From the IMG/VR virus record IMGVR_UViG_3300025085_002722, positions 32,001 through 96,000 of that record: a stretch of 64,000 nucleotides of DNA; one strand, written 5' to 3'. Below the pieces are notes generated by a model, which saw nothing but the letters and a program-made list of their open reading frames with translations, had not been told where the DNA came from and did no database searches. Below are positions 1-64,000 of this stretch, in pieces (the first letter of the stretch is position 1; each line of letters starts with the position of its first letter). Origin of the DNA: a virus. The translations under genes and the position numbers were made by a program.

Positions 1-804
1 TCAACTGGCTGGAGTCCTAGCAAAAAGATTGGTAAAAAATACAAAGACCTTGCAGTAAAGTTAGGTGCAACTAACGAAAGTGTAAAGAAACTTGTACTAG
101 AACTAATGAAAATAGAAGAGTTTGATAACGAAAGTGACGATATTGTTATAAGTTATGAAAAATTCAAACCAGTAGAATTACCAAATGTAATAAATGTAAG
201 AGATGTTCCGCAATTACCATACAACGAAACACATGAAAAAATAATGTTGTATGCAAAAGAAAGAAAACTGTTAGATACAAATTATGATTTGTTTATTTGC
301 GATGACTTTATGTTAAAAAATAGACTAATTATTCCTTTTTACTACAACCAAGAAGTAGTAGGTTATGTAGGTAGACATATAAATCCGCCTACAAAAGAAA
401 CTCCTAAGTACATAAACAACAGTCAAGCAGGATATGTGTTTAACATAGACAAATACATTTACTCAGATAGAGATATTGTAGTAGTAACAGAAGGTGTTAT
501 TGATGCTATACTAATAGATGGTGTAAGTGTGTTAGGTAATACTATGAACGAAAGACAGATACAACAGATAAATTCGTTAAATAAAAAAGTAATACTTTGC
601 CCGGACAGAGATGCGCCAGGTAAAGATTTAATAAGGCAGGCCGCTGAACTAGGGTGGGAAGTAAGTTTCCCACCTTGGCACACAGACATAAAAGATGTAG
701 GCGATGCGGTACTCAAATATGGCAGACTTTTGACATTATCTAGTATAATTAAATATGCTGTCGCAAATAAAATTAAGATTGAAGTACAGAGTAAAATGTT
801 ATGA
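1..804 (+). CDS. DNA primase (T4 gp61-like, TOPRIM), 5'-truncated by the window edge
   Basis: Frame is open from base 1 (STGWSPSKK...). RLIIPF, KYIN, VTEGVIDA and PDRD/KDVGD TOPRIM motifs. Adjacent to the helicase. Confidence 0.9.
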   Translation, partial: STGWSPSKKIGKKYKDLAVKLGATNESVKKLVLELMKIEEFDNESDDIVISYEKFKPVELPNVINVRDVPQLPYNETHEKIMLYAKERKLLDTNYDLFICDDFMLKNRLIIPFYYNQEVVGYVGRHINPPTKETPKYINNSQAGYVFNIDKYIYSDRDIVVVTEGVIDAILIDGVSVLGNTMNERQIQQINSLNKKVILCPDRDAPGKDLIRQAAELGWEVSFPPWHTDIKDVGDAVLKYGRLLTLSSIIKYAVANKIKIEVQSKML

Positions 805-2186
805 GTGATATAAAAGAATACGGCGAAGATATACAAGAACTGTTTCTAAGATTTTTAGTTACAGATCCTGATGTATTTGTAAGGGTAAACAATATTGTTG
901 AGCCTTATATGTTTAATAGAAAATACAGAGATGCTGTAGAGTTCTTAAAAGATCATGCTAACAAATATGCTAGTATTCCTACATTAGAGCAACTTGAAGC
1001 AGTAAATGGCTTAGATTTAAAGCCAGTTGAAGATGCACATGACAGTCACATGAGTTGGTTTATGGATGAGTTTGAAACATTCTGTAGACATAAAGCATTA
1101 GAAAAAGCAATACTAGATAGTACAGACTTATTAGAAAATAAAGACTATGGTAGTGTAGAGGCACTTATCAAAGAAGCAACTGGCGTAGGTTTAGTAAGTG
1201 ATTTTGGTTTAGATTATTATGAAAATCCTAAAGAAAGATTACAATGGATTAAAGATCAAGCAGGAGCAATAAGCACAGGCTGGAAAAACTTCGATCAAAA
1301 GTTATATGGTGGACTTAATAGGGGAGAACTTACAGTATTTGCAGGTGGTTCAGGTGCAGGTAAGAGTTTGTTTTTACAAAACTTAGGTGTAAACTGGAGT
1401 CAAGCAGGACTTAATACTGTTTATTTGAGTCTAGAGTTAAGTGAACAACTGTCAAGTATGCGTATTGATGCTATGGTTAGTGAGTATGCCACTAGAGATG
1501 TTATGAAAAACATGGATGATGTGGACTTAAAAGTGCGTATGAAAGGTAAAGGTGCAGGTAAATTCCGCATAAAACAGATGAGCAATGGTGTAAATGCCAA
1601 TGATATTAGGTCGTTTTTGAGAGAATATGAGATACAAACAGGCATCAAAGTAGACGCATTATTGGTAGATTACTTGGATTTGATGATGCCAATTAGCGGA
1701 AAAGTTAGTCCGAGTGACTTGTTTATTAAAGACAAGTATGTATCAGAAGAATTGCGTAACTTAGCAGTTGAATTAAATGTGTTATTAGTTACAGCATCGC
1801 AGTTGAACAGGGGTGCTGTGGAAGAAATAGAATTTGATCACAGTCATATTGCAGGTGGTATTAGTAAAATACAAACAGCAGATAATGTTGTGGGTATTTT
1901 TACAAGCAACGCCATGCGAGAACGTGGTAGATATCAAATACAGTTTATGAAAACACGTTCTAGTAGCGGTGTTGGTAGTAAAGTAGACCTAAAATTCAAC
2001 CCAGAAACCCTAAGAATTGAAGATTTAGAAGAAGATGAAGAGACGTATGACACTATTAATACGATAACTATGACCGAAACACTTAAAAGATCATCAGCAA
2101 TCAGAAGCGACGAAGACGCAACTGACGACAATGTCGACATAGTACAGCAAGGTTTGGAACTTAGGAATCTCCTCAAGAAGAAGTAA
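801..2186 (+). CDS. Replicative DnaB-like helicase (T4 gp41-like)
   Basis: Walker A GGSGAGKS, SLEL, VDYLDL, TASQLNR and KTR motifs. Confidence 0.95.
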   Translation: MSDIKEYGEDIQELFLRFLVTDPDVFVRVNNIVEPYMFNRKYRDAVEFLKDHANKYASIPTLEQLEAVNGLDLKPVEDAHDSHMSWFMDEFETFCRHKALEKAILDSTDLLENKDYGSVEALIKEATGVGLVSDFGLDYYENPKERLQWIKDQAGAISTGWKNFDQKLYGGLNRGELTVFAGGSGAGKSLFLQNLGVNWSQAGLNTVYLSLELSEQLSSMRIDAMVSEYATRDVMKNMDDVDLKVRMKGKGAGKFRIKQMSNGVNANDIRSFLREYEIQTGIKVDALLVDYLDLMMPISGKVSPSDLFIKDKYVSEELRNLAVELNVLLVTASQLNRGAVEEIEFDHSHIAGGISKIQTADNVVGIFTSNAMRERGRYQIQFMKTRSSSGVGSKVDLKFNPETLRIEDLEEDEETYDTINTITMTETLKRSSAIRSDEDATDDNVDIVQQGLELRNLLKKK

Positions 2187-2191
2187 TTTAG

Positions 2192-2198
2192 ATAAATA
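2192..2198 (+). promoter_or_regulatory. T4-like late promoter core ATAAATA (leadered; GGAG SD before ATG 2217)
   Basis: GATAAATA directly after the helicase stop; same motif precedes many genes in the window. Confidence 0.7.
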
Positions 2199-2216
2199 TG
2201 CTTAAACGGAGATAAA

Positions 2217-2483
2217 ATGTCCTTAAATCACAGATCAATTCTACAAGAACTTAACTCAATAGTTTCAGAAAGAGACAAATTAAATGTAATTGAGTCTAGA
2301 GGCAATCATATTATTAAAAGTGCCTTAAATCTTATTGAATTAATACAAGAAAACTTTGACGAAGCAGAGGCGTTAGATCTTCAACGACGTCTGATAAATT
2401 CTATTAAAGGTAATAGACCTGAAAGATTTGTTAAGGGCGTACAGATTATTAAAGAATCAAGGTCCAAAACAAATGAAGATTAA
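2217..2483 (+). CDS. Hypothetical phage protein
   Basis: 88 aa ORF with SD and late promoter. Confidence 0.8.
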   Translation: MSLNHRSILQELNSIVSERDKLNVIESRGNHIIKSALNLIELIQENFDEAEALDLQRRLINSIKGNRPERFVKGVQIIKESRSKTNED

Positions 2484-3267
2484 CGAAGTCATATTACGCG
2501 AAGAGGATAGTTTAGCAGACTATCAAAAAAAAGCACCTGCTAAAAAATGGAAAAACATTGTTAGTGATCCAGCATACTCTCATGTAGAATTTGAAGTTGA
2601 CGGCTATCCGTACAAAGGATATATAGACAATAAAGCCAATATATTTTATGTATATGACGAAAGGCAACAAGATTTTATTCCTGCAGATCCTTCTTTTACT
2701 AGAAGAGCATTTCAAAGAAACACATCAGCAAGAATTAAAAACCTATTAAACTTTAAAAGATGGGACGATGTTAAAGCATGGTGGGATGCCACTAATCAAG
2801 ATAAGCCAGGCGCAGGTGTTGCCGCTAGGTATCAAGATGACAACTGGTTTGTAAAAGGCATGGCAACAGTTGGAGCCAGAGCAGGTGGTAAATTAGATAA
2901 CTATATTAAAAATCGTAGAACTAATAAACAACAGGGCACTACATGGGAACAAGTGTATGGTGTCCAACCTCCAAAACCTGGTGATAAAATACAATGGAAA
3001 ACTAGCGATAATGTTTTAAAAACTGGTGAGTTTATACAATTTACAGCAGATTCAGACGGCGACGGAGTACCAGATGTACAAATAAAAGGATTCTTTAACC
3101 CAGATAACCCAAAACAATCAACTACAACAGGTATCCCTAGTAAAAAAATTATCAGTATTAACGGTGTTAAACTTGTAACACAAAAATTATCAGGTAAGCA
3201 AAAGAAAAAATTAACTACACTAGATCCTGCAGATTCAGGAATAGAAAAAATAGACACGAGTTATTAA
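2473..3267 (+). CDS. Hypothetical protein with capsid-targeting-like N-terminus (MKINEVILRE)
   Basis: ATG at 2473 overlaps the end of the previous gene; preferred over the track start at 2428. Confidence 0.75.
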   Translation: MKINEVILREEDSLADYQKKAPAKKWKNIVSDPAYSHVEFEVDGYPYKGYIDNKANIFYVYDERQQDFIPADPSFTRRAFQRNTSARIKNLLNFKRWDDVKAWWDATNQDKPGAGVAARYQDDNWFVKGMATVGARAGGKLDNYIKNRRTNKQQGTTWEQVYGVQPPKPGDKIQWKTSDNVLKTGEFIQFTADSDGDGVPDVQIKGFFNPDNPKQSTTTGIPSKKIISINGVKLVTQKLSGKQKKKLTTLDPADSGIEKIDTSY

Positions 3268-4535
3268 TGAGAGCAGTCGATCTTACTAAAGGATACTTAA
3301 CTGAATGTGTGATTCATCACAGACTAGATGAAAGCAAAAACACTCACCTTGAACATTTAGAAGATTTAATTTTTAATGACGGATTACCTGGAGGTAAACA
3401 AGCAATACAATACCTTCACAGTTTTCATGAGATGCTGAAAGGTAGTGCTAAAACAAAATTCAACTTAACAACAAAATGGGACGGTGCTCCAGCAGTATTT
3501 GTAGGTACAGACCCAGCAGACGGTAAGTTTTTTGTAGGTACTAAAAGTGTATTCAACAAAAGAAATCCATTAGTAAACAAAAGCATCGAAGACATCAAAG
3601 CAAATCACGAAGCAGAAGGCTTACAAGAAAAATTAATTAGTGCATTTATGCATTTACAAAAATTAAATTTTAAAGGAAAAGTTGTACAAGGAGATTTACT
3701 GTACACAGACGACAGCATATCAGAAGCAAATATCAAAGGCGAAGAATTTATAGTGTTTAAACCAAACACAATTATATATGCCATTCCTAAAAACAGTAAT
3801 CTTGCAAATGATATTCTACGTTCAAAAATAGGCATAGTGTTTCACACAGAATATGTTGGCGGTGGCGGATTAGCAGACTTGTCAGCAAAGTTTGGGTTCG
3901 ACGCAAGTAGTTTAGGCAGTCACCCTGATGTCTGGCACAGAGATGCAATCATAAGAGACTACTCAGGGCAAGTTACTTTTACACAAGAAGAGTCACAAGA
4001 AATGGCTGAACTAATTAACAATGCAGATCAAAACTTGAAAGCAGTTACAGATTTAGACTTTCTTAAAAATAACGAATTTGGTGATGATTTAAGAACAAGA
4101 ATCAAAGCAAGTGTAAATAAAATTATCAGAGAATTAGTAGGTTTCGAACAAGATCCAAAAGTATTTGCTCAAAGATTTATTGCAGAGTATAAAGGCACAC
4201 TCAAATCAGCAGTTGAAAAACTAAAAAGTGATGACGGTAAAGTAAGAAAAACAAAATTAATGATAGACGGTATTAAATTTTTAGAAAGCAACCAAGAAGA
4301 GATAGAAAAAGCATACGTTGTGTATTTAGATTTGATCAAAGCAAAAGAAATGATAATTAAAAAATTAGCAAACATAAGACAAATAGACACGTTTGTACAA
4401 AACCAAGAAGGCGACTATGATGTTACAGGTGAAGAAGGCTTTGTTGCTGTTGATCATATTGGAAACGCAATTAAATTAGTTGACAGATTAGACTTTAGTG
4501 TTAAGAATTTTGGTACAGGGAGACCAGGAGCATAA
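3267..4535 (+). CDS. DUF6267-like protein with ATP-dependent ligase/nucleotidyltransferase-like motifs
   Basis: HLEHLED, TKWDGAP (KxDG), QGDLL, EGFV and KLVDR motifs. Confidence 0.7.
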   Translation: MRAVDLTKGYLTECVIHHRLDESKNTHLEHLEDLIFNDGLPGGKQAIQYLHSFHEMLKGSAKTKFNLTTKWDGAPAVFVGTDPADGKFFVGTKSVFNKRNPLVNKSIEDIKANHEAEGLQEKLISAFMHLQKLNFKGKVVQGDLLYTDDSISEANIKGEEFIVFKPNTIIYAIPKNSNLANDILRSKIGIVFHTEYVGGGGLADLSAKFGFDASSLGSHPDVWHRDAIIRDYSGQVTFTQEESQEMAELINNADQNLKAVTDLDFLKNNEFGDDLRTRIKASVNKIIRELVGFEQDPKVFAQRFIAEYKGTLKSAVEKLKSDDGKVRKTKLMIDGIKFLESNQEEIEKAYVVYLDLIKAKEMIIKKLANIRQIDTFVQNQEGDYDVTGEEGFVAVDHIGNAIKLVDRLDFSVKNFGTGRPGA

Positions 4536-5302
4536 TGGAAACACCCAAAGAGCAAAAACAAGCACAATATCAATTCATAGGCGATCTACAAGAAAGTAGA
4601 TTATATAGAACCACTGAAGGATTTAAGCCATATAATAAAGTTGATCTAGCAGAATTACTAATGGTAACAACTATGCTGGTGTATGTGTTTGCACAAGATA
4701 AGAAATATAGGCCATTTGCAATACAATATGCAAATGCAAATGTAAGACACGGAAAATATCGTGCAAGTAGATTAGGTGCTAATGATCATTACATGATTGC
4801 TTACACAATAAATTCTAAGTATAAAAAAGATTATAAATTTAACGAACAACTTATGCATCAGTTTATGACAGACATAGCAAAAGGTAAAATTCCAAATTCA
4901 CTTTACTTTTTAAGATTACAAAGACAACTTAAAATTAAAGATATGGTAATACAAAATGTTAGAAGATTAATATCAGACTGGAGCAGATTGAAATATAGGC
5001 AAAAGCAATTAGCAGTTACAAAAATGTTACACATAATGCGAGCCAAAGCAGTAAGAAGTGATTTATACAAAACATTAAATAAGTTTGCAAAAGAAAGAAA
5101 CTATAAATTAGTTAATGCAACTAACACAGAATTAGACAAAGCAACTGATCAAACAACACTTAAACGTTTAGCAGTAGCAGGTGCATCGGCATACGTTGGT
5201 GCAGAATTTGGCCCAAGAATAACAGGCGGAAGGTTAGGACCTAAATCCGCGGCTGGGTTGGCAGGTATTGCCGCATACTGGCAAAGTAGAAAAAGGTCAT
5301 AA
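4535..5302 (+). CDS. Hypothetical phage protein
   Basis: 255 aa ORF coupled by TAATG overlap. Confidence 0.8.
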   Translation: METPKEQKQAQYQFIGDLQESRLYRTTEGFKPYNKVDLAELLMVTTMLVYVFAQDKKYRPFAIQYANANVRHGKYRASRLGANDHYMIAYTINSKYKKDYKFNEQLMHQFMTDIAKGKIPNSLYFLRLQRQLKIKDMVIQNVRRLISDWSRLKYRQKQLAVTKMLHIMRAKAVRSDLYKTLNKFAKERNYKLVNATNTELDKATDQTTLKRLAVAGASAYVGAEFGPRITGGRLGPKSAAGLAGIAAYWQSRKRS

Positions 5303-5310
5303 ATAGTATT

Positions 5311-5892
5311 ATGAGAATCGACGAAGTAATAATCCAAGAAATCAGTCAGGCACAAAAAGATGCAATGAAACAGATGCGAGATATCCATATTCAGCGAAGA
5401 ATACAGGGTGTTGGTACTGATACATCTACATATGGTCGCGATATGGGGCAGGCAGTTGGAACAGATGTAGAGGTGGGAGATTTAAAAAATGTACCTGATA
5501 AAGGCACTACTGATGCCGATGTAAGAGGCACGTCACAAAAAGATAAAATAAGCAAAAGGACAGAGCCTCGTAAAAAAGACGGTCCTAGTGATGCTGAGTT
5601 AAGAGCCAAAGCAAGAACAGCCGCACTAAAAGGTACATCACGTAGAGGATTAAACACCAAAGACGGTGATGATGTTAGAACTGGTAGCGATGGCAGAAAA
5701 TTAAGACATCAAAAATACTACGGTAATCCTGCATTTGATCCTGATGCAGAATACGATTCAGTACTACCAAGTTTTGGCATTAAAAAAGGTCTTTCAAAAG
5801 CAAGAAATACAGTAGCATCTTATATCCGAAATCCAAGCGATACAATGGCTAATTTACGATATAAATTTAAAGATTTACTGTCTGGAAAGTAA
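5311..5892 (+). CDS. Hypothetical protein (MRIDEVIIQE N-terminus; leaderless candidate)
   Basis: 193 aa ORF; ATAAATA at 5299-5305, 5 nt before ATG. Confidence 0.8.
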   Translation: MRIDEVIIQEISQAQKDAMKQMRDIHIQRRIQGVGTDTSTYGRDMGQAVGTDVEVGDLKNVPDKGTTDADVRGTSQKDKISKRTEPRKKDGPSDAELRAKARTAALKGTSRRGLNTKDGDDVRTGSDGRKLRHQKYYGNPAFDPDAEYDSVLPSFGIKKGLSKARNTVASYIRNPSDTMANLRYKFKDLLSGK

Positions 5893-6015
5893 AAAATCCA
5901 ATAATTTTCAATTTCAAAACTCCAAAAAATCAATAGTCTTTGATAAATAAAAGTAACCAAGTTACAAAGATATGTTAAACAAAACACTTTGTAACACAGA
6001 ATTAGGAGACCAATA

Positions 6016-6258
6016 ATGGCATTAGTAAGATTAGAGGCAAACCCAGCATCAGCAGGTGAAGGTAACGGATTAGGTTCACAAACACATATCGTAACATATG
6101 ACGATTTAGATTTAGCAATCGCTCAGTGTTCAGCAGGTGGATCTATTGCAGGTGTTGACGTTTCAACAACAAATTTAGCAGTTCAAACAACTCAATCTGC
6201 TTCAGACGTTTTAGCATTCGCTAACGTAACAGCAGTAGTGGCAAGTTTTTCAGGCTAA
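6016..6258 (+). CDS. Small probable virion structural protein
   Basis: Late promoter 5943-5949, AGGAG SD, Ala/Gly/Ser/Thr-rich, own terminator. Confidence 0.65.
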   Translation: MALVRLEANPASAGEGNGLGSQTHIVTYDDLDLAIAQCSAGGSIAGVDVSTTNLAVQTTQSASDVLAFANVTAVVASFSG

Positions 6259-6284
6259 TAACTAACTTAAAATTTAGAAATTTT

Positions 6285-6311
6285 AACCCCCTTTTTAAGG
6301 GGGTTTTTTTT
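6285..6311 (+). terminator. Rho-independent terminator
   Basis: AACCCCCTT-TTT-AAGGGGGTT followed by a T run. Confidence 0.9.
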
Positions 6312-6382
6312 GGCTATTAAAATAGTGCCTGAATATACTGAGAAAATGATAAATATGCTTATAACAGTGACAGGAGACACAT

Positions 6383-6787
6383 ATGGCACAAACAAGATCA
6401 GGTGGACTTCTAACATCAAGTGAGGTACTCACAGGAGATGTAGAATTTTTTACGTTGTTCACCACAATAGACATAACTGCCACAGACGATTTTACAGACG
6501 ATACACAAAAAGATTTTGAAAGTTTAGTACAGGTAATTAGTTTGAGAGCACAACCTATGCTGATGAATACACCAATTGCAGTCGACGGAGTTTCGGCAGG
6601 ACTAGATGATTACGGTGCACCAACATTGACAGGTGCAGGTTGGGTATTTAAGTTTGCATTTGAGAGACTAGGTGCTCACACATTAGACACACTGAAAGAA
6701 GAATTAAACGGTATTGTTCTAAACGGCGGTACAGTTGATACAAAAAGTTCAGTAAATACTGAATTTTCTAAACAGGATGTATTATAA
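6383..6787 (+). CDS. Probable virion structural protein
   Basis: Late promoter 6349-6355, AGGAG SD, 134 aa. Confidence 0.6.
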   Translation: MAQTRSGGLLTSSEVLTGDVEFFTLFTTIDITATDDFTDDTQKDFESLVQVISLRAQPMLMNTPIAVDGVSAGLDDYGAPTLTGAGWVFKFAFERLGAHTLDTLKEELNGIVLNGGTVDTKSSVNTEFSKQDVL

Positions 6788-7029
6788 TGGCAGACAAAAA
6801 ATTAGATAGCAAACCAGCAGAACAGTTGTATGCTAATGAACCAGATTTAAAATCACAAGTTATTGCTGACATGCTGAGAATAGAGCAAGTCACAACAGAA
6901 ATAAAAGAATTCAAAGTCGAAGTAAAAGATCATTTTGCTAAAATAGAGAATTGGCTTGTAGGTATTATGGCAGGTGTATTTGCAACAATGTCGAGTTTGA
7001 TAATCGCATTAATATTTAAGTTATTTTAA
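6787..7029 (+). CDS. Small coiled-coil protein with C-terminal transmembrane helix
   Basis: Hydrophobic tail WLVGIMAGVFATMSSLIIALIF. Confidence 0.7.
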   Translation: MADKKLDSKPAEQLYANEPDLKSQVIADMLRIEQVTTEIKEFKVEVKDHFAKIENWLVGIMAGVFATMSSLIIALIFKLF

Positions 7030-7030
7030 A

Positions 7031-7309
7031 ATGAGAATAGTTGAAGTAGAAGGAGTAATGGAGGCCAAAATGGTCTGGGCCAAGCGAGGCAGTAAAATTG
7101 TTCGTAAGGTCAGATGTACTAGTGGCCCACGCAAAGGCAGAATGGTGTCTAATGCAGGTCAATGCTCAAAACCTATCAACTTAAAAAAACGCATGACGCT
7201 CAAAAAGACCAGAGCAAAAATGGGTAGAAGAATGGCAAGGAGAGCCGCAAGAACAAAAAGGCGTAATCCAGTTAGCAAAAGAGTTGCAAGGCTTAATAGA
7301 AGAAGATGA
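7031..7309 (+). CDS. Small very basic (Arg/Lys-rich) protein
   Basis: MRIVEVEGVME followed by a K/R-rich body; overlaps next start (ATGA). Confidence 0.75.
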   Translation: MRIVEVEGVMEAKMVWAKRGSKIVRKVRCTSGPRKGRMVSNAGQCSKPINLKKRMTLKKTRAKMGRRMARRAARTKRRNPVSKRVARLNRRR

Positions 7310-10300
7310 AACTAGCAGACTTATACGAATATAACAAAGGAATACAAGACCCAAATTCCAACGCAAAACAGTCAAATAAAAATGACGACGAAATGGAATT
7401 GGAGCCATTCACACCTGACCAAGAAAAGGAAGTAGCAAAAGGTTTTAAGGCACTAGGAGCCAAGTTAGGTCAGCCTATACAAAATCCTAAAATGGCCGCC
7501 AAAGGCATAAACAAGGCCATACAAGGCGACAAGCCAACACCACAGCAATTACAATCAAAATTACCAATTGATGTACAATTAACAAAAGCAATGCAGACTC
7601 CTGCATTGAGAAATCAATTAGCAAACATACTTAAAAAAGCAAACCAAATAGACATCGACGAAAACACCCTTGCTAAAAAAATATTAAAAAAATTAACAGG
7701 TAAAAAAGCACTAACAAAATTCAAAAGAAGATCTAAACTACTCAAAGAAGCAGATCCTACATTATGCGAAATAAATTTTAATAAAAAAGAAATAGTAAAA
7801 GGTTCGTTGGAACTGCCTATAAAATGTGGATTTGAAGCAGAAACATTTTTCTATTCAGTAGAAAGCAGTGGCGCCAGTGACGATGTAGACAACATGAGTA
7901 TCAGTGATATCGAATACGAATACGGTGATATGCCAGATAGTGCATATGAAGATTATCAGTCCTGGTTGTACACTAAAGGGCAAGATGAATACTTAGATGA
8001 CTTAATTACAGACAAAGTAAACGAAGTCAAAGAAGATGAAGACTGGTTAAACGAGTTTATTGACAGTAGCGATGGCCCAAGTTCAGAAGCAATAGAACAA
8101 TACAAAAAAGATTTTGAAGACGCCGATCCCAAAGAATATGAAAACCGTGAAGAAGATGGTTGGGAGTATATGAATTGGGTCAGAGAATATGTTGAAGAAG
8201 AATATGAAAACGAATATTTGATATGGTTAGAGGATGCTGTCAGAGAAGACAGCGACCTAGATCAAGAAGCCAAAGAACTTGCTGAAGGTGATTACAGCAT
8301 GGATGATTGGGTAAACGATACCTATGATTACATGAGTAGTTTCCTCGATGATTATGGTTTTGATTACAGTAGGTCAGGCGGTGATGTTGAAGGTGTAGCA
8401 GATGAATTAAATAACTGGATTAAAGATAATAGTAAATTTACAGACTATCCAGATTCAGGGGAATACGGCGAAACAAATACTACAACTGCTTGGTCAGTTG
8501 AGACTGACAGCAGTATAGATCCGGACGAAGGTGCCGGCGCAGAACTTATTTCTCCTGTATTTGATAGTCCAAGAGATATGCTTGAAGAAATGAAAAGTTT
8601 ATTTGACTGGAGCGAAACAAACTTTGGCACAAACAATTCCACAGGACTACATGTAACAATGAGTTGGCATGGTAAAAATCCTGATACAGTACAAGATGAA
8701 GACGGCGAATTTTGGGGAGATGAACCATCAGGACCAAACAAATTAAAAATGGCATTACTGTTAGGTGATGAATATTTACTTGCAGAATTTGGCAGGTTAA
8801 AAAACAGTTACACAAAAAGTCAATACAATAATGTATTAAAACATGCAGAAGGCATGAAACGTGGTGAGGCAAAAAGTTTTAAAGAATTTGAAAAGATACT
8901 CACAAAAGGCATAGACACTGGCAAGTTTAACAGTATACATTTTAAAAACGAAAAAGACAGAATAGCAGGAACCAATCTTGTAGAGTTTAGAATTGCCGGC
9001 GGTGCAAATTACAATGAAATGTATGAAAAAGTTGTTAAAGCAGTTATTAGATACGCAACTATCATGCAAGCCGGATATGAAAAAGACGCATATAAAAGAG
9101 ATTATGTTAATGCTGTGTTCAGGCTTTTGCGTAAATCACAAGAAATAGACCCTAAAAGATTAAAAGCATTATCAGTTGTTAATCACGAAGTTATAGACTC
9201 TGCTAAAAATATAGTAGGTAAAAAAGACTACTTTGATGTTATTAATTTTTTAAGCAATAGTGTTGAAAGTTTGAGATATTATGAAGAATTAAGCAAACCA
9301 GGTGCTGACAAAGAATGGTTAAAAAGTGTTAAAGAATATGAAAAAAATACTGGTACAAAATTAGATATAAAAGAAGTAGAAGAACGCGAACCAATAGAAG
9401 GTTATTTACAGCCAGACAGAATCAGACCAAGCAAAGGTGCGGCAAGCGAATTAAAAAAAGCACAAGAAAAATTTGCATCGGCTGTTACTATAATAGCAAG
9501 AGATATAGCAGACGGTAATAACAGAAGTACTGTTTCAGCAAAAGATATAGGCGCATTTAGAAAATATGCAAATTTAGTTAAGTTAGATGATAAAGAATTA
9601 GAAAAAATTGTCATGACAAAAATGGATGATTTTAACTGGGGTGATCCTGATAAAAGCAATATTAACAGATTGAAAAAAGGTATAGATACTTTATTCAAAA
9701 GAAATATAATTTCAGAACCAGAATATCTTACACCGCAAGATGCTGACAGGATTGCTACAGGTATGTGGCAATTTTATCAAACAGACGATGTAAAAGACAA
9801 TGCTAAAACTGACAAACTTGCAGAATTATTCATGCAATTAAATCCAAAAAATGATAAACCTAATGTTGTAGATATATTAAAAGATTTAATGCATGAAAGA
9901 CAACAAAATGGATTTAGTGCTAAACTAAAAGGCTCAGGTTGGAATACCGGTATTACTTTGATAGGCACAGGAAAAATTACCACACCAGGAGCATCTGCAG
10001 AATTATTAAAATTCTTAGAACCATATAGTGGTTACAAACACCCAACCGGCAAACAGCATCATATTAATATCAAAAGCGATGACCCTTATGCATCTGTGTT
10101 TGACATGAGACTTCGACAACGTTTAAGAGAAAGATTAGTACATATAAGAGAGTTAGAAACAGACGATCCAGAAAAAGCAACTAAACTACAGCAACAATTA
10201 GTCAAAATTGGACTTGAATTATTAGAAGGCCTAAAGCCTAGACCAGATCTTTGGGATGAAGATGATGACGGATTCGCCCAAATTAGACGGGGTAATGATG

Positions 10301-13300
10301 GAACAGCAGATTTGGCTTCACATAGTGATTTAGAACGTTGGAATAATACTATGGACAGGATTGTAAAATTAGAAAGTGAACTAACATCAAGCGATAAAAC
10401 ATATAATTTTTTTAGTGCGTATGACGACTATATTTTAGGTGTTATACATTTAGATAGATATTATTCTTGGAAAGAAAACAACGGACCTACGCAACATGCT
10501 GTTTTGAAAAACTTACACAAAGAAAGATTTGCATCAATTAAAAAATTCTTATCAGAATTTGATAAAGTATTCCGCAAAGAAGGCTTCTTGGATTTAAAAG
10601 CAGAAATACAAGCAAAAAATACATTAGATAGAAGAAATAGAGACTTTGAAAAGAATGTCAGAGATAATTCAAAAGGAAAACTAAACATACCAAGTCACAG
10701 TTGGATGTACATAGACAAAGACTTTTTTGATACAATAACAGATAAAAGTTATGGTGATAGAGAAGCATATTTAGATAATCATATAGACAACTTTAACAAA
10801 AATGTAAACAATACCAAAGTGTATGTTATACCTTCAAGTCACTGGAGTGATGCCGAAGATGCCACAAACGGTTTAGAACTTATAGATACATTTGAAAAAA
10901 ACAAAAACTATTATCACACTTGGAGAAAGAAAAATTATAAACGAGTAATCAACAAATTCCAGAACACATATGGGTATAGTTGGAAAAATTTAACCGACAA
11001 CGAAAAGTTTTATTCAGGCAACGGAGACTTGTATGCAAAACTCAAAGACATTGGTATCGAAATCACTCACAAAGGCGACAGTAGAAAAGGTGCACCTGGT
11101 CAAACAGATTTACTGTCAGACGAATTAACTAAGAATCCTACCAGCGGTGAACCACTAAACAGAAGTAGTGCAACAAGTTGGTCATTGAACAACGACGAAG
11201 CAAGCCAAAAACAATTTGATGCATTTGATTGGGAACAGTACCCAGCAAAAATGAAAGATATTGTTGCTAAGGTTATGAAGCAAGATCGATATGGTAGTTT
11301 TAAAGTAGCATTAGAAGATGTACTTAGAAAAGTTTTAGATGGTAAAGTGTCAATAGACAAAGAAGATTTAGGAAGACCTATAGACAGAATGGCGAATGCG
11401 GCAGGCATTGAAACAGACGATGGTGGTTCCTCAAACGGTATAGCAAGTAAAACAAATTGGAAAACTTTATCAGACTACTTAAAGATTGAAAGAGGTGTAA
11501 ATGATCAAGGTCCAAACTTACTTTTAAAAGTTTATAATCAATTTGATGGCAATCACGAATGGAGACCTCAAGAAACCGACGAGGATGGTAGAGACGTAAT
11601 TGGATTAAAAAGATGGGCCGCCGCAGTTAAAGAAGCAGAAAAATATATCAGAGACAACTACAATGTAAGTGGAGGAAACTACTTTAGAAAGAATGTAGAT
11701 GGCAGTGACGGCGACAATGTAAGCAGTATGTATAGTAATAATACAATATCAACATCACCAGAAAATGAGTTTGATTCAGATTACGACAAAGCCAGAGCAG
11801 ACCATCCAGGCTTTGATAGAATGATGAATCGTGGTATGCAAAATTACTTAGCACGTGGCGAAGTAAATGACCTAGTAGGATTTTTAAACAATCCAGACAA
11901 TGATAATGTTTTCAAATCGCAGGTTTTAAATACTATAACGAATCGAGGTGATATGGAAAACGGTCCTTTTGCTACTTTCCAAGATGCATTAGCAGTTACT
12001 CGTAGACAAGGCAATGAAAGTGTATTTGATAAATTTGATGCATTGCCTTTACAAGAACAGTTGCGTATTATAAATCAATCAAATGTATTAGAAAAATTTA
12101 CTGAAAGAAAATTATCTAAAGATGAAAAAGAAGACAAAGAAAAATACGTCAAAGGCATGAAGAAAAACAAAAAAGGTTTCAAAAAAAGATATGGAGATGA
12201 CGCAGAAGCAGTAATGTATGCAACCGCAACTAAGATGGCAAAGGAAAATAAAATAAATACTAATATGAAAAATGTTTTTGAACAGTTTGAAAATTTATCA
12301 CTAGAAAAGCAATTAGAAATATTGCACAGTCCTGTAGTAGAAGGATTTTTCAGTGACGTAGATGTTGACATGAGAGAGTTGTCATACAAAGCATTTGCTA
12401 AAAAATATCCAGAATACGCACATTTACATCCTGGTGCAGAAGAGTTATCTACAAAGCCAATCAAAATGAAAAAAGCACCTTACAATAAAGAACAGCATAT
12501 CAAGAACACATTTGCTAAATTTAAAAGAGACCACGGCGAAGCAAAAGCAAAAATAATGTTGGATAAAATGATGCAGAGAGGATACTTTGATAAGGACATG
12601 TCAGAAAGTTTACTGGGCATTGATATTTTAACCAGAACTAAAAAACTCACAGAAAATATGCCTAACAATAATAAATTAGCAATACTAAGAAGATTACTGT
12701 CAAGAACTTTTCCTGTAGGTGACTTAGATATGCAATTCCAAGCATATTTAGCCTTGCCAATACCAAAAATGATGACAGCATTTAGTCAATTAAAAAGCAT
12801 AAAAGGACCAGATGCATGTGCAAGGGATATACTTAGGCATTATGCAAAAAATAGATTACCAGATGCAGAAGTAAAGCAACTTGATCTCAATGAAAGTTAT
12901 ATTAGAGAAGATGCAGATGAAGACAGATTAAACAGTATAATGACTGCATTAGAAAATAATCCAAGTTTTGCAAAACGAGTTTACAAAATGTTAAAACTTG
13001 ATAAAGAATCAGCAGACCATTTGGACATCGAAGATAGACTTAAAAATAATGACACCGGTAAGGAAAACGATCATAGAATTAACAAGAATATCATGAGACA
13101 ATTAGTTACCTCTTTAGAACAACTAGATCATGATTTTGATGAATTAAATTCATTTGTTGAAACTTACGGACACACAGATTATGTAAACACAGAATTATTA
13201 AACAAGTCTGGTGTATTTAAAATTTCAGATATGCTGGTTGGTAGCGACACAGTATCTAAAGAATTTATAGATGATCTTTATGAAAAATTATTTGACTTTA

Positions 13301-13974
13301 GAATTAATATTTCTGGATCAAACAGAGGGCCAGGTGAACTTGGATTATGTTTACTGTCACCTAATGTAGAACTTGCTTCGGTAGGTGATATCAAAGTTAA
13401 TGGCGAAGAAATAGAAGTTAAAGGTGAGGTATCGTCAGGTGGCGGTAGAATGGTTAACGGTATTGACGACTTTAAGTTTAGTGGATTAGCACAGGTCAAA
13501 TCACAACTAGTACCATTTTATGAAAAGCATGATATTCCAGAAGAATTAAGAATTTACAATTTAAAAGGTGCAGTTGGCGGAGGCCGTAATCAGGGTCAGG
13601 CTCATATACTAGATCAAGCACAACAATTAGAACAAGTAAAACAAGGTGTAGGTGCTGAATTTTTAAAATTAATTGTTAGCACATATCAATTTGTTATTGA
13701 CTCAGAAGAAGAAGCAGAATTAACAGGTTCATTTATGAATATGGATAAGACTAGGTTCTTAACACTTGTAGGATTAATGTCATTTAAAAATTATGCATAT
13801 ATGTTAAACAAAAAAGGATTCAATAGATTAATATTTTTAAATTGGAGATATGATAAAGTAGTAAATTGTACAACAGAAGAATTTCCAAAATACAGTGAGC
13901 ATTTAGCATTTACAAGTTTAGATATGGCAGACAGTCAAAATGGTCCAGCAGTACAGGTATCAGTGTTAAAATGA
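7306..13974 (+). CDS. Giant multidomain protein with a putative amidoligase (COOH-NH2 ligase type 2) domain and a C-terminal PD-(D/E)xK-like domain
   Basis: GFEAE...DSSI...GAELISP...TNNSTGLHV...VEFRIAGG amidoligase motifs; C-terminal GPGE...[13 protein letters not shown]. Confidence 0.7.
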
Positions 13975-15791
13975 GATTATACGAAGTAACTAAACCTGGA
14001 CAATGCCCAAGAACAAAAGCAACCGAATGCAGTTGCGAAAGGCTAAGGCAATTATCAGAAGCAGAAAAGCCTATAAAAGCAGTTGCAGTACTAGAACACG
14101 GCGATGCTAAAGGCATAATTAATTTTGTACAAAAGCCAGGTAAAGCAACAATTATTAGCGGTACTATTAGCGGTTTAACAGAAGGGTTACATGGATTTCA
14201 CATACACGAATTTGGTGATCTCAGTGATGGGTGCGATAGTGCAGGTGGTCATTATAATCCGCATGGTGTCGATCACGGCGATGTAGATAATGGACATATA
14301 GGCGACTTAGGAAATATAGAAGCCAACAGCAAAGGTGTAGCAGAATTTAAAATAAAATCCAAAACAATTCAATTACAAGGTGCTACAAGCATAGTTGGTA
14401 GAGCAGTTGTAGTACACGAAGACGAGGACGATTTAGGTAAAGGTGGTGACGAAGAAAGTTTAAAAACAGGCAACGCAGGTAACAGAGCAGGCTGTGGTGT
14501 AATAACATTATCTGAATTAACAGAATCAGCAATAGCAGATTTAGATAAAAATATAAGCGACAAACATTTCAAAAGAAATGAAATGCCGCAAGTTAAAGAA
14601 CCAGATTTAATAGATAATGAAATACCTTACAAAAAAGGCAAAATAAGTATAGTAAATATCAAACCAGTTCAAACAGATAGAGTACCAGGATTAGCACAAA
14701 AAGTTGCAAAAAACTTTCACGGCAAAGACAAGCCTTTTATACTAGACAAAAACAATTACTTAGTTAACGGACATCATAGATATGATGCGGCTAGATTACT
14801 GGGCATAGAAAAAGTAGATGCAATTAAAGTAGATGTGCCAATTGAATTATTAATGAAAAAATTTAGCCATACAACTAGTGATGCAATGGTCGAACATTTA
14901 AGTGACAAAGCATCGACACCAGAGATACATAACAAAGCATTACAAATGGCCAAAGATGCATACAGAAAGTCTAATGAGCAAATATCATTTACTAAATTAT
15001 ATGATAAAGCATTAGAAATTTTAGAACCTGCAAAAGTAGACGAAAACTTTGCAGACGGTAAGAAGAAAGGTAAAAGTCGTCCAGGCAGAGTTAAAAAAGC
15101 AGGAGCCAGTTGTAAAGGTTCTGTAACAAGTTTAAGAGCAAAGGCTAAAAAGTATAGTGGTGAACGTGGTAAAATGTATCACTGGTGTGCTAACATGAAA
15201 GGTGGCAAGAAAAAGAAAAATGAATCATTATTAGTATCAACATTTGATAATGAGTTTGTGAAAAAAGCAAAAGAATTATACAACGCAGGCCAACAAGGTC
15301 AATTGATTAGACACATATATAAATTTTCTAAAGAAAATTCAGAAAGAATACATCAAAAACCAGAACTGAAAAAGATGCTACAAGATATTTTTTATGAAGT
15401 ATCAGATAATTTTCAAGACGAGGATCAAATAGAAGAACTGCTATTCATAATAGATGATACATTGAGCAACCCAGTCAATGAATCAGCATTTGAAAATTTA
15501 AAATTACCAACTTGGATATCACATACCAGTTTAGAAAAATTATTTGCACAAGAGTACGGTCCTAGATACGGTGACTATGTTGCACATATGGATCTAGACA
15601 GTGACGACGACTTGGCAATGAATGCCAGTGGCATGGGCGATATGGCTTTTGAAATGGTTAAAGCAAATGACATTAAAGTTATGCAAAAATTCTTAGCACA
15701 AATGCCTGTGCAGTTCACAGTAGATGACCTTAGATTAGATAAAGGTATTCAAGTTTGGCATCTAGTTCAACAAAACAAAACGGTACATTAA
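13971..15791 (+). CDS. sodC: Cu/Zn superoxide dismutase fused to a ParB/Srx-like domain and further modules
   Basis: [27 protein letters not shown] and [13 protein letters not shown] motifs; LVNGHHRY ParB-like motif. Confidence 0.88.
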
Positions 15792-15811
15792 ATATTCAAT
15801 AAATATGTACT

Positions 15812-17269
15812 ATGCAAATAGTACATCACCCTAATTGGTACAGAGATTTTTTAGAAGACATGGCCCGCAGAGGCCCAACTCACTTAAGAGATGCCAGTCA
15901 GCATTGTCCAGTAGATAATACAATCAATAGTTTTACACACTTCTACGGAGATAAAAGTTTTATCAAACCAAGAGATCAAATCGACGAATCCAAAAGTTTC
16001 TTTTATTTAATAAGTATCGATTGCTGTGATGATGACAGTATTGCAGAATTAATTTACTTTGGTAGAGAATTAGTAAATCAAAATTTAGTTAGACCTTACA
16101 TAACACAAGAAGCAATAGATGATCTAAATAATTTTCACAACTGTGGATTAATTATTGAAAATGCGGCAGAAGGACATGCCAGTGACAAACTATTTGATGC
16201 ATTGCATGTGTTAGTAAGTCAGGTTGGCATACCATTTGAAAAAACATATTACACCAACAGCACACAAAATCTAAGAGATATGTATGACAGATACTTGCTC
16301 AATAAACCTTATGCAACCATAGACAAAATTAAAATGTTTAACTGCGGTGGCTGGAATGAATTAGTATGTCAGCAAATGCTCGATGATAATTATCAAATAG
16401 AAAAAGATGAAGACATGTGCGAGTTTAGAGCAGAAAATCTTATCGACTCTGATGAACCATGGAGTTTATCTGTAGAATGCACAAAGCAACTAGAACATAT
16501 TAGAGAAGATGTTAATAAACCGCATTTATTTTTATATAAACATATGAACGCAAAGCGAGGCTTTAGGACTTTGTTTTTAGCATTACTACACAAAGAACAC
16601 TTACTTGATAATAATTTATTTAGTACTCCTGAAGAATGGAGAGGTACACAAAGTAGTGCTGTAAAATACATAAATTCTATTACATGGGACAGGAATTGGG
16701 CAGAGGGGTTTGAAGAACTTTATCCAACATTGTTAAATGTAAAAGGAAAAATACCTACTTATATTGATAGAGAACACAATCATTTAGACTTTGATCCTAA
16801 CACAAATTTTAGTAGCGACAATTATATGTATTACAATGCTAGAAGAAATTGTGATATAGAAATTGTCGGTGAAAGCGAATTCGAAGGTTCTATATTTTTA
16901 ACAGAAAAGTTTCTAAAAGCAATCATATTTAAACAACCCTTTATGATTTTAGGTTCACCTAACAGTTGGACTAAAATTAAAGAAATGGGTTACATATCAT
17001 ACGAGCCGTACATTAAAGAATCATATGATAAAAACGAAGATGAATTGCAACGCATGAATGAAATGATTCAAGAAATAAAACGTTTAAGAGATTTGAAACG
17101 TGACAAACACGCATGGAAAGATTGGTTAGAAGGCATCAATAGAATTGCTGTACAGAATTATAATATATATTTAAATAATTTAATACGTCGTGTGAGAATG
17201 ACCACCTTAGATGATTATGTAGCAGGCACAGGTGAATTAGTAATTCCAATGCAAGAGTTAGGCGATTAA
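15812..17269 (+). CDS. Putative glycosyltransferase-like protein (TEK..K...PF family), paralog 1
   Basis: FLTEKFLKAIIFKQPFMILG...ESYD motif shared with three other ORFs here. Confidence 0.5.
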   Translation: MQIVHHPNWYRDFLEDMARRGPTHLRDASQHCPVDNTINSFTHFYGDKSFIKPRDQIDESKSFFYLISIDCCDDDSIAELIYFGRELVNQNLVRPYITQEAIDDLNNFHNCGLIIENAAEGHASDKLFDALHVLVSQVGIPFEKTYYTNSTQNLRDMYDRYLLNKPYATIDKIKMFNCGGWNELVCQQMLDDNYQIEKDEDMCEFRAENLIDSDEPWSLSVECTKQLEHIREDVNKPHLFLYKHMNAKRGFRTLFLALLHKEHLLDNNLFSTPEEWRGTQSSAVKYINSITWDRNWAEGFEELYPTLLNVKGKIPTYIDREHNHLDFDPNTNFSSDNYMYYNARRNCDIEIVGESEFEGSIFLTEKFLKAIIFKQPFMILGSPNSWTKIKEMGYISYEPYIKESYDKNEDELQRMNEMIQEIKRLRDLKRDKHAWKDWLEGINRIAVQNYNIYLNNLIRRVRMTTLDDYVAGTGELVIPMQELGD

Positions 17270-17283
17270 AGATAAATACATGT

Positions 17284-17439
17284 ATGCGTATAAAAGAGGT
17301 TGACACAAACATAGATTCGTTCTATAATAGTATCAATGAAACAGTAGCAGGTGCTATTGGTGGTGTTGCGATGCCTCTATTTAAAGAACCAATCAAACGC
17401 AAGCCTAGTAAAAAGAAGAAGAAAAAGAAAAATGCGTAG
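17284..17439 (+). CDS. Small protein not in the ORF track (MRIKEVDTNIDSFYNSINETVAGAIGGVAMPLF...KKKNA)
   Basis: Translated by hand; ATAAATA 5 nt before ATG; stop overlaps the next start region. Confidence 0.7.
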   Translation: MRIKEVDTNIDSFYNSINETVAGAIGGVAMPLFKEPIKRKPSKKKKKKKNA

Positions 17440-17653
17440 CATAGACAGTAAATACGGATTAACATACATAATGGGCGATGAGATCTCATTTTGTGAAACA
17501 TTAAAAGAGTTTGGAACATATTATAAAAGCAAAATGAATGAAAGACAGGTTCAAATTGCTGAAGATTTAAGAAAAAGAGAGATAATTAAACTAGTAAAAC
17601 TCAAAGATGGACAAACCGGATATAAACTCTATGCATCAACTAAACGAATCTGA
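17432..17653 (+). CDS. Hypothetical protein
   Basis: ATG at 17432 (MRSIDSK) preferred over the track GTG at 17351. Confidence 0.7.
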   Translation: MRSIDSKYGLTYIMGDEISFCETLKEFGTYYKSKMNERQVQIAEDLRKREIIKLVKLKDGQTGYKLYASTKRI

Positions 17654-18050
17654 TTTAAAATCTCAGTTACAAGACATTCTAAGTGGTATTATTTCCACAC
17701 TAGATATCTACGAAGTTATAGATAATGGCGACACATATGACATTGTAAACTTAAAGAACAATGACATTGTGGTTGAAAATATACATCTTAATGTTGTAGC
17801 AGACATATTATCCGCGGCTATGAATACAGGCGAAGAACTAAATATTTCTACTATTGATAAGATACTAGAAATCGAAAGATATGCTGTATCTAAAATGGTC
17901 GAAGTCAAAATTTATGAAGAATTATCAGATAATGCTTCAAGTGTAGACAAATTAGCAATATATGAAACAAAATTAACTGAAGCAGAACATAAATCCCAAC
18001 ACGCAATTACTAATTTACTAAATTATTGCCAACTGTTAATCTCCATATAA
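17607..18050 (+). CDS. Hypothetical protein (start may be 17631)
   Basis: ORF within a co-directional operon. Confidence 0.7.
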   Translation: MDKPDINSMHQLNESDLKSQLQDILSGIISTLDIYEVIDNGDTYDIVNLKNNDIVVENIHLNVVADILSAAMNTGEELNISTIDKILEIERYAVSKMVEVKIYEELSDNASSVDKLAIYETKLTEAEHKSQHAITNLLNYCQLLISI

Positions 18051-18091
18051 TTATACTTCTTTGATAAATATAACTATTAGAAGGGACTACT

Positions 18092-19297
18092 ATGGAAGTA
18101 AAACATTTAAATTCAGATAACTTAACTAGATTAGGTAAAATACAAAATTACCTAACAGAAAATTATGACATCAACGTCAAAAAAGTTTTACCTAAGCAGA
18201 AGTTAGAACAAGCATATCAAAATGTTGAAAAAAGACTTGTAAATTTAAGAAATAAAAGCAACAAGTTTCAACAAGATCCTAACTATGGTATGAATATTAT
18301 GGTTAGAGATGCATTAGGCATTATGATAAACGAAGGACTATACTACGAAGGTGAAACATATCGCAGACTAATGGATGAACTGTATGAATACAGTTGTCAA
18401 CTTGCAGAAAGCGGCGATGATTATGATACTGTTATGGACAGTTGCAACAAAAAGTATGAGGCTATGCCTGCCAGATATCCAAAGGATATGATACTGGCCG
18501 CTCTTGCTGAAAGACTTATGCCTATGTTTGATGGCTCAATGGCAGTTGAAGAAGACATGGAAGACGAAATACTGGACGTTATTGACGAACCAGAAGTAAA
18601 AATTGATGTAGACAATTCAGAAGAAATCCCTTCAAACTTTGAGTCTGCAACAGAAGAAATGTTAGCAGAATTAATAGGCGATCATTTAAACAAAGGTGAT
18701 TGGAGAGAATACACACTAGGCGAATTATTTGCAGAGTTAGAAAGTGTAGATATAGATAAAGCAAACAAGGTGGAAAAAATGGCAAAAAAATATGGAATTA
18801 CAGACTTAAAGGAAATGAAAGACTTTGAATCATTCTTAGACAATTTAGTAAGCGAAATGGTTTCAGAAGAAACTATTACTGAAGAAATTTCAGGTACTAG
18901 TGTCGAAGAAGCAGAAGTTGTTATGGCGGCAAGAGCATTAAGCAACGACATCCAAGATCACATTGAAAGAATTGGTAGAATGGCAAACGAGGATATACCT
19001 TCAATTGCTGATTCAATGGCACATGAATTTGGTGCACAAAAAGCCGCAGATTTCAAAAATCAAATGGAAGGTTTACTAAGTTCATTATTAGACGCAAACA
19101 AATCATCTAAAGAAGGTGTTGATGCACTTATTGGTACAATGACTGGAGAAGAGTCAGCCGCACCAATGCCAGCAGAAGACCCACTAGCAGGTGACATGAT
19201 GGAACCAGCAATAGACGAACCAGTAGACGATTTTGCTGGTGCAGATGCTGAAGCAGGTCCTGAAGAAGAGCCACTAGGTAGAGCAGAAAAGATTTAA
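18092..19297 (+). CDS. Acidic late protein, possible head scaffold/core component
   Basis: Late promoter 18064-18070; highly acidic, helical composition. Function is inferred. Confidence 0.55.
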   Translation: MEVKHLNSDNLTRLGKIQNYLTENYDINVKKVLPKQKLEQAYQNVEKRLVNLRNKSNKFQQDPNYGMNIMVRDALGIMINEGLYYEGETYRRLMDELYEYSCQLAESGDDYDTVMDSCNKKYEAMPARYPKDMILAALAERLMPMFDGSMAVEEDMEDEILDVIDEPEVKIDVDNSEEIPSNFESATEEMLAELIGDHLNKGDWREYTLGELFAELESVDIDKANKVEKMAKKYGITDLKEMKDFESFLDNLVSEMVSEETITEEISGTSVEEAEVVMAARALSNDIQDHIERIGRMANEDIPSIADSMAHEFGAQKAADFKNQMEGLLSSLLDANKSSKEGVDALIGTMTGEESAAPMPAEDPLAGDMMEPAIDEPVDDFAGADAEAGPEEEPLGRAEKI

Positions 19298-19299
19298 TT

Positions 19300-19656
19300 A
19301 TGAGGTTTACGGACTTTGCAATCACAGAATCTGACATGGATGATGTAAAGTCTGATGTGGAAGAACTGGTAATTAATAAAATTGAAAGCAATGTAAAGAG
19401 TGCAAGCCTAGACGCATTTGTAGAAGAAGTAAATGAACTAGGAATAGGTATTTCTAAATCAATGCTTAGATTAATTTTAGAATCTCCAGAGTTTCAAAAC
19501 TTAATTGCAAACGTAAGCAATTCAGAAATAGAATTTAATTTACCTGGCAATGTACCAGACGAAATGGTACCAGAGCCAGAAGATATGGAAAATAATGTTT
19601 CCAATCTAGCAACATCGGCCGCTAACAAAGGCATAGGAGACGAACTTAATGTCTGA
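19300..19656 (+). CDS. Hypothetical acidic protein (MRFTDFAITE N-terminus)
   Basis: 118 aa ORF. Confidence 0.75.
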   Translation: MRFTDFAITESDMDDVKSDVEELVINKIESNVKSASLDAFVEEVNELGIGISKSMLRLILESPEFQNLIANVSNSEIEFNLPGNVPDEMVPEPEDMENNVSNLATSAANKGIGDELNV

Positions 19657-19972
19657 TAGTATTTTTATAAACGCAACAGAGGCTCGAAGAAGAAGTCGCG
19701 ATAGTGTTATTATACTGAACGAAGTTAGAGCACTCGAGGCTAACGTACTAGCAAATATCAGTGCTGGTTCACTCCAATTACTACAATCAACAGGAACAAC
19801 AATGACCGGTAATACTTCTTATTACCAAGCCTACAATGGCATCACAACTAATACCACAATCACTGACCAGATTAATACGGTCAAGAAACATTTCACTGAC
19901 AAAGGATATTCGGTAAATATTAGCACTAACGCATCAACCGGAAATACAATTCAGTGGACAATCAAGTGGTAA
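19649..19972 (+). CDS. Hypothetical, probable virion protein
   Basis: AGGAG SD; Thr/Ser/Asn-rich. Confidence 0.7.
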   Translation: MSDSIFINATEARRRSRDSVIILNEVRALEANVLANISAGSLQLLQSTGTTMTGNTSYYQAYNGITTNTTITDQINTVKKHFTDKGYSVNISTNASTGNTIQWTIKW

Positions 19973-20670
19973 CAGAAAGCCTTTTAGAAAACAAATACAA
20001 TTATCCCCAATTAAAAAGAGTAACAGCAAAGTCAGGGCAACGTCAATATACTGGCGATGATAATAATCCTGTTCCTAGTGTTACAACTATCCTTTCAGAT
20101 ACAGGAGACAAGACTGCTCTTATAGCCTGGCGTAAACGTGTAGGCGAAGCAGAAGCAACTAGAATCAGTACTGAAGCCGCAGGACTAGGTACCAAAGTAC
20201 ATAATGCATTAGAAAAGTATATTCTTGGAGAAGAGTGGAATACCTTTGGTAATAACCATGTGAGTATATTAGCAGAAAGTATGACAAACGAAATGGTTAA
20301 TAACGGACTAACAAAAATAGATGAACTGTGGGGTGTTGAAGTAGCCTTAATTGCAAAAGGCTTATACGCAGGTACAAGCGATGCTATAGGTATGTACGAG
20401 GGCGAAGAAGCAATTATTGACTTCAAGACTGCTAAAAAGATCAAGAAACGTGAGTGGATTGAAGATTATTTCCTACAAGGTTGTGCATACGCACTTGCAC
20501 ACAACGAAATGTTTGAAACAAAGATAAGAAAAGTAGTCATACTTATGGTTGATAGAGAATCTAAGTTTAAAGAATTCATTATTGAAGGCGAAGAATTCGA
20601 TAAGTACTGTGGTAAATGGGCCGAGAGATTGGCTGACTACTATGGTAAAGTCGATGCACAAAAAGTCTAG
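19954..20670 (+). CDS. PD-(D/E)xK exonuclease (phage exonuclease / Cas4-like fold)
   Basis: PSVTTIL, GTKVH, YAGTSD, IIDFKT and QGCAYA motifs. Confidence 0.88.
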   Translation: MDNQVVTESLLENKYNYPQLKRVTAKSGQRQYTGDDNNPVPSVTTILSDTGDKTALIAWRKRVGEAEATRISTEAAGLGTKVHNALEKYILGEEWNTFGNNHVSILAESMTNEMVNNGLTKIDELWGVEVALIAKGLYAGTSDAIGMYEGEEAIIDFKTAKKIKKREWIEDYFLQGCAYALAHNEMFETKIRKVVILMVDRESKFKEFIIEGEEFDKYCGKWAERLADYYGKVDAQKV

Positions 20671-20713
20671 CATCAGTTTATCTGCAAAGTAAACAAAAAA
20701 GATAAATAGTTGT

Positions 20714-22486
20714 ATGGCAGACAAAGAAATAATTATATCGCGAATGCAACAACGCAGAGGAAATCGCATAGATTTACCTCAACCTCTACGAGCAGGGGAA
20801 ATTGCATTAGCATCAGACAGCAAAGAAGTATTTATAGGCTTAGATCCTGAGATAGGCGTAACGGCTCAAAATGCAAATGTTGTAACTATAAACAACATAC
20901 CCGAAGGCTTTAATTATGCCAATTCATATTTAAATAATAATTTTATTAGACTTATTATGCCTAGTAAAAGATTCCCTACAGGCACTTTTAACGGTACTGC
21001 AAACAGTACAACGTTTACAGTTAAAGATGATAGCGGACAAGCACATGGTGAAAAAGTATTTAACGAAACAGTAACCGGAAATGCAAATACAAGTTTAAGT
21101 AATATTAAAAATGTATTTGACGGTAATGCATTCGAATCTACAGATTTTACAGGTGCAAAAAATGGTGTAGCATTAAGTACAAATGCAACAAGATCAACAG
21201 CAAACTTGCTTAATAATGAATTTTTTGTTTCTTCGCCAGTTAGTTCAGGACAAAATACAACAATAACATTTGGTAGTAATCCAACTGGCACAGATGATAT
21301 TACAATAAATTATTATAGTAATGCAGATATAATTAGTGCTATGTTTGACACAGGCGTCATAGGAACTACTTCAACAACGGGATTTTATGAAGCAAAAAGT
21401 GTTGCTAGTTTTAGACAATTTAATAATGCATATATTAGATCAGATTACGAAGTAGGTACAGCATTTATAGGTTTAGAAAATAAACATACAGAAGTTTTTG
21501 CAGATTCAGGCACAGTGGGTTCACCTGCCGGGTTAACATTAACTGATATAATTTTAGAAGCCGCACCTGACCTCACCGACCCATCCGCTAATGTTATTGC
21601 AGATATTGATTTAAGTAGTGCAAGTAATTTAGATCTAGTTGTCAGCACAATTAATAATGATGCAACATTTAGAGCAAGTAAAGTAGCAGGTACAGAAAAC
21701 CAATTCTTTATTTCATGTGATAGCCAGTTCCAAGTTAGATTTACTGATATTGCAGATGCTACAGCATTATCATTAACAAACAATGCAACCTACACCAAAG
21801 CAGACCATTCCATAAAAGGACAATTGGAAGACTGGATACATGACGCATTAAATGATGACGAATTTAATATGTTTGTTACTGCAGAAGTAGGTAATAAATT
21901 TAATTCAAATGCAACAAATGTTGGTCAGTACACCCCATCAACTAGCAGTGAAAACTTAACATTAACTTTTACAGGTAATCAAGAAGCAGAAAACTTTTCA
22001 ACAATAACAAATAAAATTTTTGGTGCTAGTGAAAATTCTGATATTACTGGACTAACAAATGTAAAAACAAACCAAAGACTATTAACACAAGATGACTATG
22101 CTGTATTATTAACAGGTTCTGCTAATTCATTATTCGAAGCAATAACAAAAAGTTGTCCAGCAGGCGCAACTGGTATTGTAACTTTTAGTGCAGTTGATGT
22201 AACTGCTGTGATCATAGAATATTCTGTAACAGCGGCTGGCGGTACAGGTAATGCATATTCTAGAACAGGTACATTACATCTTACAGCAAATCAAACTTTA
22301 CAAGATGCATCATTAAATGACACTGGTGCTGTAATGCAAAATGGATTCGGAACAACAACATTTGATTTAAGCACAACATATGATGATGGTACAAATACTT
22401 TTGTTTTAACAGCAACCAACAATTTAAGTGATGGCACAGCCAGAACCGCAACCTTTAAATACATAGTTAGGAAGTGGCTGGGATAA
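20714..22486 (+). CDS. Virion structural protein (baseplate/tail-associated type)
   Basis: N-terminal ISRMQQRRG...LPQPLRAGEIALASD; Thr/Asn-rich; late promoter. Confidence 0.65.
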   Translation: MADKEIIISRMQQRRGNRIDLPQPLRAGEIALASDSKEVFIGLDPEIGVTAQNANVVTINNIPEGFNYANSYLNNNFIRLIMPSKRFPTGTFNGTANSTTFTVKDDSGQAHGEKVFNETVTGNANTSLSNIKNVFDGNAFESTDFTGAKNGVALSTNATRSTANLLNNEFFVSSPVSSGQNTTITFGSNPTGTDDITINYYSNADIISAMFDTGVIGTTSTTGFYEAKSVASFRQFNNAYIRSDYEVGTAFIGLENKHTEVFADSGTVGSPAGLTLTDIILEAAPDLTDPSANVIADIDLSSASNLDLVVSTINNDATFRASKVAGTENQFFISCDSQFQVRFTDIADATALSLTNNATYTKADHSIKGQLEDWIHDALNDDEFNMFVTAEVGNKFNSNATNVGQYTPSTSSENLTLTFTGNQEAENFSTITNKIFGASENSDITGLTNVKTNQRLLTQDDYAVLLTGSANSLFEAITKSCPAGATGIVTFSAVDVTAVIIEYSVTAAGGTGNAYSRTGTLHLTANQTLQDASLNDTGAVMQNGFGTTTFDLSTTYDDGTNTFVLTATNNLSDGTARTATFKYIVRKWLG

Positions 22487-22939
22487 TTGCTTGACAAAAT
22501 AGTTAATCCCCAACAACGATTGTCAATATGGCGAGAATATAAAAATGGTCGCCCATCGTTGAAAAATGTGTTACAATACATCAATAGAATAGAAACAAAG
22601 CCTAGAAGTTTTGACTATTTTACGCCAAGTACTTGGCCTACACCGTGGGAAGTACTTGAAGCAGAAATGTTTTGTATGAGTGGTAAAGCAATATTATTGT
22701 ATCATACATTAGCACAATTAGAATACATAGATACAAAAAACGTAAGGTGGCTTGTAGCCGAAAATAAAGAAATTTATCATGAAGGACTTGTGTTTTTTGA
22801 CGGAGTATGTTATTATAACATTTTACCGAATACAAGTGTAAATATTGAAAATTTTGATAATTACATAACAGTTAGAGAAATTATTAGACAGGAAAAACTC
22901 ACAAAGATTCATGAAAGTTACAAAGAGAGACGGCACTAG
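22487..22939 (+). CDS. Hypothetical protein (WPTPWE motif)
   Basis: 150 aa ORF with TTG start. Confidence 0.7.
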   Translation: MLDKIVNPQQRLSIWREYKNGRPSLKNVLQYINRIETKPRSFDYFTPSTWPTPWEVLEAEMFCMSGKAILLYHTLAQLEYIDTKNVRWLVAENKEIYHEGLVFFDGVCYYNILPNTSVNIENFDNYITVREIIRQEKLTKIHESYKERRH

Positions 22940-25199
22940 AGAAGACCTAAATATCGACAAATTACACAAGGTCGTGATGTATGCAGTAGAAGACCTTACT
23001 GGTGTTAGTGCATCACAAGTCGAAATCAATAGCCAAATACAATTCTATGATGGCATCAACTCAACTGATATTCAAGAAACATTAATTAAAAGTACAGCGG
23101 ATCTTATATCAGAAGAGACACCAAATTATCAGTATGTAGCAGGTAGATTAATCAACTATCATTTGCGTAAGCAAGTGTATGGCACATTTGAGCCACCGTG
23201 TCTTTGTGATATTGTACAAAAAAATATTGATGATGGCTTTTATGATTCAGAGTTCACAGACCTCTACACCAAAGACGAAATAAATCAATTACAAACTTAT
23301 ATCAAGCATGAACGCGATGAAGATTTAACTTATGCGGCTATGGAACAGTTCCGTGGTAAGTACCTAGTACAGAACAGAGCAACAGGTCAAATTTACGAAA
23401 CACCGCAAGTAGCATACATGATGATTGCGGCTACATTGTTTGGTAGATATCCTGAAAAGAAAAGAATGGCGTATGTGAAAGCATACTACGATGCTATCAG
23501 TACATTTAGAATTTCCTTGCCTACGCCAGTTATGGCAGGTGTAAGAACACCGCAAAGGCAATTCAGCAGTTGCGTATTGATTGAAACTGATGACAGTTTA
23601 GATAGCATTAACGCAACGTCTAGTGCTGTTGTTAAGTATGTAAGTCAAAAGGCAGGCATTGGTATAGGTGCAGGTAGTATTAGGGCAATTGGCTCGCCTA
23701 TTAGGAGTGGAGACGCAACTCACACAGGAGTTATCCCCTTCTATAAACTATTCCAATCAGCAGTTAAAAGTTGCAGTCAGGGTGGAGTAAGAGGTGGAGC
23801 GGCTACCTTATATTACCCAATTTGGCATTTAGAAGTAGAAGACTTGCTAGTACTAAAGAACAACAAAGGTACTGAAGACAATCGTGTTAGACACATGGAC
23901 TACGGTGTACAGTTTAACAAACTTATGTATGAAAGGCTCATCAGCGGTGGTAACATCACATTGTTCTCACCTAAAGATGTTCCTGAATTATACGAAAGTT
24001 TCTTTACTGATCAAGACAAATTTAAAGAATTATACGAAGCGGCTGAACGTAAAACAAGTATTAGGAAAAAGTCTATTCCTGCTATTGAATTGTTTTCTGC
24101 GTTCGTACAAGAACGCAAGGACACAGGTAGAATTTACTTAATGAACGTTGACCATGCTAACACACATGGTGCATTTATTGAAGACGTAGCACCAGTTAGG
24201 CAGAGTAACTTATGCTGTGAAATTGATTTGCCTACTAAACCACTAACACATATCAATGATGAAGAGGGCGAGATCAGTTTGTGTACGTTGAGTGCAGTCA
24301 ATTGGGGTGTTATCAAAGACTTTGAAGAAATGAACAAAGTATGTAAACTTGCAGTTAGGGGATTAGACGAACTATTAGACTATCAACAATACCCAGTATT
24401 GGCGGCAGAACTCAGCACAATGAAAAGAAGACCACTGGGAATTGGTATTATTAACTTTGCATATTGGATGGCAAAGCATGGCATGACATATCAAGAGCCA
24501 AACCTGGAACTAATCGACGAGTGGGCAGAGGCATGGAGTTATAGTTTAATTAAAGCCAGTAACAAACTAGCAATGGAAAAAGGCAAATGCCCAGGCACAA
24601 ACGAAACAAAATACGGTTTAGGCATTACTCCTAACCAAACATACAAAAAAGATGTCGACGAATTAGTACCACATAAAGAAAGACAAAATTGGAAAGAACT
24701 TAGAAAGAATTTGAAGGAGCATGGTATAAGAAACTCTACTTTGATGGCATTAATGCCGGCAGAAACGTCTGCACAGATAAGTAACAGCACGAATGGAATT
24801 GAGCCACCGCGAGGATACATCAGCATAAAGCAAAGCAAACATGGTGTATTAAAACAGGTTGTACCAGGCTTTCCATACTATAAAAACAAATATGATCTAC
24901 TGTGGGATCAAAAGTCACCACAAGGCTATTTAAAAATAATGGCTGTACTACAAAAGTATATTGATCAGGGAATTTCGGTAAATACTTCTTACAATCCCGA
25001 ACACTATGAAGATGAAAAAGTACCAATGAGTGTGCTAATTCAGGATCTTCTAATGTTTTATAAGTATGGTGGAAAGCAGTTGTACTACAACAACACATAC
25101 GATGGGCAAGGCGAGATTGATATTAACAAAGATGATAAACTAGAAGATTTGCCCATGGGCGAACTAGATGACGAAGATTGCGAGAGTTGTAAAATTTAA
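22911..25199 (+). CDS. nrdA: Ribonucleoside-diphosphate reductase class Ia alpha subunit
   Basis: ATP-cone VTKRDG, QFSSC, SNLCCEI, PAETSAQ, YYN and C-terminal CESC; uninterrupted. Confidence 0.98.
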   Translation: MKVTKRDGTREDLNIDKLHKVVMYAVEDLTGVSASQVEINSQIQFYDGINSTDIQETLIKSTADLISEETPNYQYVAGRLINYHLRKQVYGTFEPPCLCDIVQKNIDDGFYDSEFTDLYTKDEINQLQTYIKHERDEDLTYAAMEQFRGKYLVQNRATGQIYETPQVAYMMIAATLFGRYPEKKRMAYVKAYYDAISTFRISLPTPVMAGVRTPQRQFSSCVLIETDDSLDSINATSSAVVKYVSQKAGIGIGAGSIRAIGSPIRSGDATHTGVIPFYKLFQSAVKSCSQGGVRGGAATLYYPIWHLEVEDLLVLKNNKGTEDNRVRHMDYGVQFNKLMYERLISGGNITLFSPKDVPELYESFFTDQDKFKELYEAAERKTSIRKKSIPAIELFSAFVQERKDTGRIYLMNVDHANTHGAFIEDVAPVRQSNLCCEIDLPTKPLTHINDEEGEISLCTLSAVNWGVIKDFEEMNKVCKLAVRGLDELLDYQQYPVLAAELSTMKRRPLGIGIINFAYWMAKHGMTYQEPNLELIDEWAEAWSYSLIKASNKLAMEKGKCPGTNETKYGLGITPNQTYKKDVDELVPHKERQNWKELRKNLKEHGIRNSTLMALMPAETSAQISNSTNGIEPPRGYISIKQSKHGVLKQVVPGFPYYKNKYDLLWDQKSPQGYLKIMAVLQKYIDQGISVNTSYNPEHYEDEKVPMSVLIQDLLMFYKYGGKQLYYNNTYDGQGEIDINKDDKLEDLPMGELDDEDCESCKI

Positions 25200-26287
25200 T
25201 GAGTGTACTTAATACTAAATCAAAATATACAGAAAAGAGTAAAATGTTCTTGTCTGCCGACATGGGAGTACAGAGGTTTGACGTACTTAAATACAGACAG
25301 TTTGATAAACTCACAGAAAAGCAGTTAGGATTCTTTTGGCGACCAGAAGAAGTTGATATTACCAAAGACAGCAAGGATTTTAAAGACTTAACAGACTTCG
25401 AGCAACACATCTTTACTAGTAATTTAAAAAGACAAATACTGTTAGATAGTGTACAAGGACGGTCACCTAACTTGGCATTACTACCAATTGTGAGTTTACC
25501 TGAATTAGAAACATGGATTGAAACATGGGCATTTTCAGAAACTATTCACAGTAAAAGTTATACACATATCATTAGAAATGTGTACCCAGATCCAAGTAAA
25601 GTGTTTGATGAAATGATGAGTATCAAAGAAATTATTGATTGTTCAGACAGCATAACACAATACTACGATTCATTAATTGAGTATAACAGACTTAGAGAAA
25701 ACGGCAGTTCTAAATACAGCGAGTATGAACACAAGAAACGTATTTGGATGTGTTTAATGAGTGTAAACATTTTAGAAGGTGTACGTTTTTATGTATCCTT
25801 TGCATGTAGTTGGGCATTTGCAGAACTTAAAAAGATGGAAGGCAATGCAAAAATTATTAAACTGATTGCTAGAGATGAAAATGTTCACTTAGCAAGTACA
25901 CAACAAATGCTAAAACTTTTACCACGTGAAGACAAGGACTTTGAAAAAATTAAAAATGAAACTTATAAAGAGTGTACACAACTTTTCTTAGACGCAGTTG
26001 AGCAAGAGAAAAAATGGGCAGACTACTTATTCAAAGACGGCAGTATCATTGGTTTGAATGCTGAACTATTAAAACAATATGTTGAGTACATAGCAGGTAA
26101 AAGAATGCATGCCGTAGGACAAGAAAAAATATTTAATACAGGCACTAATCCTTTACCTTGGACCCAAGCATGGATCACAGGTGGAGAAGTACAAGTAGCA
26201 CCACAAGAAACTGAAATTAGCAGTTATGTTATTGGGGGTACTAAACAAGACGTTGACAAAGAAACCTTCTCAGGCTTCTCGTTATAA
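25199..26287 (+). CDS. nrdB: Ribonucleoside-diphosphate reductase class Ia beta subunit
   Basis: FFWRPEE, ETIHSKSY, EGVRFY, DENVH and APQETEISSY motifs. Confidence 0.98.
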   Translation: MSVLNTKSKYTEKSKMFLSADMGVQRFDVLKYRQFDKLTEKQLGFFWRPEEVDITKDSKDFKDLTDFEQHIFTSNLKRQILLDSVQGRSPNLALLPIVSLPELETWIETWAFSETIHSKSYTHIIRNVYPDPSKVFDEMMSIKEIIDCSDSITQYYDSLIEYNRLRENGSSKYSEYEHKKRIWMCLMSVNILEGVRFYVSFACSWAFAELKKMEGNAKIIKLIARDENVHLASTQQMLKLLPREDKDFEKIKNETYKECTQLFLDAVEQEKKWADYLFKDGSIIGLNAELLKQYVEYIAGKRMHAVGQEKIFNTGTNPLPWTQAWITGGEVQVAPQETEISSYVIGGTKQDVDKETFSGFSL

Positions 26288-26315
26288 TATAAATATTCAC
26301 ACACAGAGGAAACAC

Positions 26316-26612
26316 ATGTTAGTAAATAAATCTCATACAAAAGGTGACGTTGTCACTATCAAATTAACCAGCGATACAGAAATTATTACACGTTTTATCA
26401 GTCAAGATGAAAACGGTATTACTATTGAAAAGCCTATGGCAGTACAAATTACTCAACAAGGTTTAGGATTGATGCCATGGTTGTTTAGTGCTGATGCATC
26501 AAAAGAAATTACTATTTCAAATGAAAAAGTATTTTGTACAATGGATACACTGAAGGATCTTGCTGATCAATATATCGAAGGTACTACAGGTATTAGTTTA
26601 GCAAAGGCTTAA
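26316..26612 (+). CDS. Small Sm-like-fold phage protein
   Basis: GAGG SD and ATG at 26316; GDVVTIKL...LMPW...QYIEGTTGI pattern. Confidence 0.6.
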   Translation: MLVNKSHTKGDVVTIKLTSDTEIITRFISQDENGITIEKPMAVQITQQGLGLMPWLFSADASKEITISNEKVFCTMDTLKDLADQYIEGTTGISLAKA

Positions 26613-27190
26613 AGAAGATCTAAATCCATTCCGTGTTCAGCAATTAAAGATTGTTTTTCTTCTTCGCTTAGTTCTGTCCTACCTGGATTATTAGGAAATA
26701 CACAACAAGGTTGAACGTTGTAGAAACTGCTGTTTTCTTCACACCATTCTCTGCGATAGAATTTACCAGTACCATTCTTGTCCCATTCGATGTGAATTTT
26801 TTCAGCAGAATCTTGTATTACTGTTATCATATCTGAGCCAACTTGTACACAAGAATCTCTCTGTAAGCGATCTAAATATCTACCCTCATGTAGACCAAAG
26901 GCCGGAAATGCTTCTTTGTATGCAGGGTGGTCAGCAAGCCATTGCTCCATTTCTTGAGCAGATGCATCGTGAAATTCATAGACACCAAATCTATCAGAAT
27001 AATTATCACTAATCCAGTGTTTTTCTTTTTCCCATGGGTCATTTTCATCATGTTTGCCTAAGTCAGCAACTTGATTACCGTTGATAAATTTAAGAATATT
27101 ATCGCCACCGTTGTAAGATTTGTATGTAATATTGTCTATTTCACAATATATGTAGCCTTCTTCTTGATTATGGTACCATTCTAGTTTCAT
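26609..27190 (-). CDS. Hypothetical protein (start reassigned to MKLEWY)
   Basis: ATAAATA-N5-ATG on the minus strand; the track's upstream extension is antisense to the PAAR gene. Confidence 0.75.
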   Translation of the reverse strand: MKLEWYHNQEEGYIYCEIDNITYKSYNGGDNILKFINGNQVADLGKHDENDPWEKEKHWISDNYSDRFGVYEFHDASAQEMEQWLADHPAYKEAFPAFGLHEGRYLDRLQRDSCVQVGSDMITVIQDSAEKIHIEWDKNGTGKFYRREWCEENSSFYNVQPCCVFPNNPGRTELSEEEKQSLIAEHGMDLDLL

Positions 27191-27195
27191 ACTAG

Positions 27196-27213
27196 TATTT
27201 ATAATGATAAATA
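27196..27213. promoter_or_regulatory. Back-to-back divergent late promoter cores
   Basis: TATTTAT at 27196-27202 (minus) and ATAAATA at 27207-27213 (plus). Confidence 0.7.
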
Positions 27214-27221
27214 ATATTACT

Positions 27222-27488
27222 ATGTCAAAAGCCGCACTCAAAGGAACATCAATAGCAGGAGGTCCAATTACTTCAGGAGCCTCTAGAACTACAATTGAAG
27301 GTATTGCTCCAGCAAGAAAAGGCGACACAGTTCAAGGTCATGGCGACTCGCCACATTCCAATCCTACAGTAGCATCTGGTTCCAGTAAAGTAAATATAGA
27401 AGGTAAACCAGCCGCCAGAGATGGGATCGATAGTGCTTCTTGTATGCACGGTATATCCGGCGGCGCAAGTAAGACTAACATTGGATAA
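27222..27488 (+). CDS. PAAR-repeat tail spike tip protein
   Basis: APARKGD, VNIEGKPAARDG, His/Cys metal ligands. Confidence 0.92.
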   Translation: MSKAALKGTSIAGGPITSGASRTTIEGIAPARKGDTVQGHGDSPHSNPTVASGSSKVNIEGKPAARDGIDSASCMHGISGGASKTNIG

Positions 27489-28521
27489 ACTATTTAATAA
27501 CAAATGTGAACTAGACGAACGCAAATATTTTAAAGTTCTGCGTGACGACATAGATAACACCAAACTAAAAAAATACAAAAAAGATATCTTGTATCTTGGC
27601 GGCGAAATTGAAAGACAAAAAGCAATTAATACTCGTGCAAATATAAACGAAAATTTATCCGAGTTTGACGATACGCATGAGTACATTATCTCTACTGTTA
27701 AAAAAGATATTAATTATAAAAACTTTGACGATCTGTTTGAAAAAGTATACAGAGAAAGATTAGAATTAAAACCCCATAATGTTTTTATAAGTGGTGGTAT
27801 TGATAGCACTACATTGTATAACCTGCTTAAACGCAAGGACATTGCGTTTAAACCATACTGTATACGATACAAATCTCAGGGCATTATATTCAATGATTAT
27901 GAAATAAAAAATGTTGCTGACGATGTTGAAATAATAGATTTTGATATTTTAAAGTTTTTTGATAGCGGTGATTTCTTAGAAACTGCACAAAAATATCATT
28001 GTGTTACTCCACAATTTTTACCATTACTAAAGGTATTTGAATCAATAGACGGACCTATTATAGAAACATCAAGTGCACCAAACGGCAGTATAAATGACAT
28101 AGTATCTGTTGACAGGCTAAGTACAAAATATCTATCTTATAGATATGCCCTAGATTTAAGAAATGATGATAGTATTTTTAATTTTTATAGAAGCCATCAT
28201 TTTATAGATCAATTATCTACAGATGCATACAAAGATTTAAACAAGAAATATGGAAGAGACGTTTCGCGAGGTGCAGGTGTTGATGCATGGGACCAAGAAT
28301 ACAATATTAAAATACAGTTGTATAAAAATATATTTAATACTGTTGGCCATAAGGCTGTCAAATTCACTGGTTTTGAGGCACTAAAAACTTGGTATGCAGA
28401 TAAATATATAGGTAACGATCCTTATCTACAAGTGTTCGATAAGCATTTTAGACAACCATTACTGAAACGCAATATTGACAAGTTTAAGGATTTATTAATT
28501 ATTAACATATTGAAGGGATAA
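27481..28521 (+). CDS. PP-loop adenine nucleotide alpha-hydrolase (asparagine-synthase-like)
   Basis: ISGGIDS motif and KFTGFE; start probably TTG at 27481. Confidence 0.6.
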   Translation: MDKLFNNKCELDERKYFKVLRDDIDNTKLKKYKKDILYLGGEIERQKAINTRANINENLSEFDDTHEYIISTVKKDINYKNFDDLFEKVYRERLELKPHNVFISGGIDSTTLYNLLKRKDIAFKPYCIRYKSQGIIFNDYEIKNVADDVEIIDFDILKFFDSGDFLETAQKYHCVTPQFLPLLKVFESIDGPIIETSSAPNGSINDIVSVDRLSTKYLSYRYALDLRNDDSIFNFYRSHHFIDQLSTDAYKDLNKKYGRDVSRGAGVDAWDQEYNIKIQLYKNIFNTVGHKAVKFTGFEALKTWYADKYIGNDPYLQVFDKHFRQPLLKRNIDKFKDLLIINILKG

Positions 28522-28525
28522 TAAA

Positions 28526-30226
28526 ATGGCTGTTAAATCATATATCGTATCGTTTGAACACGAACACATAGATGGTGATTCTGTTTCTTTTGACCAGTCT
28601 GCAACAGAAACTGCACTTACGGGTGCAGGTGCAACAATAGATAGTAGTTTTGATCATGCTAAGTCTGGTATGTATAAAATTAGTATCGACGAGACTAACA
28701 TAAGTAGCATTTCATCACTAACAGGTTACGTTGCATCAGAGAATGTAACGGACCAAGCAGATGCCACACTATTAATTAGTGAAGCAACAAGCGAATGGCA
28801 CAAACAAAGAATAGTAACTAGAAACTTACCACTAAGAACAACTTTTGACCCTGTATATACAGGAAATAACTCAGTAGTATATCTAATGGACAGTGGTGTT
28901 GACCAAGGTCACCCAGAGTTCTCAGGAAAAAGTTTTGAACCTATATATTCAGTAATGGAATCACCCGGTGGATTTGCTGAATTTATAGAAGACGGCAACG
29001 CCGGTACAGATTTTGATACATCAGACAAACACGGTCATGGAACAGCAATGGCTAGTTTAATCAATGGTGCTACATACGGTGTAGCCGGAGATGCCACAAT
29101 AGGAATTGTTAAAATTTCCGACCCTTCAGTAGATGGCGGTGCTATCAAATTAGAAAATGTACTAAATGCCTTTAAAGCAATAAGATTAGCAGACATTAAC
29201 TTTCTTGATGAGGGTGGGTCAACTTATACTAATGCACCAACTGTATGCATGGCATGGAGTTTTCCAAAATCACAAGTACTAGACAGATATGTTTCCTTAA
29301 TGCAAAATCGCGAAGGCTTCTTAATGGTTGCCGCGGCAGGTAACAACGGTGGAGATGTTGATAATTATTCACCAGCAGGCATTAACGAAATTTTAACAGT
29401 AGGCGCAAGTGACAGTTCAGATAACGTACCTTCATTCTCAAATGATGCAGGTGCTATCGTAGAACAAGGTACTGGACTACAAACAAACGGTGGTGAAGAA
29501 GTCGATGTATTTGCTCCAGGTGTTGCAGTAAACTATGCAGACATCAGCAATAGATTAAATGACAGCGATTACACAGGCGTTACAGGCGATGATCTAAAAA
29601 CTACAGGTAGTGGAACAAGTATATCTTGTGCCATAGTTGCAGGTATGGGTGCTATGTCTTCTGAAAGATTTGGAAGTAGTAGAGCAACAGGAAATGCACT
29701 CAAAGAACTAGTTATTGAACAATCATTAACTGGACTACTTTTCCAAGATCCAGGATTATACAGCAGTACACCAAATAACATCGTGTTTGCAGAAAACGAA
29801 TATTATGCAACTGTATGGAATACAGCCGCTGGTAACTTAGGAGACTTTTTACTTACAGGTGCTGGCGATATTGATATTAGTTTAGATGTTGCTAATACTG
29901 TAACAGAAATTACTAGTTCAGAATTTGCCGCAATGCCACCAGCATTAGAATTAAATGGTAATGCGTCAACCGGTTGGAATATTACAGCAAATACCAGTGT
30001 AACAGGTACTATGAGTAATACAACAATATATAACTTTATTCTAACTGCAACTAAAAGCGATAACACAAAATATAACAGACACTTTTCAGTAAGTTTATTT
30101 GGTGGTAGCGAAATTACAGAAGACGAAAGAACTGCAGGTAATGAAACATACTTTGTAAACGACGGCGGAACATTAAGTGAAGTTGTTTATGGCTCAGGTC
30201 AGTATGCAGGTAGACAGTTAAAATAA
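28526..30226 (+). CDS. Subtilisin-like S8 serine peptidase
   Basis: Catalytic triad motifs MDSGV, HGHGT and SGTS; AAAGN oxyanion motif. Confidence 0.93.
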   Translation: MAVKSYIVSFEHEHIDGDSVSFDQSATETALTGAGATIDSSFDHAKSGMYKISIDETNISSISSLTGYVASENVTDQADATLLISEATSEWHKQRIVTRNLPLRTTFDPVYTGNNSVVYLMDSGVDQGHPEFSGKSFEPIYSVMESPGGFAEFIEDGNAGTDFDTSDKHGHGTAMASLINGATYGVAGDATIGIVKISDPSVDGGAIKLENVLNAFKAIRLADINFLDEGGSTYTNAPTVCMAWSFPKSQVLDRYVSLMQNREGFLMVAAAGNNGGDVDNYSPAGINEILTVGASDSSDNVPSFSNDAGAIVEQGTGLQTNGGEEVDVFAPGVAVNYADISNRLNDSDYTGVTGDDLKTTGSGTSISCAIVAGMGAMSSERFGSSRATGNALKELVIEQSLTGLLFQDPGLYSSTPNNIVFAENEYYATVWNTAAGNLGDFLLTGAGDIDISLDVANTVTEITSSEFAAMPPALELNGNASTGWNITANTSVTGTMSNTTIYNFILTATKSDNTKYNRHFSVSLFGGSEITEDERTAGNETYFVNDGGTLSEVVYGSGQYAGRQLK

Positions 30227-30245
30227 AATATTTTTTATAAAAAAG

Positions 30246-30270
30246 TAGGCTGGGAACAGCCTATTTTTTT
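30246..30270 (+). terminator. Rho-independent terminator
   Basis: TAGGCTG-GGAA-CAGCCTA followed by T7. Confidence 0.88.
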
Positions 30271-30293
30271 GACCGCACAAAATAAATACTACT

Positions 30294-30770
30294 GTGGAAA
30301 CAACCAATATATCATTTGAAACTATTTGTCATGTGTGGCAAAAACATTTATGGCAAAATAGAGTAAGTCCAATTGAAACTCATAGTGCAATGACTTGGCC
30401 ATTTGACGGCAATCCATTAGAATACGATATGGATATTTTTAATTATACACCAACTTTTTTTGCTATCTTTCTAAGGCAAGAGATAGTAGGAGTAAACAGC
30501 GGACACAGAACAAAGGATAATATCTATAGAAGCAGAGGTATATGGGTACGACCCGAATACAGAAAAAGAGGTATATCGACAATGTTATTTGATGCTACAG
30601 AAAAACAAGCAATCAAAGAAGGTTGCAATATGATATGGAGCATACCTCGTAAAAGTGCCTTACCGGCATATACTAAATTTGGCTTTGAAACTGTAGGTAA
30701 CTATTTTGACGAAGGCATGGAGTTTGGGCCTAACATATATGTAACCAAGGAACTAAATGTATCCAACTAA
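30294..30770 (+). CDS. GNAT acetyltransferase
   Basis: WVRPEYRKRGIS acetyl-CoA motif and AYTKFGF. Confidence 0.88.
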   Translation: METTNISFETICHVWQKHLWQNRVSPIETHSAMTWPFDGNPLEYDMDIFNYTPTFFAIFLRQEIVGVNSGHRTKDNIYRSRGIWVRPEYRKRGISTMLFDATEKQAIKEGCNMIWSIPRKSALPAYTKFGFETVGNYFDEGMEFGPNIYVTKELNVSN

Positions 30771-31779
30771 AGTACATGGACCTAGACCAGAGGTACTGTC
30801 GAAAGATATCACTATACAATGGAGTATGGGCAATAGTTGTAACTTTGAATGTGAATACTGCCCCGCACAATTACATGATGGCAGTTTAGGTTGGCACGAT
30901 ACAAGTAAGTATATAGACATTATAGAAAAAATATGTAAACACTATCAAGAACAAGACAAAGTAGTAAACTTTGAATTTATTGGCGGCGAAGTTACAGTTA
31001 TACCTGGCTTTATAGAAATATTAGAAAAAGTAAAAGAGTACAACGGGCACAATATAATTTTTACAAATGGTAGCAGAACAGTTAATTGGTGGAGCAAAGC
31101 AAAACATTTAATTGATGATTTAGTGATCAGTTACCACCCACAATCAATGGACGAAGATTCGCTGATAGAAATCGCTGAAGAAATAAAAGACTCGGTGTAT
31201 ACAAGTTATCAACTAGCAGGTGTAAAAGATTACTTACCAAGACTAGAACTGTTAGCAGAGAGGCTTAGAACAGTATATAAGCATAGTACAGTACAGGACT
31301 ACTGGGGTGTTAATATTGCAATCAAAACCATGTATAAAAAACTATTAGGTCCTGGTGCTAAACAAGATACATTTTATGACTATAGTGGCAATGATTGGCG
31401 TATATTAAATTTACCCACATGGAAAGAAAATCCAGACACACCTCCGCCACCGCCGCCAGATCCAAATGCTCCGCCTCCACCAGAGCCACATCCAAGTAGA
31501 TTTTTATTCACATACCAGACACCTGAAGAAACAAACTACTACAATGCAGATCAAATTATGGATCAAGGACTAAACAAATTTCAGGGCATGATGTGTCATA
31601 TAGGCGAGCGAGGTTTTAATATCGACATGCGTGGCAATATTGTTAGCAGTTGGTGTGGTGCTAAAACATATGGTAATGTGTTTGAATCTGATTTTGAATT
31701 GCCGACACCCGAAGGCGTAGTTTGTCCACATGAGCATTGTAATAATCCCAAAGATATTCAAATACTCAAAACTGCCTAA
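30757..31779 (+). CDS. Radical SAM protein with C-terminal Cys-rich (twitch/SPASM-like) domain
   Basis: CNFECEYC, GGE, TNG; C-terminal C...WC...CPHEHC. Confidence 0.9.
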   Translation: MYPTKVHGPRPEVLSKDITIQWSMGNSCNFECEYCPAQLHDGSLGWHDTSKYIDIIEKICKHYQEQDKVVNFEFIGGEVTVIPGFIEILEKVKEYNGHNIIFTNGSRTVNWWSKAKHLIDDLVISYHPQSMDEDSLIEIAEEIKDSVYTSYQLAGVKDYLPRLELLAERLRTVYKHSTVQDYWGVNIAIKTMYKKLLGPGAKQDTFYDYSGNDWRILNLPTWKENPDTPPPPPPDPNAPPPPEPHPSRFLFTYQTPEETNYYNADQIMDQGLNKFQGMMCHIGERGFNIDMRGNIVSSWCGAKTYGNVFESDFELPTPEGVVCPHEHCNNPKDIQILKTA

Positions 31780-31935
31780 AACCCCTACTAAATCAATAAC
31801 ATAATATAAATAGACTGTATAAAAGGATATAACTTACTTTTATATTATTTTTGCCCACATTCAAGATAAAATTTTAATAACATGCTAGGTTGTATGTTGT
31901 GATATCCTATTTATGGGCACATACAACAGACAAAG

Positions 31936-32022
31936 ATGGAAAAACTTAGAGACAAAGCAGAGTTATTTACACTCATATCAGTATTCTTATTCAGCATTAT
32001 TGCACTTACACCAGTAACATGA
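31936..32022 (+). CDS. Small membrane peptide (MEKLRDKAELFTLISVFLFSIIALTPVT)
   Basis: Translated by hand; ATGA overlap with the next ORF. Confidence 0.5.
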   Translation: MEKLRDKAELFTLISVFLFSIIALTPVT

Positions 32023-32147
32023 AATATGCTTTATGTTATATGATGTTACTGTTCGCCGCACAAACTGATAACATAGCAGGCATTTTACGTGGATTACGAG
32101 ATGTCAGTAATTCACCTTATTATTTGGAACCTAAAAATGATCATTAA
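32019..32147 (+). CDS. Small protein (MKYALCYMMLLFAAQTDN...)
   Basis: Translated by hand; coupled to the previous ORF. Confidence 0.5.
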   Translation: MKYALCYMMLLFAAQTDNIAGILRGLRDVSNSPYYLEPKNDH

Positions 32148-32186
32148 CCGTCTTTTAAAAACAATTTACAAATACTGGATACTACC

Positions 32187-32378
32187 ATGGACACCAATAC
32201 CTTACAAATAAAAAACGCAACACCCGAAGAAGTTCACAAGTGGCAAAACGGCGAAGACTTCTTTATGACAGGAAACTTTGATGTAATGAAAATGTTTGTT
32301 GTGATACCAGCAGTAATTCAGGTAGTAGTGTTTGGATTAATGTTAGCAGTCATGTACTTAAACACATTTTTCTTTTGA
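32187..32378 (+). CDS. Small membrane protein
   Basis: C-terminal hydrophobic helix. Confidence 0.65.
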   Translation: MDTNTLQIKNATPEEVHKWQNGEDFFMTGNFDVMKMFVVIPAVIQVVVFGLMLAVMYLNTFFF

Positions 32379-32542
32379 TAAAAAACGCAATTAAAGCCGT
32401 TATAGGTGTAGGAAGAGAATCCGATAGCAAATTCGAAATTAAACCTTTAGCAATTATTTGGTTTGCATTACTAGTAGCATTTTTCTTTCTAGGTACAGTA
32501 AGTTTATTATTGCTCTTGACAAGTTTGATTATTGCTGTATAA
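32375..32542 (+). CDS. Small membrane protein (DUF2970-like)
   Basis: TTGA overlap; IKAVIGVG...IKPLAII followed by a TM helix; translated by hand. Confidence 0.5.
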   Translation: MIKNAIKAVIGVGRESDSKFEIKPLAIIWFALLVAFFFLGTVSLLLLLTSLIIAV

Positions 32543-32553
32543 TAAATACAGTT

Positions 32554-32700
32554 ATGAAAAAGAAAAAGTCAATTCCAAAAACTAGAACGCATCGTGAACT
32601 TTTTACACACGACACTCCCTACGGTCATAAAGTTCAGCAAGACAAAACAAAAACCATACCCAGAAAGCAAAAGTATAACGACGATTTATCTAACAAATAA
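32554..32700 (+). CDS. Small basic protein, ArfA-like candidate
   Basis: ATAAATA-N5-ATG; LFTHDTPYGHKVQQDKTK..RKQKY loosely resembles the ArfA core. Confidence 0.45.
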   Translation: MKKKKSIPKTRTHRELFTHDTPYGHKVQQDKTKTIPRKQKYNDDLSNK

Positions 32701-32740
32701 GGTAAATACATGTAACAATTAAAACATAGTAAAAGATTAT

Positions 32741-32902
32741 ATGTCAAACAAAACACCATATGAAATCCGTCTAGAACTCATCCAAGAGGCTAGACTTATT
32801 CTTCAAGCAAAAGCAAATAAACCTGAGTACATGCCAACGGCAGAAGAGGTAATTGAAGAAGCAGAAAAACTTAATAAGTTTGTATCCAAAAGACCTGAAT
32901 AA
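32741..32902 (+). CDS. Small phage protein (MSNKTPYEIRLELIQEA...)
   Basis: Translated by hand; GTAAATA promoter variant upstream. Confidence 0.7.
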   Translation: MSNKTPYEIRLELIQEARLILQAKANKPEYMPTAEEVIEEAEKLNKFVSKRPE

Positions 32903-32935
32903 GTCTTCCTTCCCTAAGTAAATACTATTAAGATA

Positions 32936-33010
32936 GCCACCGTAACTCAGTGGTAGAGTAACTGATTTGTAATCAGTAGGTCGTCAGTTCGAGTCTGACC
33001 GGTGGCTCCA
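32936..33010 (+). tRNA. tRNA-Thr (anticodon UGU)
   Basis: GCCACCG/CGGTGGC acceptor stem, D loop TGG, ACTGA-TTTGTAA-TCAGT anticodon arm, GTTCGAG T loop, encoded CCA. Confidence 0.96.
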
Positions 33011-33051
33011 TTTTAATAAATAAATGCGACACACATATAATAGGAATACAA

Positions 33052-34137
33052 ATGGCACGAAATAAAAAGTCCAGAAATAAAAAACACAATCCAGCAAAAG
33101 CACAGAATACTATTAAAGGTAATTCAGAAGTGGACTCAATGGTATCAGAAAATCTTTCACCCCAACAAATAGCAGAGCAGGAAACACTATTCAATCTGCT
33201 AGAAAGAAAAATAGAAATCCCTGTACAAAGTTTTGAAGATAAGCATTTATTCATTGCAACGCCGTGCTACGGTGGGCAAGTAACAGAACCATATTTAAGA
33301 AGTATGGTTAGGCTTATATTGTTAATGAATCGATTTAATGTTAAATTTACAATGAGCACATTGGCAAATGAAAGTTTAATTACACGTGGTAGAAATACAC
33401 TTGTAAGTTTCTTTATGGAAAACAAAGATGCCACACACTTGATGTTTATCGATGCTGACATAGAATTTAATCCAGAGGATGTACTAAGAATGTTAGCATA
33501 TGACAAACCAATTATTGTAGGTGCATATCCTAAAAAAGCACTAAATTGGGATAGTATATTACAAGCCGCAAGAACACCTGGCTTAAATGAAACCCCGGAA
33601 ACAATCGAAGGACATAGTTCGAATTATGTTACTAATTTTGCATTCCAAGAAGATGAAAATGGCAATAGAATGCCATCAGTACAAATAAAAGACAATTTAA
33701 TTAAATTGTTAGACGGCGGCACTGGATTTATGACAATTAAAAAAGATGTCATACAACAGATGTTTGATCATTACCCTGAAACAAAATATAATAATGATCT
33801 AAATATTGACCAAAAGTTTGAACCGTTTATGTATGCATTATTTGATTGTATCATTGATCCAGACACAAGGCGTTACTTGTCAGAAGATTATACATTCTGC
33901 AGACGTTGGCAACAAATGGATGGCGAAATTTGGCTAGATCCTAGAGTTAGTCTTAACCATGTTGGGCATTATACATTTAATGGTAATGTAAGAAAAATGC
34001 TTACAGGCGAAGCAAGAGTGCAAACAGAATATGTATCACCGGATCAACGACCATTTGTTATTGGTGCATCAGATAAACCACAAGAACAACCACAAGAACA
34101 ACCACAGAAATCTATACAAATAAGTAAAAAGAAATGA
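33052..34137 (+). CDS. GT-A fold glycosyltransferase-like protein
   Basis: IATPCYGG, ESLITRGRN, FIDADI (DxD) and YLSEDY.FC motifs. Confidence 0.8.
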   Translation: MARNKKSRNKKHNPAKAQNTIKGNSEVDSMVSENLSPQQIAEQETLFNLLERKIEIPVQSFEDKHLFIATPCYGGQVTEPYLRSMVRLILLMNRFNVKFTMSTLANESLITRGRNTLVSFFMENKDATHLMFIDADIEFNPEDVLRMLAYDKPIIVGAYPKKALNWDSILQAARTPGLNETPETIEGHSSNYVTNFAFQEDENGNRMPSVQIKDNLIKLLDGGTGFMTIKKDVIQQMFDHYPETKYNNDLNIDQKFEPFMYALFDCIIDPDTRRYLSEDYTFCRRWQQMDGEIWLDPRVSLNHVGHYTFNGNVRKMLTGEARVQTEYVSPDQRPFVIGASDKPQEQPQEQPQKSIQISKKK

Positions 34138-34952
34138 AAAAAATAAGTATATTATTAGCAACAAGACAAAGAACAAAACTTTTAGATAAAAGCATTGATA
34201 GTTTATTATCAAACGTAAACAACACAGATAATGTCGAAATTATGTTAGGCATTGATAATGATGATCAAGAAACATTAGATTTTGTACAGTCAGAAGACTT
34301 TCAAAACAAAATGCAAGAAGAGTATAATGTAGACGTTCAAGCAGTTTTATTTGATAGATTAGGCTATAAAAATTTACATCAATACATGAATCAACTTTGG
34401 GCACAGGCAAATGGTGAATGGCTTATGTTATGGAACGACGATGCTATTATGGAAACTAAAGATTGGGATTTAGAAATTGGAAAATTTGATAATGAATTTG
34501 CATTATTAAAATTTAATCAAACAAATCACAAACATCCATACGCATTATTTCCAGTAATACCCACAGACTGGTGCAGGCTTATTGGTACGTTTAGTATGAA
34601 TGCACAAAATGATGCATGGCTAAACTTAATTGCAAAACCGTTAAATATTATTAAAGATATACCTGTAGATGTATTTCATGACCGATTCGATCTTACTGGA
34701 AACAACGATGACGATATTTTTAGAAGCAGAGAATATGCAGAAGGCAATCCAGAAGATCCAAATGATTTAATGAGTGAAAATAATATCAGAATGCGAGATG
34801 CAGTTATACACAAAATTGCATGGTTCTGTAACAGAATTGGTCAAACAGATACAAGCGATTATTTTGATAAAGTAAAAGCAGGCGAAATAGACCCATTTGA
34901 TGATTGGAAAAAAATAAGAGAAGAATCCGTGGGATTAGGCTCAGGTTTATAA
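34134..34952 (+). CDS. Glycosyltransferase family 2-like protein
   Basis: KISILLATRQR, IDNDD, LWNDDA motifs. Confidence 0.8.
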   Translation: MKKISILLATRQRTKLLDKSIDSLLSNVNNTDNVEIMLGIDNDDQETLDFVQSEDFQNKMQEEYNVDVQAVLFDRLGYKNLHQYMNQLWAQANGEWLMLWNDDAIMETKDWDLEIGKFDNEFALLKFNQTNHKHPYALFPVIPTDWCRLIGTFSMNAQNDAWLNLIAKPLNIIKDIPVDVFHDRFDLTGNNDDDIFRSREYAEGNPEDPNDLMSENNIRMRDAVIHKIAWFCNRIGQTDTSDYFDKVKAGEIDPFDDWKKIREESVGLGSGL

Positions 34953-34960
34953 ATAGTAGC

Positions 34961-35164
34961 ATGGCAAAGAAAGATAAAAGACGAACTATTGTATACTTAA
35001 TTCCAGAGGGCGAGACTAGGGATCATCATACTTATCATTATACCGCAGTGAAAACTAAAGCACTTGTGATAGAAAACAGGAAATTAAAACTTAAAAAATA
35101 TAATCCTGTAAAGAGAATTCATGAGTATTTTGTTGAAGCAAAACTTCCCCCTCATAGTAAATAA
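34961..35164 (+). CDS. rpmG: Ribosomal protein bL33-like
   Basis: MAKK..R..VYL.....YHYTAVK....KLKLKKYNPVKRIHEYFVEAK matches the bL33 pattern (no CxxC). Confidence 0.8.
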   Translation: MAKKDKRRTIVYLIPEGETRDHHTYHYTAVKTKALVIENRKLKLKKYNPVKRIHEYFVEAKLPPHSK

Positions 35165-35168
35165 ATAG

Positions 35169-35197
35169 TTGACAACTACTATAAATAGTTGTATAAT
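35169..35197 (+). promoter_or_regulatory. Consensus sigma70 promoter with an embedded late box
   Basis: TTGACA-17 nt-TATAAT; TATAAATA lies within the spacer. Confidence 0.85.
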
Positions 35198-35206
35198 AAG
35201 GTTATT

Positions 35207-35644
35207 ATGGAAGAAACAAGACATAAAATATTTGTTTACGGCACACTTAAATCTGACGGTATAAGAGGCCTTGATAAGCCTATATACGATTTCTATGATT
35301 CAACCAAAGAAATTGAAAAAGAATTTATAGGTAAAGCAGTCACAACAGGCTCTAAATTTTCAATGGTAGATCTAGGTTCATTTCCTGGCGTTATTGTCAA
35401 TGGTTACAATGACATATATGGCGAAGTATATGAAGGTGGTAACGACTTGTTAGAATACTGCGACATGATAGAGGGGCACCAAGGCGATAGAGCAAAAAAC
35501 TTTTATCACAGAGATGAAGTTAATACATCTGAAGGCAAAGCATTCATTTATCATTTAGATCCATACTATGGAGATGAATATCCTAACTATAAAGAAAGTA
35601 ACCGAATTACATTCAAAAATAATATATTAACATGGCTAAATTAG
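35207..35644 (+). CDS. Gamma-glutamylcyclotransferase (GGCT/AIG2-like)
   Basis: IFVYGTLK, FPG, IYGEVYE, DMIEG, FYHR motifs. Confidence 0.88.
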   Translation: MEETRHKIFVYGTLKSDGIRGLDKPIYDFYDSTKEIEKEFIGKAVTTGSKFSMVDLGSFPGVIVNGYNDIYGEVYEGGNDLLEYCDMIEGHQGDRAKNFYHRDEVNTSEGKAFIYHLDPYYGDEYPNYKESNRITFKNNILTWLN

Positions 35645-36186
35645 AGTTTGCAAATAAATGGAACACTACACTAGTAGATCCAAAACACCCAGCATTAAGA
35701 AATGAATGCACAATTGACCCATTAAGTACAGACATAGTATGGCAAACAGTTGAGCAAGAAATGTTTACACTGATGCAGGAAAGATTTGGTATAGGCTTAG
35801 CCGCACCGCAACTGGGCAATCCAGTAAAAATGTTTGTAATGAGACACAGCACAGAAGGAAATATTGCAGTATACAATCCTAAAATATTAAATGTGTCAGA
35901 AGAACTAATTACATTAGAAGAAGGTTGTCTAACATTTCCAGGATTGTTTTTCCACATAACTAGACCAGAAGGCGTACAAGTAACTTTTCAAAATAGAAAA
36001 GGCGAAGAGCAAAGTATGGAACTTACTGGCATGGATTCTCGTTGCTTTCAGCACGAAACAGATCATTTGCATGGCATACTAAATCTCACTTATGTAAGCG
36101 ATTTTAAATTACAAAGAGCACTAAAGAAAAGAGATAAACTGATTAAAAAGTATTCTAAGATGAAAAGATCAGTAAGTCGTGTATGA
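35632..36186 (+). CDS. def: Peptide deformylase
   Basis: GIGLAAPQ, EGCLT and QHETDHL motifs. Confidence 0.96.
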   Translation: MAKLEFANKWNTTLVDPKHPALRNECTIDPLSTDIVWQTVEQEMFTLMQERFGIGLAAPQLGNPVKMFVMRHSTEGNIAVYNPKILNVSEELITLEEGCLTFPGLFFHITRPEGVQVTFQNRKGEEQSMELTGMDSRCFQHETDHLHGILNLTYVSDFKLQRALKKRDKLIKKYSKMKRSVSRV

Positions 36187-36764
36187 TTCCTAAATACATT
36201 TATGACATTCCTAGTTTTATGTCTAAATCAGATTTAGAATCTATTTATGAATTAGCATATACGTTACCAAGCAATAGCAATATATTAGAGATTGGTTGTT
36301 TTTTAGGCAGTACTACTTGCACATTAAAAGAAGCAAGACAAGACTCCAATTTATATTGTGTTGACAAATGGACTAACGAAAAACACAATGATTACTTAAT
36401 AGGATATGACAGGAAGACTGTATATGAAAATATAGAGTCTGATAAAAATTTATGGAGACAAAACACAAACCACTTAGATAATGTTTTTATGTATCATGAG
36501 AAGTCCCTAGATGTTGAATTTGACAACGATTTAAAATTTGATTTAATATTCTTAGATGGTGATCATACATATGGTAATGTAATAGGAGAATTAATTAAAT
36601 TTTCAAAGTTATTAAAACCAAACGGTATCTTAGCAGGACATGATTACGGATGTGCACCTTGCACAAAAGCAATTACAAAGTTTGCTACAGACAATAATTT
36701 AGCAGTATGGACATTATTAGATAGTGTCTGGTACTATAAACCTTATAGGACTAGACAGAAATGA
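36183..36764 (+). CDS. Class I SAM-dependent methyltransferase
   Basis: LEIGCFLGS, FLDGDH and GHDY motifs. Confidence 0.88.
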   Translation: MIPKYIYDIPSFMSKSDLESIYELAYTLPSNSNILEIGCFLGSTTCTLKEARQDSNLYCVDKWTNEKHNDYLIGYDRKTVYENIESDKNLWRQNTNHLDNVFMYHEKSLDVEFDNDLKFDLIFLDGDHTYGNVIGELIKFSKLLKPNGILAGHDYGCAPCTKAITKFATDNNLAVWTLLDSVWYYKPYRTRQK

Positions 36765-37606
36765 ATTATCCTTTTTGGGTCTTTGATTGGAATCGTGTAA
36801 AAGACTATCAAGACAAATATCCACTTTCAAAAGAAATTTTTAAACACCCATTAAGTCTATGGTACGGTAATCGTAGTGCCAAACCTATAAAAGGTTTAGA
36901 TAAAAGTTTACGCAGATTATTCAAACGTAGTGGCGACAAAATGCCTGTGCTAGTAGTGTATAATATGCCTAATAGAGATATAGGCCAATACAGCAAAGGT
37001 GGTGCCAAAACACATGACGAGTACTTAGAATTTATACAAGATTTTGCTAATGGTGTAGGCAAAAACAAGCCAATTGTAATTTTTGAACCTGATGCTATAC
37101 CTCATTTAACTCATTTAGAAAAAGGAGAAGCAAACAGTAGGATAAAATTAATTAAGCAGGCATTAGAAATTTTAACACAAACTAATGCCATTGTGTATAT
37201 AGATGTAGGGCATAGTAATTGGTTAAGTCCAGAAGAAGTAAATCAATTTTTAAATAAAGTTACCAATACTAAAGTAAGAGGGTTTAGTGTTAATGTAAGT
37301 AACTATAGAACAACAATAGAGTCGGCAAAGTGGGCAAACAAAATATGCGAACTTAGACCACAAGATTATTATGTTATAGATACTAGTCGTAACGGCAATG
37401 GTCCACATGGCAACGATTGGTGTAATCCACCAGGTAGAGCATTAGGTGAGCCGCCTACATGCAATACAGGATTAGAAAAATGCGATGCATTTTTATGGAT
37501 TAAGATACCAGGAGAAAGCGATGGTAAAGCAAACGGTGGCCCAAGAGCAGGAAGAATGTGGGGCGAAATGGCCGAAGAACTAGTAAGGAATACAAAATGG
37601 ATTTAA
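36761..37606 (+). CDS. Glycoside hydrolase family 6 (endoglucanase/cellulase)
   Basis: YNMPNRD, EPDA, YIDVGHSNW, NVSNY, IDTSRNG, WCNPPG and WIKIPGESDG motifs. Confidence 0.93.
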   Translation: MNYPFWVFDWNRVKDYQDKYPLSKEIFKHPLSLWYGNRSAKPIKGLDKSLRRLFKRSGDKMPVLVVYNMPNRDIGQYSKGGAKTHDEYLEFIQDFANGVGKNKPIVIFEPDAIPHLTHLEKGEANSRIKLIKQALEILTQTNAIVYIDVGHSNWLSPEEVNQFLNKVTNTKVRGFSVNVSNYRTTIESAKWANKICELRPQDYYVIDTSRNGNGPHGNDWCNPPGRALGEPPTCNTGLEKCDAFLWIKIPGESDGKANGGPRAGRMWGEMAEELVRNTKWI

Positions 37607-38175
37607 ACTTTTTTATAATAGATAACTTTTATAATAATCCAGACGAAGTTAGAGAATTTGCTCTGAGTAAAGAATTTATAACAGAAGGCAATTATCCTGG
37701 ATTTAGAACAGGTCCAGAAGAACTACAACAACATAATTATTTAAAAACATTTTTTGAAGATAGTGTAATTAAAAAACCTATATCATACTGGCCAGAAGAA
37801 TACAACACCGCTTATCAAATTACTACAGAAGAATCTAAAACATGGATACACCATGACGAAACTACATGGGCGGCAGTATTATACTTAACACCAGATGCAC
37901 CTGCAGAATCAGGTACAGGAATATACAGACATAAACCAACAGGTATTTATGAATGGGACGGTGTTAAAGATTCTGCATCTGATTTTAATAATTCTGATTT
38001 TCTAGGTGAGGAACATATAGACCAATGGGAGCAGATTGCATTTGTTGGTAATGTGTATAATAGATTAGTATGCTACAAAGGGTCACTTTACCATAGAAGT
38101 GTATTACCAGGATTTGGAACAGATAAATATTCAGGTAGATTGTTTCAAACATTCTTCTTTGATACACAGGAATAG
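37597..38175 (+). CDS. 2OG-Fe(II) oxygenase-like (DUF6445-like)
   Basis: IIDNFY.NPD, WIHHD, AAVLYL, NRLV, YHRS motifs. Confidence 0.75.
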   Translation: MDLNFFIIDNFYNNPDEVREFALSKEFITEGNYPGFRTGPEELQQHNYLKTFFEDSVIKKPISYWPEEYNTAYQITTEESKTWIHHDETTWAAVLYLTPDAPAESGTGIYRHKPTGIYEWDGVKDSASDFNNSDFLGEEHIDQWEQIAFVGNVYNRLVCYKGSLYHRSVLPGFGTDKYSGRLFQTFFFDTQE

Positions 38176-38176
38176 T

Positions 38177-38854
38177 ATGGATAGTTATTGGGAATGGAAT
38201 AAAGAAAATTTTGAATGGCATTACGACCCAGCATCTAAGCATTCTGATGTACAATATGTAGGAAAATACATATCTAATCCTAAATCATTGCTTACAGACG
38301 TTGTAAGTGCGTCTAGTGACGCCTTAAGTGACGATGATGCATACAATGAAGTAAGTATCAAAGGCTCACCCTACAACAAAGAAGCCGCAGAAATAATGGA
38401 AGGGTATCATAACGATTTAACTCGTGCAGGATTTACTCCACATAATACAGGCGGCAGACAAACATGGAATGTATGCGATACGTTTCGTAAAATGGGCAAA
38501 TTAAGTGGATTAAAAAATCCGCAAATAATGTTTTTAGAACAACCACCAGGAAAAGCAATTCCATGGCATAGAGACAGTTATAATAATTACAGACGTAACT
38601 TTGCTAAAGTTAGCGACGACACTGAAGTAATACGTTACCTAGTTCAACTCAATGACTGGAAATGGGGACACTATGTATCAGTGGGCAATGATGTACTACA
38701 CCAATACCAGATAGGCGACATACATTGCTGGAAAGAAGGCATCTATCATGCTACCGGTAATGTAGGCTATTGGCCTAGATGGAGTTTGACTATTACTGGA
38801 CAAGTAACACCCGATTCATTGCATTTGCACGAACCAAAAGAAATACTAATATGA
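38177..38854 (+). CDS. 2OG-Fe(II)/cupin oxygenase-like protein
   Basis: PWHRD...YHATGN...R motifs. Confidence 0.7.
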
Positions 38855-39180
38855 CATTTGTAGTTGGAAGTCCTTGTGTAGGGTGTAAAGATACTGCCTG
38901 TGTAAAAGTATGCCCGGTAGATTGCTTTTATGAAGGTCCTGACATGCTTTACATTGATCCTGATGAATGCATTGACTGTGCATTATGTGAGCCAGAGTGT
39001 CCAGTAGAGGCAATTTGGAGCGATGACGAATTACCACAAGAAGAAATACCATTTATTGAAATCAACGAAAAAGGTGCAGAAAAATACAGAGATGCAAATA
39101 TCGTAGATCAACAAGACCCAATGGCACATAAATCACCATATACTACTGCTGAAGCAATCAAGGTAGTCCAGATAGATTAG
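38851..39180 (+). CDS. fdxA: Ferredoxin (FdxA 7Fe/8Fe type)
   Basis: MTFVV...C..CK...CV.VCPVDCF...[12 protein letters not shown]. Confidence 0.93.
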
Positions 39181-39201
39181 AAAAAAGAGATAAATACTAC
39201 T

Positions 39202-41319
39202 ATGGACCGTTCAAATATCATAGTAGTATACCCAGGTAGATTCCAACCTTTTCACAAAGGACACAAATCAGTGTTCGATCATCTTAAAAAAGATTGGCCC
39301 AATGTGTATATTGCTACTACAGATAAAGTTCAACCAGGCAAATCACCATTTAATTTCCAAGATAAATTAAATTTTATGCAACTGTTAGGCATTGATAAAA
39401 GCGATGTATTACAAGTAAGAAATACCTATAATGGGCAAGAGTATATAGACCAATTTGGAAAGAAATATACGGCTAGCGACACAGGGTTAATTATGGTCGT
39501 AAGCGAAAAAGATATGGTTGATGACCCAAGATTTAACTTCCCCAATACGGGAATGTCTATTAAAAAGGACGGTAATCCTGCATATTTACAAAAATTTACA
39601 CACGAAGATGATATGAAAAGTATGGCTGAGCATGGTTATATAATGACTGCTCCTATCTTTCCATTTAAAATAGCAGGACACGATTTAGATAGTGCTAGTC
39701 AAATTAGAGAACTAATGAAAGGAGACGAGGAACTAGCAAAACAGGTTTTTGTGGACTTATATGATAAATACAACGAAGACCTATTTAAACTTATACGAGA
39801 GAAACTTATGATAACTGAACAGGAAATATTAGACTTAAATTACATGCGTAAAATGGCAGGTTTACAAGAAGTAGACGTAGAAGATGATGACTATGCTGTA
39901 AATCCAGGCTACAAAGAATTAGCAATGTTTGACCAATTAGGTAAAATTATTGACAGTGACGAAATGTCCAAAGATGGCGATGACATTAAAAATCCTAAAG
40001 CAACTGTAAAAACAGATGACGGTTCAGAAATGGAAGTAAGTGTAGGTGAAGCAAAAGCACTAAGAAAAATGGTAAACATGTTAGGCTCAAATAGAGGAGC
40101 AGAAGATAAATCACCTAGAGAAAAGTTTTTAGATGCAATTCAAAAAGAAGAAGGTCTTAGAAATATGATCGAATTTGCTAATTCAAAAGGTTTAGTAGAA
40201 GAAGGTGATGTAGAAGAAGGTAACGCATTTGGTAAAGCGGCTAGAAACACTAAGAAAGGTGATAAATTTTCAGTAGGTGGCAAAACATTTACAAAAGAAG
40301 AATTACAAGATTTAGACTTAAATGATATTAGATACGAATATGGTGTAAAACCAGTATCAGAAGGCGGTAATGCATTTGATATAGCAATGACAGATGCAGA
40401 AGATGTTATTATGACATGCCAGGATCAAGAACAATGTTTAAAAGATTTAGAAGCATTAATTAAAGATGGTGCAGAAGATTGGGACGACAAATATGCAAAC
40501 GAAGTTGTGCAAGACTACATCACATTAGTAGTTGACAAAGGCATAGAAGGTGCCAAAGAATATGTAGAACAACAAAATAGAGAACCAGAAGGTGCACCAT
40601 TAGAAAGCAAAGGTGCAAAACCAGACTACATTGACATAGACGGCGATGGCGACAAAGAAGAGCCAATGAAAAAAGCAGTCCAAGACAAAAAGAAGAAAGA
40701 AGAAAGTTTCGATGTTAGTGCAGAACAAAGTCGTGAGGAAGAAGCATACGAAGAACTAATGACTGCATTACAAACTGGCGGTGAAGAAGCATACGCAAAA
40801 GCATGTGGTTTATCAATGAAAGAACTAGATGATGAAATGAGTGAGATTGGCAGAGACCTAAACTTACACATGGATGACGACAGAGATGAAATTATTCAAA
40901 GACATGCTGAAGATACTGTAGACAATGCAGATTGGAAAGACTATGGTGGAATGGATCATGACATGGAAGAAGATTTAGAAAGAATGCGTGAATTAGCAGG
41001 CATTGAAGAAATTGCTGAAGAGTGGAACTGGGATAAAGGTAGTTATGATGAAAAAGCAGGCTATGATGCTAACTTTAGTCTGTGGTCACAAGAAGTACAA
41101 AAAGAAAGAAGTCAATATGGCGACAAACCATTTAGCAGTCATGAGGAAATGCATCAAGAGTTTAAGAAAATAATGAAAGATAGAGGTATCAATGTATTTG
41201 CTCAACAACGGTTAAGTCAAAAAATGAAGGCTCAAAAAAGTCAAGCAGAAATAGACAAGTACAGAGGCATTAAGGTGAAGGACTTTGAGAGAAGAAGATC
41301 TGAAATGCAAACGGATTAA
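39202..41319 (+). CDS. HxGH nucleotidyltransferase (cytidylyltransferase-like) fused to a long acidic modular tail
   Basis: PGRFQPFHKGH and SASQIR motifs at the N-terminus. Confidence 0.8.
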   Translation: MDRSNIIVVYPGRFQPFHKGHKSVFDHLKKDWPNVYIATTDKVQPGKSPFNFQDKLNFMQLLGIDKSDVLQVRNTYNGQEYIDQFGKKYTASDTGLIMVVSEKDMVDDPRFNFPNTGMSIKKDGNPAYLQKFTHEDDMKSMAEHGYIMTAPIFPFKIAGHDLDSASQIRELMKGDEELAKQVFVDLYDKYNEDLFKLIREKLMITEQEILDLNYMRKMAGLQEVDVEDDDYAVNPGYKELAMFDQLGKIIDSDEMSKDGDDIKNPKATVKTDDGSEMEVSVGEAKALRKMVNMLGSNRGAEDKSPREKFLDAIQKEEGLRNMIEFANSKGLVEEGDVEEGNAFGKAARNTKKGDKFSVGGKTFTKEELQDLDLNDIRYEYGVKPVSEGGNAFDIAMTDAEDVIMTCQDQEQCLKDLEALIKDGAEDWDDKYANEVVQDYITLVVDKGIEGAKEYVEQQNREPEGAPLESKGAKPDYIDIDGDGDKEEPMKKAVQDKKKKEESFDVSAEQSREEEAYEELMTALQTGGEEAYAKACGLSMKELDDEMSEIGRDLNLHMDDDRDEIIQRHAEDTVDNADWKDYGGMDHDMEEDLERMRELAGIEEIAEEWNWDKGSYDEKAGYDANFSLWSQEVQKERSQYGDKPFSSHEEMHQEFKKIMKDRGINVFAQQRLSQKMKAQKSQAEIDKYRGIKVKDFERRRSEMQTD

Positions 41320-41324
41320 TAACT

Positions 41325-41735
41325 ATGAGTAAAGTAAGCAAAGAAGATTTAAAAAAACTACAAGAACTAGCAGGTATCTATTCAGATGTATTGAACGAAA
41401 AAGATGCTGGTAGTAGTGATAATGTTAAAGTAGCAATAGGTCATGTTGACAACGAAAGAGACATGATTAGAAGACAACTTTATCAAATGGGAAAATATAG
41501 TGTAGAGATCGCAAAGACTCTAAAAGAATTGCCAGATTCAGATTTCCCAAATTGGTGGCAAGCAAAAATTACTAAAGCAGGTGCATATCTAAGTGATTGT
41601 GCTCACTATTTAGAAAACACAATGCAAGTACCACCGGGTAACGATATGACCAAAGACGGCACACAAGGTGAAGTTGAAGTATCAGATCCAGACTATTACG
41701 ACGATAGAGATCAAGACCCAAGCGGCGTAAGTTAA
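41325..41735 (+). CDS. Hypothetical protein
   Basis: LKKLQELAGI motif; FPNWWQAKITKA. Confidence 0.75.
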   Translation: MSKVSKEDLKKLQELAGIYSDVLNEKDAGSSDNVKVAIGHVDNERDMIRRQLYQMGKYSVEIAKTLKELPDSDFPNWWQAKITKAGAYLSDCAHYLENTMQVPPGNDMTKDGTQGEVEVSDPDYYDDRDQDPSGVS

Positions 41736-41776
41736 ATCCCCCATAAATATCCATAGTATCAAGGATAAATATTACT

Positions 41777-42430
41777 ATGGCGGCTACAAAGCAAGAGCAA
41801 TACATTGATAAGATTTTTAGAGACGGTGCAATAGAATTTGTAGGGTCAGAAAGTCGACTAGATTTTGACTTAATGGGCATAGATCATTTTAATTACCTAC
41901 AGCATCATGGACTTAGATCTCATCATATATTTTTTGATGTTGGTTGTGGAGCATTAAGAACAGGCCAATATGTTATACCCTATCTAGAGTCAGGTAATTA
42001 TTTTGGGTTAGACAGAATGCCCCAACTTATAGAGTATGGATTAAATGACGTACTAACACCAGAAATTGTTTTTGAAAAACATCCTAAATTTTCAGTAAAC
42101 AATAATTTTAATTGCACGTTTGTAGATAAGCCAGTTGATTTTGCATGGTGTCAAAGTTTAATGTCACATCTTAGTATAGCAGATATAACAGAATGCTTAA
42201 AAAACGTTAAAGAAACATTAGCACCTAATGGCAGAATTTACTTTACTTACTTCCAATTAGAAGGGTTAGATGAGGAAGAAGCAATCTCTCAAGACACTCA
42301 CTCAAAAGAAGATTTATTCTACAGCGAACAACACATGGATAAAATTGTTGCAAGTTGTGGTCTAACCAAATTATATAACGGTCCAGTAGGTCATCCAAGA
42401 GGCCAATGGATGTACATTTGTAAGGTATAA
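41777..42430 (+). CDS. Class I SAM-dependent methyltransferase
   Basis: FDVGCGALR and QSLMSHL motifs. Confidence 0.88.
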   Translation: MAATKQEQYIDKIFRDGAIEFVGSESRLDFDLMGIDHFNYLQHHGLRSHHIFFDVGCGALRTGQYVIPYLESGNYFGLDRMPQLIEYGLNDVLTPEIVFEKHPKFSVNNNFNCTFVDKPVDFAWCQSLMSHLSIADITECLKNVKETLAPNGRIYFTYFQLEGLDEEEAISQDTHSKEDLFYSEQHMDKIVASCGLTKLYNGPVGHPRGQWMYICKV

Positions 42431-42438
42431 ATAAAAGC

Positions 42439-42660
42439 ATGAAAGTTGAAATATATAGCAAACCACAATGTCCATACTGTGATATGGCAAAAGCATTAGC
42501 AGAACAAAAAGGTCACGACTTAACAGTTAAAATGTTAGACGTTGACTTTGACAGGGAAGCATTAATGGAAGCATTTCCAGGAGCAAGAACATTCCCACAA
42601 ATCATTGTAGACGGTGATAAAATTGGTGGGTATCAAGAATACAAAAAATTAGTAGGCTAA
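42439..42660 (+). CDS. Glutaredoxin
   Basis: CPYC, TFPQI and IGG motifs. Confidence 0.95.
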   Translation: MKVEIYSKPQCPYCDMAKALAEQKGHDLTVKMLDVDFDREALMEAFPGARTFPQIIVDGDKIGGYQEYKKLVG

Positions 42661-43199
42661 CATTGAGTCGCTACGATATGTATTCTATCCTCATTGCTGA
42701 AATTTACTGCAGAATGTAAATAATTCGTACGCATCAAGTACGCATTTCCTGTTTCTAAATTATAGTGTTTAATCGAAATATCAGTGCCTGTATCGGTTGC
42801 TACAGGCTTATCCGTATAGAACATTAAAAAGTTTTGATCGTTTGTTATAACAGGTATATGTAGGCGTAAGACGTGCTCTATGCCGTCATGATGTACACTA
42901 TAGCAAGTACGTCTTGCTTTATTCATTATACGCCATCTACAGTAATTAGGTGCTAAACTTTGTATTAATTCGCCTATATAACGGTCTTTTATGCTGTTAT
43001 TAACTACAGTAAAGTCGCTTTCTTTATGCTGTAAATCTGCTATTTTACCAATGCTACAATCCCAATCATCATTGCCTGTAATACTAGTTAGACTGATTTG
43101 TTGGTTAGGCCACAGCGGAGTTAAGCCAAGTATATACTCAACATCTTCTAAAAGTTGTTTTTGATCTATTTGTAATGATAGTTTGTTTATATATTCCAT
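42657..43199 (-). CDS. Asp/Asn beta-hydroxylase-like 2OG-Fe(II) oxygenase
   Basis: HHD, RLHIP, HSAVN, RIHIV motifs. Confidence 0.75.
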   Translation of the reverse strand: MEYINKLSLQIDQKQLLEDVEYILGLTPLWPNQQISLTSITGNDDWDCSIGKIADLQHKESDFTVVNNSIKDRYIGELIQSLAPNYCRWRIMNKARRTCYSVHHDGIEHVLRLHIPVITNDQNFLMFYTDKPVATDTGTDISIKHYNLETGNAYLMRTNYLHSAVNFSNEDRIHIVATQC

Positions 43200-43822
43200 G
43201 GTACTAACTTAAATCGCTCTTTTGGTAAGCCTAAGTATTTAGTAGTCCATTCGCTTTGTCCAACAAAATCTAAGTGTGCCCATTCTGATTTTTTAGAAAT
43301 TTTTTCTTGAGCAAAGTTTTTCCAATCAGTGTTTATTAATAATTCTTCTATTACAGATTTCTTTTCTTCTACTTCATCTATACTGTTACTATCCCACTCA
43401 TAGTGAAACAGTTCCATAGTATTATATCTACTATCGTCTACATAATCTAAACTGATGTCTATACCCCACTTAGGTTTAAGTTGAGTCATTTTGTGTATAA
43501 GATGATTACCTTCTGCCCAATGCCCTAACTGTTCTAGAGCATATCCGTGATAACCTTTGCGTTCGAATAAGTAAGAATGATTAATATGAGGACCACTAGT
43601 TGTGTGTGATTCGAACCAAGGTTTTGCTATTGATCTTCTGTAACGTACAAAGTCTGCTTCGCCCATATTCTTTTTAGCATACTCTTGCTCAAGTGGACAT
43701 AAGTCATATCCGCTTTGATCAAATAAATGTAACATATCAGCATTAGGACAATGCATTTGTTCTATGGCTGTACCCCAAGTACCTTGTGAATTAAATGTAT
43801 TTTTGCTTTTACTAATGTGCAT
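43187..43822 (-). CDS. Hypothetical phage protein
   Basis: 211 aa ORF overlapping both neighbours. Confidence 0.75.
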   Translation of the reverse strand: MHISKSKNTFNSQGTWGTAIEQMHCPNADMLHLFDQSGYDLCPLEQEYAKKNMGEADFVRYRRSIAKPWFESHTTSGPHINHSYLFERKGYHGYALEQLGHWAEGNHLIHKMTQLKPKWGIDISLDYVDDSRYNTMELFHYEWDSNSIDEVEEKKSVIEELLINTDWKNFAQEKISKKSEWAHLDFVGQSEWTTKYLGLPKERFKLVPWNI

Positions 43823-44351
43823 ACCAATCCAAAATTAAATGTATTCTATCTTCATTTGAATTATTATAAACCGAATGCATATCCTGATTATCAATTTCAA
43901 ATATTTCTCCTGATTTCATATAGATAGTCTCAGAACCTACTGTAAATTCAACTTTATTATTAGTAACTATAGGTATATGTATTCTACTATTTATAGAAAA
44001 AGAATCACCGGTATCAATGTGTGGATATATAAAACATTGTGCTGGTAGAAGAGCAAACATAACCCTTATAGGGTGACCAGTTTTATAATTATTAATTTTT
44101 TTAAATAACTCTTTAAAAAATACTTCATCCACATATTTGTCCCAATATTCTGTTTTAGGTGCACTTTGAGATGTGTATTCAAACTTGATAGATTCTAAAG
44201 ACCACATCAATGGAATTACTTTTGTACTACTGTGAACTGCATAGTACGAATGTCTGATTATTGAATAAGGATTATCCCAATCATTGGAATTAGATAATTT
44301 ATTAGTAATAGATTCTATATTGATATCATCAATATAAACAAATGGTTTCAT
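43812..44351 (-). CDS. Asp/Asn beta-hydroxylase-like 2OG-Fe(II) oxygenase
   Basis: PHID, RIHIP, HSVYN, RIHLILD motifs. Confidence 0.85.
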   Translation of the reverse strand: MKPFVYIDDINIESITNKLSNSNDWDNPYSIIRHSYYAVHSSTKVIPLMWSLESIKFEYTSQSAPKTEYWDKYVDEVFFKELFKKINNYKTGHPIRVMFALLPAQCFIYPHIDTGDSFSINSRIHIPIVTNNKVEFTVGSETIYMKSGEIFEIDNQDMHSVYNNSNEDRIHLILDWYAH

Positions 44352-46619
44352 TTACCACTTACGGCAAGACCAGTAACGTGCCTTTGTCTTTGGTCCTGGG
44401 TTATCACAGTTGTGTCTTGCTCTAAAACTCTTTCTGGCTTTAGGGTTTGACTTTCTAATTTTCATTGTTTTACCTTTGGCACTACTTCCACCGTGTCCAA
44501 AGTTTACTTTTTTAACATTTCCTGTTTTAGGATCTTTCACATATACTTTAAACTTCTTAACATCGCCTTGCATAGGTTTGTTTAGTTTAACTGTACGCCC
44601 TTGGTATTCTGCTTCTTCTAAGCCTGCTAATTTTTTTAATTCTGCTAATTGCTTTTCTTCTTCAACAATGATTTCTTCTGCTAAATTATCCCAACCAACT
44701 AAAATATTTTCACCAACAACATGTAATACTGGTACAACAATACCTTCGCCTTCTGCTGTTTCGATCATTAGTTCGTCGCCTACTTGAATGCTTTCTTCGT
44801 TTTTGGCTTTTTTCTTTTCAGGCTTATCGTGTTTATCAATTGTTTTAGTGCCAAATGTATCTTCTATTCTTCCTTCGTCTTTTTTCATTGGGTGTCCTGG
44901 ATTATATCCTTTAGTCATCATGTGTTGTTGTGCGTAATCTTTATATGCAGTATTAATAGTAATATCGCTACCATAATTATGTGCTAACATCACATCGTAA
45001 TAATCTTTATATACTAGTGGAGCACCGTTCTCATCAAATGGTTCACCATTAATTACTGTATATCTAATTTCTTTACCTGTCATAGGACTTTTGATTTTTT
45101 CAACTTTTAATTGTTCATTCATTTCTGCACCTTCTTTCTTGACACAATTATTAACTGTTTTACCAAACATCTTCTTTGTGCCTTTCTTTTCATAACCTTT
45201 CCAGCAACGTTGTCCTTCATTAGTTAAACCTGCGGCTTTCATGCCTTTGGCAACCAAACTGGCTCTTTGTGCTCTGCCCATGTGCGGATAATCTATAGCC
45301 ATTTGTTGCATAGCCATTCTTGGATCATCCATATTCATAACCATATTACGAATCTGTTTGATTACTTCTTCGTCACCTGGATAGTTGTCTTTTGCTTGTT
45401 GTCTATCTACATTACGTTTGTCACTTTTAATAATTTCTGCCCAACTGCATTCATCATTTTTGAAAGTCATTTCACCTTCGTCACAACCGTAATTGCCCCA
45501 ACCGTCACAACTGTCTTCTTCTTCCTCGTAGTCTGCATCAGCATATCCACTTCCAGCACAATTAGGACATATACCGTCCTTGACATATTGTGCCTCAGTG
45601 CGATCACATTGTTCTAATGCATCTTGCATTTCTTGATATGCCTGCTTTCTGTCCTCTTCGTCATAATAACGATCAGGTTCACCAATCATACCATCATTTA
45701 AATCTACATCTTCGTTATTGACTACTTTTAATTGTGACCTTCTATAATCTTTTAAAAATTTATCTACTTGTTCGTCTGATAGTCTTGGAAAGTATTCTCT
45801 AAAAACTTGTTCTAATTTATCTATGCCATATGCACTTATAATTTGTTTAATAATTTGATCAGCATCTTTATCTGAAACTTCGTTAATTCCAACTTTCTTT
45901 AATTCTATTTTTTTAGATGGATGTTTCTTTTTCATCTTGTCTTCCATCTCACCTGCGTCTACATAATCCTTAAAACGTACCTGTGCATCTTTACCGTCAA
46001 TGTGTATTGCCCATCTACCTTCTTCCTCAGATTCGGCATGCATAGCCGCCATGTGTTTTTTATACTTTGCACTACCTTTTTTATGTGGTGATTTACCTTC
46101 TTCTAAATCTGAAGTGTCTAATTGTGCCATAACATCATCTATAACACTACTGCTATCTATAACATCTAATACACCGCCACTAGCAAAGTCGCCTATACGT
46201 TGTCCACCGTGTTCCATATCTGGATCAACACAATCTTCAACATCTAATCTTTCTAATTCAGTATAAACAGCATTTTCCAAAGCATCTATGCTTTCAAATT
46301 CGTCTTCACTATCTAAAAACATATCTACTAGTTTTTCAATACATGCATCACGAATAATACTTCTTTCTTCGCCTTCGTTGACATCTTCTCTTCTGTATTT
46401 AGTAACGCCTTTGCCCTGATAACTATCAGGTACTAAACCATATTTTTTCATTTCTGGTTCAATATATTCGTCCTGTACATCTGTGCCAGCATAAGCAAAC
46501 TTTTCTTTGGGTTGGCCTGTATCTTTTGCCCACTTTTCCGCGGCATTATGATAAGCATAGTAACTATCATTACTACCTTCTTGAACTTTTGTTGCTTCTA
46601 TAATGGTTCGTAGTTTCAT
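44352..46619 (-). CDS. Large modular protein with a basic C-terminal domain (DUF6321-like)
   Basis: MKLRTIIE start; C-terminal RKSFRARHNC...KARYWSCRKW. Confidence 0.75.
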   Translation of the reverse strand: MKLRTIIEATKVQEGSNDSYYAYHNAAEKWAKDTGQPKEKFAYAGTDVQDEYIEPEMKKYGLVPDSYQGKGVTKYRREDVNEGEERSIIRDACIEKLVDMFLDSEDEFESIDALENAVYTELERLDVEDCVDPDMEHGGQRIGDFASGGVLDVIDSSSVIDDVMAQLDTSDLEEGKSPHKKGSAKYKKHMAAMHAESEEEGRWAIHIDGKDAQVRFKDYVDAGEMEDKMKKKHPSKKIELKKVGINEVSDKDADQIIKQIISAYGIDKLEQVFREYFPRLSDEQVDKFLKDYRRSQLKVVNNEDVDLNDGMIGEPDRYYDEEDRKQAYQEMQDALEQCDRTEAQYVKDGICPNCAGSGYADADYEEEEDSCDGWGNYGCDEGEMTFKNDECSWAEIIKSDKRNVDRQQAKDNYPGDEEVIKQIRNMVMNMDDPRMAMQQMAIDYPHMGRAQRASLVAKGMKAAGLTNEGQRCWKGYEKKGTKKMFGKTVNNCVKKEGAEMNEQLKVEKIKSPMTGKEIRYTVINGEPFDENGAPLVYKDYYDVMLAHNYGSDITINTAYKDYAQQHMMTKGYNPGHPMKKDEGRIEDTFGTKTIDKHDKPEKKKAKNEESIQVGDELMIETAEGEGIVVPVLHVVGENILVGWDNLAEEIIVEEEKQLAELKKLAGLEEAEYQGRTVKLNKPMQGDVKKFKVYVKDPKTGNVKKVNFGHGGSSAKGKTMKIRKSNPKARKSFRARHNCDNPGPKTKARYWSCRKW

Positions 46620-46624
46620 ACTAC

Positions 46625-47119
46625 TTATTTATCATCTTTTAGCCACATGGCAAGTGAATACCTTTCTCCTGATGTTAGCATCTTAACTCCATGTACAGAA
46701 TCTGTATTTGAAAAAATCACAGCATCACCTTTATTCATTGGAATTACTTTGTTATTATAAACAAAATCTCCACCAGTGTAATCAGAATTTAATTGTATGA
46801 TAATTGTTTCTTCTGTAGGGTCTACATGAGGAACACAAAACTCGCCCTCTTGATATCTAATTACATACATTCTGCTATCCATAGCAGATACTGGCTTTTT
46901 TAAAGATTCACTAATTTTTGATAGGATTGTGTGTGATGCATTAAGTTCGATCCTTGTAGGTAATAATTCTAATCTATACCACGTATCTAACGGTACTTCT
47001 TCTTTTTCTCTATCTATTGCTGGTGCAGTATTAATATCTAATACCGGTAATTGACTAATAAAGTTGTCACATTCAATAGGAGTAAGAAACTGTTTAATAA
47101 ATTTATACGGAGTAGGCAT
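46625..47119 (-). CDS. Prolyl-hydroxylase-like 2OG-Fe(II) oxygenase
   Basis: PHVD, YTGG, HGV and RYSL motifs. Confidence 0.85.
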   Translation of the reverse strand: MPTPYKFIKQFLTPIECDNFISQLPVLDINTAPAIDREKEEVPLDTWYRLELLPTRIELNASHTILSKISESLKKPVSAMDSRMYVIRYQEGEFCVPHVDPTEETIIIQLNSDYTGGDFVYNNKVIPMNKGDAVIFSNTDSVHGVKMLTSGERYSLAMWLKDDK

Positions 47120-47138
47120 AAATTTATTTATAGATATT

Positions 47139-47348
47139 TTATTCTTCGGATGGCGATTTCCAAACTAATTTTACACCGCGTCTATCTAATTCATTACGGC
47201 ATTTTTGTTTGATTTTAGGTTTTTGACCATTGTTGATATAGTCGATTAATTCTTCTTTAGGAGTGTTTTTAATATAAAAATGTTGTGTTACTACATTCTT
47301 TGTACCACGTACTAGTGTTTTTTGTGTTGGCTTAAATTTAATTGGCAT
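47139..47348 (-). CDS. Small basic hypothetical protein
   Basis: GGAG SD; 69 aa. Confidence 0.75.
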   Translation of the reverse strand: MPIKFKPTQKTLVRGTKNVVTQHFYIKNTPKEELIDYINNGQKPKIKQKCRNELDRRGVKLVWKSPSEE

Positions 47349-47349
47349 A

Positions 47350-47508
47350 TTATCTCCCTTGTCCTCTGTATTTTTTATGTGATCGCTTTTTGCTTTTGTT
47401 CATAGTCGACATGCTAATCTTAACACGTCTACCGCGACCACCCGCTCCAATGCTAGAACATTTACGGGATCCTACATGTGATGTTGAATATGCTTTTGAT
47501 TTTGCCAT
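47350..47508 (-). CDS. Small basic protein not in the track (MAKSKAYSTSHVG...KKYRGQGR)
   Basis: Translated by hand; AGGAG SD and late promoter upstream. Confidence 0.75.
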   Translation of the reverse strand: MAKSKAYSTSHVGSRKCSSIGAGGRGRRVKISMSTMNKSKKRSHKKYRGQGR

Positions 47509-47546
47509 CTGTCTCCTTTTGTTGAAATATATTTATGAAAGGAGAT

Positions 47547-47804
47547 TTACTTTTTCTTCTTAAGTTTGGCCACTTCTTTTTCTAAGTCTACAATTCGCTG
47601 TCCTAGTAACGGATATTGCTTTAACCATTTTTCTTCACGAGTAGCAATCTCTAAATCATATCTCTTTGCTACCCATTCCATTGCGTTATCCATTTTAACT
47701 TGGAACCATACACCCATTTTAGTATTTTTAAACCATTGATAAAAACTACTGCCAATTATACTTGATAGTATAGCCTTTAATGATAAAATTATTAACCAGT
47801 TCAT
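47547..47804 (-). CDS. Hypothetical protein with hydrophobic N-terminus
   Basis: Start reassigned to MNWLIIL, just after the previous stop. Confidence 0.7.
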   Translation of the reverse strand: MNWLIILSLKAILSSIIGSSFYQWFKNTKMGVWFQVKMDNAMEWVAKRYDLEIATREEKWLKQYPLLGQRIVDLEKEVAKLKKKK

Positions 47805-47805
47805 A

Positions 47806-48108
47806 TTACTTTCCTTTTGTATTGCTGACGTTCTTTGCTTTGCCCTTTCTATTTTTATTAGGGTCATTACGTCTCTTTTTTGATACAGCGGCACCAATTG
47901 CCTTTTTGCCACCTTTTGCTCTTAAACTTGCGGCTTTTGATTTGCTTAAACACTTAGGCTTACCTTCGCCTTTTTTAGCATCTCCGCATTTGCCTATTCT
48001 TTCGCCTTTGGTGTTGTATCTATCCCAACCGCCACCACCGGCTCCGCCTTTCTTGCCTTTGCCAAACCAGGCTCTTAAGTCTTCTGTGAGAATTTCGTTA
48101 ATTAACAT
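47806..48108 (-). CDS. Basic protein (MLINEILTE-DLRAWFG...)
   Basis: Start reassigned to 48108; capsid-targeting-like N-terminus. Confidence 0.75.
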   Translation of the reverse strand: MLINEILTEDLRAWFGKGKKGGAGGGGWDRYNTKGERIGKCGDAKKGEGKPKCLSKSKAASLRAKGGKKAIGAAVSKKRRNDPNKNRKGKAKNVSNTKGK

Positions 48109-48109
48109 C

Positions 48110-48300
48110 TTACTTCTTTTTCTTCTTAGATTTGTTACCCCAATTTTTAGCACCTACTTTACGGCACTTAACTAAGGCTCCACTTGCGTATGCACTAGGC
48201 CACACTTTATATCTGGATTTTACTTTGTGATAGCAGGCGTCTTTTTCGCCTGCCGCTTCGTCGAATTGTTCTTCTGTAATATACCTAGAGTCGCTTATCT
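48110..48300 (-). CDS. Start-less coding frame (…DACYHKVKSRYKVWPSAYASGALVKCRK…), probable -1 extension of the upstream gene
   Basis: No start codon after the in-frame TAG; joins 48295..49050 through an A9 run. Confidence 0.7.
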
Positions 48301-49050
48301 TTTTTTTTGACTATTTCTAAAGTTTGCTCTAGTAATTGGACTGTTAATTGGATTTTTGCTTACCTTTGTATTGATGCTTGCCGGCTTATTGATGCTTGCC
48401 GGCTCACCTAGTTCAATACCGCCTTTTGGTTGTTGCATAGTTTTGCCTGCTCTTTTATATGCTGGTTCATCATACTTTTTGTAATCCTGCTTAGGCTTGT
48501 TTAAGACTTTTTCGCCTTTTGCTTTATTCTGTGCGTTTTGGAATTCCATTTGATACTTAACTAAGTTTTGCTCAACTGCGGCATAAGTCTTATTAGGATG
48601 ATTTTGAACTATATACTGTCTAAATGCGTCGTGATCAAAAACTATGTTTCTTTGAGAGTCTGCTCTTGCTTGTCTTTGAGCAACGGCAGTTTGTCTTTGA
48701 TTATACATTCCTGTATCGTCTGCTTCGCCTACCATTTTACCACGCATTTTATTTGGGGATTCATGTCCAGTAGTAGGTTTTACTTTCATAGTGTTTTTGT
48801 CACTAGTCTTTGCATACTTTTTACTTGCATATTTTTCTTTTAATTTGCTTAATATTGGATCGTTATTTTCCACTTCGTCTTCTCCTAACTTTGATAAGTC
48901 AATACTTAAAGGACCTTTTGGCTTTTTAAAATTTTTGTGTTTTTTGCCTGAGACAATCTTCTCAATCTTCTTTGCTTTTCTTACACGAGGCATTTCACCA
49001 CCGTTATTATTGAGTCCTTGTAATCCGTTTAGTGCCTCTTGAATGTTCAT
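48295..49050 (-). CDS. Hypothetical modular protein (MNIQEAL...)
   Basis: ATAAATA-N5-ATG at 49050; ends CAA AAA AAA AGA TAA. Confidence 0.75.
   Translation of the reverse strand: MNIQEALNGLQGLNNNGGEMPRVRKAKKIEKIVSGKKHKNFKKPKGPLSIDLSKLGEDEVENNDPILSKLKEKYASKKYAKTSDKNTMKVKPTTGHESPNKMRGKMVGEADDTGMYNQRQTAVAQRQARADSQRNIVFDHDAFRQYIVQNHPNKTYAAVEQNLVKYQMEFQNAQNKAKGEKVLNKPKQDYKKYDEPAYKRAGKTMQQPKGGIELGEPASINKPASINTKVSKNPINSPITRANFRNSQKKR
48369..48404. repeat. 18-bp tandem duplication encoding PASIN twice
   Basis: ATTGATGCTTGCCGGCT occurs twice with 18-nt period. Confidence 0.8.
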
Positions 49051-49084
49051 ACATGTATTTATCTCAGAGATAGAAATTACGGCC

Positions 49085-49115
49085 AAAAAAATCCCCCTAA
49101 AATTAAGGGGGATTT
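49085..49115 (-). terminator. Rho-independent terminator
   Basis: Minus strand AAATCCCCCT-TAATTTT-AGGGGGATTT followed by a T run. Confidence 0.88.
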
Positions 49116-49131
49116 GATTTCTATCTTTGGA

Positions 49132-50109
49132 TTATAAAGAACCGTTATCTGTAACAAGTCCGTAATCTGTAGGTTGAATAGAACCTTCTGTTTCAATTTC
49201 CACGGAAACTCTGGCTGTACCTGCCGAAGCGGCACCTTGAGTTACCTCTGCAACTAATTGCACCGTTGCACTACTTGGCCATATGTAATGGAAGTCCGAT
49301 CTATATTGCCCGGCTGATGTTAAATCAATATCACTCGCCTTAAATAAAAGATCTGTATCAGTGCTAGTACCAACTGTGATTGCAGTTGTATTATTAGCAT
49401 CTGCCCAAGCATCGTCAACTTCGATTATAACTGCTGAGGCTCTGACTGCATTATTGACTAGGAATATGTTTGCAGTACCACTATCGTATGAAACGTTAGC
49501 AGTTGCAAATACCAAGCCATTAGCACCAGAACTAGCACCAACACCTTTTGTACCAACATATTGGTGAGCAACTAAAAATACGTTACTACTAATACCTGAT
49601 GGTACATTGTTAGGGAAGTGTAAAACACCTGCCGTATAATCGAACACCCATTCTTGGTTAGAACTTAAAGCATTCATTTTATTTGAATCGCCTTTAGCAT
49701 CTGATTCACTAGTGTAAATCTTTGCTAAGTAAGTACTACCAATTGATGGTGGTATAAAGTCTCTTAGTCTATTAGCACTACCTGGAACAACGTTACCTGT
49801 AGGATCTGCTACTGCTAGCCATGTCTTACCTCCTGAAACGGTCGGGTCAGCAACCATTTGGATTGGTTCAGCAACATAACTGCCACTAGCCGCGTTTGCA
49901 CCGTAATATTTTACTGGTGTATCCGCACTACTTGTAGGTGCTGTTGCAGGAATATCTGAGGATTGTTGCCAAACGTCTTGTGCAAGTGTTAATGTTTCAC
50001 TCTTGTAAATTTCGTTAGGCCCGTCTTTGCCATCAATGTTTGTTTCGGTTACACCGTAAACAACCTTCTTCCAAAGGAAATCTAATTTATCGCTATCTGT
50101 AATTGCCAT
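49132..50109 (-). CDS. Probable virion structural protein
   Basis: MAITDSDKLDFLWKK...WVFDYTAGVLHF; Ala/Ser/Thr-rich; strong SD. Confidence 0.7.
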   Translation of the reverse strand: MAITDSDKLDFLWKKVVYGVTETNIDGKDGPNEIYKSETLTLAQDVWQQSSDIPATAPTSSADTPVKYYGANAASGSYVAEPIQMVADPTVSGGKTWLAVADPTGNVVPGSANRLRDFIPPSIGSTYLAKIYTSESDAKGDSNKMNALSSNQEWVFDYTAGVLHFPNNVPSGISSNVFLVAHQYVGTKGVGASSGANGLVFATANVSYDSGTANIFLVNNAVRASAVIIEVDDAWADANNTTAITVGTSTDTDLLFKASDIDLTSAGQYRSDFHYIWPSSATVQLVAEVTQGAASAGTARVSVEIETEGSIQPTDYGLVTDNGSL

Positions 50110-50122
50110 TTATCATTCCTCC

Positions 50123-51961
50123 TTAAGAAACACTAATTGCTGATATAGAGTTTGAACTACCTAGTTTAACTCTAACCAAAACAACGTTATTGGTGGCGTT
50201 TGTTGTGCTTTCTGTACCTAATGTTATCGAAACTGAGCCGGAACTCCCACTTGCGACTGAACCATTACCACAGCCTGCACCATTACCTGTACCACCTGGG
50301 TTACCTGAGCCATCGTATAATGTAAATGCATCATACCATGCTCCACCAGTTGCGTTAGGTGATGTGCTATTGCTATCACTAACTCCTGGCAATCCTATAT
50401 ATAGTCCTGAATAAGAACCTGTTATGCTAATACTAAAAGTACTAACGGCTGATTTGGCAAAATAGAATGTCATATACTGAGTAGCATCTTTGCCACTGTA
50501 GTCTATTGCATTTTCATTTGGCCAATAGCCTGATGTGTAATCAGTTTGATCAGAACTTAAAATACCTGCAACTACTCCAGCCTCGTGTTCATAACCACTT
50601 GCTGTTAAGTCTTGGGTACTGTCCCATGTTAAACTGCTACTTGGAAGGTTACCTGCGCCTAAAGGTGTATCACCTGTCGCACTCGAACCTAAGTCTACTC
50701 TATTACCGCCAGTTGCTCCTGATGGTATAGATATGTTTTGCTCATCAACATCACTGCTTCGCGCCGTGCCTGCTTTGAGTAAGATTGTACCGGATATGCT
50801 CTGAGAGCCTGATCCGTTTACGTTTGTGCCTGTTACTGTTAATGAACCTGACGTATGTCTATTAGATCCATTTACATTCACTGTTAAAGCACTCAATGAT
50901 TGAGCACTTGTTGTTTGTCTGGTTATTGGAGTACTTACGCCTACATCTGAATAGGAATAACTCTGAGAACTAATAATACTATCAGAACCTGAAACACTTA
51001 TCGGGTTTCCGTTATAGTATGTTTCTCCTGCCAAATTCGTCATTGTCAAGTTACCAATTGCAACTGCACCACTAGTACCAAAATGTTCGATACCTGAACT
51101 GTATGCTGTTGTACCATTTGTGTCACCTGTAATAGTCCCTGACGCAACTGTTGGTGATCCTGTTAGATCATCTACTACAAAGTACACTTCATTAGTGTCA
51201 TCTGTATCAGTTTTTGTCATTTGGATTCTATTCCACCCTGTACTCAGGGCCGATGCTATTCTAATTTGAGCATCACTTTCTGTATAAAATCCTGGTGTAT
51301 CACTTGGCGAGTCAGCATGGCCGCTAACTCTTAAATCAGTATAAGTACCATCTTTGTCTGTGCCGTCGAATGTTACACTACCTGAGGTAGAGCCATTGAC
51401 TACAGCCGCTAATGTTCCTGAGTCTGATCTAAAGTTGTCTACTTGACTTGAATTTGGAGTAGTATCAGTTACACGAGTCACACTTGCCCCAGCACTTGCT
51501 GGAAGTGTACCTCCGGAGGTTCTATCTGGAACTGAGCCATCTGCAAGATATGGTGAACTTCCTACACTTGAAACTGTTAAAGTTTCGCTGTTAGGAAAAT
51601 CTCCAGGTGCTGTTGGTACTAACAATCCTAAAGTTTCATTTAGTGTATCGATCGCACTTGAAATTTTAGTACTATCTGTTAGTGTAATTGCACCACCGGC
51701 ATAACTTCCGTCGCCGTATGATGTAACATCTCCCAAACTAATTTGGAATCCATCTGCACTCCCGGCAATACCTGAGTCAAATTGTGCTTTAGTTACAAAA
51801 TGACTTGCGGCTGTACCGTTTGCTCCTGAGATTGTGGCCAGTGCTCCAGCGGCAGTCTTAAGGATAACGTTTCCGCCATCGCTCTCGATTGTATTACCTC
51901 TTTTGCCTAATTCTATATTGGCGCCTACACCTTTTAATCCATAATTTTTAGTGTCTGCCAT
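50123..51961 (-). CDS. Probable virion structural / fibre protein
   Basis: Gly/Ser/Thr-rich 612 aa; late promoter near 52024; GGAG SD. Confidence 0.7.
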   Translation of the reverse strand: MADTKNYGLKGVGANIELGKRGNTIESDGGNVILKTAAGALATISGANGTAASHFVTKAQFDSGIAGSADGFQISLGDVTSYGDGSYAGGAITLTDSTKISSAIDTLNETLGLLVPTAPGDFPNSETLTVSSVGSSPYLADGSVPDRTSGGTLPASAGASVTRVTDTTPNSSQVDNFRSDSGTLAAVVNGSTSGSVTFDGTDKDGTYTDLRVSGHADSPSDTPGFYTESDAQIRIASALSTGWNRIQMTKTDTDDTNEVYFVVDDLTGSPTVASGTITGDTNGTTAYSSGIEHFGTSGAVAIGNLTMTNLAGETYYNGNPISVSGSDSIISSQSYSYSDVGVSTPITRQTTSAQSLSALTVNVNGSNRHTSGSLTVTGTNVNGSGSQSISGTILLKAGTARSSDVDEQNISIPSGATGGNRVDLGSSATGDTPLGAGNLPSSSLTWDSTQDLTASGYEHEAGVVAGILSSDQTDYTSGYWPNENAIDYSGKDATQYMTFYFAKSAVSTFSISITGSYSGLYIGLPGVSDSNSTSPNATGGAWYDAFTLYDGSGNPGGTGNGAGCGNGSVASGSSGSVSITLGTESTTNATNNVVLVRVKLGSSNSISAISVS

Positions 51962-52054
51962 TATTTTTTCTCCACTTATATTTTTAACCGGTTATAGTAT
52001 ATGTGTGTATGTTTGATAAAAGTATTTATCGTAAAACTGCAATAAGTTAGTACT

Positions 52055-53128
52055 ATGGAATTAAATATGTACATGGGCATCTTAGATTTAATACCGTTTG
52101 ACAGTAAGCACAAAGTACAGCAATTCTTAAATGAAAATAATCTTATATATGTATACGATTTAGATTTACCAAACGGTGTCAAAGGTAGCGAAGAGTGGCG
52201 CAAAGAGGATTTAATTAACATACTAGAGCATTGCGACAGCAAAAATATAGACCCAACAACTGTACTAGTACCCGAAAACTCATTTAGTGTATCATATAAT
52301 ACACCGTTGGTTCATGTACATTGTCCTGCAAATCTTATGATAATAGACGAGTTCGAAACATTGCCCGAATGTGAGCCTACTAAACATTTTAATTATCTAG
52401 CAGGAAACTTTCATCATGATAGATTTATGCTACTTGAAGAATTGTATCAAAAAGATTTACTAAAATGTACGCATTGGTCTGCGTACAGAAATATTAATAC
52501 AGATGCTTTCCCAAATCACAACTACACAGAAAATTTTATAGATTTTTGTAAAAACAATATACCAAGAACAATGAAAAACTTAGAGGTGTATAATAAATTT
52601 CCAGAAGACTTGTTAGAGCCTGCACAATATAGAGAAGGCAGTTTTATACTAGATGCCAACAATTCAGATGCAGAAATATTTAAAGATAGTGCAGTAACTA
52701 TTATACTAGATACTTTAGCAAACACTACACCTTCTCTATATAATAGCAAATGGCATGATGTAGAACAAGAACTAGGAAGAACATCTTTTTATACTAAAAA
52801 AATAGTAAAACCTATTTTGCATAAAAGACCATTTATTGCAAGTATTGGCAGAGGAAAAGGCATTAACAAGCAACTCACTGATATGGGATTTCAAACATTT
52901 GATTCTGTTTGGGATGAATCTTATTTTGATGCAGACACACCAAAAGAAAGAGTTGACCGCATAGCAGATTTGTGTTATAATTTATCTAAATTAGAAATAT
53001 CCGAAATACATGATAAAACTAAAGAAATTTGCGAACACAACTACAATGTACTTACAAAAACGGATTGGGTAGAATGGTTTCTGAGTCAGATACAAACAAC
53101 TTTACATACACGGCAGGCGATTACATAA
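52055..53128 (+). CDS. Putative glycosyltransferase-like protein, paralog 2
   Basis: FYTKKIVKPILHKRPFI...GFQTFDSVWDESY. Confidence 0.5.
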   Translation: MELNMYMGILDLIPFDSKHKVQQFLNENNLIYVYDLDLPNGVKGSEEWRKEDLINILEHCDSKNIDPTTVLVPENSFSVSYNTPLVHVHCPANLMIIDEFETLPECEPTKHFNYLAGNFHHDRFMLLEELYQKDLLKCTHWSAYRNINTDAFPNHNYTENFIDFCKNNIPRTMKNLEVYNKFPEDLLEPAQYREGSFILDANNSDAEIFKDSAVTIILDTLANTTPSLYNSKWHDVEQELGRTSFYTKKIVKPILHKRPFIASIGRGKGINKQLTDMGFQTFDSVWDESYFDADTPKERVDRIADLCYNLSKLEISEIHDKTKEICEHNYNVLTKTDWVEWFLSQIQTTLHTRQAIT

Positions 53129-53643
53129 AAACAAACGTCGGGTGGAATCCTCCGGACCTCAAAACTTTTTGCAAGTTTGCAACTAAACATCTAGTAAATG
53201 CGTTTCCAAAACATGATATTTTTATGCATGGGGCATTCCCTTATGAACCTACATGGGACGTAGATATAGCAATAATAGGCGAACCCACAGACGAAGCAGG
53301 TAAAACCATAATAGACTTGACAAACATCAGTCTAAACGAGTATAATATGCTTGTGGATATTACAATATATGAAACACCTGCAATATTCGAAGGTATGTAT
53401 ACATACAATCAAACAGGTGATGTTAGTAAACTAGGTAGAACAGATATGTATAAGCCATTTTACGAAATATATAAAAACGGAGAGCCAATGCATTACTCAA
53501 AACGTAAAGTTGAAAAAATTTCAGAACATTTGTACAAACATTACACTTCGTTAGAAGAACCACAACTAAAATTTAAACAACATAAAAAATACATATATGA
53601 AGCAAAACATATATCAACATTCCTAAAGGTGCATAATGTTTAA
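53074..53643 (+). CDS. Hypothetical protein, possible Pol-beta-fold nucleotidyltransferase
   Basis: FMHGAF...TWDVDIAI...VDI pattern; start uncertain. Confidence 0.45.
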   Translation: MVSESDTNNFTYTAGDYIKTNVGWNPPDLKTFCKFATKHLVNAFPKHDIFMHGAFPYEPTWDVDIAIIGEPTDEAGKTIIDLTNISLNEYNMLVDITIYETPAIFEGMYTYNQTGDVSKLGRTDMYKPFYEIYKNGEPMHYSKRKVEKISEHLYKHYTSLEEPQLKFKQHKKYIYEAKHISTFLKVHNV

Positions 53644-54715
53644 CAACTCAGTTAAAAGAATTGGTTTTTGTTGTAAATACTTAGACAGCGATCAAACACA
53701 GAAACCTAAAGTATTAAAAGAAATACAACAACAATACACCGAGAAAGGCACAACTGTTGCATGGTGCAATAGACAAGAAAAAAGTGTTGCTGAACAAAAA
53801 CTATTAGACATAGTTGAACACAACATGCAAAGTGCCTACAACCTCGTTGATTACGCCGGCAGTTTACCTGCAGGTAGGAGAATGGTTAGACTGGGCAGTA
53901 ACCAAATACCAATGGCAACTGAACCCAGTTGGAGATATGTTTTCGAAGATAAAACAGTTCGTAAGGAACTTGCCCGTGGATTCGGAAGAATTGGTGATCA
54001 TGCTCGTGAGCGTGACGTTAGGATCAGTTTTCATCCTGGTCAGTTTTGTGTCCTTGCTTCGGACAATGATGACGTCGTAGAACGTAGCATTGACGAATTC
54101 GAGTATCATGCTGATATGGCCAGATGGATGGGTTACGGCCAAGAGTTCATGGACATGAAACTTAACGTACACATATCAGGTAGACGTGGATATCAGGGTA
54201 TCATAGATGTATTGCCTAGGCTTTCCCCTGAGGCTAGAAACACTATTGCTATTGAGAATGACGAAATGTGTCATGGCTTAGACGCAAGTCTTATGCTAAA
54301 AGATCATGTAGCACTAGTATTGGACATACATCATCATTGGATTAGAGATGAAGAATATATTCAAGCAGATGACGACCGTATTAAAATGGTCATTGACAGT
54401 TGGCGTGGTGTCAGGCCTACTTTACATTACAGTTACAGCAGAGATGAATGGCTGGACCAGAGTACATCAATCGATGATGGAAACAGGCACAATTCCTTAC
54501 ATTCCATTCCGGTGCTGTTAGAGTCTGGAGCAAAGAAACAAAAACTTAGAGCACACTCTGACTACTATCCTAATCAAGATGCAAATGATTGGGCATTGAG
54601 TTTTTGGGACGACTTTGATATACAATGCGAGGCTAAGGCTAAGAATCTAGCAAGTGAACAACTGTACAATAGAGCAGTTGAAACTAAAAAAGTAAATGAG
54701 GTGGATGTATTCTGA
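53636..54715 (+). CDS. uvsE: UV damage endonuclease
   Basis: RIGFCC, RISFHPGQF, IEND, LDIHHH, AHSD and EAKAK motifs. Confidence 0.93.
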   Translation: MFNNSVKRIGFCCKYLDSDQTQKPKVLKEIQQQYTEKGTTVAWCNRQEKSVAEQKLLDIVEHNMQSAYNLVDYAGSLPAGRRMVRLGSNQIPMATEPSWRYVFEDKTVRKELARGFGRIGDHARERDVRISFHPGQFCVLASDNDDVVERSIDEFEYHADMARWMGYGQEFMDMKLNVHISGRRGYQGIIDVLPRLSPEARNTIAIENDEMCHGLDASLMLKDHVALVLDIHHHWIRDEEYIQADDDRIKMVIDSWRGVRPTLHYSYSRDEWLDQSTSIDDGNRHNSLHSIPVLLESGAKKQKLRAHSDYYPNQDANDWALSFWDDFDIQCEAKAKNLASEQLYNRAVETKKVNEVDVF

Positions 54716-54874
54716 TATCGTGTATCTTAGAGTTTCATCAGAGGGACTCAAATTGTTAAAGGTTGTGAGAATTTTATCACAACCTCATTTACATAATATA
54801 TTTACAGGATCTGCCTTAAACCGTTTTAAAATAGGTAAAAAATTGTTAAATATGAGCAAGAAAAGGATAAAACC

Positions 54875-55702
54875 ATGTCAAACATAGTCAGTATGGCCCT
54901 TTGCCGTATTAAAAACAATGATAAACTAGAATACAACACAGATCAGGGTGCCGATAATACCTTTAAACTGTATTCCAGCATGAGTGAAATAGTTTGCGAA
55001 AGTGTCGATACATTTCTAGAAGGTGATTGGGAATTTGAAATCATTGAGAATGAAGTAGACAGTTACCAAGAAGTATTTGATAAAAACTTTGGTGAAGTTT
55101 ATGAAATGTGGGACAGCGGTAATAATAATGTATTCTTTTTAGACTTAGATACAATTATGCTAAAGCCTGTAAATGTTTTTGATCAACTTGAACATTTTCA
55201 AATGTTTAATTATACAGACCCAAAAACATTAGGTGGCAAAGATGCAAACAACAAATATGGATTACAACATCAACATTACTTTAATGCAGGAGTAAGATAC
55301 TATCCTAAAACAATGTCTCAAGATGTATGGGACTTAGGTTGGAAGTATGCAAGTGATTGGGACTATAACATTTGGGGTACGGAACAAATAATATTCAATG
55401 AAATGATGTACAGCGAAAACAAGGATGTCAAACATTGGCATGACCCAACAATGAATTTTCAAATGATGAATGCTGTACCACAAGCAATATTTAATTCACA
55501 TTACATAGCACAAATAGAAGCATGGAATGGAGCAAATATAGACGATGCAAAAGTTATGCACTTGCACGGAACAAGAGGTGCAGACAAAACTGTAATGACA
55601 CAATGGCAACTTTGGAAACAAGTAACAGGTGAAGAATTTGAATTTGAACACATAAATATTGTTCAAGATAACGGCATAGCCGTAGGAGTAGAATACAAAT
55701 AA
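54875..55702 (+). CDS. GT-A (GT8-like) glycosyltransferase
   Basis: FLDLDT, FNAGV, EQIIFN and HLHG motifs. Confidence 0.75.
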   Translation: MSNIVSMALCRIKNNDKLEYNTDQGADNTFKLYSSMSEIVCESVDTFLEGDWEFEIIENEVDSYQEVFDKNFGEVYEMWDSGNNNVFFLDLDTIMLKPVNVFDQLEHFQMFNYTDPKTLGGKDANNKYGLQHQHYFNAGVRYYPKTMSQDVWDLGWKYASDWDYNIWGTEQIIFNEMMYSENKDVKHWHDPTMNFQMMNAVPQAIFNSHYIAQIEAWNGANIDDAKVMHLHGTRGADKTVMTQWQLWKQVTGEEFEFEHINIVQDNGIAVGVEYK

Positions 55703-55875
55703 TGGACGGAGTAATTTTAGTAGCAGTAGTAGTGCCAGCCATAATTGGCTTGTTCAGTTTAATGTTTCAAGTAATTAATAGTGAAGGTGGTACTAAAGGT
55801 ATCACACAACCATATATAACAAAAAGCGGAACAAAGCATACAGCACATAAAAGCAGAGAACAACATATAGTATGA
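55702..55875 (+). CDS. Small membrane protein not in the track (MDGVILVAVVVPAIIG...)
   Basis: Translated by hand; overlaps both neighbours (TAATG, ATGA). Confidence 0.7.
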   Translation: MDGVILVAVVVPAIIGLFSLMFQVINSEGGTKGITQPYITKSGTKHTAHKSREQHIV

Positions 55876-56054
55876 AAATTATTAGAGCAACAATCACAGT
55901 AGAAGTTCCGTACGAAAATGAACTAATGAATTACGGTGATAAACTTAATAAAAAATTAAAACAAATTATTGCTGACACAGATTATATACCACACGAAACA
56001 GAAGCAGGTGACCTAAAGCCTTGCACAAGACCAGTAGTTAGACATGAAACTTAA
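55872..56054 (+). CDS. Hypothetical protein
   Basis: 60 aa coupled ORF. Confidence 0.65.
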   Translation: MKIIRATITVEVPYENELMNYGDKLNKKLKQIIADTDYIPHETEAGDLKPCTRPVVRHET

Positions 56055-56490
56055 TTATAAAGATTGCGGCAGAATAGGTTTTACATGTAGTACATTTGAT
56101 TTGCTACATGCTGGACATATCACAATGTTAGAAGAAGCAAAACATCACTGTGATTATTTGATAGTAGGATTACAAAATGACCCCACTGAAGATAGGCCTG
56201 AAAAAAACAAACCTGTACAGACAATAGTCGAAAGACAAATACAATTAGCGGCAGTTAAATACGTCGACGAAATTGTAATTTACAACACTGAACAAGACCT
56301 AGTTGACTTATTACTAACATTACCAATAGATGTTAGAGTGCTAGGCGACGAATACAAAAACAAAGACTTTACAGGTAAAGATATTGCTAAACAACGTGGC
56401 AGTAAGATAGTTTACAACGGTAGAGATCACAGTTTTAGCAGTACGTCATTACGCAAAAGAGTACATTCAGCAGAAGACAGCAAAGCATAA
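56044..56490 (+). CDS. Glycerol-3-phosphate cytidylyltransferase-like (TagD family)
   Basis: STFDLLHAGH, LIVGL, KYVDE and SSTSLR motifs. Confidence 0.9.
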   Translation: MKLNYKDCGRIGFTCSTFDLLHAGHITMLEEAKHHCDYLIVGLQNDPTEDRPEKNKPVQTIVERQIQLAAVKYVDEIVIYNTEQDLVDLLLTLPIDVRVLGDEYKNKDFTGKDIAKQRGSKIVYNGRDHSFSSTSLRKRVHSAEDSKA

Positions 56491-56494
56491 ATAG

Positions 56495-56523
56495 TTGACA
56501 CATTCACACAAATTTGTTATAAT
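56495..56523 (+). promoter_or_regulatory. Consensus sigma70 promoter (extended -10)
   Basis: TTGACA-17 nt-TATAAT with TG at the extended -10; late box ATAAATA immediately upstream. Confidence 0.85.
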
Positions 56524-56548
56524 ATAGTTTATAGAAAGGGCAAGAGAT

Positions 56549-57088
56549 ATGAACATTTATAAAAATTTGCTGTTATTAGCAGTCTTTTTATCACCACAAG
56601 TAAAAGCCAACTTTACAGGTCCTATTAACTTAAATGCTGAAGTAGAATGTCTCGCAATGAACATTTACCATGAAGCAAGAAGTGAAAGAACTGCTGGTAT
56701 GTGGGCAGTAGCAGATGTAACCATCAACAGAGTTAAAAGTATATCATATCCTAATACAGTATGCGAAGTAGTGTATCAAGGCCCTGTGTATGAAAGTTGG
56801 AAAACTGCAAGGTTTGATCATTTACCAGATAGTGAACGCATTTATAATCCTGTAAAAGGCATGTGTCAGTTCAGTTGGTATTGTGACGGTAAGAGCGATG
56901 AACCAACAGAACCCGATAGTTGGCAACGAGCATTAGACATAGCACACGGTGTAATGAATCATGATCTTGGATTAGGATTAACTGATGGAGCAGACCATTA
57001 TCACGCAAACTTCATTGAGCCTTTTTGGGCACCTCACATGACACTTGTCACCACAATTGGTAACCACAAGTTTTACAAGTCTAACTGA
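56549..57088 (+). CDS. Cell wall hydrolase (SleB/Hydrolase_2) with signal peptide
   Basis: CLAMNIYHEAR, NRV, CQFSWYCDG, HYHA and IGNHKFY motifs. Confidence 0.92.
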   Translation: MNIYKNLLLLAVFLSPQVKANFTGPINLNAEVECLAMNIYHEARSERTAGMWAVADVTINRVKSISYPNTVCEVVYQGPVYESWKTARFDHLPDSERIYNPVKGMCQFSWYCDGKSDEPTEPDSWQRALDIAHGVMNHDLGLGLTDGADHYHANFIEPFWAPHMTLVTTIGNHKFYKSN

Positions 57089-57130
57089 TAAATACTCTTA
57101 TAATCCCGTAGGTGGGAGTAGGAGTAAACA

Positions 57131-57610
57131 ATGTACGAGTATAGATGTAAAGTACTCAGAGTTGTAGATGGCGACACAGTAGACGTAGACATAGATTTAG
57201 GCTTCGGTATTGTCCTCAAAGACGAACGAGTACGCATTATGGGTATCGACACCCCAGAAAGTCGAACAAGAGATAAAGTTGAAAAACTATTTGGTCTAGC
57301 AAGTAAGACAAGACTCAAGGAACTAGTTGGTGGCCGTTCAGGTCCAATCCTCAAAACTCAAATTAACAAAAAAGGCGAAGACATGAAAGGTAAGTTTGGT
57401 AGAATCTTGGGTGACTTCGAAACAGAGGATGGCAGTATGGTTACTGATATATTAGTAGAAGAAGGCCATGCCGTAGCATACTTTGGTGGTAGCAAAGAAG
57501 AAATACAACAAAAGCATATGGCCAATAGAGATAAATTGCTTCGTGAAAGAAAAATATTAAAGAAAGATTACGACCAAGCAGTTAAGTTGATGGAAGCCAA
57601 GAAAAAGTAA
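57131..57610 (+). CDS. Thermonuclease (SNase-like)
   Basis: VVDGDTVD, RIMGIDTPE and GKFGRIL motifs. Confidence 0.9.
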   Translation: MYEYRCKVLRVVDGDTVDVDIDLGFGIVLKDERVRIMGIDTPESRTRDKVEKLFGLASKTRLKELVGGRSGPILKTQINKKGEDMKGKFGRILGDFETEDGSMVTDILVEEGHAVAYFGGSKEEIQQKHMANRDKLLRERKILKKDYDQAVKLMEAKKK

Positions 57611-57617
57611 AAATAGG

Positions 57618-57646
57618 TTGACATTTACCTAAATATACCCTATAAT
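57618..57646 (+). promoter_or_regulatory. Consensus sigma70 promoter
   Basis: TTGACA-17 nt-TATAAT; CTAAATA late-like box in the spacer. Confidence 0.85.
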
Positions 57647-57672
57647 TACACAATTATTGAGGCATATTACAA

Positions 57673-58161
57673 ATGGCAAAAAGATTTTATTCAGGCAAAA
57701 CATATTCACATGCAACTGGTCACAGTTGTGCGTTCAGACAGTGGCGAGCAGATAGTCACTGCAATCTAATCCATGGTTACGCACTTCAATTCGAGTTCAC
57801 TTTTGGTGGAGCAGAACTTGATGAACGTAACTGGATAGTGGACTTTGGGGGATTAAAGCCACTTAAAACTTGGTTGGCAGAAATGTTTGACCACACATAC
57901 TTAGTAGCCGAAGATGACCCTGAGTTGGAGACATTTGTTGATCTAGCAAAGAAAGATTTGGTAGATTTAAGAATTGTTTCAGCAACAGGTTGTGAGAGGT
58001 TTGCTGAGATGGCCTTTGACAAAGCAGAAGAAATTGTAAGTGAACTTACAGATAGAAGATGCTGGGTACAAAGTGTCACAGTAAGAGAACATGGTCACAA
58101 TAGTGCCACTGTTGAACTTGCTGATCACCAAAAGATACGTTTTTTAGAAAACGTACAATAA
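57673..58161 (+). CDS. queD: 6-carboxytetrahydropterin synthase (QueD/PTPS family)
   Basis: CNLIHGY, VDFG, FDH and VRE motifs. Confidence 0.9.
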   Translation: MAKRFYSGKTYSHATGHSCAFRQWRADSHCNLIHGYALQFEFTFGGAELDERNWIVDFGGLKPLKTWLAEMFDHTYLVAEDDPELETFVDLAKKDLVDLRIVSATGCERFAEMAFDKAEEIVSELTDRRCWVQSVTVREHGHNSATVELADHQKIRFLENVQ

Positions 58162-58175
58162 CATAAAGGAGAAAA

Positions 58176-58260
58176 AGTTACTATAGAGGACGGCACCCTT
58201 AACTGCTCCAAGTAACTAATATAATGATATACGAGAATGTAGAAAAGGTAACCGGTGCCC
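58176..58260. ncRNA. Candidate pseudoknotted structured RNA
   Basis: Crossing complementary pairs AGTTACT/AGTAACT and GGCACC/GGTGCC between convergent genes; family not recognised. Confidence 0.3.
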
Positions 58261-59643
58261 TTACTGATTGAATTCATTGTCAACTTTTCTTCGCAAATTG
58301 TAATAATTATTCACACACTGATTAGTCATATCAGCAAATTGATTTAGTTGAAAATCCGTACTGTAAAATAAATCTAAATTAAATTTACAAATTTCTAAAA
58401 TCTTTTCCTTATCTGGTGGATTATCTAAAAACTGCTTAATAGATTTCAATACCATTTGATATCTAACTTCTGGATCAGTTTCTTTATCATAATCTTCGTC
58501 AATTAAATCCTCAAATGTCTTAAATCCTAATTGCCTAACTTTAAGTAAACTAAAAGCATTTCCCAAAATTATAAAAGGCATACCCCAAGCAATTGGTTTG
58601 AATACTTTTTCACTGATAAATCTAATGGGATAGTGATCGTAACCCTGCTGAAGTGTCTGAGATTCTACTGACATATAACTTTCTGTGCCAACGTATAATT
58701 TTGACTTAAGAATCCAGTCATAATTTGCAACAGAGTCATGTTGCATAAATCCATCATCGCTTATATTATAATCTGGTTCGTTATCTGCAAGAATAGGCAA
58801 CGAGAAATCCTTTAAAATATCACTTGCCTCGCCTTCTTGGTTAATTTCTTGTAAACTATAAAAACTATTATCCAAATACCCGTCTTTGTATAAATCGTTT
58901 ACTATAGCGGCTCTGTGTGCTTTGTATGTACGGTTTAATAGCAACAAATCCTTGCTTTTTTCTGTTTTTTGTTGTAGTTTAAAAAATGAATCAACATTAA
59001 AATCTGTTTTGTCATTTAATTTAGAGCCATGATATGTAACACCGCTTTGCACCCATGTATCATACAGAAAATACTCAAAAACCACAATATTTGCAGGAAT
59101 ATTATTTACAGATAACCATTTTTGTAACCCGTTATGCGAATTAGGTTTTATAATATTAATATGAAAAGGTGCTACTGCATCATTGCATTCTTTAATAGAT
59201 TCAAACACATTATACATAGATAGTTTTGGGTCATGATCTAAAAATTCTGGTTCCCATACATCTGAAATAACTAAATTAAAGTTAGGAACTGCTTTTAACC
59301 AAAATTCACGTGATAGTACACATGCAAGATGCTCACTCATAGTAATATAAATTATTACTTCGTCATTATATGATTCTGATAGGCGTCTACTGATTTGATC
59401 TAACAAATCAATATCATCTACAGCAAGTCTAAATGGACTAATTGAAACTTTTTTACCATATTGCGAAAAATCCAAGTTGCTGTCGTACATCGGAGATCTT
59501 GAAAGTACATGAAAAATATCATGTTCAATATAGTCATTACCTTTTAAACCTAATTCGTCTTCCATACGTTGGACTTTTGTCTCATCAACAAAATATCCGT
59601 TTGCATAAGTGCTAATATCTAAAGGTACAAAAATATTAATCAT
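58261..59643 (-). CDS. Putative glycosyltransferase-like protein, paralog 3
   Basis: LLLNR...HR, FISEKVFKPIAWGMPF...GFKTF...DEDYD. Confidence 0.5.
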   Translation of the reverse strand: MINIFVPLDISTYANGYFVDETKVQRMEDELGLKGNDYIEHDIFHVLSRSPMYDSNLDFSQYGKKVSISPFRLAVDDIDLLDQISRRLSESYNDEVIIYITMSEHLACVLSREFWLKAVPNFNLVISDVWEPEFLDHDPKLSMYNVFESIKECNDAVAPFHINIIKPNSHNGLQKWLSVNNIPANIVVFEYFLYDTWVQSGVTYHGSKLNDKTDFNVDSFFKLQQKTEKSKDLLLLNRTYKAHRAAIVNDLYKDGYLDNSFYSLQEINQEGEASDILKDFSLPILADNEPDYNISDDGFMQHDSVANYDWILKSKLYVGTESYMSVESQTLQQGYDHYPIRFISEKVFKPIAWGMPFIILGNAFSLLKVRQLGFKTFEDLIDEDYDKETDPEVRYQMVLKSIKQFLDNPPDKEKILEICKFNLDLFYSTDFQLNQFADMTNQCVNNYYNLRRKVDNEFNQ

Positions 59644-61105
59644 TTATATTGTGTTCGTCAATCCTATCAATTATAATTCGCATCGGATCTACTAATCTAC
59701 TAGATACCCAATAGGTATCATGTATCATATTAAAATTATGTACAAGCGAATCTTTAATTTCTTCAATGCTATGCTCTTCTGATAGGAATTTTTCGTATGA
59801 ATCAAACATGGCTTGTATCCGTAAGTTAAAATTTTCTAGTTCATCGTAACTTTCATCAAACCATTCTGGGAATGTTCTGAATCCTAAGTCTCTTATACGT
59901 TGTAATCCATGTTGATTGCCTACAAATAAAAATGGCATTCCCCAAGCCATTGCTTTAAATGTTTTTTCTGTTAAAAATCTAACCGGATGGGGAGGATTGT
60001 GTTCTATAATTAAATCTCTTGCTTGGCTTTCTGTGATAATTTTTACTCTACACTTTTGTGGCCATTTCAAACTAAATTTTCTGTCATGGTGAATAGGTAT
60101 TTCATTTCCAGATATATTATCATAGGGTTCAAACTCTGCCTGTTTAGGCAACATGCTAATTACACGAGAATCCAATTCATGATCATCGCCTGGTGTAACT
60201 AGACCATCTGGCTCATATCCGCAACTCCATATCATGTTATCTAGCAATCCGCGTTTTTCTGCTTCTATTATAGTTGTGAGTCTGTGTTGCTTGGGCATTC
60301 TATTTAAAAGCAATGCATCGTACTCTTTGTTATCGTGCCAAATACTGTCCATAATCTGATCTATGTCAAACGGCTGGTCGTTCATTGCTTCTTCCCAATC
60401 CATCATATCCATATTTCTACTAGATTTTATACCACATGTATTGCTGGTATCAAATAAAAAGTACTCAAACGGCACAACCTCAAAATCTATACCTTGTGAC
60501 TGCAAGAATACTGTATAATCTTTATCAGAATTCGATTTTATATAAAATCTTTTATTTTTACATTCTCCTGCAGGTTTAAGATGTCTTTTACAATTTTCTA
60601 CAAAATATTCCCAAACATTTAACTTGCTAATTTCAGTATGACCATCTGGTCCTAAATTTGGTTTTGTAGTTAATTGGGGTCCACATTCCCATATATCAGA
60701 AATCATACCACTGAACTCTGGATGATTGAAAAATTTACTAAAAATTTTACCATTTAGCATAAATGCGGCTTTTTCAGAAATGGAAATTACTACACGCCAG
60801 TCTTGTATTGGTTCAAAACGTTTTATTAAATCCACCCAAAAACCGCTTTCCACGTCAATGGCCTCATTTATATCAATTGATATAGGATATATAAAATGAT
60901 CAGATGTTAAATTTATAGAAATTTCTCTACGACGTGCTTTTGTGCTTTTAATTAACCATCCAATGTATTCGTGTTTATTCACATAATTTAAAAAATTGTT
61001 TTCTTTATCAAATAACGAATCTGCAATAAAGGCTTTTGCTACTTTTTTTTGAACTGTACTGTGATCTGAAGGATTTACAGTTGCATTAACGAAAATTGTT
61101 CTCAT
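59636..61105 (-). CDS. Putative glycosyltransferase-like protein, paralog 4
   Basis: LLLNR...HR, FLTEKTFKAMAWGMPF...GFRTF...DESYD. Confidence 0.5.
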   Translation of the reverse strand: MRTIFVNATVNPSDHSTVQKKVAKAFIADSLFDKENNFLNYVNKHEYIGWLIKSTKARRREISINLTSDHFIYPISIDINEAIDVESGFWVDLIKRFEPIQDWRVVISISEKAAFMLNGKIFSKFFNHPEFSGMISDIWECGPQLTTKPNLGPDGHTEISKLNVWEYFVENCKRHLKPAGECKNKRFYIKSNSDKDYTVFLQSQGIDFEVVPFEYFLFDTSNTCGIKSSRNMDMMDWEEAMNDQPFDIDQIMDSIWHDNKEYDALLLNRMPKQHRLTTIIEAEKRGLLDNMIWSCGYEPDGLVTPGDDHELDSRVISMLPKQAEFEPYDNISGNEIPIHHDRKFSLKWPQKCRVKIITESQARDLIIEHNPPHPVRFLTEKTFKAMAWGMPFLFVGNQHGLQRIRDLGFRTFPEWFDESYDELENFNLRIQAMFDSYEKFLSEEHSIEEIKDSLVHNFNMIHDTYWVSSRLVDPMRIIIDRIDEHNIND

Positions 61106-61133
61106 ATGTGTATATTATCCGATAAATATGTGT

Positions 61134-62735
61134 ATGTTATTTGGTATTCTAACATTAATTACTGCACTGGCTATTGCCGGTGTTGCCGCATGGTTTTCCA
61201 TTGTCGGCTTAATGCTACTATTTAGTGGTATGCCCCTGAGTATAGCCGTAATGGCTGGCACATTAGAAGTAGGTAAACTCCTAACTGCTAGTTGGCTGTA
61301 CAGATACTGGAACGAAACCAGCATAATGTTGCGTACCTACCTCACGACCGCAGTTGTTGTCTTAATGATTGTTACCAGCATAGGTATTTTTGGATATTTG
61401 AGTAAAGCCGCTTCTGATCAAGCAGGAGATATAGGCGATGCTGTAGCAGTAGTTGAAAGAATCGACGCTCAAATAGATAGAGAAGAAAACAAAATTGCAT
61501 TAATTGAAGATAGAATACTAGGCATAGGCGGTAGTGTTGATATTAGTGCCAGCATAGAAGCACAAGAAGATATTAGAGACGGTGCTTGGGCAAGAGTACA
61601 AGGCGATATAGATTACAACCAAGAGCAGATCGAGAACGTTAGAGAACAACTCAAAGTAGACATTGCTCAACAAGATAGTAGATTAGCAGAATTAGACAAA
61701 GCAGTAAATGAACTTAGAGCAAAAGGTGTAGAAGTTGTTACACTAGATGAGGGCGGAGCATTTAGAAGTGCTGAAACCGAAAAGATAGATTACATCGCAC
61801 AGGCAAATGAACTTAGGGCAAGCCAACAAGCAGAACGTGATGAAATAAAAGCAGAAAAACAAAGTTTACGTGATACAGCAACAGCAGATATAAATGTATT
61901 CCAAACTGCTATTGACAATTATAGACAACAAGCACAAGACGATATAAACGGTGCTAACGCAGAAATAAACAGATTGCGTAATCAAAGTTCAACACAGGCA
62001 GATGATAACATAAACAAGATAAATGCTTTTAACGAGGACATCGACGCCATTTACGCCAACATAGTAACACTTAAAGACGAGAAATTTGACGCAGAAAGCA
62101 AGATAAGAAACTTAGACAGAGAAGTTGGGCCAATCAAATACTTGGCACAATTAATTTACGGCAGTGAAGAAAGAGATGTATTAGATCAGGCAATACGTTT
62201 ATTCATATTAATGTTAGTGTTTGTGTTTGATCCACTAGCAGTTATGTTAGTTATTGCGGCTAACCAAACATTATTACGTTATGGTATTAACTTAGAAAGC
62301 AGTGGACCACCAATGCCGCCTAAGGAACCAGAGCCAGAGCCAGAAGTAGAAGTAGAAGAAATAACAGACAAGGATTACGAGTTGCCACGAGACCCAGAAG
62401 GCGACCCAGGTAGTTTCTTTGATAAACCAAGTGCAGTAGATGATGCCGCTGATGTAATGAGCGGGTACGATGGAAGAGACAAAACATTTTTTGAAAGTAT
62501 AAACGAACCTATTGTAAACATAGACAATCAAAAAACAGAAGACATAGTAAATCAAATTGAGAAAACTGAAAAACTAGAAGACGACCTTAACAAAATATTA
62601 GGCGGCAAGACAAAAGCACAATTAATGCAGATGGCATTAGATGGTGGAATAGAATTACCTGCACAATTAAGCAAAGCAGAAATGGTTGCAAACGTTATAC
62701 AAAATTACGACAGTATCACCAAAAAAAAAATTTAA
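61134..62735 (+). CDS. Membrane protein with N-terminal TM helices, long coiled coil and further TM segment
   Basis: Hydrophobic N-terminus with LEVGKL; VFDPLAV TM; start set by ATAAATA-N5-ATG. Confidence 0.8.
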   Translation: MLFGILTLITALAIAGVAAWFSIVGLMLLFSGMPLSIAVMAGTLEVGKLLTASWLYRYWNETSIMLRTYLTTAVVVLMIVTSIGIFGYLSKAASDQAGDIGDAVAVVERIDAQIDREENKIALIEDRILGIGGSVDISASIEAQEDIRDGAWARVQGDIDYNQEQIENVREQLKVDIAQQDSRLAELDKAVNELRAKGVEVVTLDEGGAFRSAETEKIDYIAQANELRASQQAERDEIKAEKQSLRDTATADINVFQTAIDNYRQQAQDDINGANAEINRLRNQSSTQADDNINKINAFNEDIDAIYANIVTLKDEKFDAESKIRNLDREVGPIKYLAQLIYGSEERDVLDQAIRLFILMLVFVFDPLAVMLVIAANQTLLRYGINLESSGPPMPPKEPEPEPEVEVEEITDKDYELPRDPEGDPGSFFDKPSAVDDAADVMSGYDGRDKTFFESINEPIVNIDNQKTEDIVNQIEKTEKLEDDLNKILGGKTKAQLMQMALDGGIELPAQLSKAEMVANVIQNYDSITKKKI

Positions 62736-63244
62736 AAATAGACAAACTAGAAACTGAATTAAAAGATTCAGAATATAGGTATCAAAAGCAATTAGACGAA
62801 TTAAACGATAAGTACAATAGAACACTAGAAAGTCTCGAAGATGCCAAGAATTCGCTTGACATAAAACCAAAAGAAGTTATAATAGAAAAAGAAATCATTA
62901 AGGAAGTAATTAAGGAGGTTCCTGTTGAGGTCGAGAAAATTGTCGAAGTTGAACGCAAGGTCGAGGTCCCAAAGGAGGTTGTGGTCACTCGCGAAGTCGA
63001 AGTCCCAGGACCCGAGCGTATTGTTGAGGTCCCCGGACCAGAACGAATCGTGGAACGAATCGTGGAAGTCGAAGTCCCCGGACCAGAAAGAATAGTCGAA
63101 AAGATTGTCGAAGTACCAGTAGAATCTAAACCCAAACCCAAAGTACCCAACAGTTGGACATTTACTCCAAAGAAAGATCTGCCAGTAGATAACGCAGATA
63201 ATCCTACAGATAGTAAATACTACATTAAGAAACCTAAAAGTTAA
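62721..63244 (+). CDS. Probable -1 frame extension of the membrane protein (coiled coil plus EV-rich repeats)
   Basis: Open frame [14 protein letters not shown]... begins at the A10 run with no start codon until an internal GTG at 62981. Confidence 0.65.
62993..63120 (+). repeat. Coding repeats EVPGPERIV (x3) within a KEV/VEV-rich tract
   Basis: Protein-level repeats with synonymous divergence. Confidence 0.8.
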
Positions 63245-64000
63245 TGACAGACGACAACAACACAGATAAAAGTTCACTATCTTGTAATTTTTGTGGTAAG
63301 CACAGGAACGAAGTTAATAAACTTGTAGCAGGTCCAGATGTTTACATTTGCAACGAATGTATAGAATTATCATACAAAATCATAGACGATGAGTTCACCG
63401 AAGAAGATCTGCAATTAGATAATATTGCCGACCCTAAAGAGATACGTGAATACTTGGACAAATATATTACTGGTCAAGATTATGCTAAAAAAGTTTTAAG
63501 TGTAAGTGCATACAATCATTACAAACGGATTGAGTCACCTGTAGTAGATGATGTTGAAATAGAAAAAAGCAATATACTTATGCTAGGACCATCTGGTGTT
63601 GGTAAAACATTACTTGCAAAAACATTATCTAAAAAACTAAAAGTGCCATTTACAATAGCAGATGCTACAACACTAACTGAAGCAGGTTATGTTGGTGAAG
63701 ATGCAGAAAGTGTACTAGAACGTTTAATACAAGCCGCTAATGGAGATATAACATTAGCAGAAAAAGGCATAGTGTTTATAGACGAAGTTGATAAAAAGGC
63801 CCGTAGCAGTGAATCTAACACGTCTACACGTGATGTTAGTGGCGAGGGTGTGCAACAAGCACTCTTAAGATTAATAGAGGGCACAACAACGTATATTAAT
63901 GTTGGTTCCAATAAATTATCAAGTGAAAAAATTGAATTCAGTACTGAAAACATTCTGTTCATATTGGGCGGTGCATTTGTTGGATTAGATAAAGTGATTA
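63244..64000 (+). CDS. clpX: ATP-dependent Clp protease ATPase ClpX (3'-truncated by the window edge)
   Basis: Translated by hand: CNFCGK...VYICNEC zinc finger, [46 protein letters not shown]. Confidence 0.96.

Follow-up and report, generated by a model that had tools for sequence, protein, structure and literature searches.

P0001, a 755-aa protein of an uncultured marine T4-related jumbo myophage, is built as a modular string whose modules are genuinely shuffled among its relatives, and whichever module lies upstream, Glu immediately precedes four of them (B, C, H, and J), mostly as [LIVM]-x-E|G/A (the bar marks the joint). Its N-terminus resembles, as a matter of likeness only, the capsid-targeting leader of T4, which is ~10 residues long and ends in hydrophobic-x-Glu. 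From these sequence patterns, we lean toward the view that P0001 is a head-packaged polyprotein processed by a prohead protease in a T4-related jumbo phage; the packaging, the cleavage, and the roles of the pieces are what we infer.

Results

The P0001 gene (44352..46619, minus strand, ATG start, a real ORF) lies in the window, a stretch of 64,000 nt from a 130-kb contig that is estimated to represent ~25% of the phage genome, with ~75% missing. Megablast with the 10 kb around the gene returned no cultured relative, and by TerL the nearest cultured relatives of the contig's phage are PA5oct and Phosso. Both protein families are very large: at E<=1e-3, at least 3219 members of a pool of 8000 scored candidates are related to P0001, and 3679 clusters (50% identity) match module J. 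P0001 matched the profiles phrog_7595, phrog_4359, and phrog_9737, while searches of Pfam and NCBIfam gave no match for P0001 and a PDB sequence search gave none for module J or the whole protein. In the protein atlas, only unnamed viral clusters were found, with DUF5754 on 21% of one cluster, and module E had no usable match.

P0001 divides into ~11 modules (Table 1), and the original prediction had described it as acidic segments alternating with basic modules at h-x-E sites. All the motifs that it quoted are present (IIE 6-8, VQE 12-14, VNE 80-82, LEE 172-174 and 667-669, INE 245-247, TNE 466-468, and MNE 500-502), as are its three example modules (residues 175-196, 469-496, and 670-755), and the alternation is real, with B, E, and I acidic and C, F, and J basic. 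Summing the module charges gives a whole-protein net charge of ~ -29; P0001 is thus acidic. The acidic segments are conserved domains with invariant columns, not mere spacers. Module E, for example, contains many invariant columns and 6 Cys, including a CxxCxGxG knuckle, and phrog_4359 matches residues 455-516. The strings put forward as similar modules in the genes at 13971, 7306, and 39202 were all located, but BLASTP of P0001 against all 161 contig ORFs gave no significant match (best E 0.013), and these are alike in kind only.

Table 1. Modules of P0001 and neighboring genes, with positions in the window
Feature	Coordinates	Strand	Residues	Net charge	Joint or C-terminal end	Relatives	Remarks
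N-terminal tag MKLRTIIE|ATKVQE|G	46578..46619	-	1-14		h-x-E ends at residues 8 and 14		T4 capsid-targeting-leader-like
Module A	46374..46577	-	15-82		VNE82|G	18/119	BLAST breakpoints cluster at residue 79
Module B (GEERSII...)	46098..46373	-	83-174	-24	LEE174|G	89/119	
Module C (GKSPHKKGSAKYKKHMAAMHAE)	46032..46097	-	175-196	+5		74/119	Position variable
Short acidic spacer and modules D, D2	45711..46031	-	197-303		INE247|V between D and D2		Boundaries less well defined
Module E	45216..45710	-	304-468	-21	GLTNE468|G	112/119	
Module F (GQRCWKGYEKKGTKKMFGKTVNNCVKKE)	45132..45215	-	469-496	+7		19/119	2 Cys
Spacer with MNE502|Q, module G, KDE582|G, module H (GRIEDTFGT...)	44796..45131	-	497-608				
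Module I	44613..44795	-	609-669	-13	GLEE669|A		6 internal [LIVM]xE
Module J (AEYQGRTVKLNKP...YWSCRKW)	44355..44612	-	670-755	+21			86 aa, C-terminal, phrog_7595
Neighbor 2OG-FeII_Oxy_3	46625-47119	Same as P0001					Gap of a few bases
Neighbors	43812-44351 and 42657-43199 (Asp_Arg_Hydrox)	Same as P0001					Gaps of a few bases
Neighboring ORF	47806-48153						Matches phrog_727
S8 subtilase	28526-30226						Adjoins GNAT and radical-SAM genes

We analyzed the joints in HMM-anchored junctions, counting each distinct upstream context once. Against a background h-x-E frequency of 2.2% of positions, the junction of module B read [LIVMF]-x-E|G in 36/36 contexts (distinct upstream 7-mers), and P1 was Glu at the junction of module C in 26/27. 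Glu also occupied P1 in all 18 distinct contexts of module H, where P3 was hydrophobic in 8/18, and in 29/29 and 5/6 distinct upstream 7-mers of modules J and G, respectively. Across 148 diverse J-bearing proteins, representing 109 distinct upstream 10-mers, P1 was E in 122 and D in 26, while P3 was L/M/I/V/F in 137; with a hydrophobic P3 at all 36 B junctions as well, this is not the small P3 residue of S80-type A/S/G-x-E sites. The motif fits the sites on record for T4, namely FLTE65|AE in gp23 and FIAE|A in IPII/IPIII, as the original prediction had it in invoking a T4-type cut. Processing in T4 involves the loss of 65 residues and the trimming of internal proteins by the protease (PMC9958956), and the proteases of T4, phiKZ, and SPN3US all cleave after Glu (PMC5694885).

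P0001 contains 14 [LIVM]-x-E sites, about the number predicted from composition, and only their placement is unusual. Outside module I, the module interiors hold 1 such site vs. ~9 expected from shuffles (0 vs. 3.0 expected in module B), and family-wide the interiors of modules E, D2, and G hold 40 vs. 202, 1 vs. 15.7, and 0 vs. 5.9 expected, respectively. In module I such sites abound: family-wide, 148 [LIVM]xE vs. 97 expected. Several joints of P0001 depart from h-x-E (TNE468, NNE303, KDE582, KNE608, KKE496, HAE196, and EEE200), and BLAST breakpoints, although nearer to [LIVM]xE than random positions are (P 0.0035), showed no significant preference for it when Glu residues chosen at random were the reference (P 0.11-0.19). 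The claim that module boundaries coincide with Glu sites is borne out by the HMM-anchored junctions, by cassette changes at one LEE joint, and by the start of stand-alone J.

Shuffling, likewise proposed beforehand, was evident in 38 module orders among 119 relatives, including permuted ones (E-B-...-J vs. A-B-C-...-E-...-J). In relatives with 84-86% flank identity, cassette X, Y, or X+Y is inserted exactly at LEE174|G175, and X and Y each end in FIE| or F[KR]E|. Some short proteins have module C immediately after a tag (MKINEILNE|GKSPHKKG). The P0001 gene contains no long frozen DNA linker; its two LEE joints are alike at only 13/15 nt, a stretch that might act as recombination microhomology. 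Conservation of E|G may mean no more than that every cassette carries its own.

Module J corresponds to a widespread small protein. Residues 668-755 match positions 6-96 of 96, i.e., the full length, of the phrog_7595 profile (E 1.5e-13), and module J is 77% identical to an Aegir protein. Stand-alone phrog_7595 proteins are 79-93 aa long, start with MA[KTIV], and carry neither leader nor Glu joint; stand-alone J starts M-A-K-Y, so that the boundary falls exactly at A670 of P0001. They occur in pelagiphages, roseophages, and Nitrosopumilaceae spindle-shaped viruses (Aegir gp13, Kolga gp56), all viruses without Peptidase S77. Conversely, in cultured viruses with S77, J was fused behind an h-x-E leader in 4/4 (LEE|AEF, LTE|AEY, LDE|GEY, and MME|SEY), whereas among the 11 without S77, J stood alone in 10, and in the remaining one, roseophage CRP-6, it was joined to a phage protease domain of the XkdF type. 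Cultured phages with a J fusion include Pelagibacter phage HTVC008M (AGE60465, ...LEE|AEFQGKK), Methylophilales phage Melnitz, phage C48C1, and Flavobacterium phage immuto. In podophages, the genes around stand-alone J are early or DNA-metabolism genes, a setting that suggests a role inside the cell. An AlphaFold model of module J was poor (mean pLDDT 59.3, pTM 0.33), and DUF5754 was discarded as an identity for stand-alone J, its matches being below threshold (E 0.009-0.2).

We then considered the leader and its protease. The tag pattern M[KR]x3-5-h-x-E was present in 89/119 relatives vs. 4/161 contig ORFs, and a relative's MKTFQEYLKE|A is similar to MKTYQEFIAE|A of T4 IPII/IPIII and MAKINELLRE|S of gp24. 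A search of the 130-kb contig with PF03420 (S77) gave no match, and the portal and major capsid genes are absent from it too; because the contig is only a ~25% fragment, the absence of S77 is uninformative rather than negative. Peptidase S77 was present in 3/4 large related viral records and in PA5oct and Phosso, while a search of 34 IMG/VR fragments that are 6-55% complete was positive in 2/34 and is likewise uninformative. One T4-like record (G003) encodes a 783-aa J protein on the strand that carries TerL-portal-protease-MCP, 2.2 kb upstream of this block; the protein contains an internal leader-like MKLTSILNE|A.

An indirect link to virions, besides the fusion of J to a protease domain in CRP-6, comes from SSM1_115, a T4-GC119 protein for which 13 peptide counts were recorded in S-SM1 virions (Table S8, PMC3037559 supplement 1). 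It carries module F, with 19/26 residues identical and a pairwise E of 1e-9 when aligned to P0001 471-496; this 26-residue module is all that the S-SM1 virion protein shares with P0001, and the virion data are silent on whether it is cut.

The P0001 gene itself does not lie in a head-gene block but among 2OG-Fe(II)/Asp-Asn hydroxylase genes. The downstream pair, a 211-aa ORF and a hydroxylase, recurs beside a J protein in three loci (L022, L033, and L005), and hydroxylase synteny is confined to a few close relatives: it is direct in 3/80 related loci, and ~10/80 carry a hydroxylase gene at some point up to 6 kb away. The T4 late-promoter word TATAAATA was not enriched in the window (9 found vs. 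10.8 expected); one copy lies upstream of the gene preceding P0001.

Discussion

Under the head-packaging reading, the T4-CTS-like N-terminal leader would carry P0001 into the prohead core, where a gp21-type (Peptidase S77) prohead protease would cleave after Glu at the joints, mostly [LIVM]-x-E followed by G/A. Small folded modules would thereby be freed, some strongly basic (C, F, and J) and some acidic (B, E, and I), and these would either stay with the DNA or exit the head. That the basic ones bind DNA or counter host defence, as the original prediction suggested, is conjecture. With joints that are all alike and in frame, whole cassettes could easily come, go, and change order during evolution. 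If cleavage does occur at these joints, ocean phages would have extended the leader-guided loading and protease trimming of T4 into a modular means of delivery, in which the set of small proteins packed into the head can be varied. Much marine viral "dark matter" would then acquire a function and a testable processing code, and the junction rule would allow the mature peptides of virions to be predicted from sequence and capsid cargo to be designed.

More tentatively, marine T4-like and jumbo phages could possibly share a combinatorial capsid-cargo system, in which small proteins (module J among them) that are free early genes in podophages and even in archaeal viruses are lined up as polyproteins behind a capsid-targeting leader. 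Here, the prohead-protease site may be both cutting code and universal in-frame joint, a form of protease-delimited exon shuffling. Module J, with its nearly constant place at the end of the chain and its conserved C-terminal residues, may be a cargo piece or a DNA anchor that needs a free C-terminus.

P0001 might instead remain uncut as a multi-domain protein, its modules being beads on flexible Glu-rich linkers that act whole with no protease involved, an alternative that we regard as rather unlikely. The E|G/A joints would then be kept as the cassettes' own N-terminal residues, or as uniform linkers permitting in-frame recombination, a role for which the 13/15 nt common to the two LEE joints offers possible microhomology. 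Such linkers attract alignment breakpoints anyway, and random Glu sets explain most of the coincidence; several joints lack a hydrophobic P3, 26/148 J junctions have Asp at P1, and the full-length protein is modeled poorly in the Atlas (pLDDT 0.49, pTM 0.19), although this is expected for any string of small domains. Left unexplained, however, are the hydrophobic P3 in 137/148 J junctions over 109 upstream contexts, the depletion of the motif inside E, D2, and G, the T4-CTS-like leaders on relatives, and the fusion of J to a leader in 4/4 viruses with S77 when J is alone in 10/11 without it.

The two other alternatives weigh less. We judge it very unlikely that P0001 is a polyprotein from which another protease, such as the S8 subtilase or a host enzyme, frees small peptides away from the capsid, whether within the infected cell or once secreted: the subtilase gene does lie within the window, and the stand-alone J genes of podophages do sit in early regions, but T4-type prohead proteases as a rule cut after Glu where P3 is hydrophobic, which is not a known subtilase preference. 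Moreover, J fusion tracks S77, not S8, and the N-terminal tags are like T4 capsid-targeting leaders and unlike secretion signals. Highly improbable, too, is that P0001 is chiefly a substrate of the flanking oxygenases, 2OG-Fe(II) and Asp/Asn beta-hydroxylase-like enzymes whose genes would share an operon with it; these would hydroxylate its small Cys-containing modules and make the Glu joints incidental. The 2OG-FeII_Oxy_3 and Asp_Arg_Hydrox neighbors at few-base gaps on the same strand and the recurring 211-aa ORF-hydroxylase pair would accord with this, yet direct synteny is limited to 3/80 loci, module strings are found in thousands of other contexts, and such modification would be compatible with proteolysis.

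As a head-packaged polyprotein, P0001 would be comparable to the T4 internal proteins IPI, IPII, IPIII, and Alt, which also have a short N-terminal leader ending in h-x-E (T4 MKTYQEFIAE|A; P0001 MKLRTIIE|A) and a Glu-cutting S77 protease, an enzyme also found in the phages of P0001 relatives, and whose cargo is non-essential and variable. In T4, one leader is removed from a single-domain protein, whereas in P0001 up to ~10 internal joints would free shuffled modules; P0001 is also acidic overall, unlike the T4 internal proteins, and is known from sequence alone. Head and ejection proteins of the giant phages phiKZ, 201phi2-1, and SPN3US are cut at several Glu sites, with 14 mapped sites in 9 proteins of SPN3US (PMC10052503; PMC5694885). 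In those accounts, the extra cuts shred long propeptides to leave one mature C-terminal product, P3 is small (Ala, Ser, or Gly) and the protease is S80, as opposed to L/I/V/M and S77 for the P0001 type, and cassette shuffling is not described. Our literature search found no description of such a Glu-jointed modular polyprotein for marine phages.

The phrog_7595 small proteins correspond to module J over their full length but are free-standing. The "structural protein" family T4-GC119/phrog_727 (S-SM1 SSM1_115, S-P4 AYR01841) resembles P0001 in that small modules, module F among them, are strung together into a protein rich in lysine; P0001 gave no match to the phrog_727 profile, and T4-GC119 proteins differ from it in sharing only that module, in being basic throughout, and in having no J. 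Release of modules by cleavage, if true, would account for the extreme length variation of this cluster, whose genes range from 276 to 2985 nt across cyanophages (Table S8, PMC3037559 supplement 1).

A Shuffled Modular Protein in a Marine Jumbo Phage

The 755-aa protein P0001 is the product of a real ORF on a linear viral record of 130,385 bp (CheckV completeness, 25%), of which bases 32001-96000 make up the window. This record carries T4-type genes for a tail-sheath stabiliser, a 953-aa sheath protein, tube, neck, and large terminase, as well as a gp32-like SSB, UvsX, and a UvsW-like helicase. When large terminases are compared, the jumbo phages PA5oct (58.5% identity) and Phosso (50.7%) come out closest among cultured phages, which makes the source an uncultured jumbo myophage of marine origin within the T4 superfamily. 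Portal, major capsid, and prohead-protease genes were not found on the 25%-complete record, and its search with PF03420, the gp21-type prohead protease (S77) family, gave 0 matches. The contig outside the window also encodes bS21-like and Hsp20 proteins.

No Pfam or NCBIfam model matched anywhere in P0001, and PHROGs matched only pieces of it (residues 668-755 to phrog_7595; 455-516 to phrog_4359). Among 8000 scored candidates from a large protein database, 3219 were relatives at E<=1e-3, and 119 distinct relatives listed from these were dissected with single-module profiles of cassettes A to J. Modules are indeed shuffled, as originally predicted: 38 different orders were found, some of them permuted, including the commonest, E-B-H-J (23), E-B-C-J (16), and E-B-J (12), while the order of P0001 itself is common to only 5 of 119. 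The motifs and example peptides first quoted are all found in P0001, and the reported charge alternation is real, with computed net charges per module swinging from -24 to +21. The acidic segments, earlier implied to be spacers, are conserved domains with many invariant columns. Similar modules had also been described in other genes, and the strings quoted from three genes are present; since P0001 modules have no significant homologue among the other 160 contig ORFs (best E 0.013), the likeness is in kind only.

Features of P0001, its modules, and associated genes (window positions unless residues or a locus are named; a slash marks a proposed cut)
Feature	Location	Strand	Net charge	Relatives (of 119)	Details
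P0001 ORF	44352..46619	minus			ATG start, 755 aa
Module A				18
Module B	residues 83-174		-24	89
Module C	residues 175-196		+5	74
Module D				20
Module D2				29
Module E	residues 304-468		-21	112
Module F	residues 469-496		+7	19
Module G				16
Module H				69
Module I	residues 609-669		-13	56
Module J	residues 670-755		+21	118
Cassette X					GITTKHSYDP...NNPFFIE/; in P0003, P0004, P0009
Cassette Y					NLDYLEKSKY...RDPRF[KR]E/; in P0005, P0006
Cassettes X plus Y					together in P0008, P0013, P0014
J-bearing protein	L106 15423-17774	minus			783 aa; T4-like record G003
CRP-6 gp55	L100 835-1524				J fused to Peptidase_S78_2
bS21-like gene, Hsp20 gene	L003 1015-1428, 8356-8796
Tagged gene block	2428-15791	plus
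MKINEVILRE tag	ORF at 2428	plus			at internal Met
DUF6267	3267-4535	plus			within tagged block
MRIDEVIIQE tag	5311-5892	plus
MRIVEVE/G tag	7031-7309	plus
MKLADLYE tag	7306-13974	plus			2222-aa protein
MRLYEV tag	13971-15791	plus			606-aa protein
S8 subtilase, GNAT acetyltransferase, radical-SAM protein	28526-31779	plus			side by side
705-aa protein	39202-41319	plus			N-terminal cytidylyltransferase-like domain, then acidic and basic modules
Three 2OG-Fe(II)/Asp-Asn beta-hydroxylase-like genes, 211-aa ORF	42657-44351, 46625-47119	minus			flank P0001
TATAAATA, T4 late-promoter word	47125-47132	minus			5 bases upstream of 2OG-oxygenase ATG
phrog_727-matching ORF	47806-48153	minus			115 aa; T4-GC119-type basic module

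Cassettes Join after Glutamate

The T4 protease consensus is worded L/I-x-E. P0001 has 14 [LIVM]-x-E sites, an ordinary number with an unusual placement: seven lie either where a module ends or within the tag at the N terminus (8, 14, 82, 174, 247, 502, and 669), six within module I, and one in the remaining module interiors, versus ~9 expected from shuffles. Family-wide, in sequences related by descent and not phylogenetically independent, [LIVM]xE was depleted inside E (40 vs. 202 expected), D2 (1 vs. 15.7), G (0 vs. 5.9), and B (110 vs. 177), and enriched inside I (148 vs. 97).

With module starts anchored by profile and collapsed to distinct upstream 7-mers, module B was preceded by [LIVMF]-x-E and then G in 36/36 distinct contexts. 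The residue before the joint (P1) was Glu in 26/27 distinct contexts for C, 18/18 for H, and 29/29 for J, with a hydrophobic P3 in 14, 8, and 20, respectively, and in 5/6 for G; as background, 2.2% of positions in these proteins read hydrophobic-x-Glu (h-x-E). The motif was absent at the profile-anchored starts chosen for D, D2, E, and I. Whole cassettes (X and Y) are gained or lost exactly at LEE174/G175 between relatives with flanks 84-86% identical. A cruder test, with a weaker answer, used BLAST breakpoints (n = 547), 36.7% of which lay <=3 residues from an [LIVM]xE site, compared to 12.3% for random positions (P 0.0035) and 24.1% for random Glu sets (P 0.11). Because several breakpoint clusters (196-203, 302-305, 463-468, and 581) sit at Glu without a hydrophobic P3, the rule is looser than h-x-E: cassettes join after Glu, usually with a hydrophobic residue at P3 or P4. 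The original prediction that boundaries coincide with E sites is supported by the profile-anchored junctions and by the 174/175 cassettes.

Leaders Resemble Those of T4 Head Proteins

P0001 begins MKLRTIIE/ATKVQE/G. The leader pattern, M-[KR]-x(3-5)-hydrophobic-x-E at the protein start, was found in 89/119 relatives, 71/120 short J proteins, and 46/150 diverse J proteins, and in only 4/161 contig ORFs. Leaders of relatives (MKTFQEYLKE/A, MKSLKDYLAE/S, MKINEILNE/GKSPHKKG) are similar to those in the T4 record, namely MKTYQEFIAE/A in IPII/IPIII and MAKINELLRE/S in gp24; the gp23 site there is FLTE65/AEIGG. According to reviews (PMC9958956, PMC5694885, PMC10052503), the T4 protease takes 65 residues off gp23, trims internal proteins, and degrades the core, and the T4, phiKZ, and SPN3US enzymes all cleave after Glu. 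The processing proposed for P0001 would resemble that of T4 internal proteins in leader plus gp21 trimming, and that of phiKZ and SPN3US head proteins in multiple cleavage; unlike all of these, P0001 would yield a shuffled series of modules from one chain. P0001 has the leader-like start of the T4 system, while membership in that system cannot be claimed. No account of such polyproteins in marine phages was found in the literature covered, which excludes most subscription journals.

Module J and the Head Protease

Module J is a very large family: at E<=1e-3 it matches 3679 clusters built at 50% identity, of which 521 reach E<=1e-30. J is the C-terminal end in all but two (P0341 and P0343) of the best 150 of 3679, with protein lengths of 105-972 aa. 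A census of the joint in 148 of these 150 proteins (two were outside the start pattern), representing 109 distinct upstream 10-mers, gave E (122) or D (26) before A-E-Y and L (76), M (25), I (19), V (15), or F (2) at P3. The E/AEY joint occurred in 79/80 IMG/VR loci, the remaining locus being cut at its end.

J is fused in HTVC008M, C48C1, Flavobacterium phage immuto, and Melnitz, all four of which encode an S77 protease; there, a leader and then LEE/AEF, LTE/AEY, LDE/GEY, or MME/SEY precede it. An S77 search gave no match in eleven J viruses (Aegir, Kolga, HTVC026P, HTVC111P, HTVC202P, HTVC106P, CRP-901, CRP-3, CRP-6, and two Nitrosopumilaceae spindle-shaped viruses), and in 10 of these 11 J is free, at 79-93 aa. 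Because these stand-alone forms start MA[KTIV], free J starts exactly at A670 of P0001. In roseobacter phage CRP-6, gp55, annotated as a hypothetical protein, has J N-terminal to a Peptidase_S78_2 (XkdF) domain (E 7e-18), a putative phage protease domain, and this fusion places J alongside head-assembly machinery. S77 was found in both PA5oct and Phosso, in 3/4 large related viral records, and in 2/34 smaller IMG/VR fragments, which are too partial (6-55% complete) to inform.

In G003, the 783-aa J protein is encoded 2.2 kb upstream of the genes for TerL, portal, protease, and capsid and shares their strand. Seven [VIL]-N-E sites occur in this protein, along with an internal MKLTSILNE/A resembling a leader left over from a gene that once stood alone; judged from this leader-like sequence, the protein may be a fusion of once-separate tagged genes.

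An indirect link to virions comes from module F: Synechococcus phages S-P4 and S-E7 have a "structural protein" that it matches, placed by the depositors in cluster T4-GC0119. The S-SM1 orthologue SSM1_115 (79.7% identical to the S-P4 protein, full length; annotated "T4-LIKE GC: 119") contains KCWKGYEKKGTQTLFGKKYNRCVKKE, with 19/26 residues identical to P0001 471-496 (E 1e-9). Sullivan et al. 2010 (PMC3037559 supplement 1, Table S8) mark cluster 119 "Y" and give it 13 counts in the first of the proteome columns, which from the paper's text we take to be S-SM1; its gene length is 276 to 2985 nt over 16 cyanophages. With module F as the shared part, SSM1_115 provides indirect virion evidence for P0001.

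The Proposed Reading of P0001 and Its Rivals

The simplest account, which we rate slightly above even, has cutting and packaging as putative steps. P0001 would enter the prohead as a leader-tagged precursor, to be cut there at its joints by a gp21-type protease; the joints may also serve as in-frame seams for the exchange of cassettes, and J and the other small modules would correspond to proteins that smaller viruses make free. The originally suggested DNA-binding or anti-defence function of the basic modules is conjectural. Several observations count against this account: the P0001 gene lies amid 2OG-Fe(II)/Asp-Asn hydroxylase genes, not head genes; several joints are off motif, with P1 sometimes Asp; and the protease gene is absent from the 130,385-bp fragment (25% complete).

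P0001 might instead be an uncut beads-on-a-string protein, in which the conserved E/G could be part of each cassette; given the T4-like leaders and the S77 genes of viruses with fused J, we consider this rather unlikely. That a different protease processes P0001 elsewhere than in the capsid appears improbable. P0001 might also be modified by the flanking hydroxylase-like enzymes, whose genes, with the 211-aa ORF, sit on its strand and are spaced by a few bases; the downstream pair adjoins a J protein also in loci L022, L033, and L005 only, and that P0001 is mainly a substrate of these oxygenases seems very improbable.

Neighboring Genes

The phrog_727-matching ORF, which lies 1.2 kb upstream of the P0001 gene on the same strand, contains ...DLRAWFGKGKKGG...KPKCLSKSKAASL; its true start is likely an internal Met, giving a leader-like MLINEILTE/D, and its relatives were near J proteins in 6/80 loci. 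The 2OG-oxygenase gene behind TATAAATA precedes the P0001 gene, and further T4 late-promoter words stand directly before starts at 35189 and 42439; overall, the word was not enriched in the window (9 found vs. 10.8 expected). Products of the gene block at 2428-15791 start with leader-like tags, and its 606-aa protein combines a Cu/Zn superoxide dismutase, a region weakly similar to ParB, and a basic module. The N terminus of the 705-aa protein is without a leader-like start; a cytidylyltransferase, T4-GC190, is listed as detected, with 25 counts, in the same cyanophage virion column of Table S8 (PMC3037559) as cluster 119. Elsewhere, the S8 subtilase has weak mycosin/PatA-like matches and the radical-SAM protein a weak viperin-like match, and together with the GNAT acetyltransferase they could form a peptide- or nucleotide-modifying trio.
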